DNA of 64,000 nt from Hungateiclostridiaceae bacterium UBA1305 (GTDB lineage Bacteria > Bacillota > Clostridia > Acetivibrionales > DTU013). The stretch is from assembly GCA_002307275.1 (NCBI GenBank), contig DBTX01000068.1:3065-67064 (forward strand). The letters are read 5' to 3'. Both the position numbers and the translations under genes were made by a program. Every line of letters starts with the position of its first letter. Positions within the stretch are counted from its first letter, which is position 1. Positions 1-64,000 of this stretch are shown here, in pieces. The notes beneath the pieces are model-generated. The model worked only from the letters and a program-made list of their open reading frames with translations. It was not told the origin of the DNA and searched no databases.

Positions 1-279
1 TCCAGCTCAGGCGCCCAGGGCTTGATGCAGTTAATGCCGGATACTGCTGATTCACTTGGCGTCGAAAATCCGTGGGATATCAGTGAAAATATTGACGGTG
101 GAACAAGATACCTGAAGGATCAACTTGTAGCATTCGACGGCAATCTTGATCTGGCTCTGGCCGCCTATAACGCAGGCCCCGGCGCTGTTAGCAAGTATGG
201 CGGCATTCCTCCGTACACCCAAACGCAGGGTTATGTAAAAAAAGTGCTCGAAAACTATACAAATTATAAAAATAAGTAG
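1..279 (+). CDS. Lytic transglycosylase (SLT domain), C-terminal fragment; start lies upstream of the window
   Basis: Frame is open from nt 1. [17 protein letters not shown] and [18 protein letters not shown] are SLT-family catalytic-domain motifs. Confidence 0.75.
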
Positions 280-292
280 TTTTCGACACCTT

Positions 293-598
293 TAATCCAC
301 ATTATCCACACTCTTATCCACACAAGAAATTCCTACAATTTACGTGCTTTGTGCCATCTTTCCACACTATTCACAGGTCTGGTTTCGACATTATTCGCAC
401 ATTATTTAGTTTCCTATTTATTTATGTATACCTTGAAACACAGGTTATCATGTACTTCTAGAAATACATCAGATTATTGAACGCTTCTTCAGAACTTCCG
501 ACATTTTATTCCATTTGTCGTATTTTTCCATAACTGCCTATAAATTTAATTTATCCGCAAGTTATAAATTGATTGTGGAAAATAAAAAGTTATCCACA
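293..598. promoter_or_regulatory. DnaA-box cluster (non-oriC type) in the convergent slt/tsaD intergenic region
   Basis: Perfect TTATCCACA at 302-310, 314-322 and 590-598. One-mismatch boxes at 293-301 (TAATCCACA), 551-559 (TTATCCGCA) and 574-582 (reverse complement TTTTCCACA). Two-mismatch boxes at 358-366, 367-375 and 391-399. Confidence 0.7.
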
Positions 599-1618
599 GT
601 TTTTGTCGCCTAATCGCAGCCCGGGTTTGGCGTTTAAATCCAGTCCGGAGACATTGCCGCGCTTAAATTCATAATAAGCTGCTGCACCTATCATCGCAGC
701 ATTATCTGTGCAAAGGATGGGTTTAGGATAGTACATTTCCATTCCAGCTTTTTCTGCTGCCATCTTCATTGCACTTCTCAACTGGGAGTTTGCCGCCACA
801 CCGCCTGCCAGCGCTACACGAGCTACACCCTTTTGCCTGGCTGCCTTCAGTGTATTACTGACCAGAACATCAACCACCGCTTGCTGGAAGCTGGCACAAA
901 CATCAGGAAGATTGATTTCAAGACCTTTCTGGCTCATTCCGTTAAGATAGTTCAGGACAGCTGTTTTAAGGCCGCTAAAGCTGAAATCCAGACTTCCGTC
1001 ATTGAAATGAACCCTCGGAAAATCGACTGCTTTACTGTTTCCCTTTACCGCTTCAATGTCAATCAGAGGTCCGCCCGGGTAACCGAGACCCAACGCTCTT
1101 GCTATTTTATCAAAAGCCTCACCCGCAGCATCATCGCGGGTTTGTCCCATTATTTCAAAAATATTGTAGTCCGACACATGTACAACGTGGCTATGCCCTC
1201 CGGAGGCGACCAGACATACGAATGGCGGCTCAAGCGTCTCATTTTCCAGATAGTTTGCAGCAATGTGCCCTTCAATATGGTGTACTCCCACAAGTGGTTT
1301 ACCGGCGGCGAATGCAATTCCCTTGGCGGCCGAAAGCCCCACCAGCAGCGCTCCCACAAGTCCTGGCCCATATGTGACTCCTATCGCATCTACCTGCTCA
1401 AGTTTTACGGTTGCCTCCTCCAGCGCCTGGTTTATTACCGGCAGCACAAGCTCTACATGCTTTCGTGAAGCTATTTCGGGCACTACGCCGCCAAACTTTT
1501 TGTGTATATCTATCTGAGAGGAGATTATATTGGAAAGTATCTTCCTTCCATTGACTACCACCGCTGCAGAAGTTTCGTCGCAGCTCGTTTCTATAGCCAG
1601 TATGACCGTTTCACTCAA
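590..1618 (-). CDS. tsaD: tRNA N6-adenosine threonylcarbamoyltransferase TsaD (Kae1/Gcp)
   Basis: [18 protein letters not shown] and LVASGGHS motifs. The longest ORF starts at 1639 (TTG). TTG at 1618 has the better RBS (GAAGGTG, 6-nt spacing). Confidence 0.95.
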
Positions 1619-1767
1619 AAATAACACCTTCGCTTTCAATTACCTGCCACTTCTCTGCACGTAAAGTATCATTTGTAACCTATATAGTATGATAGCCCAA
1701 TAATCCCTTACTTTCAAGGCTGCATAATTATAAAGTATAATTATAAATGCATAATAATAAAAAAGCC

Positions 1768-1799
1768 AAAAAAAAACATGGAGTCTTTAAAGCTCCATG
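1768..1799 (-). terminator. Intrinsic terminator downstream of uppP
   Basis: On the minus strand, hairpin CATGGAG-N9-CTCCATG is followed by a T9 run (A9 at 1768-1776 on plus). Confidence 0.6.
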
Positions 1800-1935
1800 C
1801 TCCTAAATAGGAGAAACGCTAATGTTCTTTTTAATTATAACAAGAACATAGAGTAATTTACATAGTCCCTTATTACCCATTACGTAGCTTTCAAGACCTA
1901 TTTTACTAGTGCTGTGGTCCTATATTGTGATGTCT

Positions 1936-2721
1936 TCACCTTAAAAGCGCAATTAAAATGACAACAGCACCCAATATGCAACGGTATACCACAAATATAC
2001 CAAAGCCCTTGGTTTTCAGATAATTTAAGATGAATTTAATGCTCAAGGCGCCAACAATTCCGGACACTGCTATCGCAGCAATAAACGGAACAGCGTCAAT
2101 TGGTACGCTGACAAGGTCCTTTGCTTTATAAACACCACTCAGGAAGATAAACGGCGTTGAAAGCAGAAATGTAAACCTTGCTGCATCTTCCCTGCTTAGC
2201 TTGAAAATACGGCCGGCTGCCATCGTTATGCCTGATCGCGACACACCTGGAATCATTGCAATAGCCTGAGAAACACCTATCAGGAAGCTCCTTTTGAAGC
2301 CGATATCTTTGAGCACTACTTCTGATTCCGAAAGCTTATCGGCAGCATAAAGCAGGAAGCCCATCAGAATTAACATGATTCCGATCAGCATCGGATTTCT
2401 AAAAGTCGTTGACACCTTATCCTCAAAAAGCACTCCAAATATACCGCCGGGTATACATGCCAGCATGATATACCAGAAGAGGCGGCCATCCTTTGACCTG
2501 ATATCTGTAAAGCCCGCTCTGATAAGCCTGATCCAATCCTTCCAGAAGAAAATACCGACAGCAAGCAGAGTTCCCATATGAAGTGCGATATCAAATGCAA
2601 GTCCCGGGTCTTTCCAGCCGAACAGCCAGGGTGCCAGCGTAATATGAGCTGTACTGGATATGGGAAGGAATTCGCCCAAGCCCTGTATGATCCCATAGAT
2701 AATTGCCTGAAATAAATCCAT
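1936..2721 (-). CDS. uppP: Undecaprenyl-diphosphate phosphatase UppP (BacA)
   Basis: 261-aa polytopic membrane protein. EFLPISSTAH and PGVSRSG motifs are typical of BacA/UppP. Confidence 0.92.
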   Translation of the reverse strand: MDLFQAIIYGIIQGLGEFLPISSTAHITLAPWLFGWKDPGLAFDIALHMGTLLAVGIFFWKDWIRLIRAGFTDIRSKDGRLFWYIMLACIPGGIFGVLFEDKVSTTFRNPMLIGIMLILMGFLLYAADKLSESEVVLKDIGFKRSFLIGVSQAIAMIPGVSRSGITMAAGRIFKLSREDAARFTFLLSTPFIFLSGVYKAKDLVSVPIDAVPFIAAIAVSGIVGALSIKFILNYLKTKGFGIFVVYRCILGAVVILIALLR

Positions 2722-2807
2722 TTGAAATCCTCCAGATACATTTCTATTTAATAAATACCGCCAGTAAATCTGTTCACTATGTCATTCTTCGTTCCGATAT
2801 AAATAAA

Positions 2808-3533
2808 CTATGCGGCATCGTCAAGATACTGTGGAACATAGTATCCTTTTTCATTCTGGACGAATGGTCTTTTATTTACTGGAAGAGACCATAATCCCCT
2901 TTTATGCCGTATGGCATCCTCCTGAAGTCCCTCGAAATAATCTCTGTGAACCGTATTGGGCCTGACCATGTCAACCCTGGCATAACCCTGTTCCACCAGG
3001 AAAGCGTTTACACAGGTGCTGTCCTTTAAAATAACATAAGCCAGAAGACGGTCATAATTATCATATACATCCTTTTCAAATACAAGCGTTACCTTTTTAT
3101 TAAGAAGCATCTTCTTTATCTTCTCCGAGGCCTGCTTGCCATAAGGCTGCACTGATACCCCCTTCTTAACCGTTTCAGGCGTATCCATACATAGAAGTCT
3201 TATTTTATATTCCTCGTTTTTATACTCCGTCACGATCGTATCACCGTCGACTATCCTTGTTACTTTCGCGTGAATAAAGCCATCAGGAATAATGCCTTCG
3301 GTATCAGGGACTACGATTGGGCTTTCTGCAGCAGCCTTTGTTCCGCCAGTGTTGGATTTTGGCATTTCGCTGCTGCCGGTTTTTACATCTGTGATGGTAC
3401 CTGCTTCCACTGTCCTGTCAGTTGACGTTTCGCCTGAAACAGCTTTCTCACCTTGAGGATACAACAAATAGAACAGGGCGAAAATTATAACTGCAATTAT
3501 TATTCCTGCCAAAGCTGGAGCCTTTTTCTTCAT
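2808..3533 (-). CDS. Membrane-anchored thermonuclease (staphylococcal nuclease/SNase family)
   Basis: N-terminal TM helix followed by an SNase core (VDGDTI, IRLLCMDTPE, DRLLAYV). ATG at 3533 has a GGAGG RBS with 5-nt spacing; the ORF track starts at an upstream TTG (3545). Confidence 0.8.
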   Translation of the reverse strand: MKKKAPALAGIIIAVIIFALFYLLYPQGEKAVSGETSTDRTVEAGTITDVKTGSSEMPKSNTGGTKAAAESPIVVPDTEGIIPDGFIHAKVTRIVDGDTIVTEYKNEEYKIRLLCMDTPETVKKGVSVQPYGKQASEKIKKMLLNKKVTLVFEKDVYDNYDRLLAYVILKDSTCVNAFLVEQGYARVDMVRPNTVHRDYFEGLQEDAIRHKRGLWSLPVNKRPFVQNEKGYYVPQYLDDAA

Positions 3534-3801
3534 GGATTCCTCCAATGGCCATACATTGCTTACACACCAATAGATAATAACACATTATTACAAATGAGTA
3601 CACACTCCAGGAATAAAAACTGCAGCTAAGGCCGGAGTTGCGCCTTGCTGCATCATAAGATACCGGCATGCCAGTTATAAATATCAATTATGAATATCAG
3701 TTATAAATATTACCGCCAGACCGCAAATATTCATTTAATATCATGATCAACATCCTGTACATTTAAAAATATCGCAGGATTTCCTGATAATGCCGATATT
3801 T

Positions 3802-5496
3802 CTAAAATGCCTTCTCAATAGCAGAGGATGCTGCCAGAACTGGAACAGTCGGTATTTGCACAGGAATTTCCTCCTGTCTCCCCGCCTTATTGTTAAATGT
3901 AAGTTCAATGACCTGTCCAATATCATCGACAGGGATAACCTCTATTCCAATGTCGTTGAACATCTCCTGCCAGTTTTCCCTTGGCACAAGAACCCTGGTG
4001 ATACCTGCAAGCTTTGCCGCCTCCACTTTTGCAGCCACTCCGCCAACCGGTTTGACTTTGCCGCGTATTGAGATCTCACCTGTCATTGCGATGTCACTGC
4101 TTACCGGTATGTTCAATATCGCAGAGTATACCGCCGCAGCTATTGCAATTCCCGCGGACGGTCCATCAATTGGTATTCCGCCGGGAAAATTCAGATGGAT
4201 GTCATATTCCTTCGAATCGAGATTGAGGAATTTTTTCAGTACAGTGAGGACATTTTCCACAGAAGCCTTTGCTGAACTGGTCCTTTTAAGTTTCTGGCCT
4301 CTGCCGTCCATCTCCTCCTCTTCCACAATCCCTGTCACTTTGATGATTCCTTTACCTGCACTTGCTCTGCAGGCAGTAACTTCAATATCGATCACGATTC
4401 CCATTGCATTGCCGAAAACCGCGAGTCCATTCATACAACCTACCTGCATTTCGGAAGCGCAGACCTTCTTGTCGATCCGCGGACTGTAATGTCCGAATTC
4501 CACCACCCATTCTATATCCTTACGAGTGATCAGATTCCTTCCTTCGACTTGAACCACGCCGCCTGCGATCTGTATGATATTGACCGCGTCCCTGCCATTC
4601 TGGGCATACCGGGCAATGACCTCCTCTGTGCCATCCTCTACGCAGAAACCGCCCCTTATTGCAGCATTTCGCGCTATAACAGCAATCTCATCAGCAGTCA
4701 GCGGCCTGAAAAAGATTTCTACGCACCTGGAACGCAGCGCCGGCGGAAGATCTTCCGATTGCCGCGTTGTTGCGCCGACAAGCCGGAAATCGGCAGGGAG
4801 GCCTTTCTGGAATATCTCATGTATATGAACCGGAATGTTTGAGTCCTCAGAACTGTAATATGCGCTTTCAAGGAAAACCTTTCTATCCTCAAGGACCTTT
4901 AAAAGCTTATTCATTTGAATCGGGTGGAGTTCGCCTATCTCATCCACAAACAGTATTCCGCCGTGCGCTTTAGTCACTGCGCCCGCTTTTGGCTGCGGAA
5001 TTCCTGCAACGCCATATGCGCCCGCGCCCTGATATATAGGATCATGCACGGAGCCGATCAGTGGATCCGCTATGCCGCGCTCATCAAACCTGAGAATGGT
5101 CGCGTCTACTTCAACAAATTTGGCTTCCTTTTTGAATGGCGATATCGGAGCAAGCCTGGCTTCCTCGAGTATGACCCTTGCTGCGGCAGTTTTTCCGATA
5201 CCAGGCGGACCGTATATGATGACATGCTGCGGATTCGGTCCGCACAATGCCGCTCTTAAAGCCTTGATTCCCTGCTCCTGGCCGATGATATCCCGCAATG
5301 TTGCAGGCCTGGTTTTTTCGGATAAGGGTTCAGTCAATTTGATCTCTTTTAGCCTGCGAAGCTTTTCAAGTTCTTTCCGCGACTCTTTTTCAATAGCACT
5401 TTTGTTTCCCTGTTGAGATTTCAAAAGATTTAGGAAATAAAGTCCAATGATGATTGAAAAGAAAAATTGTATGATAAGAAAGGTGCTTGTGAGCAT
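3802..5496 (-). CDS. lonB: Lon-like ATP-dependent protease, LonB type (N-terminal TM, AAA+ and Lon protease domains)
   Basis: Walker A GPPGIGKT and Lon protease domain PIDGPSAGIA with a catalytic Ser context. Synteny tig-clpX-lonB matches Bacillus. Confidence 0.85.
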   Translation of the reverse strand: MLTSTFLIIQFFFSIIIGLYFLNLLKSQQGNKSAIEKESRKELEKLRRLKEIKLTEPLSEKTRPATLRDIIGQEQGIKALRAALCGPNPQHVIIYGPPGIGKTAAARVILEEARLAPISPFKKEAKFVEVDATILRFDERGIADPLIGSVHDPIYQGAGAYGVAGIPQPKAGAVTKAHGGILFVDEIGELHPIQMNKLLKVLEDRKVFLESAYYSSEDSNIPVHIHEIFQKGLPADFRLVGATTRQSEDLPPALRSRCVEIFFRPLTADEIAVIARNAAIRGGFCVEDGTEEVIARYAQNGRDAVNIIQIAGGVVQVEGRNLITRKDIEWVVEFGHYSPRIDKKVCASEMQVGCMNGLAVFGNAMGIVIDIEVTACRASAGKGIIKVTGIVEEEEMDGRGQKLKRTSSAKASVENVLTVLKKFLNLDSKEYDIHLNFPGGIPIDGPSAGIAIAAAVYSAILNIPVSSDIAMTGEISIRGKVKPVGGVAAKVEAAKLAGITRVLVPRENWQEMFNDIGIEVIPVDDIGQVIELTFNNKAGRQEEIPVQIPTVPVLAASSAIEKAF

Positions 5497-5672
5497 TCCG
5501 TCCCCTCCTTACGCTTATGCCAGCGTAACAAACATTTTAATCAGATATAGATACAGCACTCTGTTGCGAAAATAATTACTCCTTAACACAAATCTTTTTA
5601 GCAACATATATAGTATTAACCATATGGATGAATTTATCCGGCAACAGCATTGAAAAGTGGACGAACTCTCAT

Positions 5673-5724
5673 AAAAAAGAGCATCCCTCCTGCCGCGAAC
5701 TTCATGCGGTCTGGAGAAATGCTC
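5673..5724 (-). terminator. Intrinsic terminator after clpX
   Basis: On the minus strand, GAGCATTTCTCC...GGAGGGATGCTC forms a hairpin followed by TTTTTTAT. Confidence 0.6.
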
Positions 5725-5757
5725 CTGTTTTTATTATTTATCGGTTCATTTAGTTCC

Positions 5758-7053
5758 TTACGAAGCGGATTCCTTTTTAACTCTGGATTTCTTACTGGCG
5801 GTCTTCTTCAGCGGCTTCCTGTTGTCATTGATCACCAGTTGAGGAGTCACACGCGTTTCAATCGTTTCCTTCGTGACAATGCATTTCTCAATGTTGCTCG
5901 ATGATGGTATATCATACATTACATCCAGCATGATCTCCTCGATAATGGCTCGCAGGCCTCTGGCACCCGTACTGCGCGCCAAAGCCTTGTCAGCTATAGC
6001 TTCGAGTGCTTCCGGTTCGAATTCCAGCAGAGCGTCGTCCATTTCGAACAGCTTCTGATATTGCTTGACAAGTGCATTCTTGGGCTCCGTGAGTATCTGT
6101 ACAAGAGCCTGCCTGTCAAGTGAACCAAGTGTCACAATAACCGGAAGACGACCCACGAACTCGGGTATAAGACCGAATTTAAGCAGATCCTGCGGAAGGA
6201 TATGTGACAATATTTCTCCAATATCTTTTTCCTTCTTACTTTCTATTGTCGCACCAAACCCGATACCCCTTGTTCCGACTCTGTTCTGTATGAGTTTTTC
6301 TATGCCGTCAAATGCACCACCGCATATGAACAGAATATTGGTTGTATCAATTTGTATAAATTCCTGATGTGGATGCTTTCTTCCCCCTTGCGGCGGAACG
6401 GATGCCGTTGTGCCCTCAAGAATCTTCAAAAGTGCCTGCTGTACACCTTCACCGCTTACGTCTCTTGTGATGGAAGGGTTTTCCGACTTTCTTGCTATCT
6501 TGTCTATTTCATCGATATAAATGATGCCCTTTTCTGCTTTTTCAATATCGTAATCTGCAGCCTGAATGAGCTTGAGCAGAATGTTCTCAACATCCTCACC
6601 CACGTATCCGGCTTCAGTCAGTGATGTAGCGTCGGCAATCGCAAAAGGGACATTTAATACCTTGGCAAGTGTCTGGGCAAGTAGTGTTTTACCACAACCG
6701 GTTGGTCCAAGCATGACGATATTGCTCTTCTGAATCTCGACTTCGCTTGTTTTTATGTCTGTATTGATCCTTTTGTAATGGTTGTAAACCGCCACAGAGA
6801 GCGACTTTTTGGCCATTTCCTGTCCGATGACATATTGATCCAGTATCGCTTTTATATCCTTGGGTTTGGGTATTTCGTTAAGCTCGGAATCGGTTTTAGT
6901 CTCTTCAAACTCTTCCTCTATGATCTCAGAACAAAGTTCGATACACTCATCGCAAATGTATACGCCAGGGCCTGCTACCAGCCTTTTTACCTGTTCCTGT
7001 GTCTTGCCGCAGAAGGAGCATTTCAATTGCTTCTTCTCATCATATCTGGACAT
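5758..7053 (-). CDS. clpX: ATP-dependent Clp protease ATP-binding subunit ClpX
   Basis: N-terminal zinc ribbon CSFCGK...CDEC, Walker A GPTGCGKT and the overall ClpX sequence. Confidence 0.97.
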
Positions 7054-7066
7054 CGCTTCACCCCAT

Positions 7067-7651
7067 TTATGTCTTTCTGATCATGATTTCGTCAACGAGG
7101 CCATACGCTTTTGCTTCCTCCGCTGACATGAAGAAATCCCTTTCAACGTCCCTCTCAATTTTCTCAAGGGGTTGCCCGGTTTTTTCACTCAGTATGTTGT
7201 TCAGCTTGTTCTTTATTTTCAACAACCATTCCGTACGAATCTTTATATCTGTCGCTTGTCCCTGGGTCCCTCCCAGAGGCTGGTGTATCATGATCTCGCT
7301 GTTTGGCAGTGCAAATCTTTTTCCCTTCGCTCCTGCTGTGAGCAGAAACGCCCCCATGCTTGCCGCCATTCCCACACAAATCGTCTGGACATCCGCTTTC
7401 ACGTGCTGCATGGTATCGTATATTGCAAACCCTGATGTGATGGAACCGCCAGGGCTATTAATGTACAACTGGATGTCCTTGTCCGGGTCGACTGAATCAA
7501 GGTAAAGCATTTGTGCGACTACCAGACTCGCGGTAACATCGTTGACCTCATCGCTGAGCATGATTATTCTTTCCTTGAGCAGCATGGAGAAAATATCATA
7601 AGAGCGCTCTCCCCTGCTTGACTGTTCTACTACAATTGGTACCAGACTCAT
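7067..7651 (-). CDS. clpP: ATP-dependent Clp protease proteolytic subunit ClpP
   Basis: [23 protein letters not shown]-terminus and GMAASMGA active-site Ser context. ATG at 7651 has a GGGAGG RBS with 6-nt spacing. Confidence 0.97.
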
Positions 7652-7752
7652 AATATTCCTCCCTATCATTTATATATTATATTACGGCATAAACGCCTAA
7701 TTGTTTAGGCTTCTTTATCTTTTCCCATAAAAATCGCAATTTAAACTTCTCT

Positions 7753-9039
7753 TCAGGACAGCTTCGCGTTTTCCATCAGGAAATCTACGGTTTTTCTGGC
7801 AACCAGATTGCTTCTGATATATTCTATATCATCCGGCTTCAAATGTTGCCTGAAATCTTCCTCGCTCTGCTTATAACTTTCAGCCAGCTTCTTTATTTCC
7901 GCATCCGTGTCCTCATCTGAAGGCACAATAGCTTCAATAGCGCCTATCTTCTCAATGACGAGCTGTGTCTTTACTTCCTGCTCCGCCCTCTTTTCAAACT
8001 GATCCCTGAAGGTTTTCATGTCCATGCCCATGGCTTCCAGATATTTCTCAAGTTCCATTCCCTGATAACGGATCCTCATTGAAAAATCGTATACCAAGTC
8101 ATCCACACGCTTTTCAACCATGACGTGAGGAACCTCAATTAATGCGTTTTCAACGACTTTCTCAACTACATTGTCTTCATTTTCGTGATGAGCCTTGTGC
8201 TCGGCTTTCTCAACCATCTTCTGCCTCAGATCGGCTTTGTACTGCTCCAGTGTATCAAATTCGCTGACGTCCTTTGCGAATTCATCATCAAGAGCGGGTA
8301 GTTCCTTCAGTTTGATTTCTTTCACAGTGACCCTGAAGAGAGCTGGTTTACCGGCAAGCTCGGCACTGCCGTATTCTTCCGGGAAGGAGACATTGACCTC
8401 TTTCTCTTCTCCCAATGCTGCGCCGATAAGCTGATCCTCGAAACCGGGTATGAATGTACCGGAGCCTATAACCAAACTATGATCGGTACCCTTGCCGCCT
8501 TCAAACGGCACGCCGTCTATGAAGCCTTCAAAATCTATGATCGCTGTATCGCCTGATGCGACCGGTCTGTCTTCTACAGTCACCAACCTCGAATTCTTAT
8601 CCAGAACCTTCTCTATTTCCTTCTCAACATCCTCATCAGTCACAAGCGCATCCGCCTTTGTGACTTCAACGCCCTTATACTCTCCGAGTTCTACCTCGGG
8701 TTTGACTGTTACTTTTGCAGTAAATATAAAGGTCTGTCCTTTTCCGATCTGCTTTATATCAATTTCAGGCTTCTCCACCGGGTGAAGATCATTCTCTTCT
8801 ACAGCCTGATCATATTCGTCCGGGCAAATTGCATTGATTGCATCCTCATATAATACCTGATCGCCATAGAATTTTTCCACCATATATCTGGGGGCCTTCC
8901 CTTTTCTAAAACCAGGTATGCTAAATTTTCCTGCATTCTTCTGAAATGACTTTTGCATTCCTTGTTCAAACTTTTCCGCATCAACTTCTATTTCAAGCTG
9001 AACTATGCTTTTACCAACGTTTTCTACTTTTACCTGCAT
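7753..9039 (-). CDS. tig: Trigger factor
   Basis: 428 aa. GFRKGKAP ribosome-binding motif, central FKBP-type PPIase region and acidic C-terminal domain. Confidence 0.95.
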   Translation of the reverse strand: MQVKVENVGKSIVQLEIEVDAEKFEQGMQKSFQKNAGKFSIPGFRKGKAPRYMVEKFYGDQVLYEDAINAICPDEYDQAVEENDLHPVEKPEIDIKQIGKGQTFIFTAKVTVKPEVELGEYKGVEVTKADALVTDEDVEKEIEKVLDKNSRLVTVEDRPVASGDTAIIDFEGFIDGVPFEGGKGTDHSLVIGSGTFIPGFEDQLIGAALGEEKEVNVSFPEEYGSAELAGKPALFRVTVKEIKLKELPALDDEFAKDVSEFDTLEQYKADLRQKMVEKAEHKAHHENEDNVVEKVVENALIEVPHVMVEKRVDDLVYDFSMRIRYQGMELEKYLEAMGMDMKTFRDQFEKRAEQEVKTQLVIEKIGAIEAIVPSDEDTDAEIKKLAESYKQSEEDFRQHLKPDDIEYIRSNLVARKTVDFLMENAKLS

Positions 9040-9230
9040 TTTTTTTCAAATCCTCCTATACTCTTTCCTTTATAACGTATCGATTCAAATAAAATGTTTC
9101 GATTGCAGAAACATTTTATTACCGCTGCTGCGTTTCAACGAGGCAGGAGATATGCTAGCTGCCTGAACCCTAATCGGTATCTGCCACCTATAGAGGAGGG
9201 AGACATCTTTCACCTCGTTATAACTCGTAT

Positions 9231-9260
9231 ATTATAACAAATAGTTTTTATAAAGTCCAA
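9231..9260 (-). promoter_or_regulatory. Candidate sigma-A promoter for tig
   Basis: Minus strand reads TTGGAC-18 nt-TATAAT (-35 at 9255-9260, -10 at 9231-9236). This would give a ~185-nt leader. Confidence 0.4.
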
Positions 9261-9298
9261 TACAAATGGCCTTTTTGCCCTAAATATTGCCTGAGGGG

Positions 9299-9380
9299 GG
9301 CTGGTCGTTGACTGCGTCAACTGCTCGCCCATGCGTCCGTGGCTGGTCGTTGACTGTGTCAACCGCTCGCCCATACAGCC
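9299..9380. repeat. Two tandem ~41-bp repeats, each with a GTTGAC-N3-GTCAAC palindrome
   Basis: ggctggtcgttgactgcgtcaactgctcgcccatgcg (9299-9340) is repeated with a few substitutions at 9341-9380. Confidence 0.75.
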
Positions 9381-9401
9381 AGACTCCAGTGCCCATCACA
9401 C

Positions 9402-10103
9402 TCAAAAGAGCTTCATGGGCTTAAAACCAAGACGATCCGCCGCGACAAACTTGAAATCTATGCCGTTTATAATACCCTCCACTGCATTCCTGTGGGCTTC
9501 TCCATGAAGATGTCCATAGATACAAAGCTTGACATTATACTTTTGCATTATATCCAAAAAGCCTGAAAAAACACCTTTTGAATTAAAAACCGGGAAATGC
9601 ATGGCAGCGACAAGACAGCCGTCTTCAGGCAACGCCGCGCTTTTCAACGAAAGCTCCAGGCGCACAAGCTCCCTCTGATATATTTTCGAGTCTTCCGCAT
9701 TGAAGCCCTCCTCGCCAGGCATTGTCCAGCCCCTGGTTCCGCAGATAACAGCGTTTTCAACGGTATAGCTGTTGTTATGCATAAAACGGATAGATGAAAA
9801 TCCATTTTCACTGATAAATTTGTCCAACTTGTTTTTTGTAGTCCACCAGTAATCATGATTGCCTTTGGAAATAATCTTTTTGCCAGGCAATTTATCAATA
9901 AACCGGAAATCCTCATACGCCTGTTCCAGATAGGTCGCCCATGAGATATCACCCGGGATCAGCACATGGTCATTCTCGCCCACTGTTGAATTCCAGTTCT
10001 CCGCAAGTCTTTCCATGTAGTTCGACCATCTGGCACCGAATACATCCATCGGCTTATCGACACTAAGCGCGAGATGCAAGTCCGAGATTGCATAAATTGA
10101 CAT
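9402..10103 (-). CDS. Metallophosphoesterase (calcineurin-like phosphoesterase family)
   Basis: DLHL, GDISW, GNHDYWW and GHLH metal-binding motifs. The likely start is MSIYAISDLHL (ATG at 10103); the ORF track extends to 10175. Confidence 0.8.
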   Translation of the reverse strand: MSIYAISDLHLALSVDKPMDVFGARWSNYMERLAENWNSTVGENDHVLIPGDISWATYLEQAYEDFRFIDKLPGKKIISKGNHDYWWTTKNKLDKFISENGFSSIRFMHNNSYTVENAVICGTRGWTMPGEEGFNAEDSKIYQRELVRLELSLKSAALPEDGCLVAAMHFPVFNSKGVFSGFLDIMQKYNVKLCIYGHLHGEAHRNAVEGIINGIDFKFVAADRLGFKPMKLF

Positions 10104-10186
10104 CCTGTACAGTTCCTTTCCAAGAAGTCTGCCCGAAAACTCCTGCACGCATCTATTCGCCCATTGTTTCCGCACAAACTCCTAGC

Positions 10187-12118
10187 TTAATTGTTCTCCA
10201 GATATTCAAACAGCTTTTCTGCAGCGGTTCTGCTAATACCTTCCACAGCCTGCAGATCATCAATCCCTGCCTGCCTCATTCTGCTGACAGAGCCAAAATG
10301 CTTGAGCAGTGCCTTTTTACGTTTGGGTCCGATACCTTCTACTTCATCCAGCACGGACTTTGTATACCTCTTTGTCCTCAGCTTTTTATTATAGTCAAGA
10401 GCAAACCTGTGTGCTTCATCCTGTATCGATGTAACAAACCTTAATACCGTTAGGTTTTTGGATAAATCAATTTCTCTGTCCGGCAGGACAAGCCCTCTAG
10501 TGCGATGCCTGTCATCCTTGACCATGCCGCAGATCGGAATGGAAACACCCAGTTCAGTCAGCACCTCACTTACAGCGTTGACATGGCCAAGACCGCCATC
10601 CAGCATGATCAGGTCCGGCATTTTGGAAAACCCGGCCTTTCCGGCTACCTGTTTCTCTACTTCCTGCTTCTCTGCTTCCTGTTTCCTGTCTTCCTGTTTC
10701 TCTGCTACCTGCATCTCTGCTTTCTGTTTCTCTATTTCCTGCTTCTCGGCTTCTGCGTGCTTTAATCTTCTGTACAGAGTCTCCTGCATGCTTGCATAAT
10801 CGTTCTGCACCTCGGTTGAACGGATTTTGAAACGCCTGTATTCCTTCTTTGCAGGCATTCCCTGTTCAAACACCACCATTGATGCGACGATCTCGGAGGA
10901 ACCTGTATTGGATACATCGTAAGCTTCCAGCCTTTGAGGCAGCTGCGTAAGTCCAAGTGCTTCCGACATTCCACGCAGTCCTTCCTGCACTGGTCCTCCT
11001 CCTGCAAGCCTCTCATTGAATCTGGCAAGCTCCAGCTTCGCATTCTGTGAGACCATTTCCACCATGTGAAGCTTTTCTCCTCTTTGGGGCACCTTCACAT
11101 GCACTCTGCCGCCTCTTTTAGAACTGAGCCAGTCCTCAACGACATCAATATCTTCGAATTGCGTTTCAACGACTATTTCAGGCGGTACCATCGCCGCTGT
11201 GCTGTAAAACTGTTTAAGGAACGAGGACGCCAGTTCCGGAAGCTCTCCTTCACCCGTACCTTCTACAATAAAGTATTCCCTTCCGAGCAGCTTGCCGCCT
11301 CTTATGAAAAACACCTGAACGCAAGTGTCGGTTTTGCTCGCGGCAAAGCCTATGATGTCCTGATCGGAACCGGCAACGGAAAGCACCTTTTGTTCCTCTG
11401 TGATATGCCTCAGACTGGAAAGTTTGTCCCGCAGCGACGCCGCCTTTTCAAAATCAAGCGTTTCCGACGCAATCGCCATATTTTTCTCCAACTTTTGAAT
11501 GGTCGCCTCCTGCCTGCCATCCAGGAAAGAACAGATATCGCGCATCAATATACCGTATTCCGCCTTGTCCACATTTCCCGTACAAGGTCCGAGACACTGA
11601 TTGATGTGAAAGTTAAGACATGGCCTGCCTTTTCCTATATCGCGCGGCAACTCACGCTTGCAGGATTTTATGGGGAATACCTTTTTGATGAGATTCATCG
11701 TTTCCCTGACGGAGAATACATTGGAATAAGGCCCAAAATATCTGGCTCCATCCTTATCAACCCGTCTGGTCATGAACATCCGGGGATAATCCTCATACAT
11801 TGTTATTTTAATATAGGGGTAGTTTTTATCATCCTTGAGCAGGATATTGAATCTGGGTTTATGCTTTTTAATCAGATTGCATTCGAGAATGAGTGCTTCC
11901 AGTTCAGTATCTGTGACGATGTACTCAAACTCGCTGATTTTCGCCACCATGGCTGTTACCTTTGGCGAATGGTTCGCAGATGTCTGGAAATATTGCCTGA
12001 CCCTGTTTTTGAGCACCACGGCCTTCCCAACATAAATAATGGCGCCACTTTCGTCCTTCATAATATAAACGCCCGGTTTATCGGGCAGTTTTTTAAGTTC
12101 TTCCTGTATGTCGAACAT
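10187..12118 (-). CDS. uvrC: Excinuclease ABC subunit C (UvrC) with an E/K/Q-rich insertion
   Basis: GIY-YIG N-terminus (PGVYIM...IYVGKA), UVR domain, RNase H-like endonuclease domain and C-terminal HhH2. Confidence 0.95.
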   Translation of the reverse strand: MFDIQEELKKLPDKPGVYIMKDESGAIIYVGKAVVLKNRVRQYFQTSANHSPKVTAMVAKISEFEYIVTDTELEALILECNLIKKHKPRFNILLKDDKNYPYIKITMYEDYPRMFMTRRVDKDGARYFGPYSNVFSVRETMNLIKKVFPIKSCKRELPRDIGKGRPCLNFHINQCLGPCTGNVDKAEYGILMRDICSFLDGRQEATIQKLEKNMAIASETLDFEKAASLRDKLSSLRHITEEQKVLSVAGSDQDIIGFAASKTDTCVQVFFIRGGKLLGREYFIVEGTGEGELPELASSFLKQFYSTAAMVPPEIVVETQFEDIDVVEDWLSSKRGGRVHVKVPQRGEKLHMVEMVSQNAKLELARFNERLAGGGPVQEGLRGMSEALGLTQLPQRLEAYDVSNTGSSEIVASMVVFEQGMPAKKEYRRFKIRSTEVQNDYASMQETLYRRLKHAEAEKQEIEKQKAEMQVAEKQEDRKQEAEKQEVEKQVAGKAGFSKMPDLIMLDGGLGHVNAVSEVLTELGVSIPICGMVKDDRHRTRGLVLPDREIDLSKNLTVLRFVTSIQDEAHRFALDYNKKLRTKRYTKSVLDEVEGIGPKRKKALLKHFGSVSRMRQAGIDDLQAVEGISRTAAEKLFEYLENN

Positions 12119-12121
12119 TTT

Positions 12122-12391
12122 TTAAGCTATCTCACCTATACCGGAAAGCAAATATTTTTCCAGGTCAGCCGCTGCATCCGCTTCGTCTTCGCCTTCCACA
12201 GTGATAGCCAGCTTTGTACCCTGCCCGATTCCCAAGGATAATACACCCAGAAGGCTTTTGGCATTGGCTCTTCTCTCATCCCTGACAATCCATATACTGG
12301 ATTTATAATTGGAAGCCTTTTGAATGAATACCGCTGCGGATTTTGACTGAAGTCCCGCAGAATTTTTAATAACAACTTCCCTTACTATCAT
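12122..12391 (-). CDS. crh: HPr-like phosphocarrier paralog of the Crh type (Gln15, Ser46)
   Basis: With the ATG at 12391 (GGAGG RBS, 6-nt spacing), residue 15 is Gln (SAGLQSKSA) instead of the PTS His. The HPrK site KSLLGVLSLG places Ser at residue 46. Confidence 0.7.
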   Translation of the reverse strand: MIVREVVIKNSAGLQSKSAAVFIQKASNYKSSIWIVRDERRANAKSLLGVLSLGIGQGTKLAITVEGEDEADAAADLEKYLLSGIGEIA

Positions 12392-12500
12392 TTCCAACCT
12401 CCACGAAATTTTCGCTCCACATTCTCAGTTGTATTATATCAGATAGAAATAAAAATGGCTAGAATCATCTTACTATTGCCTGACAGCCGGAGCACTGTTT

Positions 12501-13547
12501 TCATTTATGCTTTTCATATATTTTCACCTGAAGAAATCTTTTGCCGACAGTCACCCGCAGCATAATGGGATATTTCCTGGTGTTGACAAACTTGAAATCC
12601 GCCCCTCCGTATGTCACCGTTGCATCTTTGCCATCGGGAACATAGAAGACATCATCCGAATGTTCATGTCTCTCCGTGACTTTTAACCCGCACTTCATTA
12701 CTGCATTGTATAATGTGGTTGAGACCTGGCATACTCCTCCGCCAGGAGCTTTTTTATGTTTTGGGCCTTTTGGGGTCCTTACAATCACAGTTGCGTTTTC
12801 ATAACCAAACTTTTTAGACTTGCTGCCCGTTGAAGCATTAAAGGAAAATTCCTGCCCGGGCAGTATTATCATTTTATCTAGTTTAGCTGAAGCAAGACGA
12901 ATATTCTTAATCCGTGATCTGCTTCTATCCAGAAATGGCGTACTAAACTTCGCAATAAGCTTAATTTTTCCTTTTAACTGCTTTGAAGCGATATGAGGTT
13001 GAACCCGGGAATACGAATATTGGATTACCTGGCCTTTCTTTGCAGAAAGAGCTGCTTTGACGATTTTATCCGCATTAAGCCTTTTTCCATATTTCCCTTT
13101 CTTCATATCCCAGGTCTTTTCATCATAGCTGGCATTTACAGCTGTAATATCCGTCTTTAGTGAAATCCCCTGCAGCATTGAAAGAAGCTCGGTTTCAGTC
13201 ATACCCCCGATTTTTTCTTTTCCCAGACGGACGTTTTTAGCAACACTCCTGACCGGCTCAATTTCCTGGACATTATTCAAAGGTGCGTTGCGGGTGCTTT
13301 CCGAAGCCAATTCCGATGAAGCTGCATCCTGCGGGGCTGTTTTCGGCGAAGTCGTGATCGTTGAAGCTGAATCCTGCAAAGTTGAATTCTGTAAAGGTAC
13401 ATCAGTCTTCGGCAAGTCTGTTCCTGACATAGTCACATCAGCCATTTTTTTCACATAATCCTGACCGCCATTGCCGGATGAGGTTCCACAGCCAGAAAAC
13501 ATTACAGCTATAAAAAACATTGCCATTGCATTAAAAAATAGCTTCAC
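12501..13547 (-). CDS. VanW-domain lipoprotein
   Basis: Lipobox MFSGC after a hydrophobic signal sequence. C-terminal VanW-like core (GGGVCQVSTTLYNA, ERHEHS, DATV, DFKFVN). The start is uncertain: GTG at 13547 or the upstream start at 13574. Confidence 0.7.
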   Translation of the reverse strand: MKLFFNAMAMFFIAVMFSGCGTSSGNGGQDYVKKMADVTMSGTDLPKTDVPLQNSTLQDSASTITTSPKTAPQDAASSELASESTRNAPLNNVQEIEPVRSVAKNVRLGKEKIGGMTETELLSMLQGISLKTDITAVNASYDEKTWDMKKGKYGKRLNADKIVKAALSAKKGQVIQYSYSRVQPHIASKQLKGKIKLIAKFSTPFLDRSRSRIKNIRLASAKLDKMIILPGQEFSFNASTGSKSKKFGYENATVIVRTPKGPKHKKAPGGGVCQVSTTLYNAVMKCGLKVTERHEHSDDVFYVPDGKDATVTYGGADFKFVNTRKYPIMLRVTVGKRFLQVKIYEKHK

Positions 13548-13656
13548 GTAATCACCCCCGCATAATTTAACCATGCTACATTATTATGAGTGAATTTCGT
13601 ATAGCTATTCGTTGTTAAATTTTCATTTATATGAATTTTTTTTATAACACTCCAGA

Positions 13657-14547
13657 TTACTTTTTCAAATACCGTTCTTCCATTTGTATGCCCAGGCCCA
13701 GTGAATAAATAAACAGGTCCACTATAACAACCAACGCCAGTCCAAGCAGTAGTTCGTCCTGCGGTACCATAAACAGCAGAAGCAGTTTCAGCAGGGTAAT
13801 CGAGACGAGTCCGGTTACGAACTCCGTATAAATACTGTTCTTCTGGCTGAATGTTCTAAGGATCAGTCTGCCGAAGTAGATGCTGGCTGTGACGGACGAT
13901 AGTACAAGAATGACAATATACAGCAACGGCGCAATCAGCGTCACAAGCAGCAGCAGCAGCAGTATGCTCGCGCTAAGGAGTGAAAGAACTCCGAGAAGAA
14001 GCTTTCTACCGATATCCTTTTCAATATGCTGCGATATTTTGTTGTATTTTTCTTTTGAAATTACGAGGATCAACAAACCGACGATCAGGACCGCAAGTGT
14101 GAACAGAATCATGATCGCGAGCCTTAGATATACAAAAGCGCTTATATCCAGGTTCATCGACTCGCCAAGTATCCTGACTTCCTGACCCTTGACCTTTGCT
14201 CCTTCATCTTTGGTGAGCGAACCAATCGTTATGACGTCGCCTCCAACTAATGCGTTTTGTGTCAGTATTGTATTGCCGAACACTGTCACAACCTGCCCCG
14301 ATACTTCCTCATTGACCGTTATATCCCCAAAGACTGCGACCACCTGGCCATTTATTTTGCTGTTCACCGAAACATTGCCAAGCACAGAAATGACATTGCC
14401 CATGACTGGTTTCGTTATTGATATATCATCTATAAGGCTGACTCTGTCACCATTTTCAGAAGAAATTACCACACCTTCAGCAAAGATGGGTATCGTTATC
14501 AGCATGAATACTGCAAACAGCAGAAGCAGCGAAAAGAGTTTTTTCAT
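13657..14547 (-). CDS. Membrane protein with an N-terminal bactofilin-like repeat region and four or more C-terminal TM helices; third gene of the ECF sigma operon
   Basis: Signal peptide, then repeats such as GNVISVLGNVSV, GQVVAVFGDITV, GQVVTVFGNTIL and GGDVITIG, followed by a hydrophobic C-terminal half. Its ATG overlaps the anti-sigma stop codon (ATGA). Confidence 0.6.
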   Translation of the reverse strand: MKKLFSLLLLFAVFMLITIPIFAEGVVISSENGDRVSLIDDISITKPVMGNVISVLGNVSVNSKINGQVVAVFGDITVNEEVSGQVVTVFGNTILTQNALVGGDVITIGSLTKDEGAKVKGQEVRILGESMNLDISAFVYLRLAIMILFTLAVLIVGLLILVISKEKYNKISQHIEKDIGRKLLLGVLSLLSASILLLLLLVTLIAPLLYIVILVLSSVTASIYFGRLILRTFSQKNSIYTEFVTGLVSITLLKLLLLFMVPQDELLLGLALVVIVDLFIYSLGLGIQMEERYLKK

Positions 14548-15122
14548 CTTACTTCCTCCCTGCTTTGTGTGCCTACATAGTTGAGCAGCTTCTGTATTGC
14601 AAACAGCATGACGACCAGTGCAAGAAATACATAATAATATGACTTGAAAATCGAGAACGCCACGTCCAATACTACAAAAAGCGCTCCGCCGATCAGTCTG
14701 AAAATATCGCTTACTACACCGAATACTGCGGATGTCGCACTGGAGAATGAGCTGAAGTAATCGCTTATTTTCTCAAAAGCATTAAATACACTTACCTGCT
14801 TCAGATCCGCTGCAAAAACCAGCAGAAGTATGATGGATATCACTGTAGCGGCGTTGTACAGGAGTACGATACGCTTCGAGTATGTTTCGCTGCGTTGTTT
14901 CTCAATAACACCGACCTTCTCCATCACCATTGCTTCAAAATTGGCCGGAGGTTCTACTTCTGTCTGTGTTTCAATTGCCTTGAAAATCTCTTCCATGCAG
15001 TTGAACTCATCATTACAACTGCTGCAGCTTTTTAAATGCTGCTTAAACTGAACATCTTCAATATCGTTACGTTCGCCGTCGAAATACTTCATGATATATT
15101 CTTTTGATAATTCACAGTTCAT
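14544..15122 (-). CDS. Anti-sigma factor (zf-HC2 type) with C-terminal TM helices
   Basis: H-x3-C-x2-C motif (HLKSCSSC) near the N-terminus and two predicted TM segments. The start overlaps the sigma-factor stop codon. Confidence 0.75.
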   Translation of the reverse strand: MNCELSKEYIMKYFDGERNDIEDVQFKQHLKSCSSCNDEFNCMEEIFKAIETQTEVEPPANFEAMVMEKVGVIEKQRSETYSKRIVLLYNAATVISIILLLVFAADLKQVSVFNAFEKISDYFSSFSSATSAVFGVVSDIFRLIGGALFVVLDVAFSIFKSYYYVFLALVVMLFAIQKLLNYVGTQSREEVR

Positions 15123-15724
15123 AATACCTCCTCCTTTCTATCCTGCATCAGTGCCTCCCTGAGCATCAATCTGGCCCGGTAAAGGCGGTTTTTTATAATT
15201 GTCATCGGTTCACCGAGTATCTTCGTCATCTCTTCATAGGATACGCCGTTCTGGTGAAAGAGGATGACCGGCGTTCGGTACTTTTCAGGCAAGGACTGTA
15301 TCGCCTTTCGGATCCTGAGCGTACGTTCCTTTTGAATGTAGCTTGATTCCGGTGTATCAATGCCATTCGAAAAGTCTTCTATCTCTTCGATCGGCGTGGA
15401 ATCCACTTTTTTCTTGCGATGCATATCAAGGCAAAGGTTTGTGGCTATTCTGACAGACCAGGTTGAAAATTTGTACTCAGGATTGTAACGGTCAAGTGCT
15501 TTGTAAATCCTGATGAAAACTTCCTGGGAGATGTCACTGACCTCATCTTTGTCATTCATCATATTATATACAACGCTAAATATCAACTTTTTATATCGTG
15601 TCACAAGCTCTTCAAAATACTCTTGCTGCCCTGATAAACACTTTTGTATCAGTTCATAGTCGGTCAGCTCCAATCGAGTCTCACCACCTTGCCTATAATG
15701 ATTATACGATAAAGCGGCTTTCAT
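15119..15724 (-). CDS. ECF-type RNA polymerase sigma-70 factor
   Basis: Region 2 (FEELVTRYKKLIFSVVY...DISQEVFIRIY) and region 4 (LPEKYRTPVILFHQNGVSYEEMTKILGEPMTIIKNRLYRAR). An alternative TTG start at 15673 has an AAGGTGGTG RBS. Confidence 0.9.
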   Translation of the reverse strand: MKAALSYNHYRQGGETRLELTDYELIQKCLSGQQEYFEELVTRYKKLIFSVVYNMMNDKDEVSDISQEVFIRIYKALDRYNPEYKFSTWSVRIATNLCLDMHRKKKVDSTPIEEIEDFSNGIDTPESSYIQKERTLRIRKAIQSLPEKYRTPVILFHQNGVSYEEMTKILGEPMTIIKNRLYRARLMLREALMQDRKEEVL

Positions 15725-15816
15725 GTCTTACGTTATTATAAAATTTTGCAGAGTTTTTTATATTCATGCCATAAATATCAAATAATGATAAATTGAAAGC
15801 CGTGTGATAAACCATG

Positions 15817-15825
15817 TGATATAAT
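15817..15825 (+). promoter_or_regulatory. Extended -10 promoter element (TGaTATAAT) upstream of the DUF192 gene
   Basis: tgatataat lies at 15817-15825, 69 nt upstream of the ATG. No good -35 box at 17-nt spacing. Confidence 0.4.
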
Positions 15826-15893
15826 GTAAAGAAACGTTGAAGCTTTCCAAATACGGGACACTTCGAAGCTGAAGATGAAGGGAGGCTCTTTTT

Positions 15894-16250
15894 ATGATAA
15901 TCAGGAATATTACACGCAATACAGTGTTAACAAATCAATGCGATCACGCACGAAGCTTCTTTGCCAGGCTCAAAGGCCTGCAGTTGAAAAAAGACCTTCC
16001 TGCAGGGAGCGGAATGCTTATCACACCCTGTAATTCAATCCATATGTTTTTTATGAGATTTCCTATAGATGCGATATTTTTGGATAAGGATCAGAATGTT
16101 CTGTATATCGAGGAAGATATCAAACCCTGGAGGATCTCGAAAGTCATAAAGAACTCCCGCAGCGTTCTGGAATTACCCGCCGGCACTGCGAAAGCCACAG
16201 GTACAATACTGTGTGACAGGCTGGAAATCAATCAAGCCGCTTCCACATGA
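15894..16250 (+). CDS. DUF192 family protein
   Basis: ARLKGLQ...GMLITPCNSIHMFFMRFPIDAIFLD pattern typical of DUF192/COG1430. Good RBS (GGGAGG). Confidence 0.75.
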   Translation: MIIRNITRNTVLTNQCDHARSFFARLKGLQLKKDLPAGSGMLITPCNSIHMFFMRFPIDAIFLDKDQNVLYIEEDIKPWRISKVIKNSRSVLELPAGTAKATGTILCDRLEINQAAST

Positions 16251-16761
16251 TTATCGCATCTTCATTGTTATCCGCGTAATATGCCTTTCGCATGCCGCCA
16301 TCCGCAAAGCCGAACTTTTTGTACAATGCCTGGGCAGAATAGTTACTGCGTCTTACCTCAAGCGTCAGCGCTATGATGCCAAGCTTTTCAGCACTTGAAA
16401 GCAATGCTTCCAACAGCGCGCTTCCGACGCCGTAATTCCTGAATTCCGGATGTACGGCTATATTGGTGATATGTCCCTCGTCCAGTATCTGCCACATACC
16501 TGCATAGCCTACTGCTTTACCGCCGATTCTACCAACTGTTTCACATCCTGCATTGCAATCATAAGCAACCCCGCATTCGGCTGCATGACTGTCGGAAATC
16601 TGACTGCCTGTCAGCGCACAGAAATAAATCGCAATCTTGTTTTCAAGAAGCTCTTCTACAATCGACTGCCTCGACCATGGTATTTTAAAACTTAGATTTT
16701 CAACGACTACGATATCATTAATATGTTCACGGCTGGCCGCAACAATTTCGATATCCTTCAT
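16228..16761 (-). CDS. rimI: Ribosomal-protein-alanine N-acetyltransferase RimI (GNAT) with a Cys-rich internal insertion
   Basis: GNAT motif A (IAVHPEFRNYGVGSALL) and position after tsaE-tsaB with overlapping stop/start codons. Confidence 0.85.
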   Translation of the reverse strand: MKDIEIVAASREHINDIVVVENLSFKIPWSRQSIVEELLENKIAIYFCALTGSQISDSHAAECGVAYDCNAGCETVGRIGGKAVGYAGMWQILDEGHITNIAVHPEFRNYGVGSALLEALLSSAEKLGIIALTLEVRRSNYSAQALYKKFGFADGGMRKAYYADNNEDAIIMWKRLD

Positions 16762-17489
16762 ATCTCCTCTGCCCCCGTCTGAGTCCCATTTCGTTTTTCC
16801 CCGAATTCCCTCTCTGCCTGAGACTGTCTGAGATAAAAAGGCTTCAGGTCGTAGCTGCTGACAGTCTCACCCCTCTGCATCTGAAGCAAGGCAAGATGAG
16901 CAGCTGATGCAGCCATATGCTGTGTCAGAAAGTCCGGTGCGAAAATACAGCGGTCTCCGAGTTCTATCTTAAGAAAGTCCCTGTGTTGTGCCACCGCATC
17001 ACCGGTAAAAAGGATTCCGGCGTTTTTATCTTCGATCAGGCTGACGAGTTCGGAAACATGCACTCCCATATAGCCTGAAGTGTTTTCCATGATTCCGTTA
17101 TGATATTTATATAACGCTGTATAGACCTGATTGTTCCTGGCATCAAGTATCGGGCAGACCAGTGTGTCCGCGGGTACTGGCAAAGCAGCTGCAAGCGCGT
17201 CCAGGGAAGGGATGCCCGCTGTTGGCTTCTGAGCCGCATATGCGATCGATTTGACGGTGGTAACGCCTATACGCAGTCCCGTAAAGGAACCCGGCCCGGT
17301 CACCGCTGCAAGGATATCCATATCGGCGACAGTCATTTTCAGGCTGTTCAATATCTCCTGCAGCATCGGAACAAGCTTTTGCGAATGAGTCTTTTTATCA
17401 TTGAGCATATACTCGGCCAAAAGACCTTGTTCATCTACAATCGCTATACCAGCCATGGTTGTTGACGTATCAACGGCTAGTGCCCTCAT
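16758..17489 (-). CDS. tsaB: tRNA threonylcarbamoyladenosine biosynthesis protein TsaB (YeaZ)
   Basis: LAVDTST...GPGSFTGLRIGV motif of the YeaZ family. Confidence 0.9.
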   Translation of the reverse strand: MRALAVDTSTTMAGIAIVDEQGLLAEYMLNDKKTHSQKLVPMLQEILNSLKMTVADMDILAAVTGPGSFTGLRIGVTTVKSIAYAAQKPTAGIPSLDALAAALPVPADTLVCPILDARNNQVYTALYKYHNGIMENTSGYMGVHVSELVSLIEDKNAGILFTGDAVAQHRDFLKIELGDRCIFAPDFLTQHMAASAAHLALLQMQRGETVSSYDLKPFYLRQSQAEREFGEKRNGTQTGAEEI

Positions 17490-17950
17490 TCGGTAAGCCT
17501 CCCTTCATAATCTGCGGACCTGAGTCCATGGAACTTCATTGTAATAAGCCTGCTGTCGGGCTTGTCTGTATTATCTTTTTCAATGAATACTTCGATCCGG
17601 TCAGGCGGCAGGATGTCCCTGATCAATTCGGCCCATTCTATGACAGTGATACCCTCGCCTGAAATATATTCATCATACCCGGTCTCAAACATTTCACCCG
17701 GATCGCCTATCCTGTAGACATCAAAGTGGTACAACGGCAAATCGCCTTCATATTCATTCACAATCGTAAACGTGGGGCTGGTTATGTAGCCTCCGATTCC
17801 AAGCGCTTTGGCAATGCCGCCGGTAAATGCGGTCTTTCCTGTGCCCAGATCACCTGTCAGACATACCGTGTCGCCTTTTTGAAGGATTACACCAAGCCGC
17901 CGCCCGAGCTCTGCAGTTTCCTCTGCAGAGCCTGCCTTGAATCTTATCAT
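17486..17950 (-). CDS. tsaE: tRNA threonylcarbamoyladenosine biosynthesis ATPase TsaE (YjeE)
   Basis: P-loop GDLGTGKT, SPTFTIVNEY and HFDVYR motifs. Confidence 0.92.
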   Translation of the reverse strand: MIRFKAGSAEETAELGRRLGVILQKGDTVCLTGDLGTGKTAFTGGIAKALGIGGYITSPTFTIVNEYEGDLPLYHFDVYRIGDPGEMFETGYDEYISGEGITVIEWAELIRDILPPDRIEVFIEKDNTDKPDSRLITMKFHGLRSADYEGRLTE

Positions 17951-19128
17951 AAACGTTTAACCACCTGACCGTTGATTATCGTATAAAGTACTTTCGTTTT
18001 CAAATCGAGCGGAGGCCCGTCCATAATAATAATATCCGCATCTTTGCCGGTCTCCAGACTCCCAACCCTGTCGGAAATTCCAGTTATTTCTGCCGCATTG
18101 ATCGTTATTGCCTTCAAAGCTTCCTGCTCATCCATTCCCTCTTTTACCGCAACAGCTGCACAAAGCGGCAGATACTGAACCGGTGTGCATGGGTGATCCG
18201 TCATGATCGCTATTTTCAAACCTGCTCTGGACAGTATACCCGGTGATTTGACGCTTTGATTCTTTAATTCGATTTTGGACCTGTCCGTCAGGAAAGGTCC
18301 AGTTATAACCGATGTGTTTTCCTCTAAAAGAATGTCTGTAATCAGATGGCCCTCCGTGCAGTGTTCTATTGTCACATGAATGTCAAATTCTTTTGCAATA
18401 CGGAGCGCTGTCAATATATCGTCAGCCCTGTGCGCATGCGCTTTTAGCGGCATTTCGCCCTTCAACACCCTCATCAGTGCTTCCAGCTTCATATCATAAT
18501 CCGGCTTGTCAAAATTTTCACTGTCACGTTCATAATCATCGAGCATCTGCCTGTATTCCTTTGCCTTCATGAGGCTCTCCCTCAGGATAGCCGCAGTTGC
18601 CATTCTGGTCATCGGTGACTGCCTTTTCTCATGATACACGGACTTGGGATTCTCGCCAAAAGCGATCTTCATTGCAACTGGTTCCTTCAGTATCATATCT
18701 TCAACACTGCGGCCATAAGTCTTGAGTGCTGCAAATTGTCCGCCGATGACATTAGCACTTCCCGGACCCGTTACAACTGTAGTGATACCGTTTTCCCTCG
18801 CCTCGACAAAAGCCCTGTCAGCATGATATATTCCATCGATCGCTCTGAGCTGGGGAGTTACAGGATCAGTCATTTCATTACTGTCTTCGCCTTCAAATCC
18901 GACCCCGTCTTCGCACATGCCAACATGGCAATGAGCATCAATAAAGCCCGGCAGCACATAGCAGCCCCTTGCATCAATCACCTCGGAACAACCTGCCGCT
19001 TCCAGTTTTTCCACTTCTGCAGCATCACAACCGAGTGCTGTTATTTTTCCCGCTTCTGCTGCAATGTATCCGTTCTCATATTCGCTGCCCGCCATGGTCA
19101 GCAGTCTGGCATTCTTTATTAATAGCAT
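17947..19128 (-). CDS. Amidohydrolase family protein (metal-dependent hydrolase)
   Basis: PGFIDAHCH metal-binding motif and C-terminal GSLETGKDAD. Its stop overlaps the tsaE start. ATG at 19128 follows a GGAGGG RBS. Confidence 0.85.
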   Translation of the reverse strand: MLLIKNARLLTMAGSEYENGYIAAEAGKITALGCDAAEVEKLEAAGCSEVIDARGCYVLPGFIDAHCHVGMCEDGVGFEGEDSNEMTDPVTPQLRAIDGIYHADRAFVEARENGITTVVTGPGSANVIGGQFAALKTYGRSVEDMILKEPVAMKIAFGENPKSVYHEKRQSPMTRMATAAILRESLMKAKEYRQMLDDYERDSENFDKPDYDMKLEALMRVLKGEMPLKAHAHRADDILTALRIAKEFDIHVTIEHCTEGHLITDILLEENTSVITGPFLTDRSKIELKNQSVKSPGILSRAGLKIAIMTDHPCTPVQYLPLCAAVAVKEGMDEQEALKAITINAAEITGISDRVGSLETGKDADIIIMDGPPLDLKTKVLYTIINGQVVKRL

Positions 19129-19144
19129 CTGACCCTCCAAAAAC

Positions 19145-19181
19145 CAAGAAAATACAGAAGGAACGGTGGTATACCGTTCCC
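19145..19181 (-). terminator. Intrinsic terminator after rpsI
   Basis: On the minus strand, GGAACGGT-ATACC-ACCGTTCC is followed by a T-rich tail. Confidence 0.55.
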
Positions 19182-19209
19182 TGTTTTGCTGCTATATTCG
19201 TTATTATTA

Positions 19210-19605
19210 TTATCTCTTTGAGAACTGTGGCGCCCTTCTTGCTTTTTTGAGACCGTATTTCTTTCTTTCTTTCATTCTCGGGTCTCTTGTAAGGAATCCG
19301 GCTTTTTTAAGCACAGGCCTTAATTCTTCATTCAGCTTGAGCAATGCTCTTGAAATACCGTGTCTGATAGCGCCTGCCTGGCCAGTGAAGCCACCGCCTG
19401 TGACTTTGCACAAGACATCGAATTTTTCTGCTGTATCCGTCAGCACTAATGGCTGCTTTACGATAACCTTGAGTGTTGCCAGTCCAAAATAATCGTCAAG
19501 GGTTCTATCGTTAATAAGAAATTTTCCTTCTCCAGGAACAAGCCTGACTCGTGCTACAGATTTCTTCCTTCTACCTGTTCCATAATACTGAATTTTAAGT
19601 GCCAT
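19210..19605 (-). CDS. rpsI: 30S ribosomal protein S9
   Basis: [14 protein letters not shown]...C-terminal [12 protein letters not shown]. Confidence 0.97.
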
Positions 19606-19625
19606 ATTATTGCTCCTCCCTCCAA

Positions 19626-20060
19626 TTAAACATTAATTTCCAAAATTTCGGGTTTCTGTGCCTGCTGCTCGTGTTCAGCACCCTTGTAAACCATGAGTTT
19701 CCTGTACATTGCACGTCCCAGGCTGTTATGGGGGAGCATTCCCTTTACGGCAAGTTCTATTACCTTCTCAGGTGTTTTAGCCATAAGCGTCCTTGCATTT
19801 ACTTCCTTCATTCCGCCTGGCCAACCTGAATGATGTCTGTAAATCTTCTGATCCAGCTTGTTGCCGGTCAAAACAACTTTTTCCGCATTAATCACGATTA
19901 CATGATCACCTGTATCAACATGAGGCGTATAGGTGGGTTTGTTCTTGCCTCTCAATACACTTGCCACTTCACTTGCGAGTCTTCCCAGCGGCTTACCGTC
20001 TGCGTCGACTACATACCATTTCCTGTTAACTTCTTCGACTTTTGCCATGAAAGTTTTCAT
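19626..20060 (-). CDS. rplM: 50S ribosomal protein L13
   Basis: [20 protein letters not shown]...RLAS..A..LRGK. Confidence 0.97.
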
Positions 20061-20155
20061 GTGTTACCTTTCCTCCTTGACTACCCTAACATATATACAT
20101 ATCATACCGGCCTTAAACACAGCATGAAACTTGCCGGTCTTTTTGGCACTTTTTA

Positions 20156-20185
20156 ATAATAATACAGAAAGCTCACCTCTGTCAA
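20156..20185 (-). promoter_or_regulatory. Candidate sigma-A promoter for rplM-rpsI with a ~90-nt hairpin-containing leader
   Basis: Minus strand reads TTGACA (20180-20185)-18 nt-TATTAT (20156-20161). The leader contains ACCGGC-N21-GCCGGT (20107-20139). Confidence 0.45.
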
Positions 20186-20359
20186 GAGCAAATTACGATA
20201 ATTTCAATTTATCTCTCATTATCTCTCCTTTATTACCTAAATATACTTATATCTCTGTGTTAATCGTCCGCCATATCACTTTTTATAAAATCCGTGTTTT
20301 CCGAATCTTTTTTCGTTATAACGCATCAGTCCAAAGAAAATTTTCCGAGCCGCTTTCAG

Positions 20360-21121
20360 TTATACGCCCTGCGTAGTAAAGCTGTCGTCATAATAGACCT
20401 CAACGAGATACAAGCCATGGGCAGGGGCTGTCCTGCCCGCCTTCCTCCTGTCAAGAGCAGTGATCATATCAGGTACGGTGTCCGGGTCCATTTTGCCCTG
20501 GCCTACTTCAACAAGCGTACCTGCGATTATGCGCACCATGTTATACAGAAATCCATTTCCCATTACTGTAAATGTGATCAGCTCGTTATCCCTTTCAACG
20601 CAGGCTTGTGTTATTGTCCGGACAGCTGTTTTAACACTTCCCCCTGTCGAACTGAATGAGGTGAAATCATGCGTACCAATGAAATATGCGGCAGCGCGGT
20701 TCATTGCATCAACGTCGAGCGGATAAAAAATATGATACGCTCTATGCCGTAAAAGCGCCGAGGGGAAGGTGGAATTATAGAAAAGGTAGCGGTATTTTTT
20801 CCCTTTCGTACTGAATCGCGAGTGGAAATCAGGGGCAACCTCTTCTGATTTCTTCACTGTGATGTCCTCGGGCAGCAGTGTATTTAGTGCAAATGCGAAC
20901 TTATCCGCCGGAATGGTTGTTTCAGTAAAAAAATTGCACACCTGACCAAACGCATGCACACCTGTATCAGTCCTGCTTGCGCCTGTAATACTGCTTTTTT
21001 CACGCGTTAATTTGCTCACGGCATCCGCTACGATGTCCTGGACTGTCTTTGCATTGATCTGGCTTTGCCAGCCGTGATAAACCGTTCCATCATATTCTAT
21101 TGTAAGCTTGATATTTCTCAT
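20360..21121 (-). CDS. truA: tRNA pseudouridine(38-40) synthase TruA
   Basis: YDGT.YHGWQ.Q and GASRTDTGVHA catalytic Asp motifs. Confidence 0.95.
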   Translation of the reverse strand: MRNIKLTIEYDGTVYHGWQSQINAKTVQDIVADAVSKLTREKSSITGASRTDTGVHAFGQVCNFFTETTIPADKFAFALNTLLPEDITVKKSEEVAPDFHSRFSTKGKKYRYLFYNSTFPSALLRHRAYHIFYPLDVDAMNRAAAYFIGTHDFTSFSSTGGSVKTAVRTITQACVERDNELITFTVMGNGFLYNMVRIIAGTLVEVGQGKMDPDTVPDMITALDRRKAGRTAPAHGLYLVEVYYDDSFTTQGV

Positions 21122-21139
21122 ATTCTCTCTTTGAAGCAG

Positions 21140-22453
21140 CTAGTTCAGCAAGCCTGCAATGGCAGTGCCGATCAGTGTTCCATTGTCCACCTTCGCGAAC
21201 TCGCAGTAAATGCCTTTCGCTTCATTCGTATAGGTCTTGATATAGTGATCCAGTTTTGTCCTGAAAAGCTTCGATTTATAGAAGGTCGAGCCATCAGCGG
21301 TAATACAGGCAGGCGCACAGGGATTCCTGCCCTTTCCGGTTTTTTCAAGCACGGCTGTCAGGCTGAATGCCACATACTTTGCCGCCCTTTCAAGCACACC
21401 GTCTATGAGGTGGTAGAGAACGGTCCGATCCTCCTCATTGCCTGAAGCGTTGCAGCATACCGCCAAAGTATTACTTCCGAATGGCCAGAACAGGAAATCA
21501 TCGATCTCTTTGGATGCCAGGCTTTGAATACGCTCAAACGCAGATGCGAATTTTGATGTAATTATCCCATCACAAATAGCTTTCTTCAATACCGTATAAA
21601 TCAGCGCACCTTGGTACGCTCCCGATATCGCCTTTTCAAAAGCATAATCGCCCGGGTTAACCGTTGTTCTGTCAAGTTCCAGGTCCATTACTCCCCGCGG
21701 AGCCTTACTATAACCACCTGACTCCATATTTATCAGCATCGTACCGTCATTATTCCTGAGTTCGGGAACTTTACCGATGTTTGAACATTTCTCCGCATAA
21801 CAGATATTCGTACCGGTCCCGAGTATGAAACCGATATAGCTGTCAAAAACCCTTCCCGGTGATGACGCCTTTCCAGCCAGCAGCGTTGCAACGGTATCGT
21901 TGAGAACGATGATGCTCTTCTGCTCTGTGCAGCCACGTTTTCTGAAAACCTTCATGAGGCTTTCCCCGAGATTTTCGCCCTCCACATCCCTGACCTTCAC
22001 CTCTTTGGTGAATCTTATCAGCCTGCCATCCCTGTTCGGTAAGATTTCGACGGGATAGGAAAAACAGAAGCTGATTTTGCTGCTTCTGTGAAGTACAGGT
22101 ATAATGTAATCCGCCATTGTTTCAAAAAATTCATCCTTGGAGATTTCTCCTTTTGTACCCGGCATGGAATAGTTCTGAAAATCTTCTATCACTACTTTGC
22201 TATTTTCATCAAAATGGATCACAGCGACCCTGAAGTTGGTACCGCCGGCATCGATTGCAATGACGGGTTCATTCAGCGGCAATTCCTTTTCAACGCCGAT
22301 ATAGGTCGGGATCATCAACAGTGAAGATGAGCCGTCCAGCCCGCTTTGCATTTCGTTGGCAAATGTCTGGCAATTCTGCTCAAAGTCTACATTTGCCGCA
22401 TCCATACCATATTTGCTGAAAAAGCTTTTTACCTTTTCCTTCAAATCACTCAT
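21140..22453 (-). CDS. Hexokinase-family sugar kinase
   Basis: AIDAGGTNFRV, FCFSYP, LNDTVATLLAG, GFILGTGTNICY and INMESGGY match the hexokinase_1/_2 domain motifs. ATG at 22453 has a GGGAGG RBS with 6-nt spacing. Confidence 0.8.
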   Translation of the reverse strand: MSDLKEKVKSFFSKYGMDAANVDFEQNCQTFANEMQSGLDGSSSLLMIPTYIGVEKELPLNEPVIAIDAGGTNFRVAVIHFDENSKVVIEDFQNYSMPGTKGEISKDEFFETMADYIIPVLHRSSKISFCFSYPVEILPNRDGRLIRFTKEVKVRDVEGENLGESLMKVFRKRGCTEQKSIIVLNDTVATLLAGKASSPGRVFDSYIGFILGTGTNICYAEKCSNIGKVPELRNNDGTMLINMESGGYSKAPRGVMDLELDRTTVNPGDYAFEKAISGAYQGALIYTVLKKAICDGIITSKFASAFERIQSLASKEIDDFLFWPFGSNTLAVCCNASGNEEDRTVLYHLIDGVLERAAKYVAFSLTAVLEKTGKGRNPCAPACITADGSTFYKSKLFRTKLDHYIKTYTNEAKGIYCEFAKVDNGTLIGTAIAGLLN

Positions 22454-22489
22454 TGCGAACCTCCCACAGTTCAAGTCTTCCTATATTTA

Positions 22490-23293
22490 TTAAAATAACT
22501 GCAAAATTAATACGGTGGAGAATATAAGGAACGTTGTCAGTGAGACTGCCAGATCTGCAGCTGTAAACCTCAGCTGTCTCATTCTGGTCCTTCCCGTACC
22601 GCCCCTGTAGCACCTTGCTTCCATAGCCGTGGCCAGTTCGTCGGCCCTTCTGAATGCACTTACAAACAGAGGCACCAGCACCGGAACAAAGCTTTTGGCA
22701 CGCTGTACCAGATTGCCCGTATCAAAATCGGCGCCTCTTGCCGCCTGCGCCTTCATGATCTTATCCGTCTCCTCAAGCAGCGTCGGTATGAATCTGAGTG
22801 CGATTGACATCATCATTGCAAGCTCATGCGCCGGAATCCCTATCCTCTTGAACGGATTCAGCAACTTCTCGATACCATCGGTCAGCAGGATCGGCGTAGT
22901 GGTGAAGGTCAGCAGTGATCCGCTGATGATGATCAGTGCAAGCCTCGTCGCAAGTTTTGCAGCTAATATCAGGCCCTCCCAGGTTACATATTTAAGTGGG
23001 ACAACATCAGAAACAGGTGTTCCGATAGTCGTAAACACATTAACGACGGCAGTGAAGACGATTATGAGCAGAAGAGGCTTCAGACCCCTGAGAGTATATT
23101 TTAGCGGCACTCCGGATATCTCAACGCTGAGAATGATGAAAGCCGTTACAGCCAAAAAGGTCCAGAAGGAGTTTAAAAGAAAAATCACCACCATAAATAC
23201 GAGGGATAATATAATCTTCGTTCTGGGATCAGCCCGGTGTATGACGGAGTCACCGGGTATGTACTGGCCTATTGTTATATTATTCATCAGCAT
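22490..23293 (-). CDS. ecfT: Energy-coupling factor transporter transmembrane protein EcfT
   Basis: Polytopic protein with ARG..F and FRRADELATAMEARCY coupling-helix motifs. Follows the two ecfA genes. Confidence 0.92.
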   Translation of the reverse strand: MLMNNITIGQYIPGDSVIHRADPRTKIILSLVFMVVIFLLNSFWTFLAVTAFIILSVEISGVPLKYTLRGLKPLLLIIVFTAVVNVFTTIGTPVSDVVPLKYVTWEGLILAAKLATRLALIIISGSLLTFTTTPILLTDGIEKLLNPFKRIGIPAHELAMMMSIALRFIPTLLEETDKIMKAQAARGADFDTGNLVQRAKSFVPVLVPLFVSAFRRADELATAMEARCYRGGTGRTRMRQLRFTAADLAVSLTTFLIFSTVLILQLF

Positions 23294-24144
23294 TTGCGCA
23301 CCTTGCCTTTCAGGTGCCTGAGAAGTTCATCCCTCGCTGCAGCTACCGTAAATGCCCTGTCATCAATCTCTGGAAGAAAATCCTTCAGGCCCTGCATCAG
23401 GTATGCCACCTGAGGAGCGGACAAGCCAATTGCTTCAAGCCTTTGAGTATCTGCAAACACTTCTGCCACAGTACCGTCAAGCTCTATCTGACCCTTGTTC
23501 ATTACAATGACTCTATTGACAAGCCTGGCGATATCCTCCATGCTGTGTGATACAAGAATTACAGTTATGCCCAATGTTTCGTGTATTTTTAATATATTGC
23601 CGAATATCTCGTCCCGACCTTTCGGATCAAGTCCGGCTGTCGGCTCGTCAAGTATCAGTATTTCCGGTTTCATGACAAGAACGCCTGCTATCGCGACTCT
23701 TCGCTTTTGGCCGCCTGAAAGTTCAAACGGTGATTTTTCAAGAATCCCGGCATCCAGGCCTACGGCTTCAATTACTCTCATTATTTCGCTGCGGATCTGC
23801 TCCTCCGGAATTTTCTGTTTGTAGAGTCCAAAGGCAATATCTTTATATACCGTTTCATCAAACAATTGATGCTCGGGATATTGAAATACGACACCAACGT
23901 GCCGCCTGAGTTCCTTCAGATTTTTCCCGGCAGTGTCGGCGCCGTTGATCAGGACACGTCCTGAAGTCGGCTTCAACAGCCCGTTGAAATGCTGTATCAG
24001 CGTCGATTTTCCGGAACCGGTATGTCCAATGATCCCGGCGAATTCACCATCATTTATAGTAAGGTTGATATCCTTCAATGCTGTTTTTTCGAACGGTGTT
24101 CCCTGCATATATATATATGAAAGATTTTCTATTATGATCGGCAT
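23287..24144 (-). CDS. ecfA2: Energy-coupling factor transporter ATPase EcfA2
   Basis: Walker A GHTGSGKST, signature LSGGQKRR and Walker B ILILDEP. Confidence 0.93.
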   Translation of the reverse strand: MPIIIENLSYIYMQGTPFEKTALKDINLTINDGEFAGIIGHTGSGKSTLIQHFNGLLKPTSGRVLINGADTAGKNLKELRRHVGVVFQYPEHQLFDETVYKDIAFGLYKQKIPEEQIRSEIMRVIEAVGLDAGILEKSPFELSGGQKRRVAIAGVLVMKPEILILDEPTAGLDPKGRDEIFGNILKIHETLGITVILVSHSMEDIARLVNRVIVMNKGQIELDGTVAEVFADTQRLEAIGLSAPQVAYLMQGLKDFLPEIDDRAFTVAAARDELLRHLKGKVRKC

Positions 24145-24239
24145 TTACTACTCCCTTATCCAATATGTCAACCCCTGGCCGCAGATATGTGACGCTTACC
24201 CTGGCGAATGCATCGGACGGCTTTTATGGGTACAATCAT

Positions 24240-24267
24240 ATTATAATAATACCGGGGATAACTGCAA
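24240..24267 (-). promoter_or_regulatory. Candidate sigma-A promoter for ecfA2-ecfT
   Basis: Minus strand reads TTGCAG (24262-24267)-16 nt-TATAAT (24240-24245). Confidence 0.45.
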
Positions 24268-24453
24268 GCTTTTTTTCTTGTATCCAGTGCGTAGAATTAA
24301 CAAATTTGAGCCTGCTTGTTTCAAAAAATCCCTTATGATATAGTTATGAATAGATTCCTTTGACAAAGATATCCTATTACAGCATACATATAGCCAAGGC
24401 CGTTTTGGGCTACATAACATTTTAATTATTCTGCAGGTCAGGAAGAGGCAATC

Positions 24454-25053
24454 ATGAACGAGCATTATTACACAGAACAACCGACATCGGAAATCAAGGA
24501 AAAGAATTTCACAGCAGAAATCAATGGCGTTGAACTATCCTTCACATCGGTCAGCGGGGTTTTCTCGCACGAGAGCAAGGTGGACAGGGCGTCCGAGTTG
24601 CTGATCGAGACCTTCAGTCCAACCGGAAAGTCCGTGCTTGACCTCGGCTGCGGATATGGAGCTGTGGGACTATTTATAAAAGCGCGGTATCAGGGGCAGA
24701 TCGTCTGCCTTTCAGATATCAATGAAAGAGCGGTGGATTATTCACGGCGGAATGCTTCGAAGAACAGGCTGGAGGTAAAAGCCGTCAAAAGTGACCTGTA
24801 TTCTGAATTTGAAGGAACAGCCTTCGATGATATTGTGACTAATCCGCCGATTGCTGCAGGAAAGACGCTCCTGATACAGCTGATCAATGAAGCATACGAC
24901 CACCTCAATCCAAAAGGTGCGCTTTGGCTGGTCGCCTTTCACAACAAGGGCGGTTCGACATTGAAGGGAATCATGAAGAATCGTTTCGGAAATGTGGAAG
25001 ATATGGAGAAAAGCGGCGGAATAAGGGTGTATAAGTCAATTCGAATTATCTAA
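24454..25053 (+). CDS. Class I SAM-dependent methyltransferase (RsmC/RsmD-like small-domain type)
   Basis: SAM motif I VLDLGCGYG and catalytic VTNPPI (NPPY-type) motif. Confidence 0.85.
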   Translation: MNEHYYTEQPTSEIKEKNFTAEINGVELSFTSVSGVFSHESKVDRASELLIETFSPTGKSVLDLGCGYGAVGLFIKARYQGQIVCLSDINERAVDYSRRNASKNRLEVKAVKSDLYSEFEGTAFDDIVTNPPIAAGKTLLIQLINEAYDHLNPKGALWLVAFHNKGGSTLKGIMKNRFGNVEDMEKSGGIRVYKSIRII

Positions 25054-25088
25054 AAACATAATATAAAATACAAGGAGAACGGTTCAAT

Positions 25089-25220
25089 ACAAAGGGGACG
25101 GTCCGAAACCACTGAAAAAGTACTGTTTCTGAAAAAATACCAACGAAGTTATGCGGGTTTCAAGCATCAAATTTCAGAAATAAGTGACTTTTTCAGCAAT
25201 CTCGAACCGTCCCCCCTTGT
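25089..25220. repeat. Long imperfect inverted repeat (~46-nt arms, ~37-nt centre) between the convergent methyltransferase and ecfA1 genes
   Basis: The left arm acaaaggggacggtccgaaaccactgaaaaagtactgtttctgaaa pairs with the right arm tttcagaaataagtgactttttcagcaatctcgaaccgtccccccttgt. Confidence 0.65.
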
Positions 25221-25280
25221 ACTTCTATGAATCCATAATCCCAGTAGAGTGCGTTGGAATCGTCCTTTATAAAATGAATG

Positions 25281-26165
25281 TTATGATTGCTGCTGGTTAA
25301 GGTACATAGTCAGGCACTGTATCGCCTCATCCACTGTGAGGATATCCTGCGGGAAATCGTAACCTGCTTTGTTCAGTTCATACATTAGTTCTGTCACCTG
25401 TGGGACATCAAGTCCCAGGCTTTTTATTTTTTCAACGTCTTTGAAGACTTCCTTTGGAGTTCCAAGCAATATGCCTTCACCGGAATCGATCACGAGGATT
25501 CTGTCGGCTTTACTGGCTTCATCCATATGGTGGGTAATATGAACGATTGTGATGCCCTCTTCCTTATTCAACTTCCTTAAGATGCACATAACCTCTTTCC
25601 TGCCGATTGGATCAAGCATGGCAGTGGCTTCATCAAGCACGATACATTTCGGCTTCATGGCCAGGATTCCTGCGATTGCGACCCTTTGCTTCTGTCCACC
25701 CGATAGCAGATGAGGAGCATGCTTTTTATATTCCGACAAACCTATCGTTTCAAGTGCTTCATCTACACGAATCCTGATCTCCAGAGGCGGAACGCCAAGA
25801 TTTTCCGGGCCGAATGCGACATCCTCTTCAACGACCGTACCGACGATCTGATTGTCGGGGTTTTGAAAGACCATGCCCGTAGAACTTCTGACATCCCAAA
25901 GCTGTTCCTCATTCATCGTATTGATCCCATTGACAATGACGGTCCCGACATCAGGCAGAAGCAATGCGTTAAACATCTTCGCCAGTGTGGACTTCCCGGA
26001 ACCATTCCTTCCAAGTATCGCAAGGAATTCGCCCTGTCCGATCGACAGGCTCACATCCTGCAGTGCAGTTACGTCATGCCGGTCCTCACTATGCGCTTTA
26101 TATACGTAGCTCACATGATTGACTTCAATTATGTTCTTTTCACCTGACACACCAGCATACCCCAT
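25281..26165 (-). CDS. ecfA1: Energy-coupling factor transporter ATPase EcfA1
   Basis: Walker [10 protein letters not shown], signature LSGGQKQR and Walker B CIVLDEA. First gene after rplQ, as in Bacillus. Confidence 0.93.
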
Positions 26166-26270
26166 TTCAAGATCCTAAAAGTGGTAATTCAAAGCAAGAA
26201 CCGTCCCCTCTTTGAATTTAGGTGAGCTTCTCCGGCAATGACTTTGCAGGAGTGTCACCTTTCCACATAC

Positions 26271-26309
26271 AAACAAAATTAGGGATTGTACCGTAAACGG
26301 CAATCCCTA
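26271..26309 (-). terminator. Intrinsic terminator after rplQ
   Basis: On the minus strand, TAGGGATTG-N12-CAATCCCTA is followed by ATTTTGTTTG. Confidence 0.6.
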
Positions 26310-26341
26310 TTATTGTAATACAATTTTTAGCCAAGCCTTTA

Positions 26342-26869
26342 TTATTTTGTAAGTTCAAGTATTGCGGCCTCAGCTGCGTCGCCTCTTCTTGGCCCGAGTC
26401 TGTAGATTCTTGTGAATCCGCCGTTGATATCCTTGAATTTAGGTGCGATCTCATCAAACAGCTTATCAACAATGTTGATATAGTTGCCTTTTTCATCCTT
26501 AATCCTGTATACCCAGTTCATAGCTCTTCTTCTGGCATTTAGTCTTGTGGGGTTGTCAACTGTTACCATGTCAGTCTTGATTTCCCTGTCGACTACTGAA
26601 TACTTCCTGCCATTCTTTGAAGTAGCAGCCTTGGTTAACTTCTTTCCCTTGCTGTCAACTTTCACTACGCTGATTTTGATTTGCTTGGACGTTATATTGC
26701 CGATTTCCTTGATAGCCATGGCAATGAGCTTCTCAGCAATTGCCGCGACTTCCTTTGCTCTTGCTTCGGTGGTTTCTATTTTACCGTTCTGAAGTAACGC
26801 AGTAACCTGACTTTTAAGCATCGCTTTTCTCTGATCGGTTGCACGTCCCAACTTCCTCTGTGTTGGCAT
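26342..26869 (-). CDS. rplQ: 50S ribosomal protein L17 carrying a ~55-aa internal insertion
   Basis: N-terminal [14 protein letters not shown] and C-terminal [16 protein letters not shown]17 motifs. 175 aa, versus ~115-130 aa typically. Confidence 0.93.
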
Positions 26870-26896
26870 TTTAACTTTACCTCCCTAAAAACTTTT

Positions 26897-27844
26897 TCAA
26901 TCCTCGCTTGGTGCGAGTGACAATGAAAGGGCATGAAGCTTCTGGAGTACTTCTTCAAGTGACTTTCTACCCAGGTTTCTTACCTTCATCATGTCTTCTT
27001 CAGTCCTGTTGGTTAAATCCTCAACAGTATTGATACCGGCTCTTTTCAAGCAATTATATGATCTAACGGAAAGGTCAAGTTCCTCTATTGTCATTTCGAG
27101 GACCTTTTCCTTTTTGGTTTCTTCCTTCTCAACCATTATTTCCGTATGCTTTGCGTGATCCGAAAGGTCTATGAACAGGTTAAGATGTTCGCTCAATATC
27201 TTTGCTCCGAGGCTTATGGCTTCATCCGGCTTTATACTGCCGTTCGTCCAGACTTCAAGAGTAAGCTTGTCGTAATCTGTAACCTGACCTACACGGGTAT
27301 TTTCCACCGTATAGTTTACTTTCCTTACAGGCGTATATATTGAATCAACAGGTATTATTCCTATTGGTTGTCCTGTCTGCTTGTTTTTTTCCGCCGGTAT
27401 GTACCCTCTGTTCTTATTGAGTACCAGTTCCATGTAAAACCTGTGTTCCCCGTTCAATGTACAGATATGAAGATCCGGATTGAGTATTTCCACATCGGAA
27501 TCCGCCTTGATATCCCCTGCTGTAACAGCGCCTTCACCATCCGCATCGACATAAACGATCTTCGGTCCGTCACTGAAAAGCTTCATCGACAGGTTCTTTA
27601 CGTTGAGAATGATTTCAGTAACATCCTCGATAACACCAGGGACAATAGAGAACTCATGAAGTACTCCATCAACCTTGATTGAGGTCACTGCCACGCCTGG
27701 CAGAGAAGACAAAAGTATTCTTCTGAGGGAATTCCCCAAAGTGATACCATAGCCTCTTTCCAGTGGTTCAATAACAAACTTTCCGTAGCCGTTGTCTTCC
27801 GTAGACTGTACACATTCGATTTTTGGTTTTTCTATTTCGATCAA
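26897..27844 (-). CDS. rpoA: DNA-directed RNA polymerase subunit alpha
   Basis: IEIEKPKIE...[11 protein letters not shown] and the C-terminal domain [19 protein letters not shown] at 27844 has a GGGAGGG RBS with 6-nt spacing. Confidence 0.97.
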
Positions 27845-28100
27845 CAAAAACCCTCCCTTAACTGGCAATTTTGTTTATATGAGGGCAACTGATTCGCAAT
27901 CCTTATATCATATTCAGTACTTGCCATTTAATACCCTGCTGCTAAATTCTGCGGTATAGTCAGTTGCTTGCCTGGCCATGAGGAGCGGAACTTTGGTCGC
28001 GCTCCTTCTGGCCTTGTTAACTGGTCATTACCGATGGACATCGTTTCGCAGCTGCGAAGCCGAGTCCCGATTCAGGTATAAATAGAGCGGTACTTTCCTA

Positions 28101-28727
28101 CTACTTGGAATACAATTCAACAATGAGATGTTCTCTGATCGGAAGATCGATCTCTTCCCTTGCAGGAAGCGACACAACCTTGCCGCTAAGATTCTCAGCA
28201 TCAAATTCCAGCCATTTCGGGACTACCTTGCCGCCTGCAATTTCAACAATAGATTTTACTTTCTCAGAACTCTTGAATTTGTCCTTTATAGCGACGATAT
28301 CACCGGGTTCAAGAAGTATGGAAGGTATATTTACCTTCTTGCCATTGACTGTGAAATGTGCGTGTGTGACAAGCTGTCTTGCCTCAGGTCTTGATGTTGC
28401 AAGACCAAGTCTGTATACAACATTGTCCAACCTGCTTTCAAGTATCTTCAAGAGGTTTTCACCAGTAATACCCTTTTGCTTGACAGCCATTCCGAAGTAA
28501 CCTCTGAACTGGCTTTCAAGAATTCCGTAGAACCTTCTTGCTTTCTGCTTTTCACGCAGCTGAATACCGTATTCTGACATTTTCTTTTTTTGTTGTCCAT
28601 GTTGTCCTGGAGCATATGCTCTTTTAGACACAGCACATTTGTTCGTATAGCACCTTTCGCCTTTGAGGAAGAGCTTTTCGCCTTCTCTGCGGCAAAGCCT
28701 GCAAGATGCATCAGTATATCTTGCCAT
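28101..28727 (-). CDS. rpsD: 30S ribosomal protein S4
   Basis: [26 protein letters not shown] zinc-type N-terminus and an S4 RNA-binding domain. Confidence 0.97.
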
Positions 28728-28746
28728 CTATTCTAACACCTCCATA

Positions 28747-29151
28747 TTACACTCTTCTTCTCTTGGGTGGCCTACATCCGTTATGGGGAATAGGCGTTAC
28801 GTCCTTGATAAGGCTCACATCGAGTCCAGCAGCCTGCAAAGCTCTAATAGCAGCTTCTCTTCCAGCGCCTGGTCCTTTTACATAAACTTCAACGGTCTTG
28901 AGACCATGTTCCATTGCAGCTTTTGATGCAGTTTCTGCAGCTGTCTGTGCAGCAAACGGTGTGCTCTTTTTTGATCCCCTGAAGCCCAAACCGCCTGCGC
29001 TGGCCCATGAAAGCGCATTTCCTGCTGTATCGGTGATTGTTACTATTGTATTATTAAATGATGAACGGATATGTGCAGCACCACGTTCAATATTTTTACG
29101 TTCCCTTTTTTTCCTGGTGACTCTCTTAACACCAGCAGTTTTTGTTGCCAT
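28747..29151 (-). CDS. rpsK: 30S ribosomal protein S11
   Basis: [18 protein letters not shown]...[14 protein letters not shown]. Confidence 0.97.
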
Positions 29152-29169
29152 TCGGTCGTCAACCTCCTT

Positions 29170-29547
29170 TTATACCGTTTTCTTTCTTTGAACTCCTACA
29201 GTCTTCTTAGGGCCTTTTCTTGTCCTTGCATTGGTCTTGGTCCTCTGACCCCTCAGCGGCAAGCCTTGCCTGTGCCTTCTGCCTCTGTAGCAGCCGATTT
29301 CGATCAATCTCTTGATATTAAGGGAAACTTCCCTTCTGAGGTCGCCTTCTACCTTGTATTCTTTGTCAATAGTTTCTCTGAGTCTGCTTATCTCATCATC
29401 CGTCAAATCCCTAACTCTTGTGTCTGGGTTTACAGCCGTCTTTTTTAATATCTCATTGGCTTTACTTCTTCCCAAACCAAAGATGTAAGTCAATCCAATT
29501 TCCACCCTTTTTTCTCTGGGCAGATCAACTCCGGCAATACGTGCCAT
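29170..29547 (-). CDS. rpsM: 30S ribosomal protein S13
   Basis: [29 protein letters not shown] at 29547 has a GGAGGTG RBS; the ORF-track extension to 29694 is non-homologous. Confidence 0.96.
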
Positions 29548-29892
29548 CTTGTCAAACACCTCCAAATTAATTCCTAAACCGCTTTTGCAACCTGAGCTGA
29601 ATTTACATTGTAAAATCAGCTGTAATGGTAAATTTGCTTCATATTGTTTCCGAGGCAATACACTCAAATCCGGCAAATACCTTTTAAAGTACATGCCCTA
29701 AGTATACGGGCCTTTTATTTATCAATCAACACCTGGATCATGTTTGGAAACCCGAACATGCAGCCGCTCCAAGGTGGTCAATTCAATGTCAGAAAGGGAA
29801 ATTGACAGTGCGCAGCGCGTACTCTATACAAGAATGCCACTTAACGCATATTCATTTACATGAATATCACTGAGACTGCAAATCAAGCCAAA

Positions 29893-29921
29893 ATTATATC
29901 ACAACATATTAAGTAATACAA
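29893..29921 (-). promoter_or_regulatory. Strong internal sigma-A promoter just downstream of rpmJ (alpha-operon promoter)
   Basis: Minus strand reads TTGTAT (29916-29921)-17 nt-TATAAT (29893-29898) with a TG extended -10 (TGaTATAAT). Confidence 0.55.
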
Positions 29922-29957
29922 GGCCTAATCCTTCCAACCATCAATTATCCATCTTTC

Positions 29958-30071
29958 CTATCCCTGTTTCTGTTTGTGCTTTGGGTTTTCACAAATTACC
30001 ATTACTCTGCCTTTTCTTCTTATAATCTTGCATTTCTCACACATAACTTTTACAGACGGTTTTACTTTCAT
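29958..30071 (-). CDS. rpmJ: 50S ribosomal protein L36 (zinc-binding form)
   Basis: Hand translation gives [37 protein letters not shown] with a GGAGGG RBS. Too short for the ORF track. Confidence 0.93.
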
Positions 30072-30090
30072 TTTAAACCCTCCTATAGAT

Positions 30091-30309
30091 TTATTTCGCT
30101 CTCCACGTTATTCTTCCACGGGTTAGATCATATGGCGACAACTCAAGTGTCACCTTGTCACCCGGTAAAATTCTTATGAAATTCATTCTGAGCTTGCCTG
30201 AAATGTGAGCAAGCACCTTGTGACCATTCTCAAGTTCTACCTGAAACATCGCATTAGGCAATGCTTCAACAATTTTTCCCTCAACTTCAATTACATCATC
30301 CTTCGACAA
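30091..30309 (-). CDS. infA: Translation initiation factor IF-1
   Basis: [41 protein letters not shown]. Confidence 0.97.
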
Positions 30310-30345
30310 AACTCAAAACCTCCTTTTAAAGCAACTGCCATATCA

Positions 30346-30621
30346 TTATTTATTTTGATGTATATCCAGGCCCGCAAGAGCTTTACGCATTTCAGCATTC
30401 GATACCCTTATGCCGCTCTTCAGTTTTTCCTCAACACTTTGCACCTTTTCATCCGTTGCTTTGAGATGCTTGATTTTCTTCTTTTTAGGTTTCTCGACCC
30501 TGCGAAGATCGCCATCCGAAATTTCCACAAAGAGATCATCGATCACTCTGATTACAACAAATTTTCTTCCAGTGTCCCTACCTGCCTGGGAAATAACTAC
30601 TTGACCTAAAGCTATACTCAA
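30346..30621 (-). CDS. KOW-domain RNA-binding protein (the small protein commonly found between map and infA in Clostridia)
   Basis: GQVVISQAGRDTGRKFVV KOW motif followed by a Lys-rich tail. The start overlaps the map stop codon. Confidence 0.75.
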   Translation of the reverse strand: MSIALGQVVISQAGRDTGRKFVVIRVIDDLFVEISDGDLRRVEKPKKKKIKHLKATDEKVQSVEEKLKSGIRVSNAEMRKALAGLDIHQNK

Positions 30622-31400
30622 AAACCCTCACCTCTGAGTTTTGTCAATATGAACGGTTCGTCATCTGTTATGCAAATCGTGTTTTCATAGTGCGCAGAAA
30701 ATCTGCCGTCTATTGTAACCATTGTCCATTTGTTATCGAGCGGTTTTACTTCATAACTGCCCAGATTGACCATGGGTTCTATGGCTATTGTCATCCCTGC
30801 TTCAAGTCTTGGGCCTCTTTCACGCGTTACATAATTGGGTATTTGGGGAGGTTCCCAAAGTTCTCTTCCTATGCCGTGTCCTACATAATCGCGCACAACG
30901 GAATAACCGACTTGTTCGGCACATTGCTGAACAGCTCTGGAAATATCCACAATCCGGTTCCCCTTCACAGCGTTTTTCATACCCTCACGGAAGCTTTGTT
31001 CTGTTACCTTAATGAGTTTCAACGCCTCCTCAGAGACTTTCCCGACAGGGAACGTCCTTGCAGCATCACCGTGAAATCCGCCATAACAGGCTCCTATGTC
31101 AACACTTATAATATCTCCATCTTTTAACTCTCTTAAACCCGGAATACCATGTATAACTTCATTGTTTACTGATGCGCAGATTGCAGCAGGAAAATCAATC
31201 CCGCCTCGTATTGCACATTTTACACCTTTGAAGGTAGGGGTGGCATTCTGGCTTAATATATACCGTTCCGCTATATTGTCAAGCTCCTTCGTAGTGATGC
31301 CGGGTCTTACCGCTTCTTCGATCCGCTTGAGCGTACCTGCTACGATCTCACCTGCATTGCCCATTAATTCAATTTCCGCTTTTGACTTTATCGATATCAT
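30618..31400 (-). CDS. map: Type I methionine aminopeptidase
   Basis: Metal ligands in the contexts GDIISVDIG, GHGIG and IEPM. Confidence 0.95.
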   Translation of the reverse strand: MISIKSKAEIELMGNAGEIVAGTLKRIEEAVRPGITTKELDNIAERYILSQNATPTFKGVKCAIRGGIDFPAAICASVNNEVIHGIPGLRELKDGDIISVDIGACYGGFHGDAARTFPVGKVSEEALKLIKVTEQSFREGMKNAVKGNRIVDISRAVQQCAEQVGYSVVRDYVGHGIGRELWEPPQIPNYVTRERGPRLEAGMTIAIEPMVNLGSYEVKPLDNKWTMVTIDGRFSAHYENTICITDDEPFILTKLRGEGF

Positions 31401-32047
31401 TTCTCCAAACCCAATACCTTATATACTTCCGTCTTGGTGTCCTCAATCCTGATCTTTCCCTCTGCTACCACCAATTTGCCTTTTGCCTTGTAATAGCCGA
31501 TCAATGGTTCTGTCTGGTTATGATAGGTTTTCAGCCGGTTGATCACCGTTTCTTCACGGTCATCTTCCCTCTGTACCAGCTTTGTTCCACAGACCAGGCA
31601 AATACCTTTTTGGGTTTCTTCCATGTAATCAACATGATAACTTGCATTACATTCAGGACAAACTCTTCTTCCTGAAAGCCTTTTGGTGATCACTTCATCA
31701 TTGACGGCAAGATCCAGCACGCAATCCAATGCTGTATCCATTTCAGCCAATATGTTATCCAGACATTCCGCCTGAGCTATTGTACGGGGAAACCCATCGA
31801 GTATGAACCCTTTTTTGCAGTCATCCTGCTGCAGTCTGTCTTTTACGATCCCTATCGTAACTTCATCTGGGACAAGAGCGCCCTTGTCGATGTACTCCTT
31901 TGCAAGCTTGCCCAAAGTTGTTCCACCTTTTATATTGCTTCTGAATATATCACCGGTGGAAATGTGGGGAACCTGAAGCTTCTCTGCCAGATTCACCGCC
32001 TGTGTCCCTTTACCCGCACCTGGTGCACCCAATATAACAAGTTTCAT
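31397..32047 (-). CDS. adk: Adenylate kinase (Zn-binding LID)
   Basis: MKLVILGAPGAGKGTQA P-loop and LID CPECNASYH...CLVCGTKL. The ATG at 32047 was chosen over the ORF-track start at 32095. Confidence 0.96.
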   Translation of the reverse strand: MKLVILGAPGAGKGTQAVNLAEKLQVPHISTGDIFRSNIKGGTTLGKLAKEYIDKGALVPDEVTIGIVKDRLQQDDCKKGFILDGFPRTIAQAECLDNILAEMDTALDCVLDLAVNDEVITKRLSGRRVCPECNASYHVDYMEETQKGICLVCGTKLVQREDDREETVINRLKTYHNQTEPLIGYYKAKGKLVVAEGKIRIEDTKTEVYKVLGLEK

Positions 32048-32206
32048 TTCACTCTCCCATAGGCATTTGTTGTCGGCAAAAGCCTTCCCGCGCAAATTTC
32101 GCTACGATTTCGCTTTACACGCAAATTTTGATGCAATATCGCGTGCATTAAAGCCGGTTCGGCAGCTATACCGAGTTGATATAACTGCTCGAGCCGATTA
32201 TATAAT

Positions 32207-33505
32207 TTATTCCAGGAATCCTTTGTAATGTCTCATCAGCATCTGTGATTCAATCTGCTTCACAGTATCGAGAGCAACGCCGACAAGAATCAGTACGGCC
32301 GTACCGCCAAACCACAGTCCTGATATCCCGGTTATATTACCGACTATAATCGGGAATATTGTAATTACTGCAAGGAACAAGCCGCCAAACCATGTGATTC
32401 TGTTAAGTACCTTGGAAATATAGTCGGAGGTGGCTTTACCCGGTCTGTAGCCCGGTATGAAACCGCCGTTCTTCTTCATGTTGTTCGCAATCTCAATCGG
32501 GTTGAACTGAATCACCGAATAGAAGAACGTGAAGAACATGATCATTAACGCATAAACTATAGCATAAAGCCAATTCTTTTCCGGATTTTTAAACAGGTTT
32601 ACAAACCAATTGTCCGAATTTGCAAAAAACATTGTAACAATCGTAGACGGAAACATCATGATGGACATGGCAAATATGATTGGAATAACACCAGCCAGGT
32701 TAACCTTGATTGGCAGATGTGTACTCTGTCCGCCATACATCTTTCTTCCAACGACACGCTTTGCATATTGGATCGGTATCCTTCTCTCCGCCTGTTGTAC
32801 CCATATGACGCCTGCAATGATGGCTACAAATACAGCAAGTATGAGTATGATAACGATGATCCCGAACACGCCTGTGCCGAAGTTGCCGAGTTTGTAGTTG
32901 TCAATGATCGATAGTGCACCCTGCGGTCCTCTTGAAACAATACCGGCAAATATGATCAGCGATATACCGTTTCCGATACCGAATTCGTTGATTTGTTCAC
33001 CAAGCCACATAAGGAACGCAGTACCTGCAGTAAAGGTAAGAACGATTGTCAGGAAGCTCCAAACAGAACCACCGTCGCTTACGCCTCCCTGAGCCTGCAA
33101 TGTGATATAAAGCGCAACAGCCTGCACGAATCCAAGTACGACTGTGCCGTACCTCACATACTGCTGTATGATCTTTCTCCCTTCGTCGCCTTCCTTCTGC
33201 AATCTTTCCAGTGAAGGGATGGCAACGGTCAACAGCTGCATGATAATTGACGAGTTGATGTATGGTGTAATACTCATTGCAAAGATTGTTGCAAGTTTGA
33301 AAGCGCCGCCTGATACGATATCAAGGAATCCGCCAAGTGAACCGGCCGAGTTAAGCAGATCGGAAAACTTCTGTGCGTCAATTCCAGGATTAGGTATATG
33401 TGAGCCTATCCTGTATACAATAAGCATTGCTACGGTGAATAGGATCTTTTTGCGCAAATCAGGGATTTTCCACGCATTACGCAGAGTCTCCAGCATTCCG
33501 CCCAT
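32207..33505 (-). CDS. secY: Preprotein translocase subunit SecY
   Basis: 10-TM protein with typical SecY sequence (GIMPYI-like ITPYINSSIIMQLL, PGYRPGK). Confidence 0.97.
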   Translation of the reverse strand: MGGMLETLRNAWKIPDLRKKILFTVAMLIVYRIGSHIPNPGIDAQKFSDLLNSAGSLGGFLDIVSGGAFKLATIFAMSITPYINSSIIMQLLTVAIPSLERLQKEGDEGRKIIQQYVRYGTVVLGFVQAVALYITLQAQGGVSDGGSVWSFLTIVLTFTAGTAFLMWLGEQINEFGIGNGISLIIFAGIVSRGPQGALSIIDNYKLGNFGTGVFGIIVIILILAVFVAIIAGVIWVQQAERRIPIQYAKRVVGRKMYGGQSTHLPIKVNLAGVIPIIFAMSIMMFPSTIVTMFFANSDNWFVNLFKNPEKNWLYAIVYALMIMFFTFFYSVIQFNPIEIANNMKKNGGFIPGYRPGKATSDYISKVLNRITWFGGLFLAVITIFPIIVGNITGISGLWFGGTAVLILVGVALDTVKQIESQMLMRHYKGFLE

Positions 33506-33506
33506 A

Positions 33507-33950
33507 CTATACCACCTCTACCTTTCCTCCTGCAGCTTCAATTTTCTCAGAAGCTGTCTTTGTGAATCTTGCTGCCTGAACAGTAAGCTTCTTTGTAAGT
33601 ACGCCGTTTCCAAGAACAGAAACGCCGTCATACAATTTCTTTGCCATTCCCTTTTCCTTAAGGAGTTCGCCGTTAACAACGGTACCATCCTCAAACACAT
33701 TCAAGGATGACACGTTTATTTCTTCATAAACATTTGCAAAGTCTTTATTGTTGAAGCCTCTCTTGGGTACTCTTCTATAGAGAGGCATCTGTCCGCCTTC
33801 GAAACCTGGTCTTACTCCGCCGCCGGCACGAGCATTCTGACCCTTGTGGCCGTGACCGCCGGTCTTTCCGTTACCGGAACCAACGCCTCTGCCTTTTCTG
33901 GTCGATGCTTTTTTCGCACCCGCTACAGGATGCAATTCATGTAGTTTCAA
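33507..33950 (-). CDS. rplO: 50S ribosomal protein L15
   Basis: [35 protein letters not shown]. Confidence 0.97.
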
Positions 33951-33964
33951 CTTCTACACCTCCC

Positions 33965-34144
33965 TTATATCTCTTCTACGGATACCAAGTGCGATACCGT
34001 TTTTATCATTCCTCTGATCTGAGGATTATCCAGTTGTTCAACTGAACTTCTGATCTTATGCAAACCAAGAGCCTTTACTGTTGCCTTCTGGTTTGCCTTT
34101 GATCTGTTAATGCTTTTCACAAGTATAATTTTAAGTTTAGCCAC
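33965..34144 (-). CDS. rpmD: 50S ribosomal protein L30
   Basis: Hand translation from GTG at 34144 gives VAKLKIILVKSINRSKANQKATVKALGLHKIRSSVEQLDNPQIRGMIKTVSHLVSVEEI with a GGAGG RBS. Not in the ORF track. Confidence 0.92.
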   Translation of the reverse strand: MAKLKIILVKSINRSKANQKATVKALGLHKIRSSVEQLDNPQIRGMIKTVSHLVSVEEI

Positions 34145-34156
34145 TATAGTATCCTC

Positions 34157-34657
34157 CTAACCCAGTATTTCTTCAACGGTTTTACCGCGAAGTCTGGCTA
34201 CCTCATCAACTGTTTTAAGCTGAGAAAGTGCCTGAATAGTTGCGTTAACCATGTTGATAGGGTTGTTGGACCCGAGTGACTTCGTCCTGATATCGTGGAT
34301 ACCAGCCAATTCGAGAACCGCCCTTACAGGGCCGCCTGCGATAACACCAGTACCAGGTCCTGCTGGTTTCAGAAGTACTCTTCCTGCGCCATACACACCG
34401 ATTGCTTCATGCGGGATCGTAGTCTCAACAAGCGGAATCTTTATCAGATTCTTCTTTGCATCGTCTATTCCCTTTCTGATAGCATCAGGAATTTCAGTAG
34501 CCTTGCCCATTCCGCTTCCGATATAGCCGTTTTCATCACCGACTACAACGAGAGCACTAAAACGGAAGTTTCTACCGCCCTTTACAACTTTGGTGACACG
34601 TCCTATTTTAACGACCTTTTCTTTAAGATCCAATGCTCCAGCATCAATACGCTGCAA
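34157..34657 (-). CDS. rpsE: 30S ribosomal protein S5
   Basis: [27 protein letters not shown]. Confidence 0.97.
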
Positions 34658-34689
34658 TTTTCATCCCTCCTCATTCAATTACTTGTTCC

Positions 34690-35058
34690 CTAAAAATCAA
34701 GTCCTGCTTCTCTTGCACCTTCAGCGAGCTCCTTGATTCTACCATGATACAGATAGCCGCCTCTGTCGAAAACAACCTGCTTAACGCCCTTTTCAACAGC
34801 CTTCTGAGCGATCAGTTTGCCGACTTCCTTGGCTGCTTCCTTGTTTCCGCCAGTGGCGAGTTTGCCCTTTAATGCTTCATCAAGTGTGGATGTCGCGACA
34901 AGAGTAGTTCCTGTCGTATCATCTATAATCTGCACGTATATATTGTTTAAGCTTCTGAAAACATTGAGCCTTGGACGCTCAGGTGTGCCCTCGATTTTCT
35001 TGCGCACCCTGTCATGTTTCCTCAGCCTGATTTCGTTTTTGTTAGGCTTGTTAATCAT
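34690..35058 (-). CDS. rplR: 50S ribosomal protein L18
   Basis: [32 protein letters not shown]...[24 protein letters not shown]. Confidence 0.97.
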
Positions 35059-35073
35059 TTTGTCAACTCCCTC

Positions 35074-35622
35074 CTACTTCTTGCCTTTGGCGCCGGTCTT
35101 ACCTTCTTTGCGCCTGATTACCTCGTAATCATACTTGATGCCCTTGCCCTTATAGACTTCAGGCGGTCTCTTAATCCTGATCTTCGCGGCAAATTCACCA
35201 ACCTCCTGCTTGTCACAACCCTTGACGATAAGCTTGTTCGGTGTGGGAACATCAACTGAAATCCCATCCGGCTCATCCATTTCTACCGGGTGTGAATAGC
35301 CAAGAGTTAAAACGAGTTTCTTTCCCTGCTTTTGAGCCCTATAGCCGACACCGTTTATTTCAAGTGTCTTTTCAAAACCTTTAGTGACTCCATCCACCAT
35401 GTTGCTCACCAGAGTCCTTGTCAATCCATGAAGGGATCTATGCATCTTGCTGTCGGAAGGCCTCTCAACGATGACCTTTGTGCCGTCTTTTTTAATTATC
35501 ATATCCTTGTGCAGTTCTTTTGTCAAAGTGCCCTTGGGACCTTTTACAGTCACAATGCTATCTTTTATATCGACATTTACATCTGCGGGTATTTCAATAG
35601 GCATTTTACCTATTCTTGACAT
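35074..35622 (-). CDS. rplF: 50S ribosomal protein L6
   Basis: [12 protein letters not shown]...VKGPKG...GVGYRA. Confidence 0.97.
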
Positions 35623-35683
35623 TTAAAGCACCTCCTGTTCTTAATATTACGAGCTCTTTCGAACCCTTTTCAGAATCTACTTG

Positions 35684-36082
35684 TTACCAGATAAACGCAA
35701 GTACTTCCCCGCCTACGCCTTCAGCTCTTGCTTTCTTATCCGTCATGATTCCCCTTGATGTGGAAATAACTGCGACGCCAAGTCCCCCAAGAACCTTCGG
35801 CAGTTCGTCCTTGTTCGCATAAACCCTTAAACCGGGCTTGCTGATTCTCTTGATACCAGTTATTACTTTCTGTTTGTTTGCAGCGTATTTAAGTGAAATC
35901 CTTATAAGTCCCTGCTTGTCATCTTCTATTAGCTCGACGTTTTTAACAAATCCTTCGTCCAATAATATACGGGCAATATCCTTTTTAATATTCGACGACG
36001 GGATGTCAACTGTTTCGTGCTTTGCTGAGCTGGCATTTCTGACTCTTGTCAACATGTCAGCGATAGCGTCTGTAATATGCAT
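35684..36082 (-). CDS. rpsH: 30S ribosomal protein S8
   Basis: [14 protein letters not shown]...GGEVLAFIW. Confidence 0.97.
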
Positions 36083-36107
36083 ATGTTTAACCTCCTTCCA
36101 AAGATTG

Positions 36108-36293
36108 TTACCAGCTGGCTTTCTTCACGCCAGGTATCTGCCCTTTATACGCCAGAAGTCTGAAGCACAAACGGCATACTCCGAACTTCCTCATGTACGC
36201 ATGAGGCCTACCGCAAAGCTTACATCTGCTATATGCCCTGGTACTGTATTTGGCGACTCTTTGCTGCTTAATTATCATTGATTTCTTTGCCAC
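36108..36293 (-). CDS. rpsN: 30S ribosomal protein S14 type Z (zinc-binding, 61 aa)
   Basis: [12 protein letters not shown]...[25 protein letters not shown] at 36293 has an AGGAGG RBS; the ORF-track extension to 36392 runs into the repeat array. Confidence 0.93.
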
Positions 36294-36311
36294 GTTTATC
36301 CTCCTTTCATC

Positions 36312-36524
36312 GGGGACATTCCTTGGTATGGACTTTGAAGGTGTGTCCCCATTCCTTGACCGACATTCCTTGGTATTGGACATCAGGGACATTCCTTGGT
36401 ATGGACTTTGAAGGTGTGTCCCTATTCCTTGTTAAGGTGTGTCCCCATACCTTGACCGTCATTCCTTGGTAATGGACTCATCTTCAGGGACATTCCTTTT
36501 TCAGGATCTTTGAAGGTGTGTCCC
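36312..36524. repeat. Tandem array (~2.5 units of ~88 bp) with three GGGACATTCCTT...AAGGTGTGTCCC hairpins, in the rplE-rpsN spacer
   Basis: Near-identical hairpins at 36312-36350, 36396-36432 and 36487-36524. They are interleaved with attccttgaccg(a/t)cattccttggta segments. Confidence 0.8.
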
Positions 36525-36548
36525 TGTACCTTGAATTCCCCTAACCTT

Positions 36549-37091
36549 TTAACCCTGAGTGAACGGCATTCCCATAAGTCTCAGAAGCTCTTTTGCTTCC
36601 TCATCTGTCTTGGCAGTAGTAACAAACACGATATCCATGCCTCTTACCTTATCTACCTTATCATACTCAATTTCCGGGAACATAATTTGTTCCTTCACAC
36701 CCATTGAGAAATTTCCTCTTCCGTCAAAGGAATTTACCGATATCCCCCTGAAGTCTCTTACTCTTGGAAGTGCTACATTGAACAGTTTGTCTACGAATTC
36801 ATACATTTTGCTGCTGCGAAGTGTAACCTTGCAGCCGATATTCATACCCTGTCTCAGCTTGAAGTTCGCGATGGATTTCTTAGCTTTCGTAATAACCGGC
36901 CTTTGACCCGTTATGATTGCCAGATCATTCACAGCTGCGTCCATTGCCTTCGGGTTGTCTTTTACTTCACCTACACCCATATTCAATACTACTTTTTCAA
37001 GTTTGGGTATCTGCATTGTGCTGCTATATTTAAACTTTGCCTGCATTGCAGGAATTACTTCCCCAATATATTTATCCTTAAGCCTGGCCAT
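36549..37091 (-). CDS. rplE: 50S ribosomal protein L5
   Basis: [16 protein letters not shown]...NMGVGE...RGMDI. Confidence 0.97.
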
Positions 37092-37122
37092 TAGACCTTA
37101 ACCTCCTTTCAAGAAGAATATC

Positions 37123-37470
37123 CTAGTCTTCTTTTGATTCTTTTTGTGTGTCAATGATCTCTCCGCATCTTTTACATACACGATCCTTCTGACCGTCTTC
37201 ATGCACAAGCTTGGAGATCTTGGTCGGAGCCTTGCACCTCTCGCATATCAACATAACCTTTGAGCTGTTGATCGGGGATTCCTGATGGATGATTCCGCCA
37301 GCCTGGTACCTGCTTCTGGGTTTCTTATGCTTTGTCGACATGTTTACGCCCTCTATGAGAACCATCATATCGGCCGGGTTGACTGAAAGCACCTTGCCTT
37401 TTTTACCCTTATCCTTGCCTGAGAGTACGTAAACATTATCTCCCTTTTTAACATGTATATTATTTGCCAA
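37123..37470 (-). CDS. rplX: 50S ribosomal protein L24 with a C-terminal CxxC...CxxC zinc-ribbon-like segment
   Basis: HVKKGDNVYVLSGKDKGKKGKV KOW motif. TTG at 37470 follows a GGAGAGGAGG RBS; the ORF-track extension to 37533 reads into the repeat array. Confidence 0.93.
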   Translation of the reverse strand: MANNIHVKKGDNVYVLSGKDKGKKGKVLSVNPADMMVLIEGVNMSTKHKKPRSRYQAGGIIHQESPINSSKVMLICERCKAPTKISKLVHEDGQKDRVCKRCGEIIDTQKESKED

Positions 37471-37487
37471 TTTAAGCCGCCTCCTCT

Positions 37488-37630
37488 CCTTGGATGTTTT
37501 AGAGGTAATTCGCGCCACTGTGGCGCTAAACATCCGCCTTGGATGTTTTAAATGAAATCCGCGTCATGGACGCTAAACATCCGCCTTGGATGTTTTAAAT
37601 GAAATCCGCACTATAAAGCGCTAAACATCC
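37488..37630. repeat. Three tandem ~47-bp hairpin units in the rplN-rplX spacer
   Basis: CCTTGGATGTTTTA...GCG-loop-CGCTAAACATCCG occurs at 37488-37536, 37537-37583 and 37584-37630. Each unit pairs GGATGTTT with AAACATCC. Confidence 0.85.
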
Positions 37631-37634
37631 TACC

Positions 37635-38003
37635 TTATAGAACTTCTGGTGCGAGTGACAGTATCTTCATATAATCCTTGTCTCTCAGCTCTCTCGCAAC
37701 AGGGCCAAAAATACGTGTTCCTTTGGGGTTTTTATCTTCTTTTATGATAACTGCAGCGTTCTCATCAAACTTGATATACGAACCATCAGGCCTTCTTACG
37801 CCCTTCCTGGTACGCACTATGACACATTTGACTACTTCACCTTTTTTTACAACTCCGCCGGGTGTTGCACTTTTAACCGAAGCAACTATTACGTCACCTA
37901 TATTGGCATATTTCCTCCAAGAGCCGCCAAGCACCTTGATGCACATCATTTCTTTGGCTCCTGTGTTATCTGCTGATTTTACCATCGACTGAACCTGTAT
38001 CAT
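37635..38003 (-). CDS. rplN: 50S ribosomal protein L14
   Basis: [18 protein letters not shown]... Confidence 0.97.
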
Positions 38004-38046
38004 GCCAGTACCTCCTTCCAGTTATACTTCACTTTGAAATCGGCTG

Positions 38047-38304
38047 CTATTTAGCCTTTTCTACGATTTCAACGAGCCTCCACCTTTTTTCCTTGCTAAG
38101 CGGGCGAGTCTCCATAACTTTAACTTTATCACCGTTCTTGCATTCGTTATTTTCATCATGAGCCTTCAGTTTGTAAGTCCTCTTGACGATTTTCTTGTAC
38201 AAGGGGTGTTTTACTCTTGTCTCTATAGCAACAACAATCGTTTTGTCCATCTTGTCGCTGACTACCTTGCCGATCCTGGTTTTCCTTAATGCTCTATCTT
38301 CCAA
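38047..38304 (-). CDS. rpsQ: 30S ribosomal protein S17
   Basis: [22 protein letters not shown]...[13 protein letters not shown]. Confidence 0.96.
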
Positions 38305-38368
38305 GCAGGATGCCTCCTTTCATCTAATAAAATCTCGGGAGCATCAAGCTCCTTTCGATTTTGGCCGG

Positions 38369-38572
38369 TTAAACTTTAACTGCCTTTATTTCTCGTTCCT
38401 TTATTATTGTTTTGACCCGAGCGATTGATTTCTTGCAATCATTTAACCTCATAGGATTTTCCAGTTGGTTCGTGACAAGCTGGAAACGTAGTTTGAACAG
38501 CTCGGATTTAAGCTCGCTCAATTCCTTCTGAAGCTCTTCCTGCGTCTTATCTCTCATTTCACTGGCTTTCAT
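38369..38572 (-). CDS. rpmC: 50S ribosomal protein L29
   Basis: [31 protein letters not shown]. The start at 38572 overlaps the rplP 3' end. Confidence 0.95.
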
Positions 38573-38999
38573 TTGCGTCACCACCCATTTCAGTATCGCG
38601 GGCTATGAATTTACACTTGATAGGAAGTTTGTGCATTGCAAGTCTCATAGCTTCCTTTGCCGTTTCCTCCGTCATTCCCGCAATTTCAAATAATACTCTT
38701 CCCGGCTTGACTACTGCCACCCAGTATTCAGGTGAGCCCTTACCACTACCCATGCGGGTTTCGGCTGGCTTCTTCGTAACCGGCTTGTCAGGGAATATTT
38801 TTATCCATACCTGACCGCCCCTCTTTGTAAAACGTGTCATTGCTATTCTGGCAGCTTCAATCTGATTACTGGTGATCCAGGCTGGTTCCATTGCCTGAAG
38901 TCCGAATTCTCCGTTTGATATGAAGTTGCCTCTGGAAGCAACACCTGTCATTCTGCCTCTGTGTACTCTTCTGCGCTTTACTCTTTTCGGCATTAACAT
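38559..38999 (-). CDS. rplP: 50S ribosomal protein L16
   Basis: [17 protein letters not shown]... Confidence 0.97.
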
Positions 39000-39670
39000 T
39001 ATCGATCGCCTCCTTCCGCTTTCTTTTCCTTCTTGACAGCGGGAAGAACTTCACCCTTATATATCCAGGCCTTGACACCGAGTTTTCCGTAAGTTGTATT
39101 TGCTTCGGCAAAACCATAGTCGATATCCGCCCTGAGTGTCTGAAGAGGTATGGTTCCCTCGTGATAGTGCTCTGTCCTGGCAATTTCAGCGCCGCCAAGT
39201 CTGCCGGCCACTGCGGTTTTGATACCCTTTGCTCCAAGCTTCATTGTCCTTGTCATTGCCTGCTTCATTGCTCTCCTGAAGGAAATTCTCTTTTCGAGCT
39301 GGCCGGCGATATTCTCGGCAACAAGCTGCGCATCCATCTCAGGTGACTTGATTTCAGTAATGTTTATAAGGACGCTTTTGCCTGTAAGTGCTTCAACTTC
39401 CTTACGAAGTTCTTCAATTCCGGCTCCGCCCTTGCCTATTACTAGACCGGGTTTGGCTGTATGGACATTTACCTTGATCTTGTTTGCAGCTCTTTCGATT
39501 TCAATCCTGGAAATGCCGGAAATATATAATTTCTTCTTAATGAACCTTCTGATCTTAACATCTTCAACCAAAAGATCACCAAAGTTTTTCTTATTGGCAT
39601 ACCATTTGGTGTCCCAGTCCTTGATAATTCCTATTCTCAATCCATGTGGATTTACCTTCTGGCCCATCAT
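38999..39670 (-). CDS. rpsC: 30S ribosomal protein S3
   Basis: [13 protein letters not shown], plus KH and S3 C-terminal domains. Confidence 0.97.
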
Positions 39671-39686
39671 CCAACCTCCTTCTGGC

Positions 39687-40169
39687 TTATTTTCTTTCCT
39701 TCAATACTACAGTGATATGACTTGTCCTCTTCCTGATCCTATTTGCGCTTCCCTTTGCTCTGGGCATAATCCTTTTCAGTGTCGGTCCCTGGGTTGCATA
39801 TGCTTCAGCTACAAAAAGCTCGTCTCTGTTGAGTCCTTTGCTTGGGTCGTTTGCTGCATTGGCCTCAGCTGATTTCAAAAGCTTCAACAATAACTCCGAA
39901 GCGGCCTTGGGTGTATATTTCACGATACCGTAAGCCTCGTCTATGTTTTTGTCTTTTATAAGATCCAGAACGATTTTAACCTTTCTTGATGAGATCCTGG
40001 CGTGGTTGAGCACTGCTCTTCCTTCATCCTTGCCTATTCCAAGCACCTTTTTCTCCTTTTTCGTCAGGAGAGCAGGCTTCTGAAACAGTCTGTGTGTCGT
40101 GTTAAAATCATCCAGTATTTGATCCTTTTCTTTAAGAAGTTCTTCTTTTGATCTTACCTTCTTTTCCAA
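39687..40169 (-). CDS. rplV: 50S ribosomal protein L22 with a ~45-aa N-terminal extension
   Basis: The L22 core starts near [24 protein letters not shown] at 40169 has an AAAGGAGG RBS with 8-nt spacing. Confidence 0.9.
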
Positions 40170-40243
40170 CTGGAATTCCTCCTTTCGGCATTAAGCTTGT
40201 TACTTGGCATGATGTGACCGTTTTGATTTCTCAAAGCCGGTCA

Positions 40244-40528
40244 TTACTTAAGAGTAGTGGACTTTTCCGTGTGGTGCCCATGTCCTCTGAATGTCCTTGT
40301 CGGTGCAAATTCACCAAGCTTATGGCCCACCATTTCTTCAGTCATATATACTGGTACATGCTTTCTGCCGTCATGTACTGCAATAGTATGTCCAACCATC
40401 TGAGGGTAAATCGTTGACGCTCTGGACCAGCTCTTCAGAACTCTTTTCTCATTGGTCTTGTTCATGTCCTCAACCTTCTTCAGAAGCCTCAGGTCAACAT
40501 ATGGTCCCTTTTTTAAAGATCTGCTCAT
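40244..40528 (-). CDS. rpsS: 30S ribosomal protein S19
   Basis: [12 protein letters not shown]...[10 protein letters not shown]. Confidence 0.97.
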
Positions 40529-40618
40529 TTGGTAGTAGTCCTCCTTTCCTTACTCCGGAAAGCACCTGCAGCCTGACTGACAATCTTGTCGATGCTGCTG
40601 ACCGTTCCGCAATGTTAA

Positions 40619-41452
40619 TTATTTCTGATTCCTTCTCTTGACTATGAACTTATCGGATTTGTTCTTCTTCTTCCTGGTCTTGTAACCAAGAGTAGGCTTG
40701 CCCCAAGGAGTCACCGGACTCGGCCTTCCTATTGGAGACTTGCCTTCACCACCACCATGCGGATGGTCTACAGGATTCATAACAACACCGCGTACCGCAG
40801 GTCTGACGCCCATCCATCTTTTTCTGCCCGCCTTGCCGATCTTGATATTTTCGTTCTCAATATTGCTTAACTGGCCGATGGATGCTTTACATAGCATTCT
40901 GATCATTCTTACTTCGCCTGAAGGAAGTCTTACCTGAGCATAATCGCCTTCCTTGGCCATGAGCTGTGCCGCATTCCCGGCAGCTCTGACAAGTTGGCCG
41001 CCTTTTGCAGGCTTGAGCTCTATATTGTGGATCAGAGTACCGACCGGAATATTGATCAGCGGAAGCGTATTGCCCGGCTTAATATCGGCGGCAGCCCCTG
41101 ATTCAACAGCGTCTCCAACCTTTAAGCCAACAGGCGCCAGTATATATCTCTTTTCTCCATCTGCATAGAAGAGAAGTGCAATATTTGCAGTCCTGTTAGG
41201 ATCATACTCGATGGCTGCAACTTTTGCCTTTACACCATCTTTATCTCTTTTGAAATCGATGATTCTGTACTTCTGTCTTGCTCCGCCACCGTGGTGACGT
41301 ACAGTGATCCTGCCGTAAGAATTTCTGCCGCCTGATTTATTTAATGTTTCCAACAGAGACTTTTCAGGCTCCGTTTTCGTAATTTCCTCGAATGTGGAAA
41401 CAGTCATGAATCTTCTTGCGGGAGTTGTCGGATTAAACTTCTTTACTGCCAT
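40619..41452 (-). CDS. rplB: 50S ribosomal protein L2
   Basis: [14 protein letters not shown]...HPHGGGEGK. Confidence 0.97.
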
Positions 41453-41513
41453 TTCTTCTCACTCCTATCTGAAATGCGTGATAAGCACTAACACATTCCT
41501 ATTTCACAAATTT

Positions 41514-41867
41514 TTATTGCGTTACGCCATACTCTTCGATGCTTGACTTATACTTCTTTGTGCTGGCTATTTCCTTGCCGCCCTTTGTCAAATAGAAATC
41601 TGTCTTGGGAGAAAGGTCTATCTTTACGACAGCCTTTTTCCAGTCCGGCCTCGGTCCTACATGAACGCCCTGTCTCTTTACTTTACCGTTGTAGTTCATT
41701 GTGTTGACCTGGAGTACCTTTACCTGGAAAAGCCTTTCGGTCGCCTGTCTGATTTCCGTCTTGGTTGCATTGACATCCACGATAAAGGTGTATTTGCCGA
41801 TTGCTACCTCAAGGTTGCTCTTCTCAGTAATAAACGGTCTGATGATAATATCTTCAGGTGTTCTCAT
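41514..41867 (-). CDS. rplW: 50S ribosomal protein L23
   Basis: IIRPFITEKS...YTFIVD. The C-terminal tail is longer than usual (117 aa). Confidence 0.93.
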   Translation of the reverse strand: MRTPEDIIIRPFITEKSNLEVAIGKYTFIVDVNATKTEIRQATERLFQVKVLQVNTMNYNGKVKRQGVHVGPRPDWKKAVVKIDLSPKTDFYLTKGGKEIASTKKYKSSIEEYGVTQ

Positions 41868-42490
41868 TACGCATACACCTCCTCGACTTTTTCGACTGCA
41901 TCCCTGGTAATGATGAATTTCTCATACTTCAGGATGTCAAATACGTTTATGGTATTGACAAATGTGGTCTTCACTCCGGGTATGTTCCTTGCGGATTTTT
42001 CAACTGCGTCATTCTTTGAATCAAGAACGATCAGTACGCTGGTTTCTACCTTTAATAAGCTAAGCACATTCGTCATTTGTTTTGTTTTGATGCTATCAAA
42101 ATTCAACACGTCAAGAACAAGAATTTCCTTCTCGTTGACTTTAGAAGTGAGAGCCGACTTGAGCGCCAGCTTCTTGAGCTTCTTCGGAAGTGTATAAGAG
42201 TAACTCCTTGGCTTGGGTCCAAGAACAATACCGCCCTTGATCCACTGTGCGGAACGTATGCTGCCCTGTCTTGCCCTGCCTGTACCCTTCTGTCTCCAGG
42301 GTTTCTTTCCTCCGCCTCTTACCTCACTCTTGGTTTTGGTAGACTGCGTACCCTGCCTTTTGTTTGCTAACTGATTCTGTACTGCGAGATGAACTGCATT
42401 TTCGTTGACATCTATACCGAATATATTATCATTCAGTTCAATTTCTCCGACTGTCTCGCCCTTCATATTGAATAAATCAACCTTTGGCAT
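41867..42490 (-). CDS. rplD: 50S ribosomal protein L4
   Basis: [33 protein letters not shown]. Confidence 0.97.
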
Positions 42491-42515
42491 AATCGCTTCC
42501 TCCTCCCTATCCGTA

Positions 42516-43154
42516 TTACTTGCCAGATTTGACAGTTTCCTTCACAACGACAAGACCGCCCTTTGGTCCTGGAACTGCACCTTTTATCAAAAGCAGGTTT
42601 CTTTCGCTGTCAACCCTGACTACTTCAAGGTTCTGAACTGTTATCTTATCGACTCCCATATGACCCGGAAGCCTCTTACCTTTAAAAACCCTTGCAGGGC
42701 TTGTATTGGAACCCATGGAACCCGGTCTCCTGTGGTACATTGAACCATGAGTTTCAGGTCCGCCTGACTGTCCATATCTCTTTATGGTACCCTGGAAACC
42801 CTTACCCTTTGAAATACCGCTTACATCAACCTTGTCTCCGTCACTGAACATGTCAGCAACCTTGATTTCCTGGCCGACTTCGTACTTTTCCACATCCTGT
42901 ATTCTGAATTCTTTGAGATATCTTCTGGATGAAACCTTCACCTTGGAGAACAAACCTTTCTCAGGCTTATTCAGCTTTTTCTCCGAAATCTCTTCAAAAC
43001 CAAGCTTTAATGCCGCGTAACCGTCGTTATCATCTGTCTTCTTCTGGACAACGGCACACGGACCGGCCTGAATTACCGTTACCGGCAGTGAAAGGCCTGC
43101 TTCATTAAATATCTGTGTCATACCTATCTTTTTTCCCAGTATGAACTTGCTCAT
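42516..43154 (-). CDS. rplC: 50S ribosomal protein L3
   Basis: [19 protein letters not shown] at 43154 has an AGGAGG RBS; the ORF-track start at 43208 is upstream. Confidence 0.96.
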
Positions 43155-43309
43155 TCCCTTACCTCCTAAAAATATCATTGGTTCACAATTTCTTATGAAC
43201 ATGATCACTCACTTAGCTGATATAGATTTATCGATTCCGGTAATTACAAATCGATTTATCGATTTCAGTCAACCACAATTGATGAAATCAATTGGCGGCC
43301 GTCCAGCAT

Positions 43310-43621
43310 TTACAGCTTTATCTCGATATCCACGCCAGCAGGCAGATCCAGCCTCATAAGTGCATCAACCGTCTTTGGTGTAGGCATCAATATGTCTATG
43401 AGTCTCTTGTGAGTCCTCATTTCAAACTGTTCACGCGCATCCTTATACTTGTGGGGAGCTCTCAGGATCGTCATGATCTCCTTCTGTGTAGGCAGCGGAA
43501 CTGGTCCCGAAACCTGAGCTCCGGTTCTCTTTGCAGTTTCTACGATCTTCTCGGCAGACTGGTCCAATACCTGATGATCAAATGCTTTCAGTCTGATTCT
43601 GATTTTTTGGTTGTTTGCCAT
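43310..43621 (-). CDS. rpsJ: 30S ribosomal protein S10
   Basis: [17 protein letters not shown]...RLIDI. Confidence 0.97.
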
Positions 43622-43644
43622 ACAATAACCTCCTGTCTAATGTT

Positions 43645-43700
43645 AGGGGACATACCTTTCTGAACATGCTGTATTCCTTTTGCGTTAAGGAATGTCCCCT
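43645..43700 (-). promoter_or_regulatory. 14-bp-stem hairpin in the rpsJ leader, immediately 5' of the RBS
   Basis: AGGGGACATACCTT (43645-43658) pairs with AAGGAATGTCCCCT (43687-43700). It has the same GGGACAT.CCTT core as the rplE-rpsN array. Confidence 0.6.
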
Positions 43701-43968
43701 TCTGATTTGTTACGTACAACAAGCGATTTTCTGTACACTATGCCGGGTGTTTCCTGTTTAGCTATTTTAAAACCCAGGATGCTTACAGTACCATAAGGCC
43801 TGTAAAACCTGGGCTGTACTTTACAAACAGACACATATTACTATGTGTTCGCAAAATGTACAGTGACTTGTCGCCCGGTTTCTCGAATCGGACATTCTCT
43901 GCGGAAGTTCCCTATTTCTAAGAATAGCCATCTCCCACTTCATCGTATGTCATGTCACAGCAAGTGAT

Positions 43969-43997
43969 ATTTTACTACAGAATGTACAACATTGCAA
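43969..43997 (-). promoter_or_regulatory. Sigma-A promoter of the S10 operon with an A-rich UP-like element
   Basis: Minus strand reads TTGCAA (43992-43997)-17 nt-TAAAAT (43969-43974), preceded by aataaataaaaaa. It predicts a ~340-nt leader. Confidence 0.55.
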
Positions 43998-44113
43998 GGG
44001 TTTTTTATTTATAAACAAATTTATTATATTGTTTATTGTTTATATTGTTTTATTATTGTCCGCTTTATTATATTGTAGCCTATTATATTGTAGTGTTATA
44101 ATAATCGTACTCT

Positions 44114-44389
44114 CTATTCTCTAACTCTGCCTTTTGTCTTGTTATTTCCATCATAACCCTGGGCTGATTCATTATAACTTCCTGAAGTAGCGGTAGAATT
44201 ATTTTCTTCCTGGCGCATGAGCTTTTCCAACTCCAATTGGTTCCTGGCTCTCACTTCCTCAGTTCTGACAAGCGCATCCGCACGGATCTGTTCAACCTTA
44301 ATCCTATACTTGGTGATTTGGGATATAACTGTAATAACCAATCCTACTGCAATTGCAAATATAGGTATCAGATTTTCATTAATATACAT
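44114..44389 (-). CDS. Small hypothetical membrane protein (one TM helix plus a charged coiled-coil-like tail)
   Basis: 91-aa ORF with a GAGGTGG RBS. TM segment LIPIFAIAVGLVITVISQI. No family recognised. Confidence 0.5.
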   Translation of the reverse strand: MYINENLIPIFAIAVGLVITVISQITKYRIKVEQIRADALVRTEEVRARNQLELEKLMRQEENNSTATSGSYNESAQGYDGNNKTKGRVRE

Positions 44390-44585
44390 CGTTCCACCTC
44401 GTGCTACTTCATTTGATATAAGATTAACATGTTCTCATCTCGACAGGTTTGTCAAGTTGACCGGAGAGACATGCCGTTCACTATTATATCATCACAAGTA
44501 TAAAACTACCAGTTCAATTGTGATAGTTTAGTTGCGATAAGTCAAATATTAGATACTATTCACAGTCACTTTAAAAGGGTACAAG

Positions 44586-44611
44586 AAAAAGGCTAATGTT
44601 TTAGCCTTTTT
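44586..44611. terminator. Bidirectional-looking intrinsic terminator
   Basis: AAAAAGGCTAA-TGTT-TTAGCCTTTTT. Confidence 0.6.
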
Positions 44612-44640
44612 CTTGAGTGTGTAGAGTTTTATCAAACTTG

Positions 44641-44781
44641 TGGTGGGTGTAGGAGTTCATTTAGGCTTATCGGATTCCCCCTGCAAAGCCGAAGTAGCGC
44701 ATAGAACACATTAATACCATTTCTGTAGCATGTCTCAAGATATGATTTGATGTTCGCATAGAAGAACGCTGTGAATATTAA
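44641..44781 (-). pseudogene. Possible transposase C-terminal remnant (IS66-like)
   Basis: A 46-codon minus-strand frame reads LIFTAFFYANIKSYLETCYRNGINVFYALLRLCRGNPISL. From memory this resembles the IS66-family ...LIETCK.NGINPFEYL... tail. It is bounded by a stop codon upstream. Confidence 0.3.
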
Positions 44782-44829
44782 CTAAGAAGGTTTTAGAAGC
44801 TACGCAACAATTATTTAATGCATACTGCC

Positions 44830-44870
44830 AAAAAAGTGCAATAGACACATTTTCTGATCCATTGCACTTT
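44830..44870 (-). terminator. Intrinsic terminator at the end of the polysaccharide operon
   Basis: On the minus strand, AAAAGTGCAAT-N18-ATTGCACTTTT is followed by a T run. Confidence 0.65.
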
Positions 44871-44921
44871 TACATTTAATAGTTCTTAGCACAGCAGTCT
44901 ATCAATAACAGAGCCTATTGC

Positions 44922-46421
44922 TTACCCAGCTTGCTGTTCCCCTGTCGCAGTTTTGTTATTATCAGGTCCGGATACTGCATTCTTTAATAAGACAAGAACT
45001 ACGGCAGTAAAAGCAGCAAGTATGGTTAATACAATAACCGCCAGTGCAGGTATTTTTACATTCGATATAAAAGAGGATTTGTACTGCGCAGGTACCGGTA
45101 TTTTCACTGCATTATTAAATACTTCCGTTTCAAAATACTCTTCTACCGTCTTATTCGTTATATCAACCCAGTTATTCATCTTTTTAGAAATACTCACTAC
45201 CATAGAATCTACTTCTTTTGAGTATTTTTGCCTGAGGATCTCATCTACAACAGTCCCATTGATTTTTTCAAGTATCTTCGTATAGTACTCAATCTCACGT
45301 GCATCTTCAGAAGCAGTTACACCAGCATCGACCGACCTTCCCAGCAATTGGTCATAATATTCATTCTTCTGGTCAAACTCCGTTGTCCCGGCTGTTTCTC
45401 CATTTGAACCTGGCATCATGATTAGATTTTTATCCTTCTGATACGCTTTTACAGCAGCCTGCGCCATCTGCGCCTCATCCTGTTTCTTACCCATTTCAAG
45501 CTGATATTGCTCAATACGGTATTGATACAGTGACAACAGCCTGTCTTTATCCTTTGTAAGATTATAGCTGTAGATTAAAGAATTCATCCTTGATATATCC
45601 ACATCATTGATGATGTTCAAATACGATACGATATCTCCAAAGGACATTTGAGTCGTTTTGGACCGGAAATCCGGTGAGACTTTCTTTTTATCACTGATAT
45701 AGCTCGTGATAATGTCTATCTGACCCTTCATAATCCTTGCTACCTCCGGGTAGTCATATTCATCGTAATTCAATTCTCCGACTGCTATCGAAAGAACATT
45801 TTTATCTCCATAGGTCTCAATAAAATAATTTTTGTACTCCTTAAGAAGCTCATTAACTACTTTATTGGCTTCATCTCCATCTAAACCAAGCTTCTTTTCA
45901 TTCTTAAAAGTAACCATAAACTGTGTCGGGTGATACTCCAATTCATTCAGTTCTTCAAGCTTTGTGACATCCTTCTCAGCCATCTTGTTTATCGTAAGGA
46001 TTTTATTTATTACATCATCAGGAATTACACCCTGTATATCAATATTCTTTCTAATGTCCTCCGTTGTCAGCTTCCGGCCGTATAAATTCATGGTATCCAT
46101 TACCTTGTCGACAACCACAGGAGCTTTTAATTTATCTATATCAAAGGTCTTCCCATGAGGATCCAAACCCTTGTCAATACCATCAAAGTTAAACGAAATC
46201 AAGGCTTGCACCGAGCCGGATGATTGCTGAATAAATAGCATATAAACTGACACTGCAAGAATAGAAAGGATAAACGTAACACAAGTAAACATTACAATAA
46301 AACGTTTACAACTTAATAAAATATTGAAGATATTCTTAAGCGATATTCTCTCTCCATTATCTTCCTCTTGCTTGATTACCAAATTGATCGTATCTTTTTT
46401 CTCAAGTTCCAATTTCTCCAT
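44922..46421 (-). CDS. Wzz-like polysaccharide chain-length determinant (polysaccharide co-polymerase topology)
   Basis: N-terminal and C-terminal TM helices flank a ~400-aa coiled, charged extracytoplasmic region. No kinase domain. Last gene of the glycan operon. Confidence 0.6.
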   Translation of the reverse strand: MEKLELEKKDTINLVIKQEEDNGERISLKNIFNILLSCKRFIVMFTCVTFILSILAVSVYMLFIQQSSGSVQALISFNFDGIDKGLDPHGKTFDIDKLKAPVVVDKVMDTMNLYGRKLTTEDIRKNIDIQGVIPDDVINKILTINKMAEKDVTKLEELNELEYHPTQFMVTFKNEKKLGLDGDEANKVVNELLKEYKNYFIETYGDKNVLSIAVGELNYDEYDYPEVARIMKGQIDIITSYISDKKKVSPDFRSKTTQMSFGDIVSYLNIINDVDISRMNSLIYSYNLTKDKDRLLSLYQYRIEQYQLEMGKKQDEAQMAQAAVKAYQKDKNLIMMPGSNGETAGTTEFDQKNEYYDQLLGRSVDAGVTASEDAREIEYYTKILEKINGTVVDEILRQKYSKEVDSMVVSISKKMNNWVDITNKTVEEYFETEVFNNAVKIPVPAQYKSSFISNVKIPALAVIVLTILAAFTAVVLVLLKNAVSGPDNNKTATGEQQAG

Positions 46422-46607
46422 TATAAGAATCCTCCCTTTATTAAGCTTTGTAAAATCATAGTATAATAATACACTTTAACCTTTTGGATCTTTTCATTTT
46501 CTTGTTAAATGCTCTGATCACATTGCTTATAAATTATCCTTATTACGACTATTTATATTTTTCTACAGATTAGGATTTTCATCTATTTAATATATCACTA
46601 TTCTAAC

Positions 46608-46892
46608 TTATCTTTGCCGTTTTGTCTTCTCTATAGTATTTTCTATAAACCGCTCCTGTTTCACCTTGATACGCTTCATAATCCCCTGAATGGAAGAAAA
46701 CCTGAAATTGTCCGAATTCATCTTCATGGCAAGGCAATAAATGTCAACTATCTGCTTATTGCGATTCGCTACGTAGGGAGTACTGTTTGAGAAATTGTCA
46801 CCAAGGACAAACTCGTAGGCAGAATTAAGTAATTCCACCGTGATATTTGAGCCAATATAGCCTGTGTAACCAGTTAACAAAACCGAATTCAT
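46608..46892 (-). pseudogene. Chimeric gene ghost: N-terminus of an NAD-dependent epimerase (GalE-like) fused to a C-terminal piece of UDP-glucose 6-dehydrogenase
   Basis: VLLTGYTGYIGSNITVELLNSAYEFVLGDNFSNS is a Rossmann GxxGxxG epimerase start. IYCLAMKMNSDNFRFSSIQGIMKRIKVK matches the Ugd motif ...MKSGSDNFR.SSIQGIMKRIKAKG. Confidence 0.6.
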
Positions 46893-47130
46893 GTTATCTC
46901 TTTAACCCTTTGAGATTTCTGTAAATAAGTATAATTCTTGTTTTCAAAATATCGAGGCAAACATTGCAGTCTGTTATTATGAAAATTCGCAAGCAAATAA
47001 TCGAAACACAAATAACAGTTAGTATCGAATATAAAATCCAGGCACCGTAGCCATCCAATGTCGACATAAAATTGCGTATTAAATCAATATCGGATGTTAT
47101 CATACAATCAGAATTATTGCGTTTTAAATG

Positions 47131-47646
47131 TCATCTCTCAACTTCGGTAATACCATAGTGCATAAGAACTCTGCTCCAGAGCTCATACTGATTCAAAAAA
47201 TGCTCCATGATATCCCTAACGGCACCGTCACCACCTTTTTTCGATGATACAAAGCTAGATATTAAACGAATTTCTTCCGCAGCATTGGAAGGGCAACCCC
47301 TTATTCCACACATTTTCATGGCTACGTAATCGTTTAGGTCATCGCCAATAAAGAGAACTTCGCACAAGGGAATATCTTTATTGTTGCAGATTTCCTTTAG
47401 CGCAAAAACCTTATCCACAGTATTACCAAAAACTTCACACCCAAGTTCGGCACCTCGTCTGGAAACCGCTTCAGATCTGCGACCGGTAAGGAATATTACA
47501 GGCAAGCCTATTACCTGCATAGCCTTGATTGCCAGACCGTCCTTGATATCGAAAGACTTTAATTCCGTTTCACCGGAGCCATATGTAATTTTTCCATCAG
47601 TCAATGTCCCGTCGACATCGAGTACAATCATACTGAGTTTAACCAT
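47131..47646 (-). CDS. HAD-IIIA phosphatase of the KdsC family (ulosonate-phosphate phosphatase type)
   Basis: LDVDGTLTDGKI motif I, LTGR motif, and GDDLNDYVAM motif IV. The length (171 aa) is typical of KdsC and Kdn-9-P/Neu5Ac-9-P phosphatases. Confidence 0.8.
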   Translation of the reverse strand: MVKLSMIVLDVDGTLTDGKITYGSGETELKSFDIKDGLAIKAMQVIGLPVIFLTGRRSEAVSRRGAELGCEVFGNTVDKVFALKEICNNKDIPLCEVLFIGDDLNDYVAMKMCGIRGCPSNAAEEIRLISSFVSSKKGGDGAVRDIMEHFLNQYELWSRVLMHYGITEVER

Positions 47647-47684
47647 AATTCTAACCCTCTGTTTTATAGACCAGTCGCCACCAT

Positions 47685-49265
47685 CTACTGATACAACGAT
47701 TTAGTCAAAAAGCTCACAGTAACTTTTTCAGCTACTCTGGCAATCAAGTCCTTATAGAATTCATTTCTCTGCTCTGCTTGTTCCTCGGTTACCGGTCGCC
47801 GTAAAGTAGTATTATAATAGTTCTCATTAATATTAATAGAGAATCCATCAAAACCAGCAAGGATAATCTCTCTTGCACCAAGTTCTTCAAGTAGCTTTAA
47901 AGCAATAACACTCGATGAATCATAGGTTTTTTCATCAACAATTATCCACTTCTGGTAGTCAACTACATAAACCAAATCGGTACAGGTCTGTGTCAGCCGC
48001 GATGGCACAATAATGGCTTTTCCTTGTTCTTTTGCTTCGGCAAATATTTCTGCACGTGTGGTTAAAACATAATCCGTATTAAATTCAAAGTTGTTCAAAC
48101 TGATAGAGAATATATCTACTTCCGACAAGAGCGCGTTAATTTTTCTCGCGGCATCCTTTATGCTCTTGCCAGGTGCCACCAAAAGAACCTTTTTACCCTC
48201 AACGCATTCTTTAAGCTTCTTTATAACCTCGGCGTCATCAAAAGTCTTGCTGGCATTGTATTTCAAATATAGGTTCTCCGCGTATTGTCTGTCGAAAGAA
48301 TTTTTCTTTTCTTCGTCAATCATACCTAGCAGTTCGGCTACCTGATCAATCGGTAGCATATGTTTATTGTAGAAATGCCCCGCGTAGCTTGGCGTACAAT
48401 GATTGACTGAAGACAAATAGTATTCAGCAGCATAACCCCAATACAATTCTTTATGAATCGTGTTTATTACCTGATCAATTAACTCAAGAAGCGGGGTGAT
48501 TTTGTAATGCTTCCCGTAATAAAGGTTTAAATGCTCCAACAGTAATTCCGTGTTCAAATTACCCGCGCCCTTGCCCATGCCCATGACGGAAGCATCAAGT
48601 ATTAAATTCCTGATGGTCGGAAAGTTGAGTAACTCCATAGCATTAGAATAGGAAAGCTGCAAATTATTATGAGAATGGAATCCTAGCGAGATACCAGGGT
48701 TCAAATTGTTGTCTACCAGATGCATGAGACGGGTAACGTCCGTACCACGCATTTCACCAAAACTGTCAACAATATAAAAGCCTGCTGCATCAGATAGTGA
48801 TTCATTAACAGCCTTTATAAGCTCAAGCAACTCCATATCGGAATACCGCATCGTAAGCATCGGCTGAACATAGAACTGGTACCCCTTGTCAATTACCTTC
48901 CGTCCGAGGGTTATAACATCCTTCCAATTCTTCTTGTGGAAGGCAAGCCGGATACCGTCAATACCATTTTCCTGCCTGTCCTGAAACTTGCCGACATCAA
49001 ATGTACCATAATCCATCATCGCTACATAAGTTTTGCCGAGCTGCTTATGCTTTAAGAAATTTGTCGATATTACCTGCTCATTGGAGAATTGCGTACGCCC
49101 GGAATCAGAGCCGCTTTTCTCATTAATGTATCCGAGTTCGATAAAGTCAACGCCGGATCGTTCCAACGATTGTAAGATTTTATCCATATAGTCCTGACCG
49201 AAATTAAAGTCGTTGACGCATCCACCATCACGAAGAGTTACGTCCAATACTTTTATGGAATTCAT
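47685..49265 (-). CDS. Fusion protein: N-terminal HMGL-like (DRE-TIM metallolyase/aldolase) domain plus a C-terminal DUF115/MptE-like domain
   Basis: N-terminus VLDVTLRDGG...HSHNNLQL (metal ligands) as in DmpG/HMGL-like enzymes. The C-terminal part has KKVLLVAPGKSI...DYVLTT...EIILAGFDGFS, resembling the DUF115 pattern GNGPSL...D...G.D. Confidence 0.65.
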   Translation of the reverse strand: MNSIKVLDVTLRDGGCVNDFNFGQDYMDKILQSLERSGVDFIELGYINEKSGSDSGRTQFSNEQVISTNFLKHKQLGKTYVAMMDYGTFDVGKFQDRQENGIDGIRLAFHKKNWKDVITLGRKVIDKGYQFYVQPMLTMRYSDMELLELIKAVNESLSDAAGFYIVDSFGEMRGTDVTRLMHLVDNNLNPGISLGFHSHNNLQLSYSNAMELLNFPTIRNLILDASVMGMGKGAGNLNTELLLEHLNLYYGKHYKITPLLELIDQVINTIHKELYWGYAAEYYLSSVNHCTPSYAGHFYNKHMLPIDQVAELLGMIDEEKKNSFDRQYAENLYLKYNASKTFDDAEVIKKLKECVEGKKVLLVAPGKSIKDAARKINALLSEVDIFSISLNNFEFNTDYVLTTRAEIFAEAKEQGKAIIVPSRLTQTCTDLVYVVDYQKWIIVDEKTYDSSSVIALKLLEELGAREIILAGFDGFSININENYYNTTLRRPVTEEQAEQRNEFYKDLIARVAEKVTVSFLTKSLYQ

Positions 49266-49303
49266 GAATGATTGCCTCCCTTGAAATTTGTTCCTAACTT
49301 TTT

Positions 49304-49948
49304 TCAGATCTCAAAATTCAGAAGAGCCTCCGCCAAACGGAAATCTTCGGGATTGTTAATATCGACAGCTTCTTTGAAAGTGACCTCCTTTACGAATGGG
49401 TTTAGCCCGATACGACGGTGGTACTTGCTATATGATTCTTTTGTAAATACATAAACTCCGGAAGTTTCGCGATAAATAGGTTTTAGGTCCTGACTGCGCG
49501 GCACATTGGTAGCATCAAAGTTGAGCGGTTCCCCATCCTTCCATAGATAGTCTTGAATCTTTGTAGCGCAGAATGCAGAGTCATATTCGCCCGTTTGAAC
49601 TGCATAAATGCACTGTTTCATTGTCTCTACTGTAATGAAGGGCGCTGTAGCATGCGCATAGACATAAATATCAGAATCAATTTCTTTCATAAAACAGTCG
49701 AATATCTGCGTGAAATTCGATGTGGGCAAATCAAGATATTCGGGCCGCTTGATAAACCTCACACCTGCTGATAAAGATTCACATACGGCTTCATTACTGC
49801 AATAAACATTTACGCTATCCAGCATTTCGAGCAATAGGAGGTTGTCCAGTTCATATTGCAAAAGCGGCTTCTTACCTAATAGTTTTGTATTTTTGCCCGG
49901 TAAGCGTTCATTGTTCAGTTTTATAGGCATTATTGCAACGATTCTCAT
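49304..49948 (-). CDS. Acylneuraminate cytidylyltransferase family protein (NeuA/KdsB/SpsF-like CMP-sugar synthetase)
   Basis: IMPIKLNNERLPGKN N-terminal nucleotide-binding motif, PRSQDL...YRETSG, and C-terminal VDINNPEDFRLAE. Confidence 0.8.
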   Translation of the reverse strand: MRIVAIMPIKLNNERLPGKNTKLLGKKPLLQYELDNLLLLEMLDSVNVYCSNEAVCESLSAGVRFIKRPEYLDLPTSNFTQIFDCFMKEIDSDIYVYAHATAPFITVETMKQCIYAVQTGEYDSAFCATKIQDYLWKDGEPLNFDATNVPRSQDLKPIYRETSGVYVFTKESYSKYHRRIGLNPFVKEVTFKEAVDINNPEDFRLAEALLNFEI

Positions 49949-49985
49949 AATAAGTACTCCTTTTGAATTATACTTCCGAGTTTTT

Positions 49986-51446
49986 CTACTTGAAGATAAA
50001 GCCCAACATAAATTTCAACTTGCCAAACGCAAAAAGCGATAGTATAAATAATACCCCAGAGATAAGAAGTTTTATAGAGATACTGAGGTATTTATTCCAC
50101 TCTGGCAAAAAACTAACACTCAAAACAGAAACAGTGAAGTACACAGCAAACAATAGAAAATCCGTAGCTAGTCGTCGGGCAAAGTCAGAGAATTTAACAC
50201 CAAAGCATTTTTTAATCAACCAGTAAAAAGTAACATAAGTATTCGATGTGTACGCAATAGCAATAGTGACCGATAGAGTATAAATACTTCCGGCAATTAG
50301 TCCGATTACGGTCAATAAAACAGTAATCACTGTATTAATAATTCCAGTTTGTAGTAATAACTTTGTATCTCCCAAACTCTGAAATACTGCAACTGTTGTG
50401 GCATAGATCATTTGCATACAAATAGATAGGCTTAATATCTTAAAAGCAAGAATTGAGTTCTCCCATTGCTCGCCAAAGGCAATAAGAATCAATTCATCGG
50501 ATGAAAGATAACAAAACGTGGTAACAAAAACACTAACCAATAATGTGAATCTTACTAATCTTACATATTTTTCAAAAATATACTTCTTGTCGTTCTGGAA
50601 GTCTGAAAGTATAGGATGCAATACGGACGCAATTATTACAGAGAAATTGTTAAGCGGAAACATGGTTAGTTTATATGCTTTGTCATAATAACCAAGCGCG
50701 TTTGCTCCAAAAACCTTGCCTGTCAAAAGATTATCCGTGTTCCGCGCGAAATAATTAATTATTTTAAAGACAAATAAACTAGATGAATATCCATAAATCT
50801 TTCTTATTGCTCCTTTATCAACCTTTACCTTAAATCTCGGTTTCGTATTCAGATAATTCCAAATGCAATTAATAAAAGCACTCACTATCGACAGCAAAAC
50901 AAGAGAATAATACGAAAGTCCACGATAAGCAGCTATTATTGCCACCAGACTTCCGATTAAAGTTGAAACAAGAAGCCGAACACCTATTAAAAGGAATTTT
51001 TTATCTCTTCTTAAAATGGCATCTGGTACAACAGTCCAAACGTTAAACAAAATAGAAATCGAAAGTGCAAAACAAATAGGTATATATATTGAATTACCAT
51101 AGAAAAAAGATATAGGAAAAGCAAGCATGACAAAAATTACGCATATTACAAACCCCATATAAATAGAAACCGAAAAAATGGAGTCTACATCATCCTTTGT
51201 TAAATCCTTTACTTGTATTACTGCTGCGCCTATGCCCAAATCAGATATTATCGTAAAAAATGTAGTGAAAACATTCACAACAGCAACGATACCATATTCG
51301 TCTGGTGTTAGCAATCGTGCTAATATCATGTTTAGTATAAATTGCAAAACAACCGTAGCGTATTTGAATACTGTTGTTGTAATTACCGCTCTTTTCAACG
51401 ATGTAGGCTGTTGCTTTTTTTCCGGATTCAATACGAGCTTTCTCAT
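49986..51446 (-). CDS. wzx: Wzx-type polysaccharide flippase (MOP superfamily)
   Basis: 486 aa with ~12-14 TM helices. Typical N-terminus (...TTVFKYATVVLQFILNMILARLLTPDEYG). Confidence 0.85.
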   Translation of the reverse strand: MRKLVLNPEKKQQPTSLKRAVITTTVFKYATVVLQFILNMILARLLTPDEYGIVAVVNVFTTFFTIISDLGIGAAVIQVKDLTKDDVDSIFSVSIYMGFVICVIFVMLAFPISFFYGNSIYIPICFALSISILFNVWTVVPDAILRRDKKFLLIGVRLLVSTLIGSLVAIIAAYRGLSYYSLVLLSIVSAFINCIWNYLNTKPRFKVKVDKGAIRKIYGYSSSLFVFKIINYFARNTDNLLTGKVFGANALGYYDKAYKLTMFPLNNFSVIIASVLHPILSDFQNDKKYIFEKYVRLVRFTLLVSVFVTTFCYLSSDELILIAFGEQWENSILAFKILSLSICMQMIYATTVAVFQSLGDTKLLLQTGIINTVITVLLTVIGLIAGSIYTLSVTIAIAYTSNTYVTFYWLIKKCFGVKFSDFARRLATDFLLFAVYFTVSVLSVSFLPEWNKYLSISIKLLISGVLFILSLFAFGKLKFMLGFIFK

Positions 51447-51616
51447 GTAACTTCATCCTGAAATTTTTTAGAGTTACACATATCATCACATAGGTTAATA
51501 GCGGTCATCTCATCAAGTGCATATTTCAACAGCGGTTTTCCTCCTAGATGTCAATTGTTTTTTTGGAATAAATGTTCATTATTTAATTTGATGGGCATTA
51601 TCGAGGGGATTTTCAT
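51443..51616 (-). pseudogene. Ghost of a second cytidylyltransferase gene (N-terminal ~57 codons, in-frame stop)
   Basis: Minus strand reads MKIPSIMPIKLNNEHLFQKNN*HLGGKPLLKYALDEMTAIN..., parallel to MRIVAIMPIKLNNERLPGKNTKLLGKKPLLQYELDNL of the 49304-49948 gene. It ends in an ATGA overlap with wzx. Confidence 0.7.
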
Positions 51617-51619
51617 TGA

Positions 51620-52183
51620 TCAGACCTCATTCAAAATATACTCATCAGTAGCATGATCGTTTGATAGTATCCTACCTGGATTGCCCAAAACAATCGAATT
51701 ATCAGGCACGTCAAAATTCACCATCCCCCCCCCCGCAATTAGTACATTATTCCCAATTTTAATGTTTCCAACCACTATTGAGTTAGGACCTATCCAAACA
51801 TTTGATCCTATTTGAGGCGCGCCTTTTCTAAACCCTCTATTTTCTTGGCCAATAGTCACGCCTTTTGTTATATTAACATTATTGCCGATTATTGTATTCT
51901 TGTTAATTGTGATAGCTCCATAATGTGTGATTTTAAAACCTTTTCCAATCTCTACTTGCCAAGGTATCTCGATTCCCGAATAAACAGAATATCTGTATAG
52001 TTTATACCTAAAAAACATAAATAAGGGTTTATACCTTCTAGCCCAATTTGTAGCACGATGTATAACCATGAATTTGAATCCAGGACATAAAAAAAAGTGT
52101 TTTAGAAAATACCGTATGGATTTGTTCCTTTCGTATCGAAACAGGTCTGCTTTTATCAAAGAAACGAGTAGTTTAAAATTCAT
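51620..52183 (-). CDS. Hexapeptide-repeat O-acetyltransferase (serine acetyltransferase/WcaB-like)
   Basis: Left-handed beta-helix repeats IGNNVNITKGVTIG, IGSNVWIGPNSIVVGNIKIGNNVLIAGGGMV. N-terminal helical region as in the CysE/WcaB family. Confidence 0.85.
   Translation of the reverse strand: MNFKLLVSLIKADLFRYERNKSIRYFLKHFFLCPGFKFMVIHRATNWARRYKPLFMFFRYKLYRYSVYSGIEIPWQVEIGKGFKITHYGAITINKNTIIGNNVNITKGVTIGQENRGFRKGAPQIGSNVWIGPNSIVVGNIKIGNNVLIAGGGMVNFDVPDNSIVLGNPGRILSNDHATDEYILNEV
51725..51734 (-). repeat. Homopolymeric G10 tract (C10 on plus) inside the O-acetyltransferase coding sequence
   Basis: Minus strand reads CTA ATT GCG GGG GGG GGG ATG GTG, encoding LIAGGGMV. The reading frame is currently intact. 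Confidence 0.95.
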
Positions 52184-52201
52184 TGCTGTTACCCCACTTA
52201 T

Positions 52202-53032
52202 TTATTCGTATAAGTCATATGGAAAAGTTGCGAACAGGTTCTGCTGAAGCGTTTCCAAATTTGGAACTTGGATAGGAACTCTGCTAAACGCTTCCTCCTC
52301 AGTACCACAGAATTCTATATTCAATCTTCTTGTGCTCATGAAATAATCATAGTATTTAAATAGCAACTGTTTTTTTGGTAACAGTGGGATTACTGGTATG
52401 CCATATGCTTCTGCAATAATTATTCCGTGTAAGGAAGACGAAATGATTATCTCGCACTTGTTAATTTCATCAATGACGCATAGGGGGTTTTCGTTTCTTG
52501 GATTGATTACTCTCGCTCCCATCTTGACTTTCCAATCATTTTCCGCGTAATGATTAATGATCCCGAATTTATTTTCCTTGCTAACATTAGGTTTGTAAAT
52601 TTTTGGCATTAATATAGCGGGATCTCCATACAATTCGGGTACTTCATGTCCGGCTGATTTCAAAAATTCCTTTGTTAATGGACCGCGAATCATTCTTATA
52701 TCAAGCTTTCTGTATATTTTCATCAATGACGTAAGATGCCCAAGTATTCCGCTCCCCCAAACCGTTGCGTTCTGGTATCCTAAATCCAGAATGCTTCCAC
52801 ATGCATAAAGATGTTTTGTCGTTATCGTTTTTTCTATTCCAGTTATTCCTTTTTGATACAGCAAATGCTTCACTATTATTGGTGATAATAAGTCTCCAAA
52901 ATTTTTGTTCCTATATGCAGTTTTTGAGGCATAATGCAGATTAACTCTATTCTGGATGGTATGCCTGCTTGGATCGTCAAGAATAATTCTGTTTCTTAGT
53001 AGGTAACTTGTCGCAATTCTTGATATATTCAT
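52202..53032 (-). CDS. Polysaccharide pyruvyl transferase (ExoV/GumL/CsaB family)
   Basis: NFGDLLSP, GSIL, VWGSG, RGPLT, GDPAILMP and SSSLHGIIIAEAYGIPV match the PS_pyruv_trans motif series. Confidence 0.8.
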   Translation of the reverse strand: MNISRIATSYLLRNRIILDDPSRHTIQNRVNLHYASKTAYRNKNFGDLLSPIIVKHLLYQKGITGIEKTITTKHLYACGSILDLGYQNATVWGSGILGHLTSLMKIYRKLDIRMIRGPLTKEFLKSAGHEVPELYGDPAILMPKIYKPNVSKENKFGIINHYAENDWKVKMGARVINPRNENPLCVIDEINKCEIIISSSLHGIIIAEAYGIPVIPLLPKKQLLFKYYDYFMSTRRLNIEFCGTEEEAFSRVPIQVPNLETLQQNLFATFPYDLYE

Positions 53033-54322
53033 TTACTTTACCAATCTCTTTCTAATTATTGATAAAGACATTCCCACACATATTGATAAAATAATTCCTT
53101 CATTCATTATGTAAATTGGGAAACTAACCATACCATGAATGAGGAATGTAATACACACCATCAGTGAAAAAAGTGACATCGGCAGCAGTTCCCTGTAGTA
53201 TTTGCAAACTTTAACTGCCTTGAAACATATTATTAAACAACAAATGAAAAAAGAAAAATATAACACTGATCCAACCAGCCCTGTTTCGGCCAATAATTGC
53301 AAATACATGTTATGCGCTTCGTTAACACTACCTTGCCCATATAAACTATTTAGGTTGGAGAAACTACCTAATCCGTTTCCAAATATTGGCTTTTGTTTGA
53401 ATAGTTGGATAGCATATTGCCAAAGATCTAACCGACCATTTAAAGTCGAATAATCATTTAGTGAAGTAAACCTCTGAATTGTAATATTTGCCTGTGGGAC
53501 AAAGATCAATATAGCAATGGTAATAATTGAGAAGATCAAAAAAAATCGAAGAATACTCTTTCTGATTTTTCTATCACTTAGAAAAAACAACATAATAAAA
53601 ACAACACAAACAATAATTATCACTTGACTTCGCTGACCAGTGCATAGCATTGCAGCAAAACATATCGTGCAATACACCATTTGTTTAAGCTTAATTTTTC
53701 CTTGTGATAGTATACCTGATATAAAATAACACATCGCAATATTCATTGAGGCTGCAGCTAAGCCTCTTGCACCATTCAATCCAGAATACTGGCCAGCACT
53801 GTATTCGTGCAGCAACCTACCGACATTTGTAAAGTAAAAATCAAAAATAGTAATGAAATTGTTTTTCAGAATGCTTGATACAATGATAAATGCTGCGTAA
53901 AATAGAGCAACTGGTTTAATTATGTTGTATGTACTTCTGTACAAACTTAATCGAACAGGCAATAACGTTATTATTCCGTACAATGAAAACTGGAGAATAG
54001 TATCAAGGATATTTGCATTGCTTACGTTAATAGCTGTCATTTGTATCGCTATAAAAGCAATATAAATGATTAAAGAACCATAATATATACGCGGGTTACT
54101 TTTCAATTCCATATTAGCAACGCAGCACAAAATGTATATAATTATGTAAACAAATGCACAATTGGAGTATATTGTAAATCCCTTAGACCCCCCTAGGCAG
54201 AAAAATACCAAGAGTAAAATCGCTAAATTAACAATAGTACTCTTAATACTGAGTTTCTCATTAAAATGCTGTCTCCAAAATTGACTAAGATAAGTCTCAT
54301 TTATTATTACATTAATCTCCAT
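53033..54322 (-). CDS. wzy: Wzy-type O-antigen/polysaccharide polymerase (O-antigen ligase-like family)
   Basis: ~10-12 TM helices, with a large loop carrying NEAHNMYLQLLAETGLVG (Wzy_C-type motif). Confidence 0.8.
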   Translation of the reverse strand: MEINVIINETYLSQFWRQHFNEKLSIKSTIVNLAILLLVFFCLGGSKGFTIYSNCAFVYIIIYILCCVANMELKSNPRIYYGSLIIYIAFIAIQMTAINVSNANILDTILQFSLYGIITLLPVRLSLYRSTYNIIKPVALFYAAFIIVSSILKNNFITIFDFYFTNVGRLLHEYSAGQYSGLNGARGLAAASMNIAMCYFISGILSQGKIKLKQMVYCTICFAAMLCTGQRSQVIIIVCVVFIMLFFLSDRKIRKSILRFFLIFSIITIAILIFVPQANITIQRFTSLNDYSTLNGRLDLWQYAIQLFKQKPIFGNGLGSFSNLNSLYGQGSVNEAHNMYLQLLAETGLVGSVLYFSFFICCLIICFKAVKVCKYYRELLPMSLFSLMVCITFLIHGMVSFPIYIMNEGIILSICVGMSLSIIRKRLVK

Positions 54323-54468
54323 ATTTGTTCCTTTGTAATAGATCTATGTCCACCCTTAGAATCGTATCCAGCAAAGCACCACACTCTACATTATATACAT
54401 TCACACCTACTTCATCGCAAACACACCTGTTTACGCTCATCGATAAAGGGGCTCTTATTGCCGATGCT

Positions 54469-55326
54469 TTATTCATTATTCTCTACAACCTCATCTAAAC
54501 ACTGTCTCTTAAAGGCTTCCAATTTTCCACCTCTAGTGCAATTAATAATTCGTATACTATGGGTTTCGGCAAACCTCTCAGCTGTTCTATATGCAGTATC
54601 TGCAATATTCTTGTTTTGAATGTTGTAAGTTGTTGTTTTTACATCCCCAAAGTAATCTCTTATTTCTCGATTAATAATTAATTTGCCTTTCTCATCTATG
54701 CTCTGCGAATAGTTGTGATCAATTCCCAATAGATAAATCTCTGTGAATCCCATGTATACAGCTATTTGTATTGCGTTATATACTACCGTTTCTCCAGCTT
54801 CGGTTGCAGTACATATATCTGAACTGAATCTGATAAACGACCTAGGTTTGTATTTCTTAAGGTAAAATGGTTGACGATTATATACATAGAAAATTTTGTT
54901 TGATTTTTTTATACCACAATGTTGGCCGAATAATGAAACAAAACAAGTTGAGTCGGTAGATATGCTCTCAACTTTGTTGCTTATATCCGATAAAGTCTTT
55001 TCTTCTACACACATCCAAAAATTTGGGCGCCAATCCGTTTTATCGTAAAGCTGAAAGATTCGATTACAGCCAAATGTGACCTCGTTCTTTATCATTTCCA
55101 AATCTTCAGTCCGAAGGCTGGGACCGTTGCCGATTATAAAACAACGTTTGCCCTTATAAGCGTCTTTAAAACTTGAGAGTTCTTTGGCGCTTTCACTATG
55201 AGCAAATTTCAGATCTGACATCAATATTTTAAGAGCAAAGTACGGATATACTATGGTTCTGATGATCAAGTTATTATTCAAAAGATTTCTGGTTAATATT
55301 TTGATATCTGAAAAGTTATATCTCAA
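54469..55326 (-). CDS. DUF115 (MptE/Maf-like) protein, putative ulosonic-acid transferase
   Basis: GKRCFIIGNGPSL...GCNRIF...DWRPNFWMCVE...IYLLGIDHNY follows the DUF115/MAF_flag10 pattern. Confidence 0.65.
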   Translation of the reverse strand: MRYNFSDIKILTRNLLNNNLIIRTIVYPYFALKILMSDLKFAHSESAKELSSFKDAYKGKRCFIIGNGPSLRTEDLEMIKNEVTFGCNRIFQLYDKTDWRPNFWMCVEEKTLSDISNKVESISTDSTCFVSLFGQHCGIKKSNKIFYVYNRQPFYLKKYKPRSFIRFSSDICTATEAGETVVYNAIQIAVYMGFTEIYLLGIDHNYSQSIDEKGKLIINREIRDYFGDVKTTTYNIQNKNIADTAYRTAERFAETHSIRIINCTRGGKLEAFKRQCLDEVVENNE

Positions 55327-56323
55327 TTCTACACCTCTTTAACCTGCTCTTCTGAAGAAGCGGCCTTACTATTCCATGTAAAATGCCAATCAATCTAATA
55401 AAAACGAAGCGTAGTATTATTTTACTCGCTAACTGGATTAATTTTCTGCTCTTGGTCATGCTGGTAGGACGTAGCGGTGTATTACCCCAAGCGGTCTTAC
55501 CTCTGTATTCGAGGTAGGTTTGTGTCATCTTATGATCGCAGTTTTGCATCCAGGGACGTCCATTTACCATAAAAAATGTATCGAAATGAACAATACAAGG
55601 GTTATGCAAAGAGGAATTCACCTCGGCTTCGGTATAAAGAAACTGCGGCCGCCTGGCTGAAGAAATTTCACGGTAACTACACATGTAGAATAAAGAAATT
55701 ATGTTAAATCGCAATGGAAAATAGAAAATATCATCTTGCAAAATTTTACAAATGATATCGTTGTCCGGGAATTCGAGCAAACCGTTATATTCCTTTATCG
55801 CTTTAACCAGAATCTGTTGCCAGCCGTTTTCCCGGTATTTATTCAAATCAATAACCAACATTCCACTATTAATATAGTAACTTGTATCCTTGATGCCCAA
55901 GTTTCGATTATACCTAATATTTCTACAGTCCCTAACGGCTCCCAGAGTTTTGCCTTGAAAATTTTGTTTCCATAGCGACATCATTGAATCAAGAATTAAT
56001 GTATCGCAGTCGATATATATCACTCGCTCAATTTCTGTAGGTAACAACGTTCCCAGCAATATCCGGGAGAACATACTCTCGGAATATCTTTTTATATCAA
56101 CTGTTTCTCCTATGATATTAGAAATGTCAGGCATGTTAATAAAATAAATATCACATTGATAATTCGAAGTTGAAGATTCTATTCTTGTTTTGTTATCGTC
56201 GGAAATATTCTGAGAAATAATGTACACATTAACTAATTGACCCTTATTGTTCTCAAGTAGCGATACAAGCGATACTGTTAATACTTCTGCAAAATTATTG
56301 TCTGATGCGTATACGATGTTCAT
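55316..56323 (-). CDS. Glycosyltransferase family 8
   Basis: MNIVYASDNNFA...VIYIDCDTLILD (DxD)...YINSGMLVIDL, typical of GT8 retaining transferases. Confidence 0.85.
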   Translation of the reverse strand: MNIVYASDNNFAEVLTVSLVSLLENNKGQLVNVYIISQNISDDNKTRIESSTSNYQCDIYFINMPDISNIIGETVDIKRYSESMFSRILLGTLLPTEIERVIYIDCDTLILDSMMSLWKQNFQGKTLGAVRDCRNIRYNRNLGIKDTSYYINSGMLVIDLNKYRENGWQQILVKAIKEYNGLLEFPDNDIICKILQDDIFYFPLRFNIISLFYMCSYREISSARRPQFLYTEAEVNSSLHNPCIVHFDTFFMVNGRPWMQNCDHKMTQTYLEYRGKTAWGNTPLRPTSMTKSRKLIQLASKIILRFVFIRLIGILHGIVRPLLQKSRLKRCRIEI

Positions 56324-56780
56324 TTATTGGCACTCCCCGATTTATACTTCTTACAGAACAACTCAATGTCCGTAAATTCCGAGACTCTATCTTTTATTAT
56401 ATCTTCAGTCCAATTCCACCATTGTATTTCCTGCAATAACTCGATGATATCTTCATTAAATCTTATTCTTGCTAGCTCCTTAACGTATACACAGGCTTTA
56501 ATTGTGTCTTTTCGCCCGCGCAAAAGAAGTATCGCTTGTTTATTCCTTTTCAATTAATCCATGTTCTTATGCCCTGGAATCTATTTACCGAACTATTGAT
56601 TTGCATTCAATTAAACGTGCATATCTTTTTATATCTTCAATTTGTAAATAAAAATTCATATCCGATATAGAATTTCCGTACATTAATGTAATATCAAATA
56701 TCTCTTTTTCAGGCCAGGAATTAAATCCATAATATTCCATCTATCACCGTTTCCCATAGTTTCAGCGATCAACAATAGTT
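56320..56780 (-). pseudogene. Decayed hexapeptide xenobiotic-type (Vat/CatB-like) acetyltransferase
   Basis: The 77-aa ORF (56320-56553) ends in RFNEDIIELLQEIQWWNWTEDII, matching the conserved Vat/CatB C-terminus (RF....I..LL.I.WWNW). Upstream frames give broken pieces (GNGDRWN; ARLIECKSIV) separated by stops and frameshifts. Confidence 0.5.
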
Positions 56781-56828
56781 CTACTTTTATAATACTCTCC
56801 CCCAAATCACAATTTGCATATTAGTATA

Positions 56829-58250
56829 CTAATAAGCATTCCCGTTCACAAACCCCTTAAACACCGTCATAAACATAATCTTCACATCCATAAAAATGCT
56901 CCAATTACGTATGTAGTAGTTATCACACTTGATCCTTTCCTCTATAGATGAGTCACCACGCCAGCCGTTCACTTGCGCCCAACCTGTGATGCCGCTTTTT
57001 ATGTAATGCCTCATCATGTACTGGGGTACTTCTTCTTTAAACTTTCCGACCCAGTAAGGCCTTTCAGGTCTCGGGCCGACTATACTCATATTTCCGAACA
57101 ATACATTGAATAGCTGGGGTAATTCATCAAGACTTGTCTTTCTGATGAACGATCCAAATACAGTCTTTCTGGGATCATTTGCTGTAGTCCACTGCACCTT
57201 CTCTTCATTCTTGTCCTGGATTCTCATGGATCTGAATTTATACATCATGAAAGGCTTATTACTGGCTCCAACTCTCTCTTGTTTATAAAGTATCGGACCT
57301 TTTGATGTTAACTTTATTCCTATTGCCACCAACAACATGATTGGCATGAATATTAGAATAAATATTACTGAAACGAGTATATCGAATGATCTTTTTATCA
57401 ATATGTTGTGTATATGATCCAGTGGAACTTCCCGCACGTGTATCACCGGCATACCTTCTATTTCTTCGACTGTCACACAAATGTCTTCAGAATAAGCCGG
57501 TAAAATATTTGTTCGTATACCTTCTTTATCACAGATATCAATGATATTTTTTATCAAACCATATTTTTCAATTGATAAAGCGATTACTACTTCATGGACG
57601 TCATTAGTATCAATGATCGTTTCAAGATCCTTTATCTGTCCAAGTATCGTTAATGCGTTTTTATCCGCTGTATTGCTTACATCATCCAGAAATCCAATAA
57701 CATTGCTTCCCCATAGTTTGTATTTTTTAATTCGTTCAAAAAATAGCTTTCCAATATATCCGGATCCAATAATTAAAATATTTTTTGAATCCAGATATCT
57801 TTTATTTGATTTTGAAAGCAAAAGCATTAATAATTTTATAAGTATTCTAACTGCAATAAGTGATACTGTTGCAACAGAAATAAATATAATAAGAAAAAGC
57901 CTGCTTAAATTTGTGTTATGTAAGAAATAAAGTATGCCGCTCAAAATTGCAAAGCCCATAGAGTTCGCAAAAACGGGTTTTAACAGTGTGGAAAATATAG
58001 ATTCTTTTTTCTTAATGAATGTGTATGATCTCGTTATGTAAAAACTTATTGGCCAAATTGCTGCTATTACAGCCAGAATCCATAAATATTCATTAAAATT
58101 AGTCATAAGCTTATATTTCAGGCTATAAAAAGTATTACGCAAGGCATAGGCTGCAAAATAAGAATCAATTACCATTGTCAAATCCACAATCAGTACAATT
58201 TTTTGAACAAACTTAATTTTACTGGTCAACATATGTTTAGCTCCTAACAA
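56829..58250 (-). CDS. Undecaprenyl-phosphate sugar phosphotransferase (WbaP/EpsL-type initiating enzyme)
   Basis: N-terminal TM bundle, a CoA-binding-like region, and the bacterial sugar transferase domain KRSFDILVS...YKFRSM...DELPQLFNVLFGNMSIVGPRPERP. Confidence 0.92.
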   Translation of the reverse strand: MLGAKHMLTSKIKFVQKIVLIVDLTMVIDSYFAAYALRNTFYSLKYKLMTNFNEYLWILAVIAAIWPISFYITRSYTFIKKKESIFSTLLKPVFANSMGFAILSGILYFLHNTNLSRLFLIIFISVATVSLIAVRILIKLLMLLLSKSNKRYLDSKNILIIGSGYIGKLFFERIKKYKLWGSNVIGFLDDVSNTADKNALTILGQIKDLETIIDTNDVHEVVIALSIEKYGLIKNIIDICDKEGIRTNILPAYSEDICVTVEEIEGMPVIHVREVPLDHIHNILIKRSFDILVSVIFILIFMPIMLLVAIGIKLTSKGPILYKQERVGASNKPFMMYKFRSMRIQDKNEEKVQWTTANDPRKTVFGSFIRKTSLDELPQLFNVLFGNMSIVGPRPERPYWVGKFKEEVPQYMMRHYIKSGITGWAQVNGWRGDSSIEERIKCDNYYIRNWSIFMDVKIMFMTVFKGFVNGNAY

Positions 58251-58277
58251 TAGCGAACAATACGTATTTGAAGATAA

Positions 58278-58856
58278 TTAGTCATCCATATATTTCTGAT
58301 ACAAGCTTTGTATCGTCTCAATTTCTTCCGGTGTGAACCGCTGGTACATGATTTCCTTGGCACGCTTTTTCTCTGCAGCATCTACTCCGCCCGGCAGCAT
58401 ACTTTTCAATTCGTTGATGTCTGCGGTGTTCAACCGTTTTATTAGTAATGCGGCTGAACTGATTTTGTCCACAGCCGTAACTTTTTCTTTTACTTCATTC
58501 ATTTGTTCTACTGTATATTGAATCTTTTGGTCATTGGAATTTGAGGTTTCAGGTTTTGATATGTTTGATTCCGGGGTTTCAGGTTTCTGATCAGAATTAC
58601 CACTCGGATTGGTTATTTCATCAGTTATATTGCCTGAAGGCTGTTGAGAAAGCTTATTTCCTGAAGCGGACCCGGTTTGTTCATTTGCATTGGGAGACAT
58701 GTTCTGGGAAGTTGATGGCTCTTCTACTAAAAGGTCATTGATTTCACTATCGATCACAGTATTTAACATTTTATCTCCGATATAATACAATACTGTTACA
58801 GCTGTTCCTGACAGAAGCAATAAAATAACGACAGCAATGACAATTACCTTCTTCAT
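58278..58856 (-). CDS. Hypothetical membrane-anchored protein with an S/N/P-rich linker
   Basis: MKKVIVIAVVILLLLSG TM anchor, a low-complexity linker and a ~90-aa helical C-terminal domain. ATG at 58856 has a GGAAGGGA RBS; the ORF-track start at 58988 is unlikely. Confidence 0.55.
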   Translation of the reverse strand: MKKVIVIAVVILLLLSGTAVTVLYYIGDKMLNTVIDSEINDLLVEEPSTSQNMSPNANEQTGSASGNKLSQQPSGNITDEITNPSGNSDQKPETPESNISKPETSNSNDQKIQYTVEQMNEVKEKVTAVDKISSAALLIKRLNTADINELKSMLPGGVDAAEKKRAKEIMYQRFTPEEIETIQSLYQKYMDD

Positions 58857-59031
58857 ACAATTCCCTTCCTGTACCAAATTATTTGTGTAGGATATAATCA
58901 TAGCTTCGCCATGGCATGCATTTGATGAATAAATGCAAACCTCTATACGGGAGCTATGACCTCCTGATCTTCTACAGGGCCGAAACACCTGCTGCAGACT
59001 TCAGATTTTATCAACTATAGTAAAAATAGTA

Positions 59032-59544
59032 TTATGCCGGTTCAAGCAGTGAAACTCCTAACTCGACTACTCTTTCTTCCCCTAAAAAGCTGAGTACCAC
59101 CTTTGCTCTGCCCTTACGGGTGTTAATATCTTTTATAATTCCTTCCATGGAATATAGCGGCCCTTCGATGATACGGATATTGCCATTCTCTATCAGCAAG
59201 GAGGATATCCCTATTTCATCTTCATTACAGACAAGCTTGGAGAGCGTATTCATTTCACCTTCAGTGATACTTGCTAATTCATTTCCGGTTTTTAAATGCC
59301 GTATAATTCCTGGAATACTTTTCATGTCGTAATATGTCTCGGCATCAATATTCCCTTTTAATATGACATACCCGGGGAAAAGGACTCTTGTTCGGTAATA
59401 CCATGAACCATTCTTTCTCTCCCTAAGCTTCCGCTTGGGTACCATTATCCTGAATTGATCTTTGAATCGGTATTGTAGACGTTCCTTTACTTTGTCTTCT
59501 CCACCGGTAAATACGAACAAAGCATGCCATCCTGGATTAGGCAT
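59032..59544 (-). CDS. NusG paralog (LoaP-like processive antiterminator), first gene of the polysaccharide operon
   Basis: NGN domain WHALFVFTGGEDKVKERL...FPGYVILKG and KOW domain IIEGPLYSMEGIIKDINTRKGRAKVVL. 170 aa. Confidence 0.8.
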   Translation of the reverse strand: MPNPGWHALFVFTGGEDKVKERLQYRFKDQFRIMVPKRKLRERKNGSWYYRTRVLFPGYVILKGNIDAETYYDMKSIPGIIRHLKTGNELASITEGEMNTLSKLVCNEDEIGISSLLIENGNIRIIEGPLYSMEGIIKDINTRKGRAKVVLSFLGEERVVELGVSLLEPA

Positions 59545-59564
59545 TATTTTCCATGTCCCCCTCT

Positions 59565-59610
59565 AAAAAACTTGAAATTATCCAAGCATATCTACCTGGA
59601 TAATTTCAAG
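59565..59610 (-). terminator. Intrinsic terminator between the SLH gene and the NusG-paralog gene
   Basis: On the minus strand, CTTGAAATTATCCA-N12-TGGATAATTTCAAG (perfect 14-bp stem) is followed by TTTTTT. It lies 20 nt upstream of the ATG at 59544. Confidence 0.7.
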
Positions 59611-59645
59611 TATGAAGTTGATATCAGTTATTATTTTAATATGTC

Positions 59646-61763
59646 TTAGCCAAATATGACGGTAATGATATGATCAGCATTATTAGGGCTGCTTGCTTTT
59701 ACTTTGACTGTTGTATGCTTAGTCTTCAAATCCAAAAGTGTAACCGCATTAATCCCTTTGCCTACCTGTGATGCCAGGTTCTGTAGTATTACCAAATTAT
59801 CTTTTGTATAACTGGAGTATGAGTCACCGCTTGTTCCAACTGCCACGCCACTGTATACATATCCCGCAGGCACGGTAATCATATCGACAAGAAGCTGGTA
59901 GAATTGTCCTCCTGTCAAAACAGACTGACTCTCTTTACCCGATTTTAAAGTAGCTGTAATTGTTCCGCTTGCTGCTGAGACAGAATAGCAATTGAGCAGA
60001 CTCTGAGTACCCAGCGTGTCACCTGCGGAAACTTTAATAGTAAGAGTTATATCCTTTAACTTGGTAGTTCCACTATATACGGATACATTTCTTGTTATAC
60101 TGCCGCTCAATATGCTCTTGATCGTCTTGACACTGACATCACCGTCAAATACGAATCCTGCGCCAAAGAATGCTTCAATAATAGAGTTGTTGCCTCCAAA
60201 ATCAAATGTACCATTCGAACCCGTTACCGGATTGGTGGCATCACTTATGACTAGTTTTGTAGCTGCGAGAGGACTTGTAACCTTCAAGCCATTGATATAT
60301 ACAGCATCACTGACACCACTTAAATCAACTGTATAGGTGGTTCCACTGACAGTAGCATTGATCGCCCCGCCGCTTTTTGTCGTTAATGCAATAGATGTAA
60401 TGCTGGTGTCTGTATTGTTGTTATTATTGTTATTATTATTTGTTGTTGTTGTTGTCGTTGTTGTTGTTGTATTTGATGTCAACGATGTACCGCTAACTAT
60501 AGCAGTTATTCCAGCAGCTATGACCGTATTGGTCGGCTTCATCACAATAACAACGCCTGCAGCATTAATATTAGCTGTTGTAATGCTTCCCTGACCGGTT
60601 ACCTGAACACCCGCATTAGCAGTTAAAGTAGTTATTGAAGCACCGGATCCTAAATTTATACCTGCATTCGTTGCGCCTGCACCGACTACCAATGTCCCAA
60701 TATGTCCATCCGAAATTTGAACTGCCGTGTTAGGAGCGTTTATTGATACTTCATCGAAGTCACCGTCCAGATTAATCGACTGGCCCGGGGCTATTCTCAT
60801 AATCGTTACATTGCCAAAGCCTAATCCGGTTAAGCCATTCTCTTCAAGCCGTGCGCCGGAGTTGAGCAGAACGCTGTTTACCTCTGATGATCCTTCAGCG
60901 ACAATCCTTATTTTCCCATCCACTTTAATAACAATTAATGTTCCTGTAAGTGAAGTATTTACAAGATCGATGCTGTTCTCACCGCCGCCCATAACTATGG
61001 TTTTTCCCTTTACCTTGACGTTGTCAAGGGTGACATTGCCATCACCAATACCCGGTGCAAGGAATAAGTCTCCATTGATAACCATATTTTTAAGAGTTAC
61101 ATCTTTGGTATTAACCATAAGATTCTTTTCAATAGTTCCTGTATATACACCAGCTAAATTTTTTAGTTCTTGAACTGTATTATCAATTATTTTCACTGCT
61201 TCAGCACGTGTTACATTTTCTTTGGGAGCAAACAAGTTTCCAGGTCTGCCTGACATATAGCCTTTCTCTGTAACAGCACTGACAGCAGCCTTTGCCCATG
61301 CTGCTATGTCCTTGGCATCAGTGTACTTGTCTGCAGTGCTTGCATTGGCACTCAGCATAAAAGCTCTGGAAAGCATTACAGCCGCTTCCTGCCGGCTTAT
61401 GGATTCTGTCGGCCGGAATTTGCCCTTGTCACCAACGATAACTCCTGCTGAAGCCGTTTTTGAAACAATCTTTGAATACCATGAATTTTCAGAAACATCT
61501 GTGAATTTTGTGCTTGATAGGTCTACGTAATTAAACAATTTACACAGCATGCTTGAGAATTCCGCTCTGGAAATTGCCTTTTCCGGAGCATATGTACCAT
61601 TTGGATTACCATTGATAATCCCTTTTTCAACCCACTTGCTAATTTCTGCAGCCGCCCAATTCCCGTTAGTATCGGAAAACTGAGCAAATGCAGGTACTGT
61701 TATTATAAACAGCATTAATAAAACTACACCTAAAGATATGGATTTCTTTAAACCCCTTTTCAT
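59646..61763 (-). CDS. Surface protein with a signal peptide, three N-terminal SLH domains, a beta-helix-like repeat region, a poly-Thr/poly-Asn linker and a C-terminal domain
   Basis: Three SLH repeats (FSDTNGNWAAAEISKW..., FTDVSENSWYSKIV..., YTDAKDIAAWAKAAV...), the T10N9 linker, and a signal peptide ending in PAFA. Confidence 0.9.
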   Translation of the reverse strand: MKRGLKKSISLGVVLLMLFIITVPAFAQFSDTNGNWAAAEISKWVEKGIINGNPNGTYAPEKAISRAEFSSMLCKLFNYVDLSSTKFTDVSENSWYSKIVSKTASAGVIVGDKGKFRPTESISRQEAAVMLSRAFMLSANASTADKYTDAKDIAAWAKAAVSAVTEKGYMSGRPGNLFAPKENVTRAEAVKIIDNTVQELKNLAGVYTGTIEKNLMVNTKDVTLKNMVINGDLFLAPGIGDGNVTLDNVKVKGKTIVMGGGENSIDLVNTSLTGTLIVIKVDGKIRIVAEGSSEVNSVLLNSGARLEENGLTGLGFGNVTIMRIAPGQSINLDGDFDEVSINAPNTAVQISDGHIGTLVVGAGATNAGINLGSGASITTLTANAGVQVTGQGSITTANINAAGVVIVMKPTNTVIAAGITAIVSGTSLTSNTTTTTTTTTTNNNNNNNNNTDTSITSIALTTKSGGAINATVSGTTYTVDLSGVSDAVYINGLKVTSPLAATKLVISDATNPVTGSNGTFDFGGNNSIIEAFFGAGFVFDGDVSVKTIKSILSGSITRNVSVYSGTTKLKDITLTIKVSAGDTLGTQSLLNCYSVSAASGTITATLKSGKESQSVLTGGQFYQLLVDMITVPAGYVYSGVAVGTSGDSYSSYTKDNLVILQNLASQVGKGINAVTLLDLKTKHTTVKVKASSPNNADHIITVIFG

Positions 61764-61932
61764 TTTCTTACCCCCCTGTTAATATTTTGTTTCCAATTGG
61801 ATACTTCGCCCTTATTAAAATTTTAAATTCTTTGGCATCTCGGTCCAATAACAGTAAACTGTTCATTAAATTACATATTTATCCTTAGAAAATAAAAGTA
61901 TTTTTAGCACTGTTATATTAAACAACATTTCA

Positions 61933-61961
61933 ATTATAAGTATATAAATTTTGGATGTCAA
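61933..61961 (-). promoter_or_regulatory. Perfect-consensus sigma-A promoter of the SLH protein gene
   Basis: Minus strand reads TTGACA (61956-61961)-17 nt-TATAAT (61933-61938). It predicts a ~160-nt leader. Confidence 0.65.
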
Positions 61962-62269
61962 TTACATTTACAGAAATGTCAAATATTTTATATGATTTAC
62001 CAGAATATACGTTATGATTCTGTAGATTATGTCAATTCTTCAGCTCCGCAACAAACTCAACCCTATACCCTCTTTACTAAGCTATATTCTCAAAATACAA
62101 AAATATTTTACTACATTTTTCTGCATAATCATAGCAAATGGACTGTAGAATTGTTAATTGGGGAAGGATGAAACTGCTGATATGGGCTTTTAAATGTCAA
62201 TTATGCCTTCAAAAGTTTGTTTTAAACAAACTTTCACAGGCATAATTATGTAGTACATAAAGAAACCCG

Positions 62270-63091
62270 TTATTTTGAAAGCCAGGCATTGATCAATTTT
62301 CTTGCCACACTTACATTCGAGGGCAGGTCAGGTAGATTATCCCTGGAATACCAGTTTGCATCTGTTATTTCCTTATTATCTATCCTGATATCACCGGACT
62401 CGTATTCTGCCGTGAAGGCGATCATCAGTGAGTCCGGATAAGGCCAGGGCTGGTTTGAGAAATAGCGTATATTCCTGACATACAGGCCGACTTCCTCCAT
62501 GATCTCACGCTTTACACATTCCTCCAGCGTCTCACCCGGTTCGACAAAACCGGCGATAACACTGTACATCTGTCCGGAAAACTTCGCAGCATGTGCCAGC
62601 AGAATCTGATCCCCTTTTGTAATGGCAACAATAACAGCGGGGGAGATCCTTGGATATACAATGTTTCCGCACTTGCTGCAAGTCATTGCCACTTCATCCT
62701 CAGACACGTGCATGGCTTCACCACAGCTACCGCAATACCGGTTTTTCTTTTTCCAGAAAATTAGATGGCAGGCTCGGTTGGCAAGCCAATACCAGTCGTC
62801 CTCCATGCTGCCAAACAGTTTCCGGAGTCCTATGAAAACATGATCCTTCAGTGATAATTTCTCTGATAATGACGCAATATAGCTATCCTTTCCGTCAACA
62901 AGCCCGAGGTATTGAATATCGGAGAAGCTGGCGCGAAGACTTTTAATATCGTTCATAAACGGTATGTGACTGCTGGATTTATCACCAACTGATACCAGGA
63001 GTTCATCATGATAGAAAATAAACCAATAAGCCGGTTCCAGCTCTTCTTTAATTGCTTTAGTACCAGATGTAAATATCATTGTGAAATACAA
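62270..63091 (-). CDS. nudC: NAD+ diphosphatase NudC (Nudix hydrolase with zinc ribbon)
   Basis: CGSCGEAM...CSKCGNIVYPR zinc ribbon, Nudix box GFVEPGETLEECVKREIMEEVG, and SQPWPYP-like NQPWPYP. The start is ambiguous (TTG 63091 or ATG 63079). Confidence 0.88.
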   Translation of the reverse strand: MYFTMIFTSGTKAIKEELEPAYWFIFYHDELLVSVGDKSSSHIPFMNDIKSLRASFSDIQYLGLVDGKDSYIASLSEKLSLKDHVFIGLRKLFGSMEDDWYWLANRACHLIFWKKKNRYCGSCGEAMHVSEDEVAMTCSKCGNIVYPRISPAVIVAITKGDQILLAHAAKFSGQMYSVIAGFVEPGETLEECVKREIMEEVGLYVRNIRYFSNQPWPYPDSLMIAFTAEYESGDIRIDNKEITDANWYSRDNLPDLPSNVSVARKLINAWLSK

Positions 63092-63154
63092 CCCCTTCTA
63101 CTGCACCAACCTGTAAGTGGTATGAGTGTTCTTATTTGTCATGCTATTGTGATT

Positions 63155-63183
63155 AGTTTAAATCTGCAGTACAGAAATGTCAA
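63155..63183 (-). promoter_or_regulatory. Candidate sigma-A promoter of nudC
   Basis: Minus strand reads TTGACA (63178-63183)-17 nt-TAAACT (63155-63160). Confidence 0.5.
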
Positions 63184-63353
63184 TTATGTTCAGCAGTACA
63201 ATTTACAATTTATCTGTAGTACTGGTACACAACTCAGTGAATTCACCGGGTACATTCTCCCGTTTGCTCTGTCAGGATCTGCACGGCATGCGGCAGTACA
63301 GGCAGGATCGCCTCACCGGGCTATCAGCATGCGTAAACTCCACATGCTCCATA

Positions 63354-64000
63354 CTAGCCTCCGATTTCATTCATTTTTCTACTGGAAACGAAATTGTCCT
63401 CGAAACTGTTCCTTTCCGGCTTTTCAAATACCGTTCTGGAGATCATAGCCTTTAGGCCTTCAGGATCATCGAGCAATTCCACAATGTCGACTTCCCGGTT
63501 ATTGCCCAGGCACGGCTTTATTTTACCGTCGCACGTCAGCCTGATCCTGTCACAGCAGCTGCAGAAGCTGCTGCTGATCGGACTTATGAATCCGATTCTT
63601 CCCTTATAACCATCCACTGTGTAATATCTTGCAGGTTCACTGGAATTCCCGGATTCGACAGGCACAAGCTCAGGGTGTGCAGCGATAATCCCGGAATTGT
63701 ACACGATTTTGCCACGGTTCTCTTCACCGAATTCACCTACCGGCATTAGTTCGATGAATCTCACGTCCAGCTCCATGTCCCTTGCGAGTCCGAAGAAATC
63801 GTCAATTTCATGATCATTCAGACCTTTGATTAGTACCGTATTTGTCTTTACAGGAACCAATCCATATATCACCGCCTTCCTTATTCCGTTCAATACATCG
63901 TGCAGCTTGTTAACACCCGTGATCTTCCGGAAATTGTCCTCATTCAGGGAATCAAGACTTACATTGACTCTGGTAAGCCCTGCATCTTTGAGTCTATGAA
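63354..64000 (-). CDS. moaA: GTP 3',8-cyclase MoaA, C-terminal part (the 5' end lies beyond the window)
   Basis: VKTNTVLIKGLNDHEI, RFIELMP and the C-terminal cluster FCSCCDRIRLTCDGKIKPCL. The frame stays open to nt 64000 (…AGLTRVNVSLDSLNEDNFRKI). Confidence 0.9.
   Translation of the reverse strand, partial: HRLKDAGLTRVNVSLDSLNEDNFRKITGVNKLHDVLNGIRKAVIYGLVPVKTNTVLIKGLNDHEIDDFFGLARDMELDVRFIELMPVGEFGEENRGKIVYNSGIIAAHPELVPVESGNSSEPARYYTVDGYKGRIGFISPISSSFCSCCDRIRLTCDGKIKPCLGNNREVDIVELLDDPEGLKAMISRTVFEKPERNSFEDNFVSSRKMNEIGG

Follow-up and report, generated by a model that had tools for sequence, protein, structure and literature searches.

A ten-guanine tract in a polysaccharide-locus acetyltransferase gene of a Clostridia genomic island: a candidate ON/OFF switch of glycan O-acetylation

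Introduction

Does an uninterrupted run of ten guanines inside a polysaccharide-locus acetyltransferase gene work as a genetic switch of the cell surface, or is it an accident of mutation that the gene happens to tolerate? The question is raised by a G10 homopolymer in the window, by which we mean the whole 64-kb stretch of Clostridia DNA analysed here, and which a preliminary description had put forward as a candidate phase-variation switch. It is well established that O-acetyltransferases acting on surface polysaccharides can be controlled by slippage. The poly-G switching mechanism is known mainly from host-adapted pathogens, and programmed variation in Clostridia is otherwise known mainly from DNA inversion; phase variation by poly-G in this class did not turn up in our literature searches.

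Genomic context

The host is a spore-forming, Acetivibrionales-like Clostridia bacterium; its relatives are known mostly from metagenomes. Searches with UvrC and the ribosomal protein L3 found its nearest relatives among Acetivibrionales/Ruminiclostridium-like MAGs, with identities of 89-92% for UvrC and 97% for L3. The SLH-protein gene and the entire polysaccharide operon of the window are contained in a segment of 34-39% GC that is flanked by DNA of 43-47% GC (Table 1), and the remainder of the window is core genome, including uvrC, lonB, clpX, tig, secY and the ribosomal protein operon. The closest relatives have L3 proteins of 97% and 89% identity and DNA that is syntenic with the window at 82-94% identity; in them the NUDIX gene adjoins rpsJ, and about 0.5 kb occupies the place of the segment. 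Because a low-GC stretch of 18.3 kb thus replaces about 0.5 kb in the closest relatives, the polysaccharide operon is, as judged from this comparison, a horizontally acquired island. A chimeric assembly was considered as the source of the low-GC segment and rejected, since both flanks rejoin the relatives at adjacent genes (NUDIX and rpsJ), which is the signature of an insertion. An acquisition of this kind would explain why the acetyltransferase shares no more than 56% identity with its nearest homologue anywhere.

The genes of the operon all lie on one strand, and the gene for the SLH-domain protein is situated just upstream. The order begins with the NusG paralogue, the initiating sugar transferase, a GT8 glycosyltransferase, an MptE-like/DUF115 protein, Wzy and the pyruvyl transferase, and continues with the acetyltransferase, Wzx, a CMP-sugar-type cytidylyltransferase, an HMGL-like aldolase-domain protein and a HAD phosphatase. 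By its predicted role, the gene that carries the tract belongs to the archetypal contingency class, that of the modifiers of surface-glycan side groups encoded in Wzx/Wzy operons.

Table 1. Features of the island, predicted products of tract-length variants and poly-G tracts in homologous genes. Coordinates are those of the window.
Feature	Coordinates	Strand	Product length	Remarks
Low-GC island between the NUDIX gene and rpsJ	44009..62269			18.3 kb; SLH-protein gene and whole polysaccharide operon
NusG-paralogue gene	59032..59544	-		Head of the polysaccharide operon
Initiating sugar-phosphate transferase gene	56829..58250	-		Bac_transf and CoA_binding_3 domains
Wzy-type polymerase gene	53033..54322	-		Wzy_C domain
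Polysaccharide pyruvyl transferase gene	52202..53032	-		Directly upstream of the acetyltransferase gene
CysE/WcaB/EpsC-like hexapeptide (left-handed beta-helix) acetyltransferase gene	51620..52183	-	187 aa	Intact; assigned by domain and fold matches
G10 homopolymer (C10 on the plus strand)	51725..51734	-		Third base of Ala150 (GCG) plus Gly151-Gly153, in frame
3' segment predicted to be lost upon a +1 or -1 slip	51620..51724	-		34 codons and stop; last beta-helix coil and tail
Wzx-type flippase gene	49986..51446	-		Directly downstream of the acetyltransferase gene
G7 variant (predicted)			186 aa	In frame
G8 variant (predicted)			156 aa	Truncated
G9 variant (predicted)			154 aa	Ends AGGGW; stop one codon on
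G11 variant (predicted)			157 aa	Ends AGGGDGEF; stop four codons on
G12 variant (predicted)			155 aa	Truncated
G13 variant (predicted)			188 aa	In frame
L047, Rikenellaceae MAG				In-frame G8 at about codon 22
L141, metagenomic			47 aa	G9 in the aligned column; out of frame as assembled
L089, metagenomic				In-frame G7, a few codons earlier

The acetyltransferase

The protein matches the Hexapep family (Pfam PF00132) with 42 bits against a cut-off of 27, and its best NCBIfam matches are all sub-equivalog: EpsC with 102.4 against 150, cysE with 83.8 against 210.65 and WcaB with 75.2 against 194.65. Because the scores fall under every equivalog cut-off, the predicted product belongs to the serine-acetyltransferase-like hexapeptide transferase family without being orthologous to any of its named enzymes. 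The possibility of a genuine short-form serine acetyltransferase (CysE) was considered and rejected because of the sub-threshold scores and the operon context. The protein is akin to WcaB, EpsC and CysE in its fold, sequence family, Hexapep domain and conserved catalytic histidine; to our knowledge, no homopolymer switch has been described for any of the three. The hexapeptide-repeat fold is also that of NeuO, an O-acetyltransferase of Escherichia coli K1 that is compared below.

An AlphaFold2 model built from 120 homologues has a pLDDT of 97.5 and consists of helices at residues 3-69 followed by a left-handed beta-helix with short strands over residues 70-175. The top 50 fold matches in the PDB are all serine acetyltransferases (SATs), with TM scores (TMq) of up to 0.77. 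Histidine H87, invariant in the 120 sequences, aligns with His162 of the Neisseria gonorrhoeae SAT, which is the catalytic residue of that enzyme (residue roles from PMC8786284).

The start codon, an ATG, follows the stop codon of the preceding gene after 18 nt, with GTGGGG ahead of it. Public gene calls differ at this end, one beginning at the internal Met39 (149 aa) and one at Met1; homologues of 180-200 aa align from their first residues, and the 187-aa reading is the full-length one. In a protein-guided scan of metagenome contigs the best match was 54% identical over most of the protein, and a partial match covering residues 91-187 (L122) was 65% identical.

The Hexapep domain, the SAT-like fold and the Wzx/Wzy neighbours in the operon bear out the original assignment of the gene as a left-handed beta-helix acetyltransferase of a polysaccharide locus. 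Polysaccharide O-acetylation is the predicted role, and the position of the gene between the pyruvyl transferase/Wzy genes and wzx in one operon supports it.

Rarity and composition of the tract

On the plus strand the tract reads ACCAT CCCCCCCCCC GCAAT. The coding strand accordingly reads ATT GCG GGG GGG GGG ATG GTG and encodes I149 A150 G151 G152 G153 M154 V155, so that the homopolymer occupies nt 450-459 of the 564-nt gene, about 80% along; the acetyltransferase frame is the sole long ORF that spans it. The position, strand, codons and in-frame (ON) state are all as first described. The GC content of the gene, which had been put at about 30%, is 35.1%, compared with 42% for the window and 34-39% for the surrounding island.

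The rarity claimed for the tract holds within the window, where it is the only G/C run of at least 7; the next longest are four runs of 6. The number of G/C runs of at least 10 expected in the window is 0.035 from order-0 composition, 0.074 under a first-order Markov model and 0.05 from dinucleotide-preserving shuffles. When codons were shuffled synonymously with the amino acids fixed, a G/C run of at least 10 arose in 1.05% of trials when all 53 ORFs of the window were used and in 0.1% when the shuffle was confined to the 13 polysaccharide-locus ORFs. Poly-G and poly-C runs are in general under-represented in prokaryotic coding sequence (PMC2831843), which likewise makes the tract unusual. 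The G10 observation is thus confirmed and is locally unusual. Extrapolation of the codon-shuffle rate (1% per 48 kb of coding sequence) gives about 0.5-1 such tract by chance in a whole genome of several Mb, and the single G10 tract alone is therefore not significant genome-wide; it is its location and its amino-acid context that make it notable.

Three features of this context stand out. The first is codon choice: GGG makes up between 10% (core genes) and 15% (island) of glycine codons and GCG about 20% of alanine codons, so the probability of GCG GGG GGG GGG given the peptide AGGG is 2-7e-4 from codon usage, and the five other Gly-Gly-Gly tripeptides in the window are encoded by mixed codons in all five cases. 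The second is the amino-acid sequence itself. The 119 best homologues read A-P-(G/N)-(S/A)-(Y/F) at the tract site. Among the 120 sequences comprising these and the window protein, position 151 is proline in 112, position 153 is serine, alanine or threonine in every sequence except that of the window, position 154 is tyrosine or phenylalanine in 117, and the peptide AGGGM occurs in the window protein only. P0002, the sole homologue with Gly-Gly at this site (AGGAF), encodes it by GCA GGT GGA GCA. The third is the DNA of related genes: in 162 homologous loci, drawn from metagenomes and from species-representative genomes, the G run at the tract site reaches 5 at most and is usually 1-2. As the alignment with the homologues shows no indel, the tract would have been built by substitutions, the replacement of the near-invariant proline among them. 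The tract is not, on this evidence, ordinary coding sequence, and the near-invariant proline and two other consensus residues were replaced to make it. An origin by compensated frameshift or by a +3 expansion was also considered; besides the lack of an indel, the DNA has, at identities of at most 56%, diverged too far for such a route to be traced.

The alternative that survives best takes the homopolymer to be incidental, a product of mutation and drift, possibly already in the donor of the island, that persists in a tolerant turn of the beta-helix and has never been selected for switching. The tract would then be only a mutational hazard that sooner or later inactivates a dispensable accessory gene. 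The chance expectation of about one half to one tract per genome from the codon shuffles fits this account, as does the position towards the 3' end. In the AlphaFold2 model, moreover, the tract lies in a turn after the strand 147-149 where glycine is structurally tolerated, and Pro151 is also absent from P0002 and four other homologues. Against it, three consensus residues, the near-invariant proline included, shifted towards glycine, and all of this is encoded by the rarest glycine codon. A further point against it is that the one tract of the window falls in the exact class of gene in which contingency tracts are known. We regard an incidental origin as rather unlikely.

Other repeats of the locus are unremarkable. 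None of the other island genes was found to contain a G/C tract, and 113 kb of sequence from the closest relatives contains no G/C run of at least 7; this absence of further tracts from island and relatives alike is also what an incidental origin would lead one to expect. A/T runs of at least 8 in the polysaccharide locus are at or below the chance level (2 observed versus 3.65 expected), and the T8 runs at 52089-52096 in the acetyltransferase gene and at 53538-53545 in wzy were for this reason rejected as additional switches.

Predicted consequences of slippage

A slip of one nucleotide in either direction truncates the protein in silico, as had been anticipated: in place of the 187 aa encoded with G10, the G9 and G11 alleles would yield the much shorter products listed in Table 1. 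The segment lost beyond the last glycine comprises 34 residues instead of the roughly 36 given at first. It contains 12 of the 45 columns that are invariant or near-invariant in the family, of which N156 and N168 are invariant and F157, D158, V159, P160, S163, V165, G167, P169, T179 and Y182 near-invariant. A crystallised C-terminally truncated SAT (1SSM) still reaches the equivalent of residue 174, and the lost residues are located in the part of the beta-helix that is retained even in 1SSM. The more specific suggestion that the lost part completes the active site was not borne out, as the catalytic H87 and the other active-site positions are all upstream of the tract. It is a reasonable inference from conservation that the predicted OFF forms lose function; some activity may nonetheless remain in a truncated product. 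With the break so near the 3' end of the acetyltransferase gene, polar effects on wzx would be unlikely.

The same tract might instead act at the level of expression, with RNA polymerase or the ribosome slipping on G10 so that full-length and truncated protein are made side by side from an ON genotype and the level of acetylation is tuned, not heritably switched. Documented transcriptional slippage occurs mostly at A/T runs, which counts against this idea, and switching at the DNA level must take place on a G10 tract too. In its favour, the immediate stops in both other frames would render the products of slipped transcripts non-functional, and long homopolymers are known substrates of transcriptional slippage, as in the poly-A tracts of Buchnera (PMC2831843). 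On balance we consider slippage in RNA or protein synthesis improbable as the role of the tract.

Search for tract-length variants

The preliminary description had proposed looking for length heterogeneity, and public data returned only G10. A Logan assembly of SRR404117 (L001) is 100% identical to the window over 15,853 bp and a JGI metagenome contig from 3300001213 (L002) is 100% identical over 10,662 bp, G10 included in both; these represent the same strain as the window, possibly from the same or sister read sets, and hence carry no independent information. Exact look-ups of ten predicted products of G7-G13 alleles, using both start codons, found none among 15 billion proteins. A search with the flanking sequences and a variable gap of 5-16 nt gave no matches in genome contigs and none in metagenome contigs, and the homology search yielded no near-identical truncated protein. 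The lack of length variants in public assemblies and protein look-ups is compatible with an incidental homopolymer. The consensus G10 is reproducible in the three same-strain copies, which argues against an assembly error and says nothing about minority lengths. That the length is a sequencing or assembly miscall, with the true sequence being a G9 or G11 pseudogene or a shorter interrupted run, is very improbable: some platforms tend to make errors in homopolymers of 10 or more and the three assemblies may share reads, but different pipelines (window, Logan and JGI) all arrive at exactly G10 and otherwise agree throughout 10-16 kb, and G10 keeps the conserved C-terminal 34 residues in frame, which a random miscall would do one third of the time.

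Poly-G tracts in homologous genes

Across 161 homologous loci, three G/C runs of at least 8 were counted in 89.7 kb of acetyltransferase genes versus one in 630 kb of flanking DNA, an enrichment in the genes with a Fisher p=0.007. This enrichment of poly-G runs in the genes of the family relative to their flanks is a further argument against a merely incidental tract. Tracts in three of the homologues are given in Table 1; the proteins are mutually 35-45% identical, and the loci of L141 and L089 are polysaccharide loci. For L141, the gene that is out of frame as assembled, either G8 or G11 restores a protein of 203/204 aa. A further homologue with a G8 run (L151) was dropped, since stop codons flank its tract on either side and its coverage is only 1.8x. 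Poly-G thus appears to recur in this enzyme family, with one member apparently caught in the OFF state, but at a 5' site and not at the site seen in the window. One might go further and propose that the short CysE/WcaB-like family is a recurrent target of poly-G switches that arose independently in bacteria unrelated to each other, in addition to poly-G switching of O-acetylation in this Clostridia island; we put this forward as a tentative idea that may well prove wrong.

A proposed slipped-strand switch of glycan O-acetylation

The reading we favour, with a probability of about 0.55, is that slippage at the G10 tract switches the predicted glycan O-acetylation ON and OFF, the present state being ON. 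The tract would be a slip-prone simple sequence repeat in a non-essential gene for glycan decoration, and the switching would be stochastic and heritable. The parts of this reading are not equally secure. An elevated mutation rate of a G10 tract is, for general reasons, very likely; a role as a selected contingency locus comes nearer to even odds. The 3' position counts against a typical contingency design, because selected tracts tend to be found near the 5' ends of genes (PMC2831843). A slipped-strand switch is, in short, plausible but unproven.

The switch would operate as follows. During replication, the nascent or the template strand would misalign within the ten G:C pairs, as is generally known of homopolymers, and give rise to daughters with G9 or G11. 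The altered length would shift the reading frame into a stop after one or four codons, as seen in silico. The truncated protein would probably be unable to fold or to trimerise into an active acetyl-CoA-dependent transferase, going by the conservation of the missing residues. The polysaccharide made by the Wzx/Wzy pathway would then be without that O-acetyl group, and a second slip would return the tract to G10 and bring acetylation back. The sequenced state being ON, the expected outcome is a mixed population in which the surface glycan is acetylated in some cells and not in others, most plausibly as a hedge against glycan-recognising agents such as phages. Immune evasion, which had been named among the effects, is less apt as a driver; phage pressure is the more natural one because the host is a spore-forming, Acetivibrionales-like bacterium and its relatives come mostly from metagenomes.

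Comparison with known contingency genes

The known systems differ in several respects from the tract described here. Campylobacter jejuni has dozens of intragenic tracts of this kind per genome and no mismatch repair. In Streptococcus pneumoniae, wciZ has a dinucleotide repeat and encodes a membrane acyltransferase instead of a beta-helix enzyme.

One parallel in terms of the enzyme is NeuO of E. coli K1, where strand slippage of a heptanucleotide repeat in the 5' region switches translation and gives rise to ON and OFF genotypes among genomes, with effects on the sensitivity to phage and to neutrophils (PMC13001214). Like NeuO, which is encoded by the CUS-3 prophage and acts on the polysialic acid capsule, the window gene would encode an acetyl-CoA-dependent O-acetyltransferase on horizontally acquired DNA with a repeat inside the coding sequence, its role being a prediction. 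The repeat units differ, with (AAGACTC)n in neuO and a 3'-proximal homopolymer in the window, and so do the settings: NeuO comes from a Gram-negative pathogen in which switching has been measured, whereas for the window gene a switch is only predicted. The pneumococcal gene wciZ is a parallel in terms of the organism. Here, slipped-strand mispairing underlies a reversible switch between serotypes 15B and 15C that changes the antigenicity of the polysaccharide (PMC4432689), and both cases involve an O-acetyltransferase gene with a slippage-prone repeat in the polysaccharide locus of a Firmicute, by prediction in the case of the window; variation among isolates is documented for wciZ, in which it differs from the window gene. 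With respect to the repeat, a parallel is provided by the capsule and LOS genes of C. jejuni, where, according to two reports, intragenic G/C homopolymers of about 8-11 nt lead to stochastic ON/OFF expression (PMC8355987, PMC8437040). The shared element is an intragenic G/C homopolymer in a gene that modifies a surface glycan; unlike C. jejuni, the window has a single tract in 64 kb.

Implications

If the slipped-strand reading is correct, phase variation by simple sequence repeats would extend beyond the usual host-adapted pathogens, which would suggest that environmental anaerobes, too, hedge their bets through the O-acetylation of surface glycans, most likely against phages. The mechanism itself is textbook, and the gain would be one of breadth, in terms of taxon, island and recurrence within a family, and not of principle. 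On a practical note, the tract flags a position at which assemblies, gene callers and metagenome bins may disagree over the ON or OFF state for biological and not technical reasons.

Poly-G tracts and other simple repeats

Homologous acetyltransferase genes at three loci elsewhere (L141, L047 and L089) carry 5' poly-G tracts, placed directly after a DLYRY motif, and G/C runs of at least 8 are about 20-fold enriched in the homologous acetyltransferase genes compared with their own flanks (p=0.007). In the assembled sequence the L141 gene is out of frame; a tract of G8 or G11 instead of G9 restores a reading of 203/204 aa. A/T runs of at least 8 occur at chance level across the locus (2 observed against 3.65 expected), and therefore the T8 runs in the acetyltransferase and wzy genes are probably without meaning. 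The imperfect trinucleotide repeat in the SLH-protein gene encodes a low-complexity Thr10-Asn9 linker, and the repeat, being in frame, could vary in length. Two further short tandem repeats lie outside the polysaccharide locus.

Coordinates of repeats, genes and the island
Feature	Location	Remarks
G9 tract	L141 2982-2990	polysaccharide locus; out of frame as assembled
G8 tract	L047 2051-2058	Rikenellaceae MAG; in frame
G7 tract	L089 3040-3046	polysaccharide locus; in frame
T8 run	window 52089-52096	coding strand; acetyltransferase gene, codons 30-32 (H-F-F-L)
T8 run	window 53538-53545	coding strand; wzy gene
Trinucleotide repeat	window 60415-60470	imperfect; TTG on + strand, ~18 copies; inside SLH-protein gene
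(TTTC)4	window 19258-19273
(AT)6	window 24107-24118	gap of divergent ORFs, ~24.1-24.45 kb
Low-GC island	window 44009-62269	18.3 kb; 34-39% GC; inserted between NUDIX gene and rpsJ
NusG paralogue	window 59032-59544	170 aa; first gene of polysaccharide operon
499-aa ORF	window 44922-46421	island
236-aa ORF	window 58278-58988	island
Putative sugar-pathway genes	window 47131-49948, 54469-55326	island

Genomic context and content of the island

The low-GC island comprises the entire polysaccharide operon and the SLH-protein gene. In the loci of the closest relatives (L165, with 97% identity to the window in ribosomal protein L3, and L166-L170, with 89%) the interval between the NUDIX gene and rpsJ is only ~0.5 kb long and holds a small ORF of 93-100 aa. 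Two public contigs, one from the Logan assembly of SRR404117 and the other from JGI metagenome 3300001213, match the island DNA at 100% identity; because both lie wholly within the island, its junctions with the core genome are backed by the window's own contig only.

Specialised antitermination factors of the UpxY/LoaP type control long polysaccharide operons, and the NusG paralogue at the head of the operon is reminiscent of such factors. The 499-aa and 236-aa island ORFs had no match in Pfam, and the former, the one of the two that was scanned against NCBIfam, had no match there either. The island also encodes a PseF/KdsB-like cytidylyltransferase, a 526-aa protein with an HMGL-like (pyruvate aldolase-type) domain, a HAD phosphatase and an MptE-like/DUF115 protein, which, taken together, resemble a route to a CMP-activated sugar of the ulosonic-acid type plus its transferase. 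The scores of these genes all fall far under those of named equivalogs, and therefore the sugar may be an unusual one.
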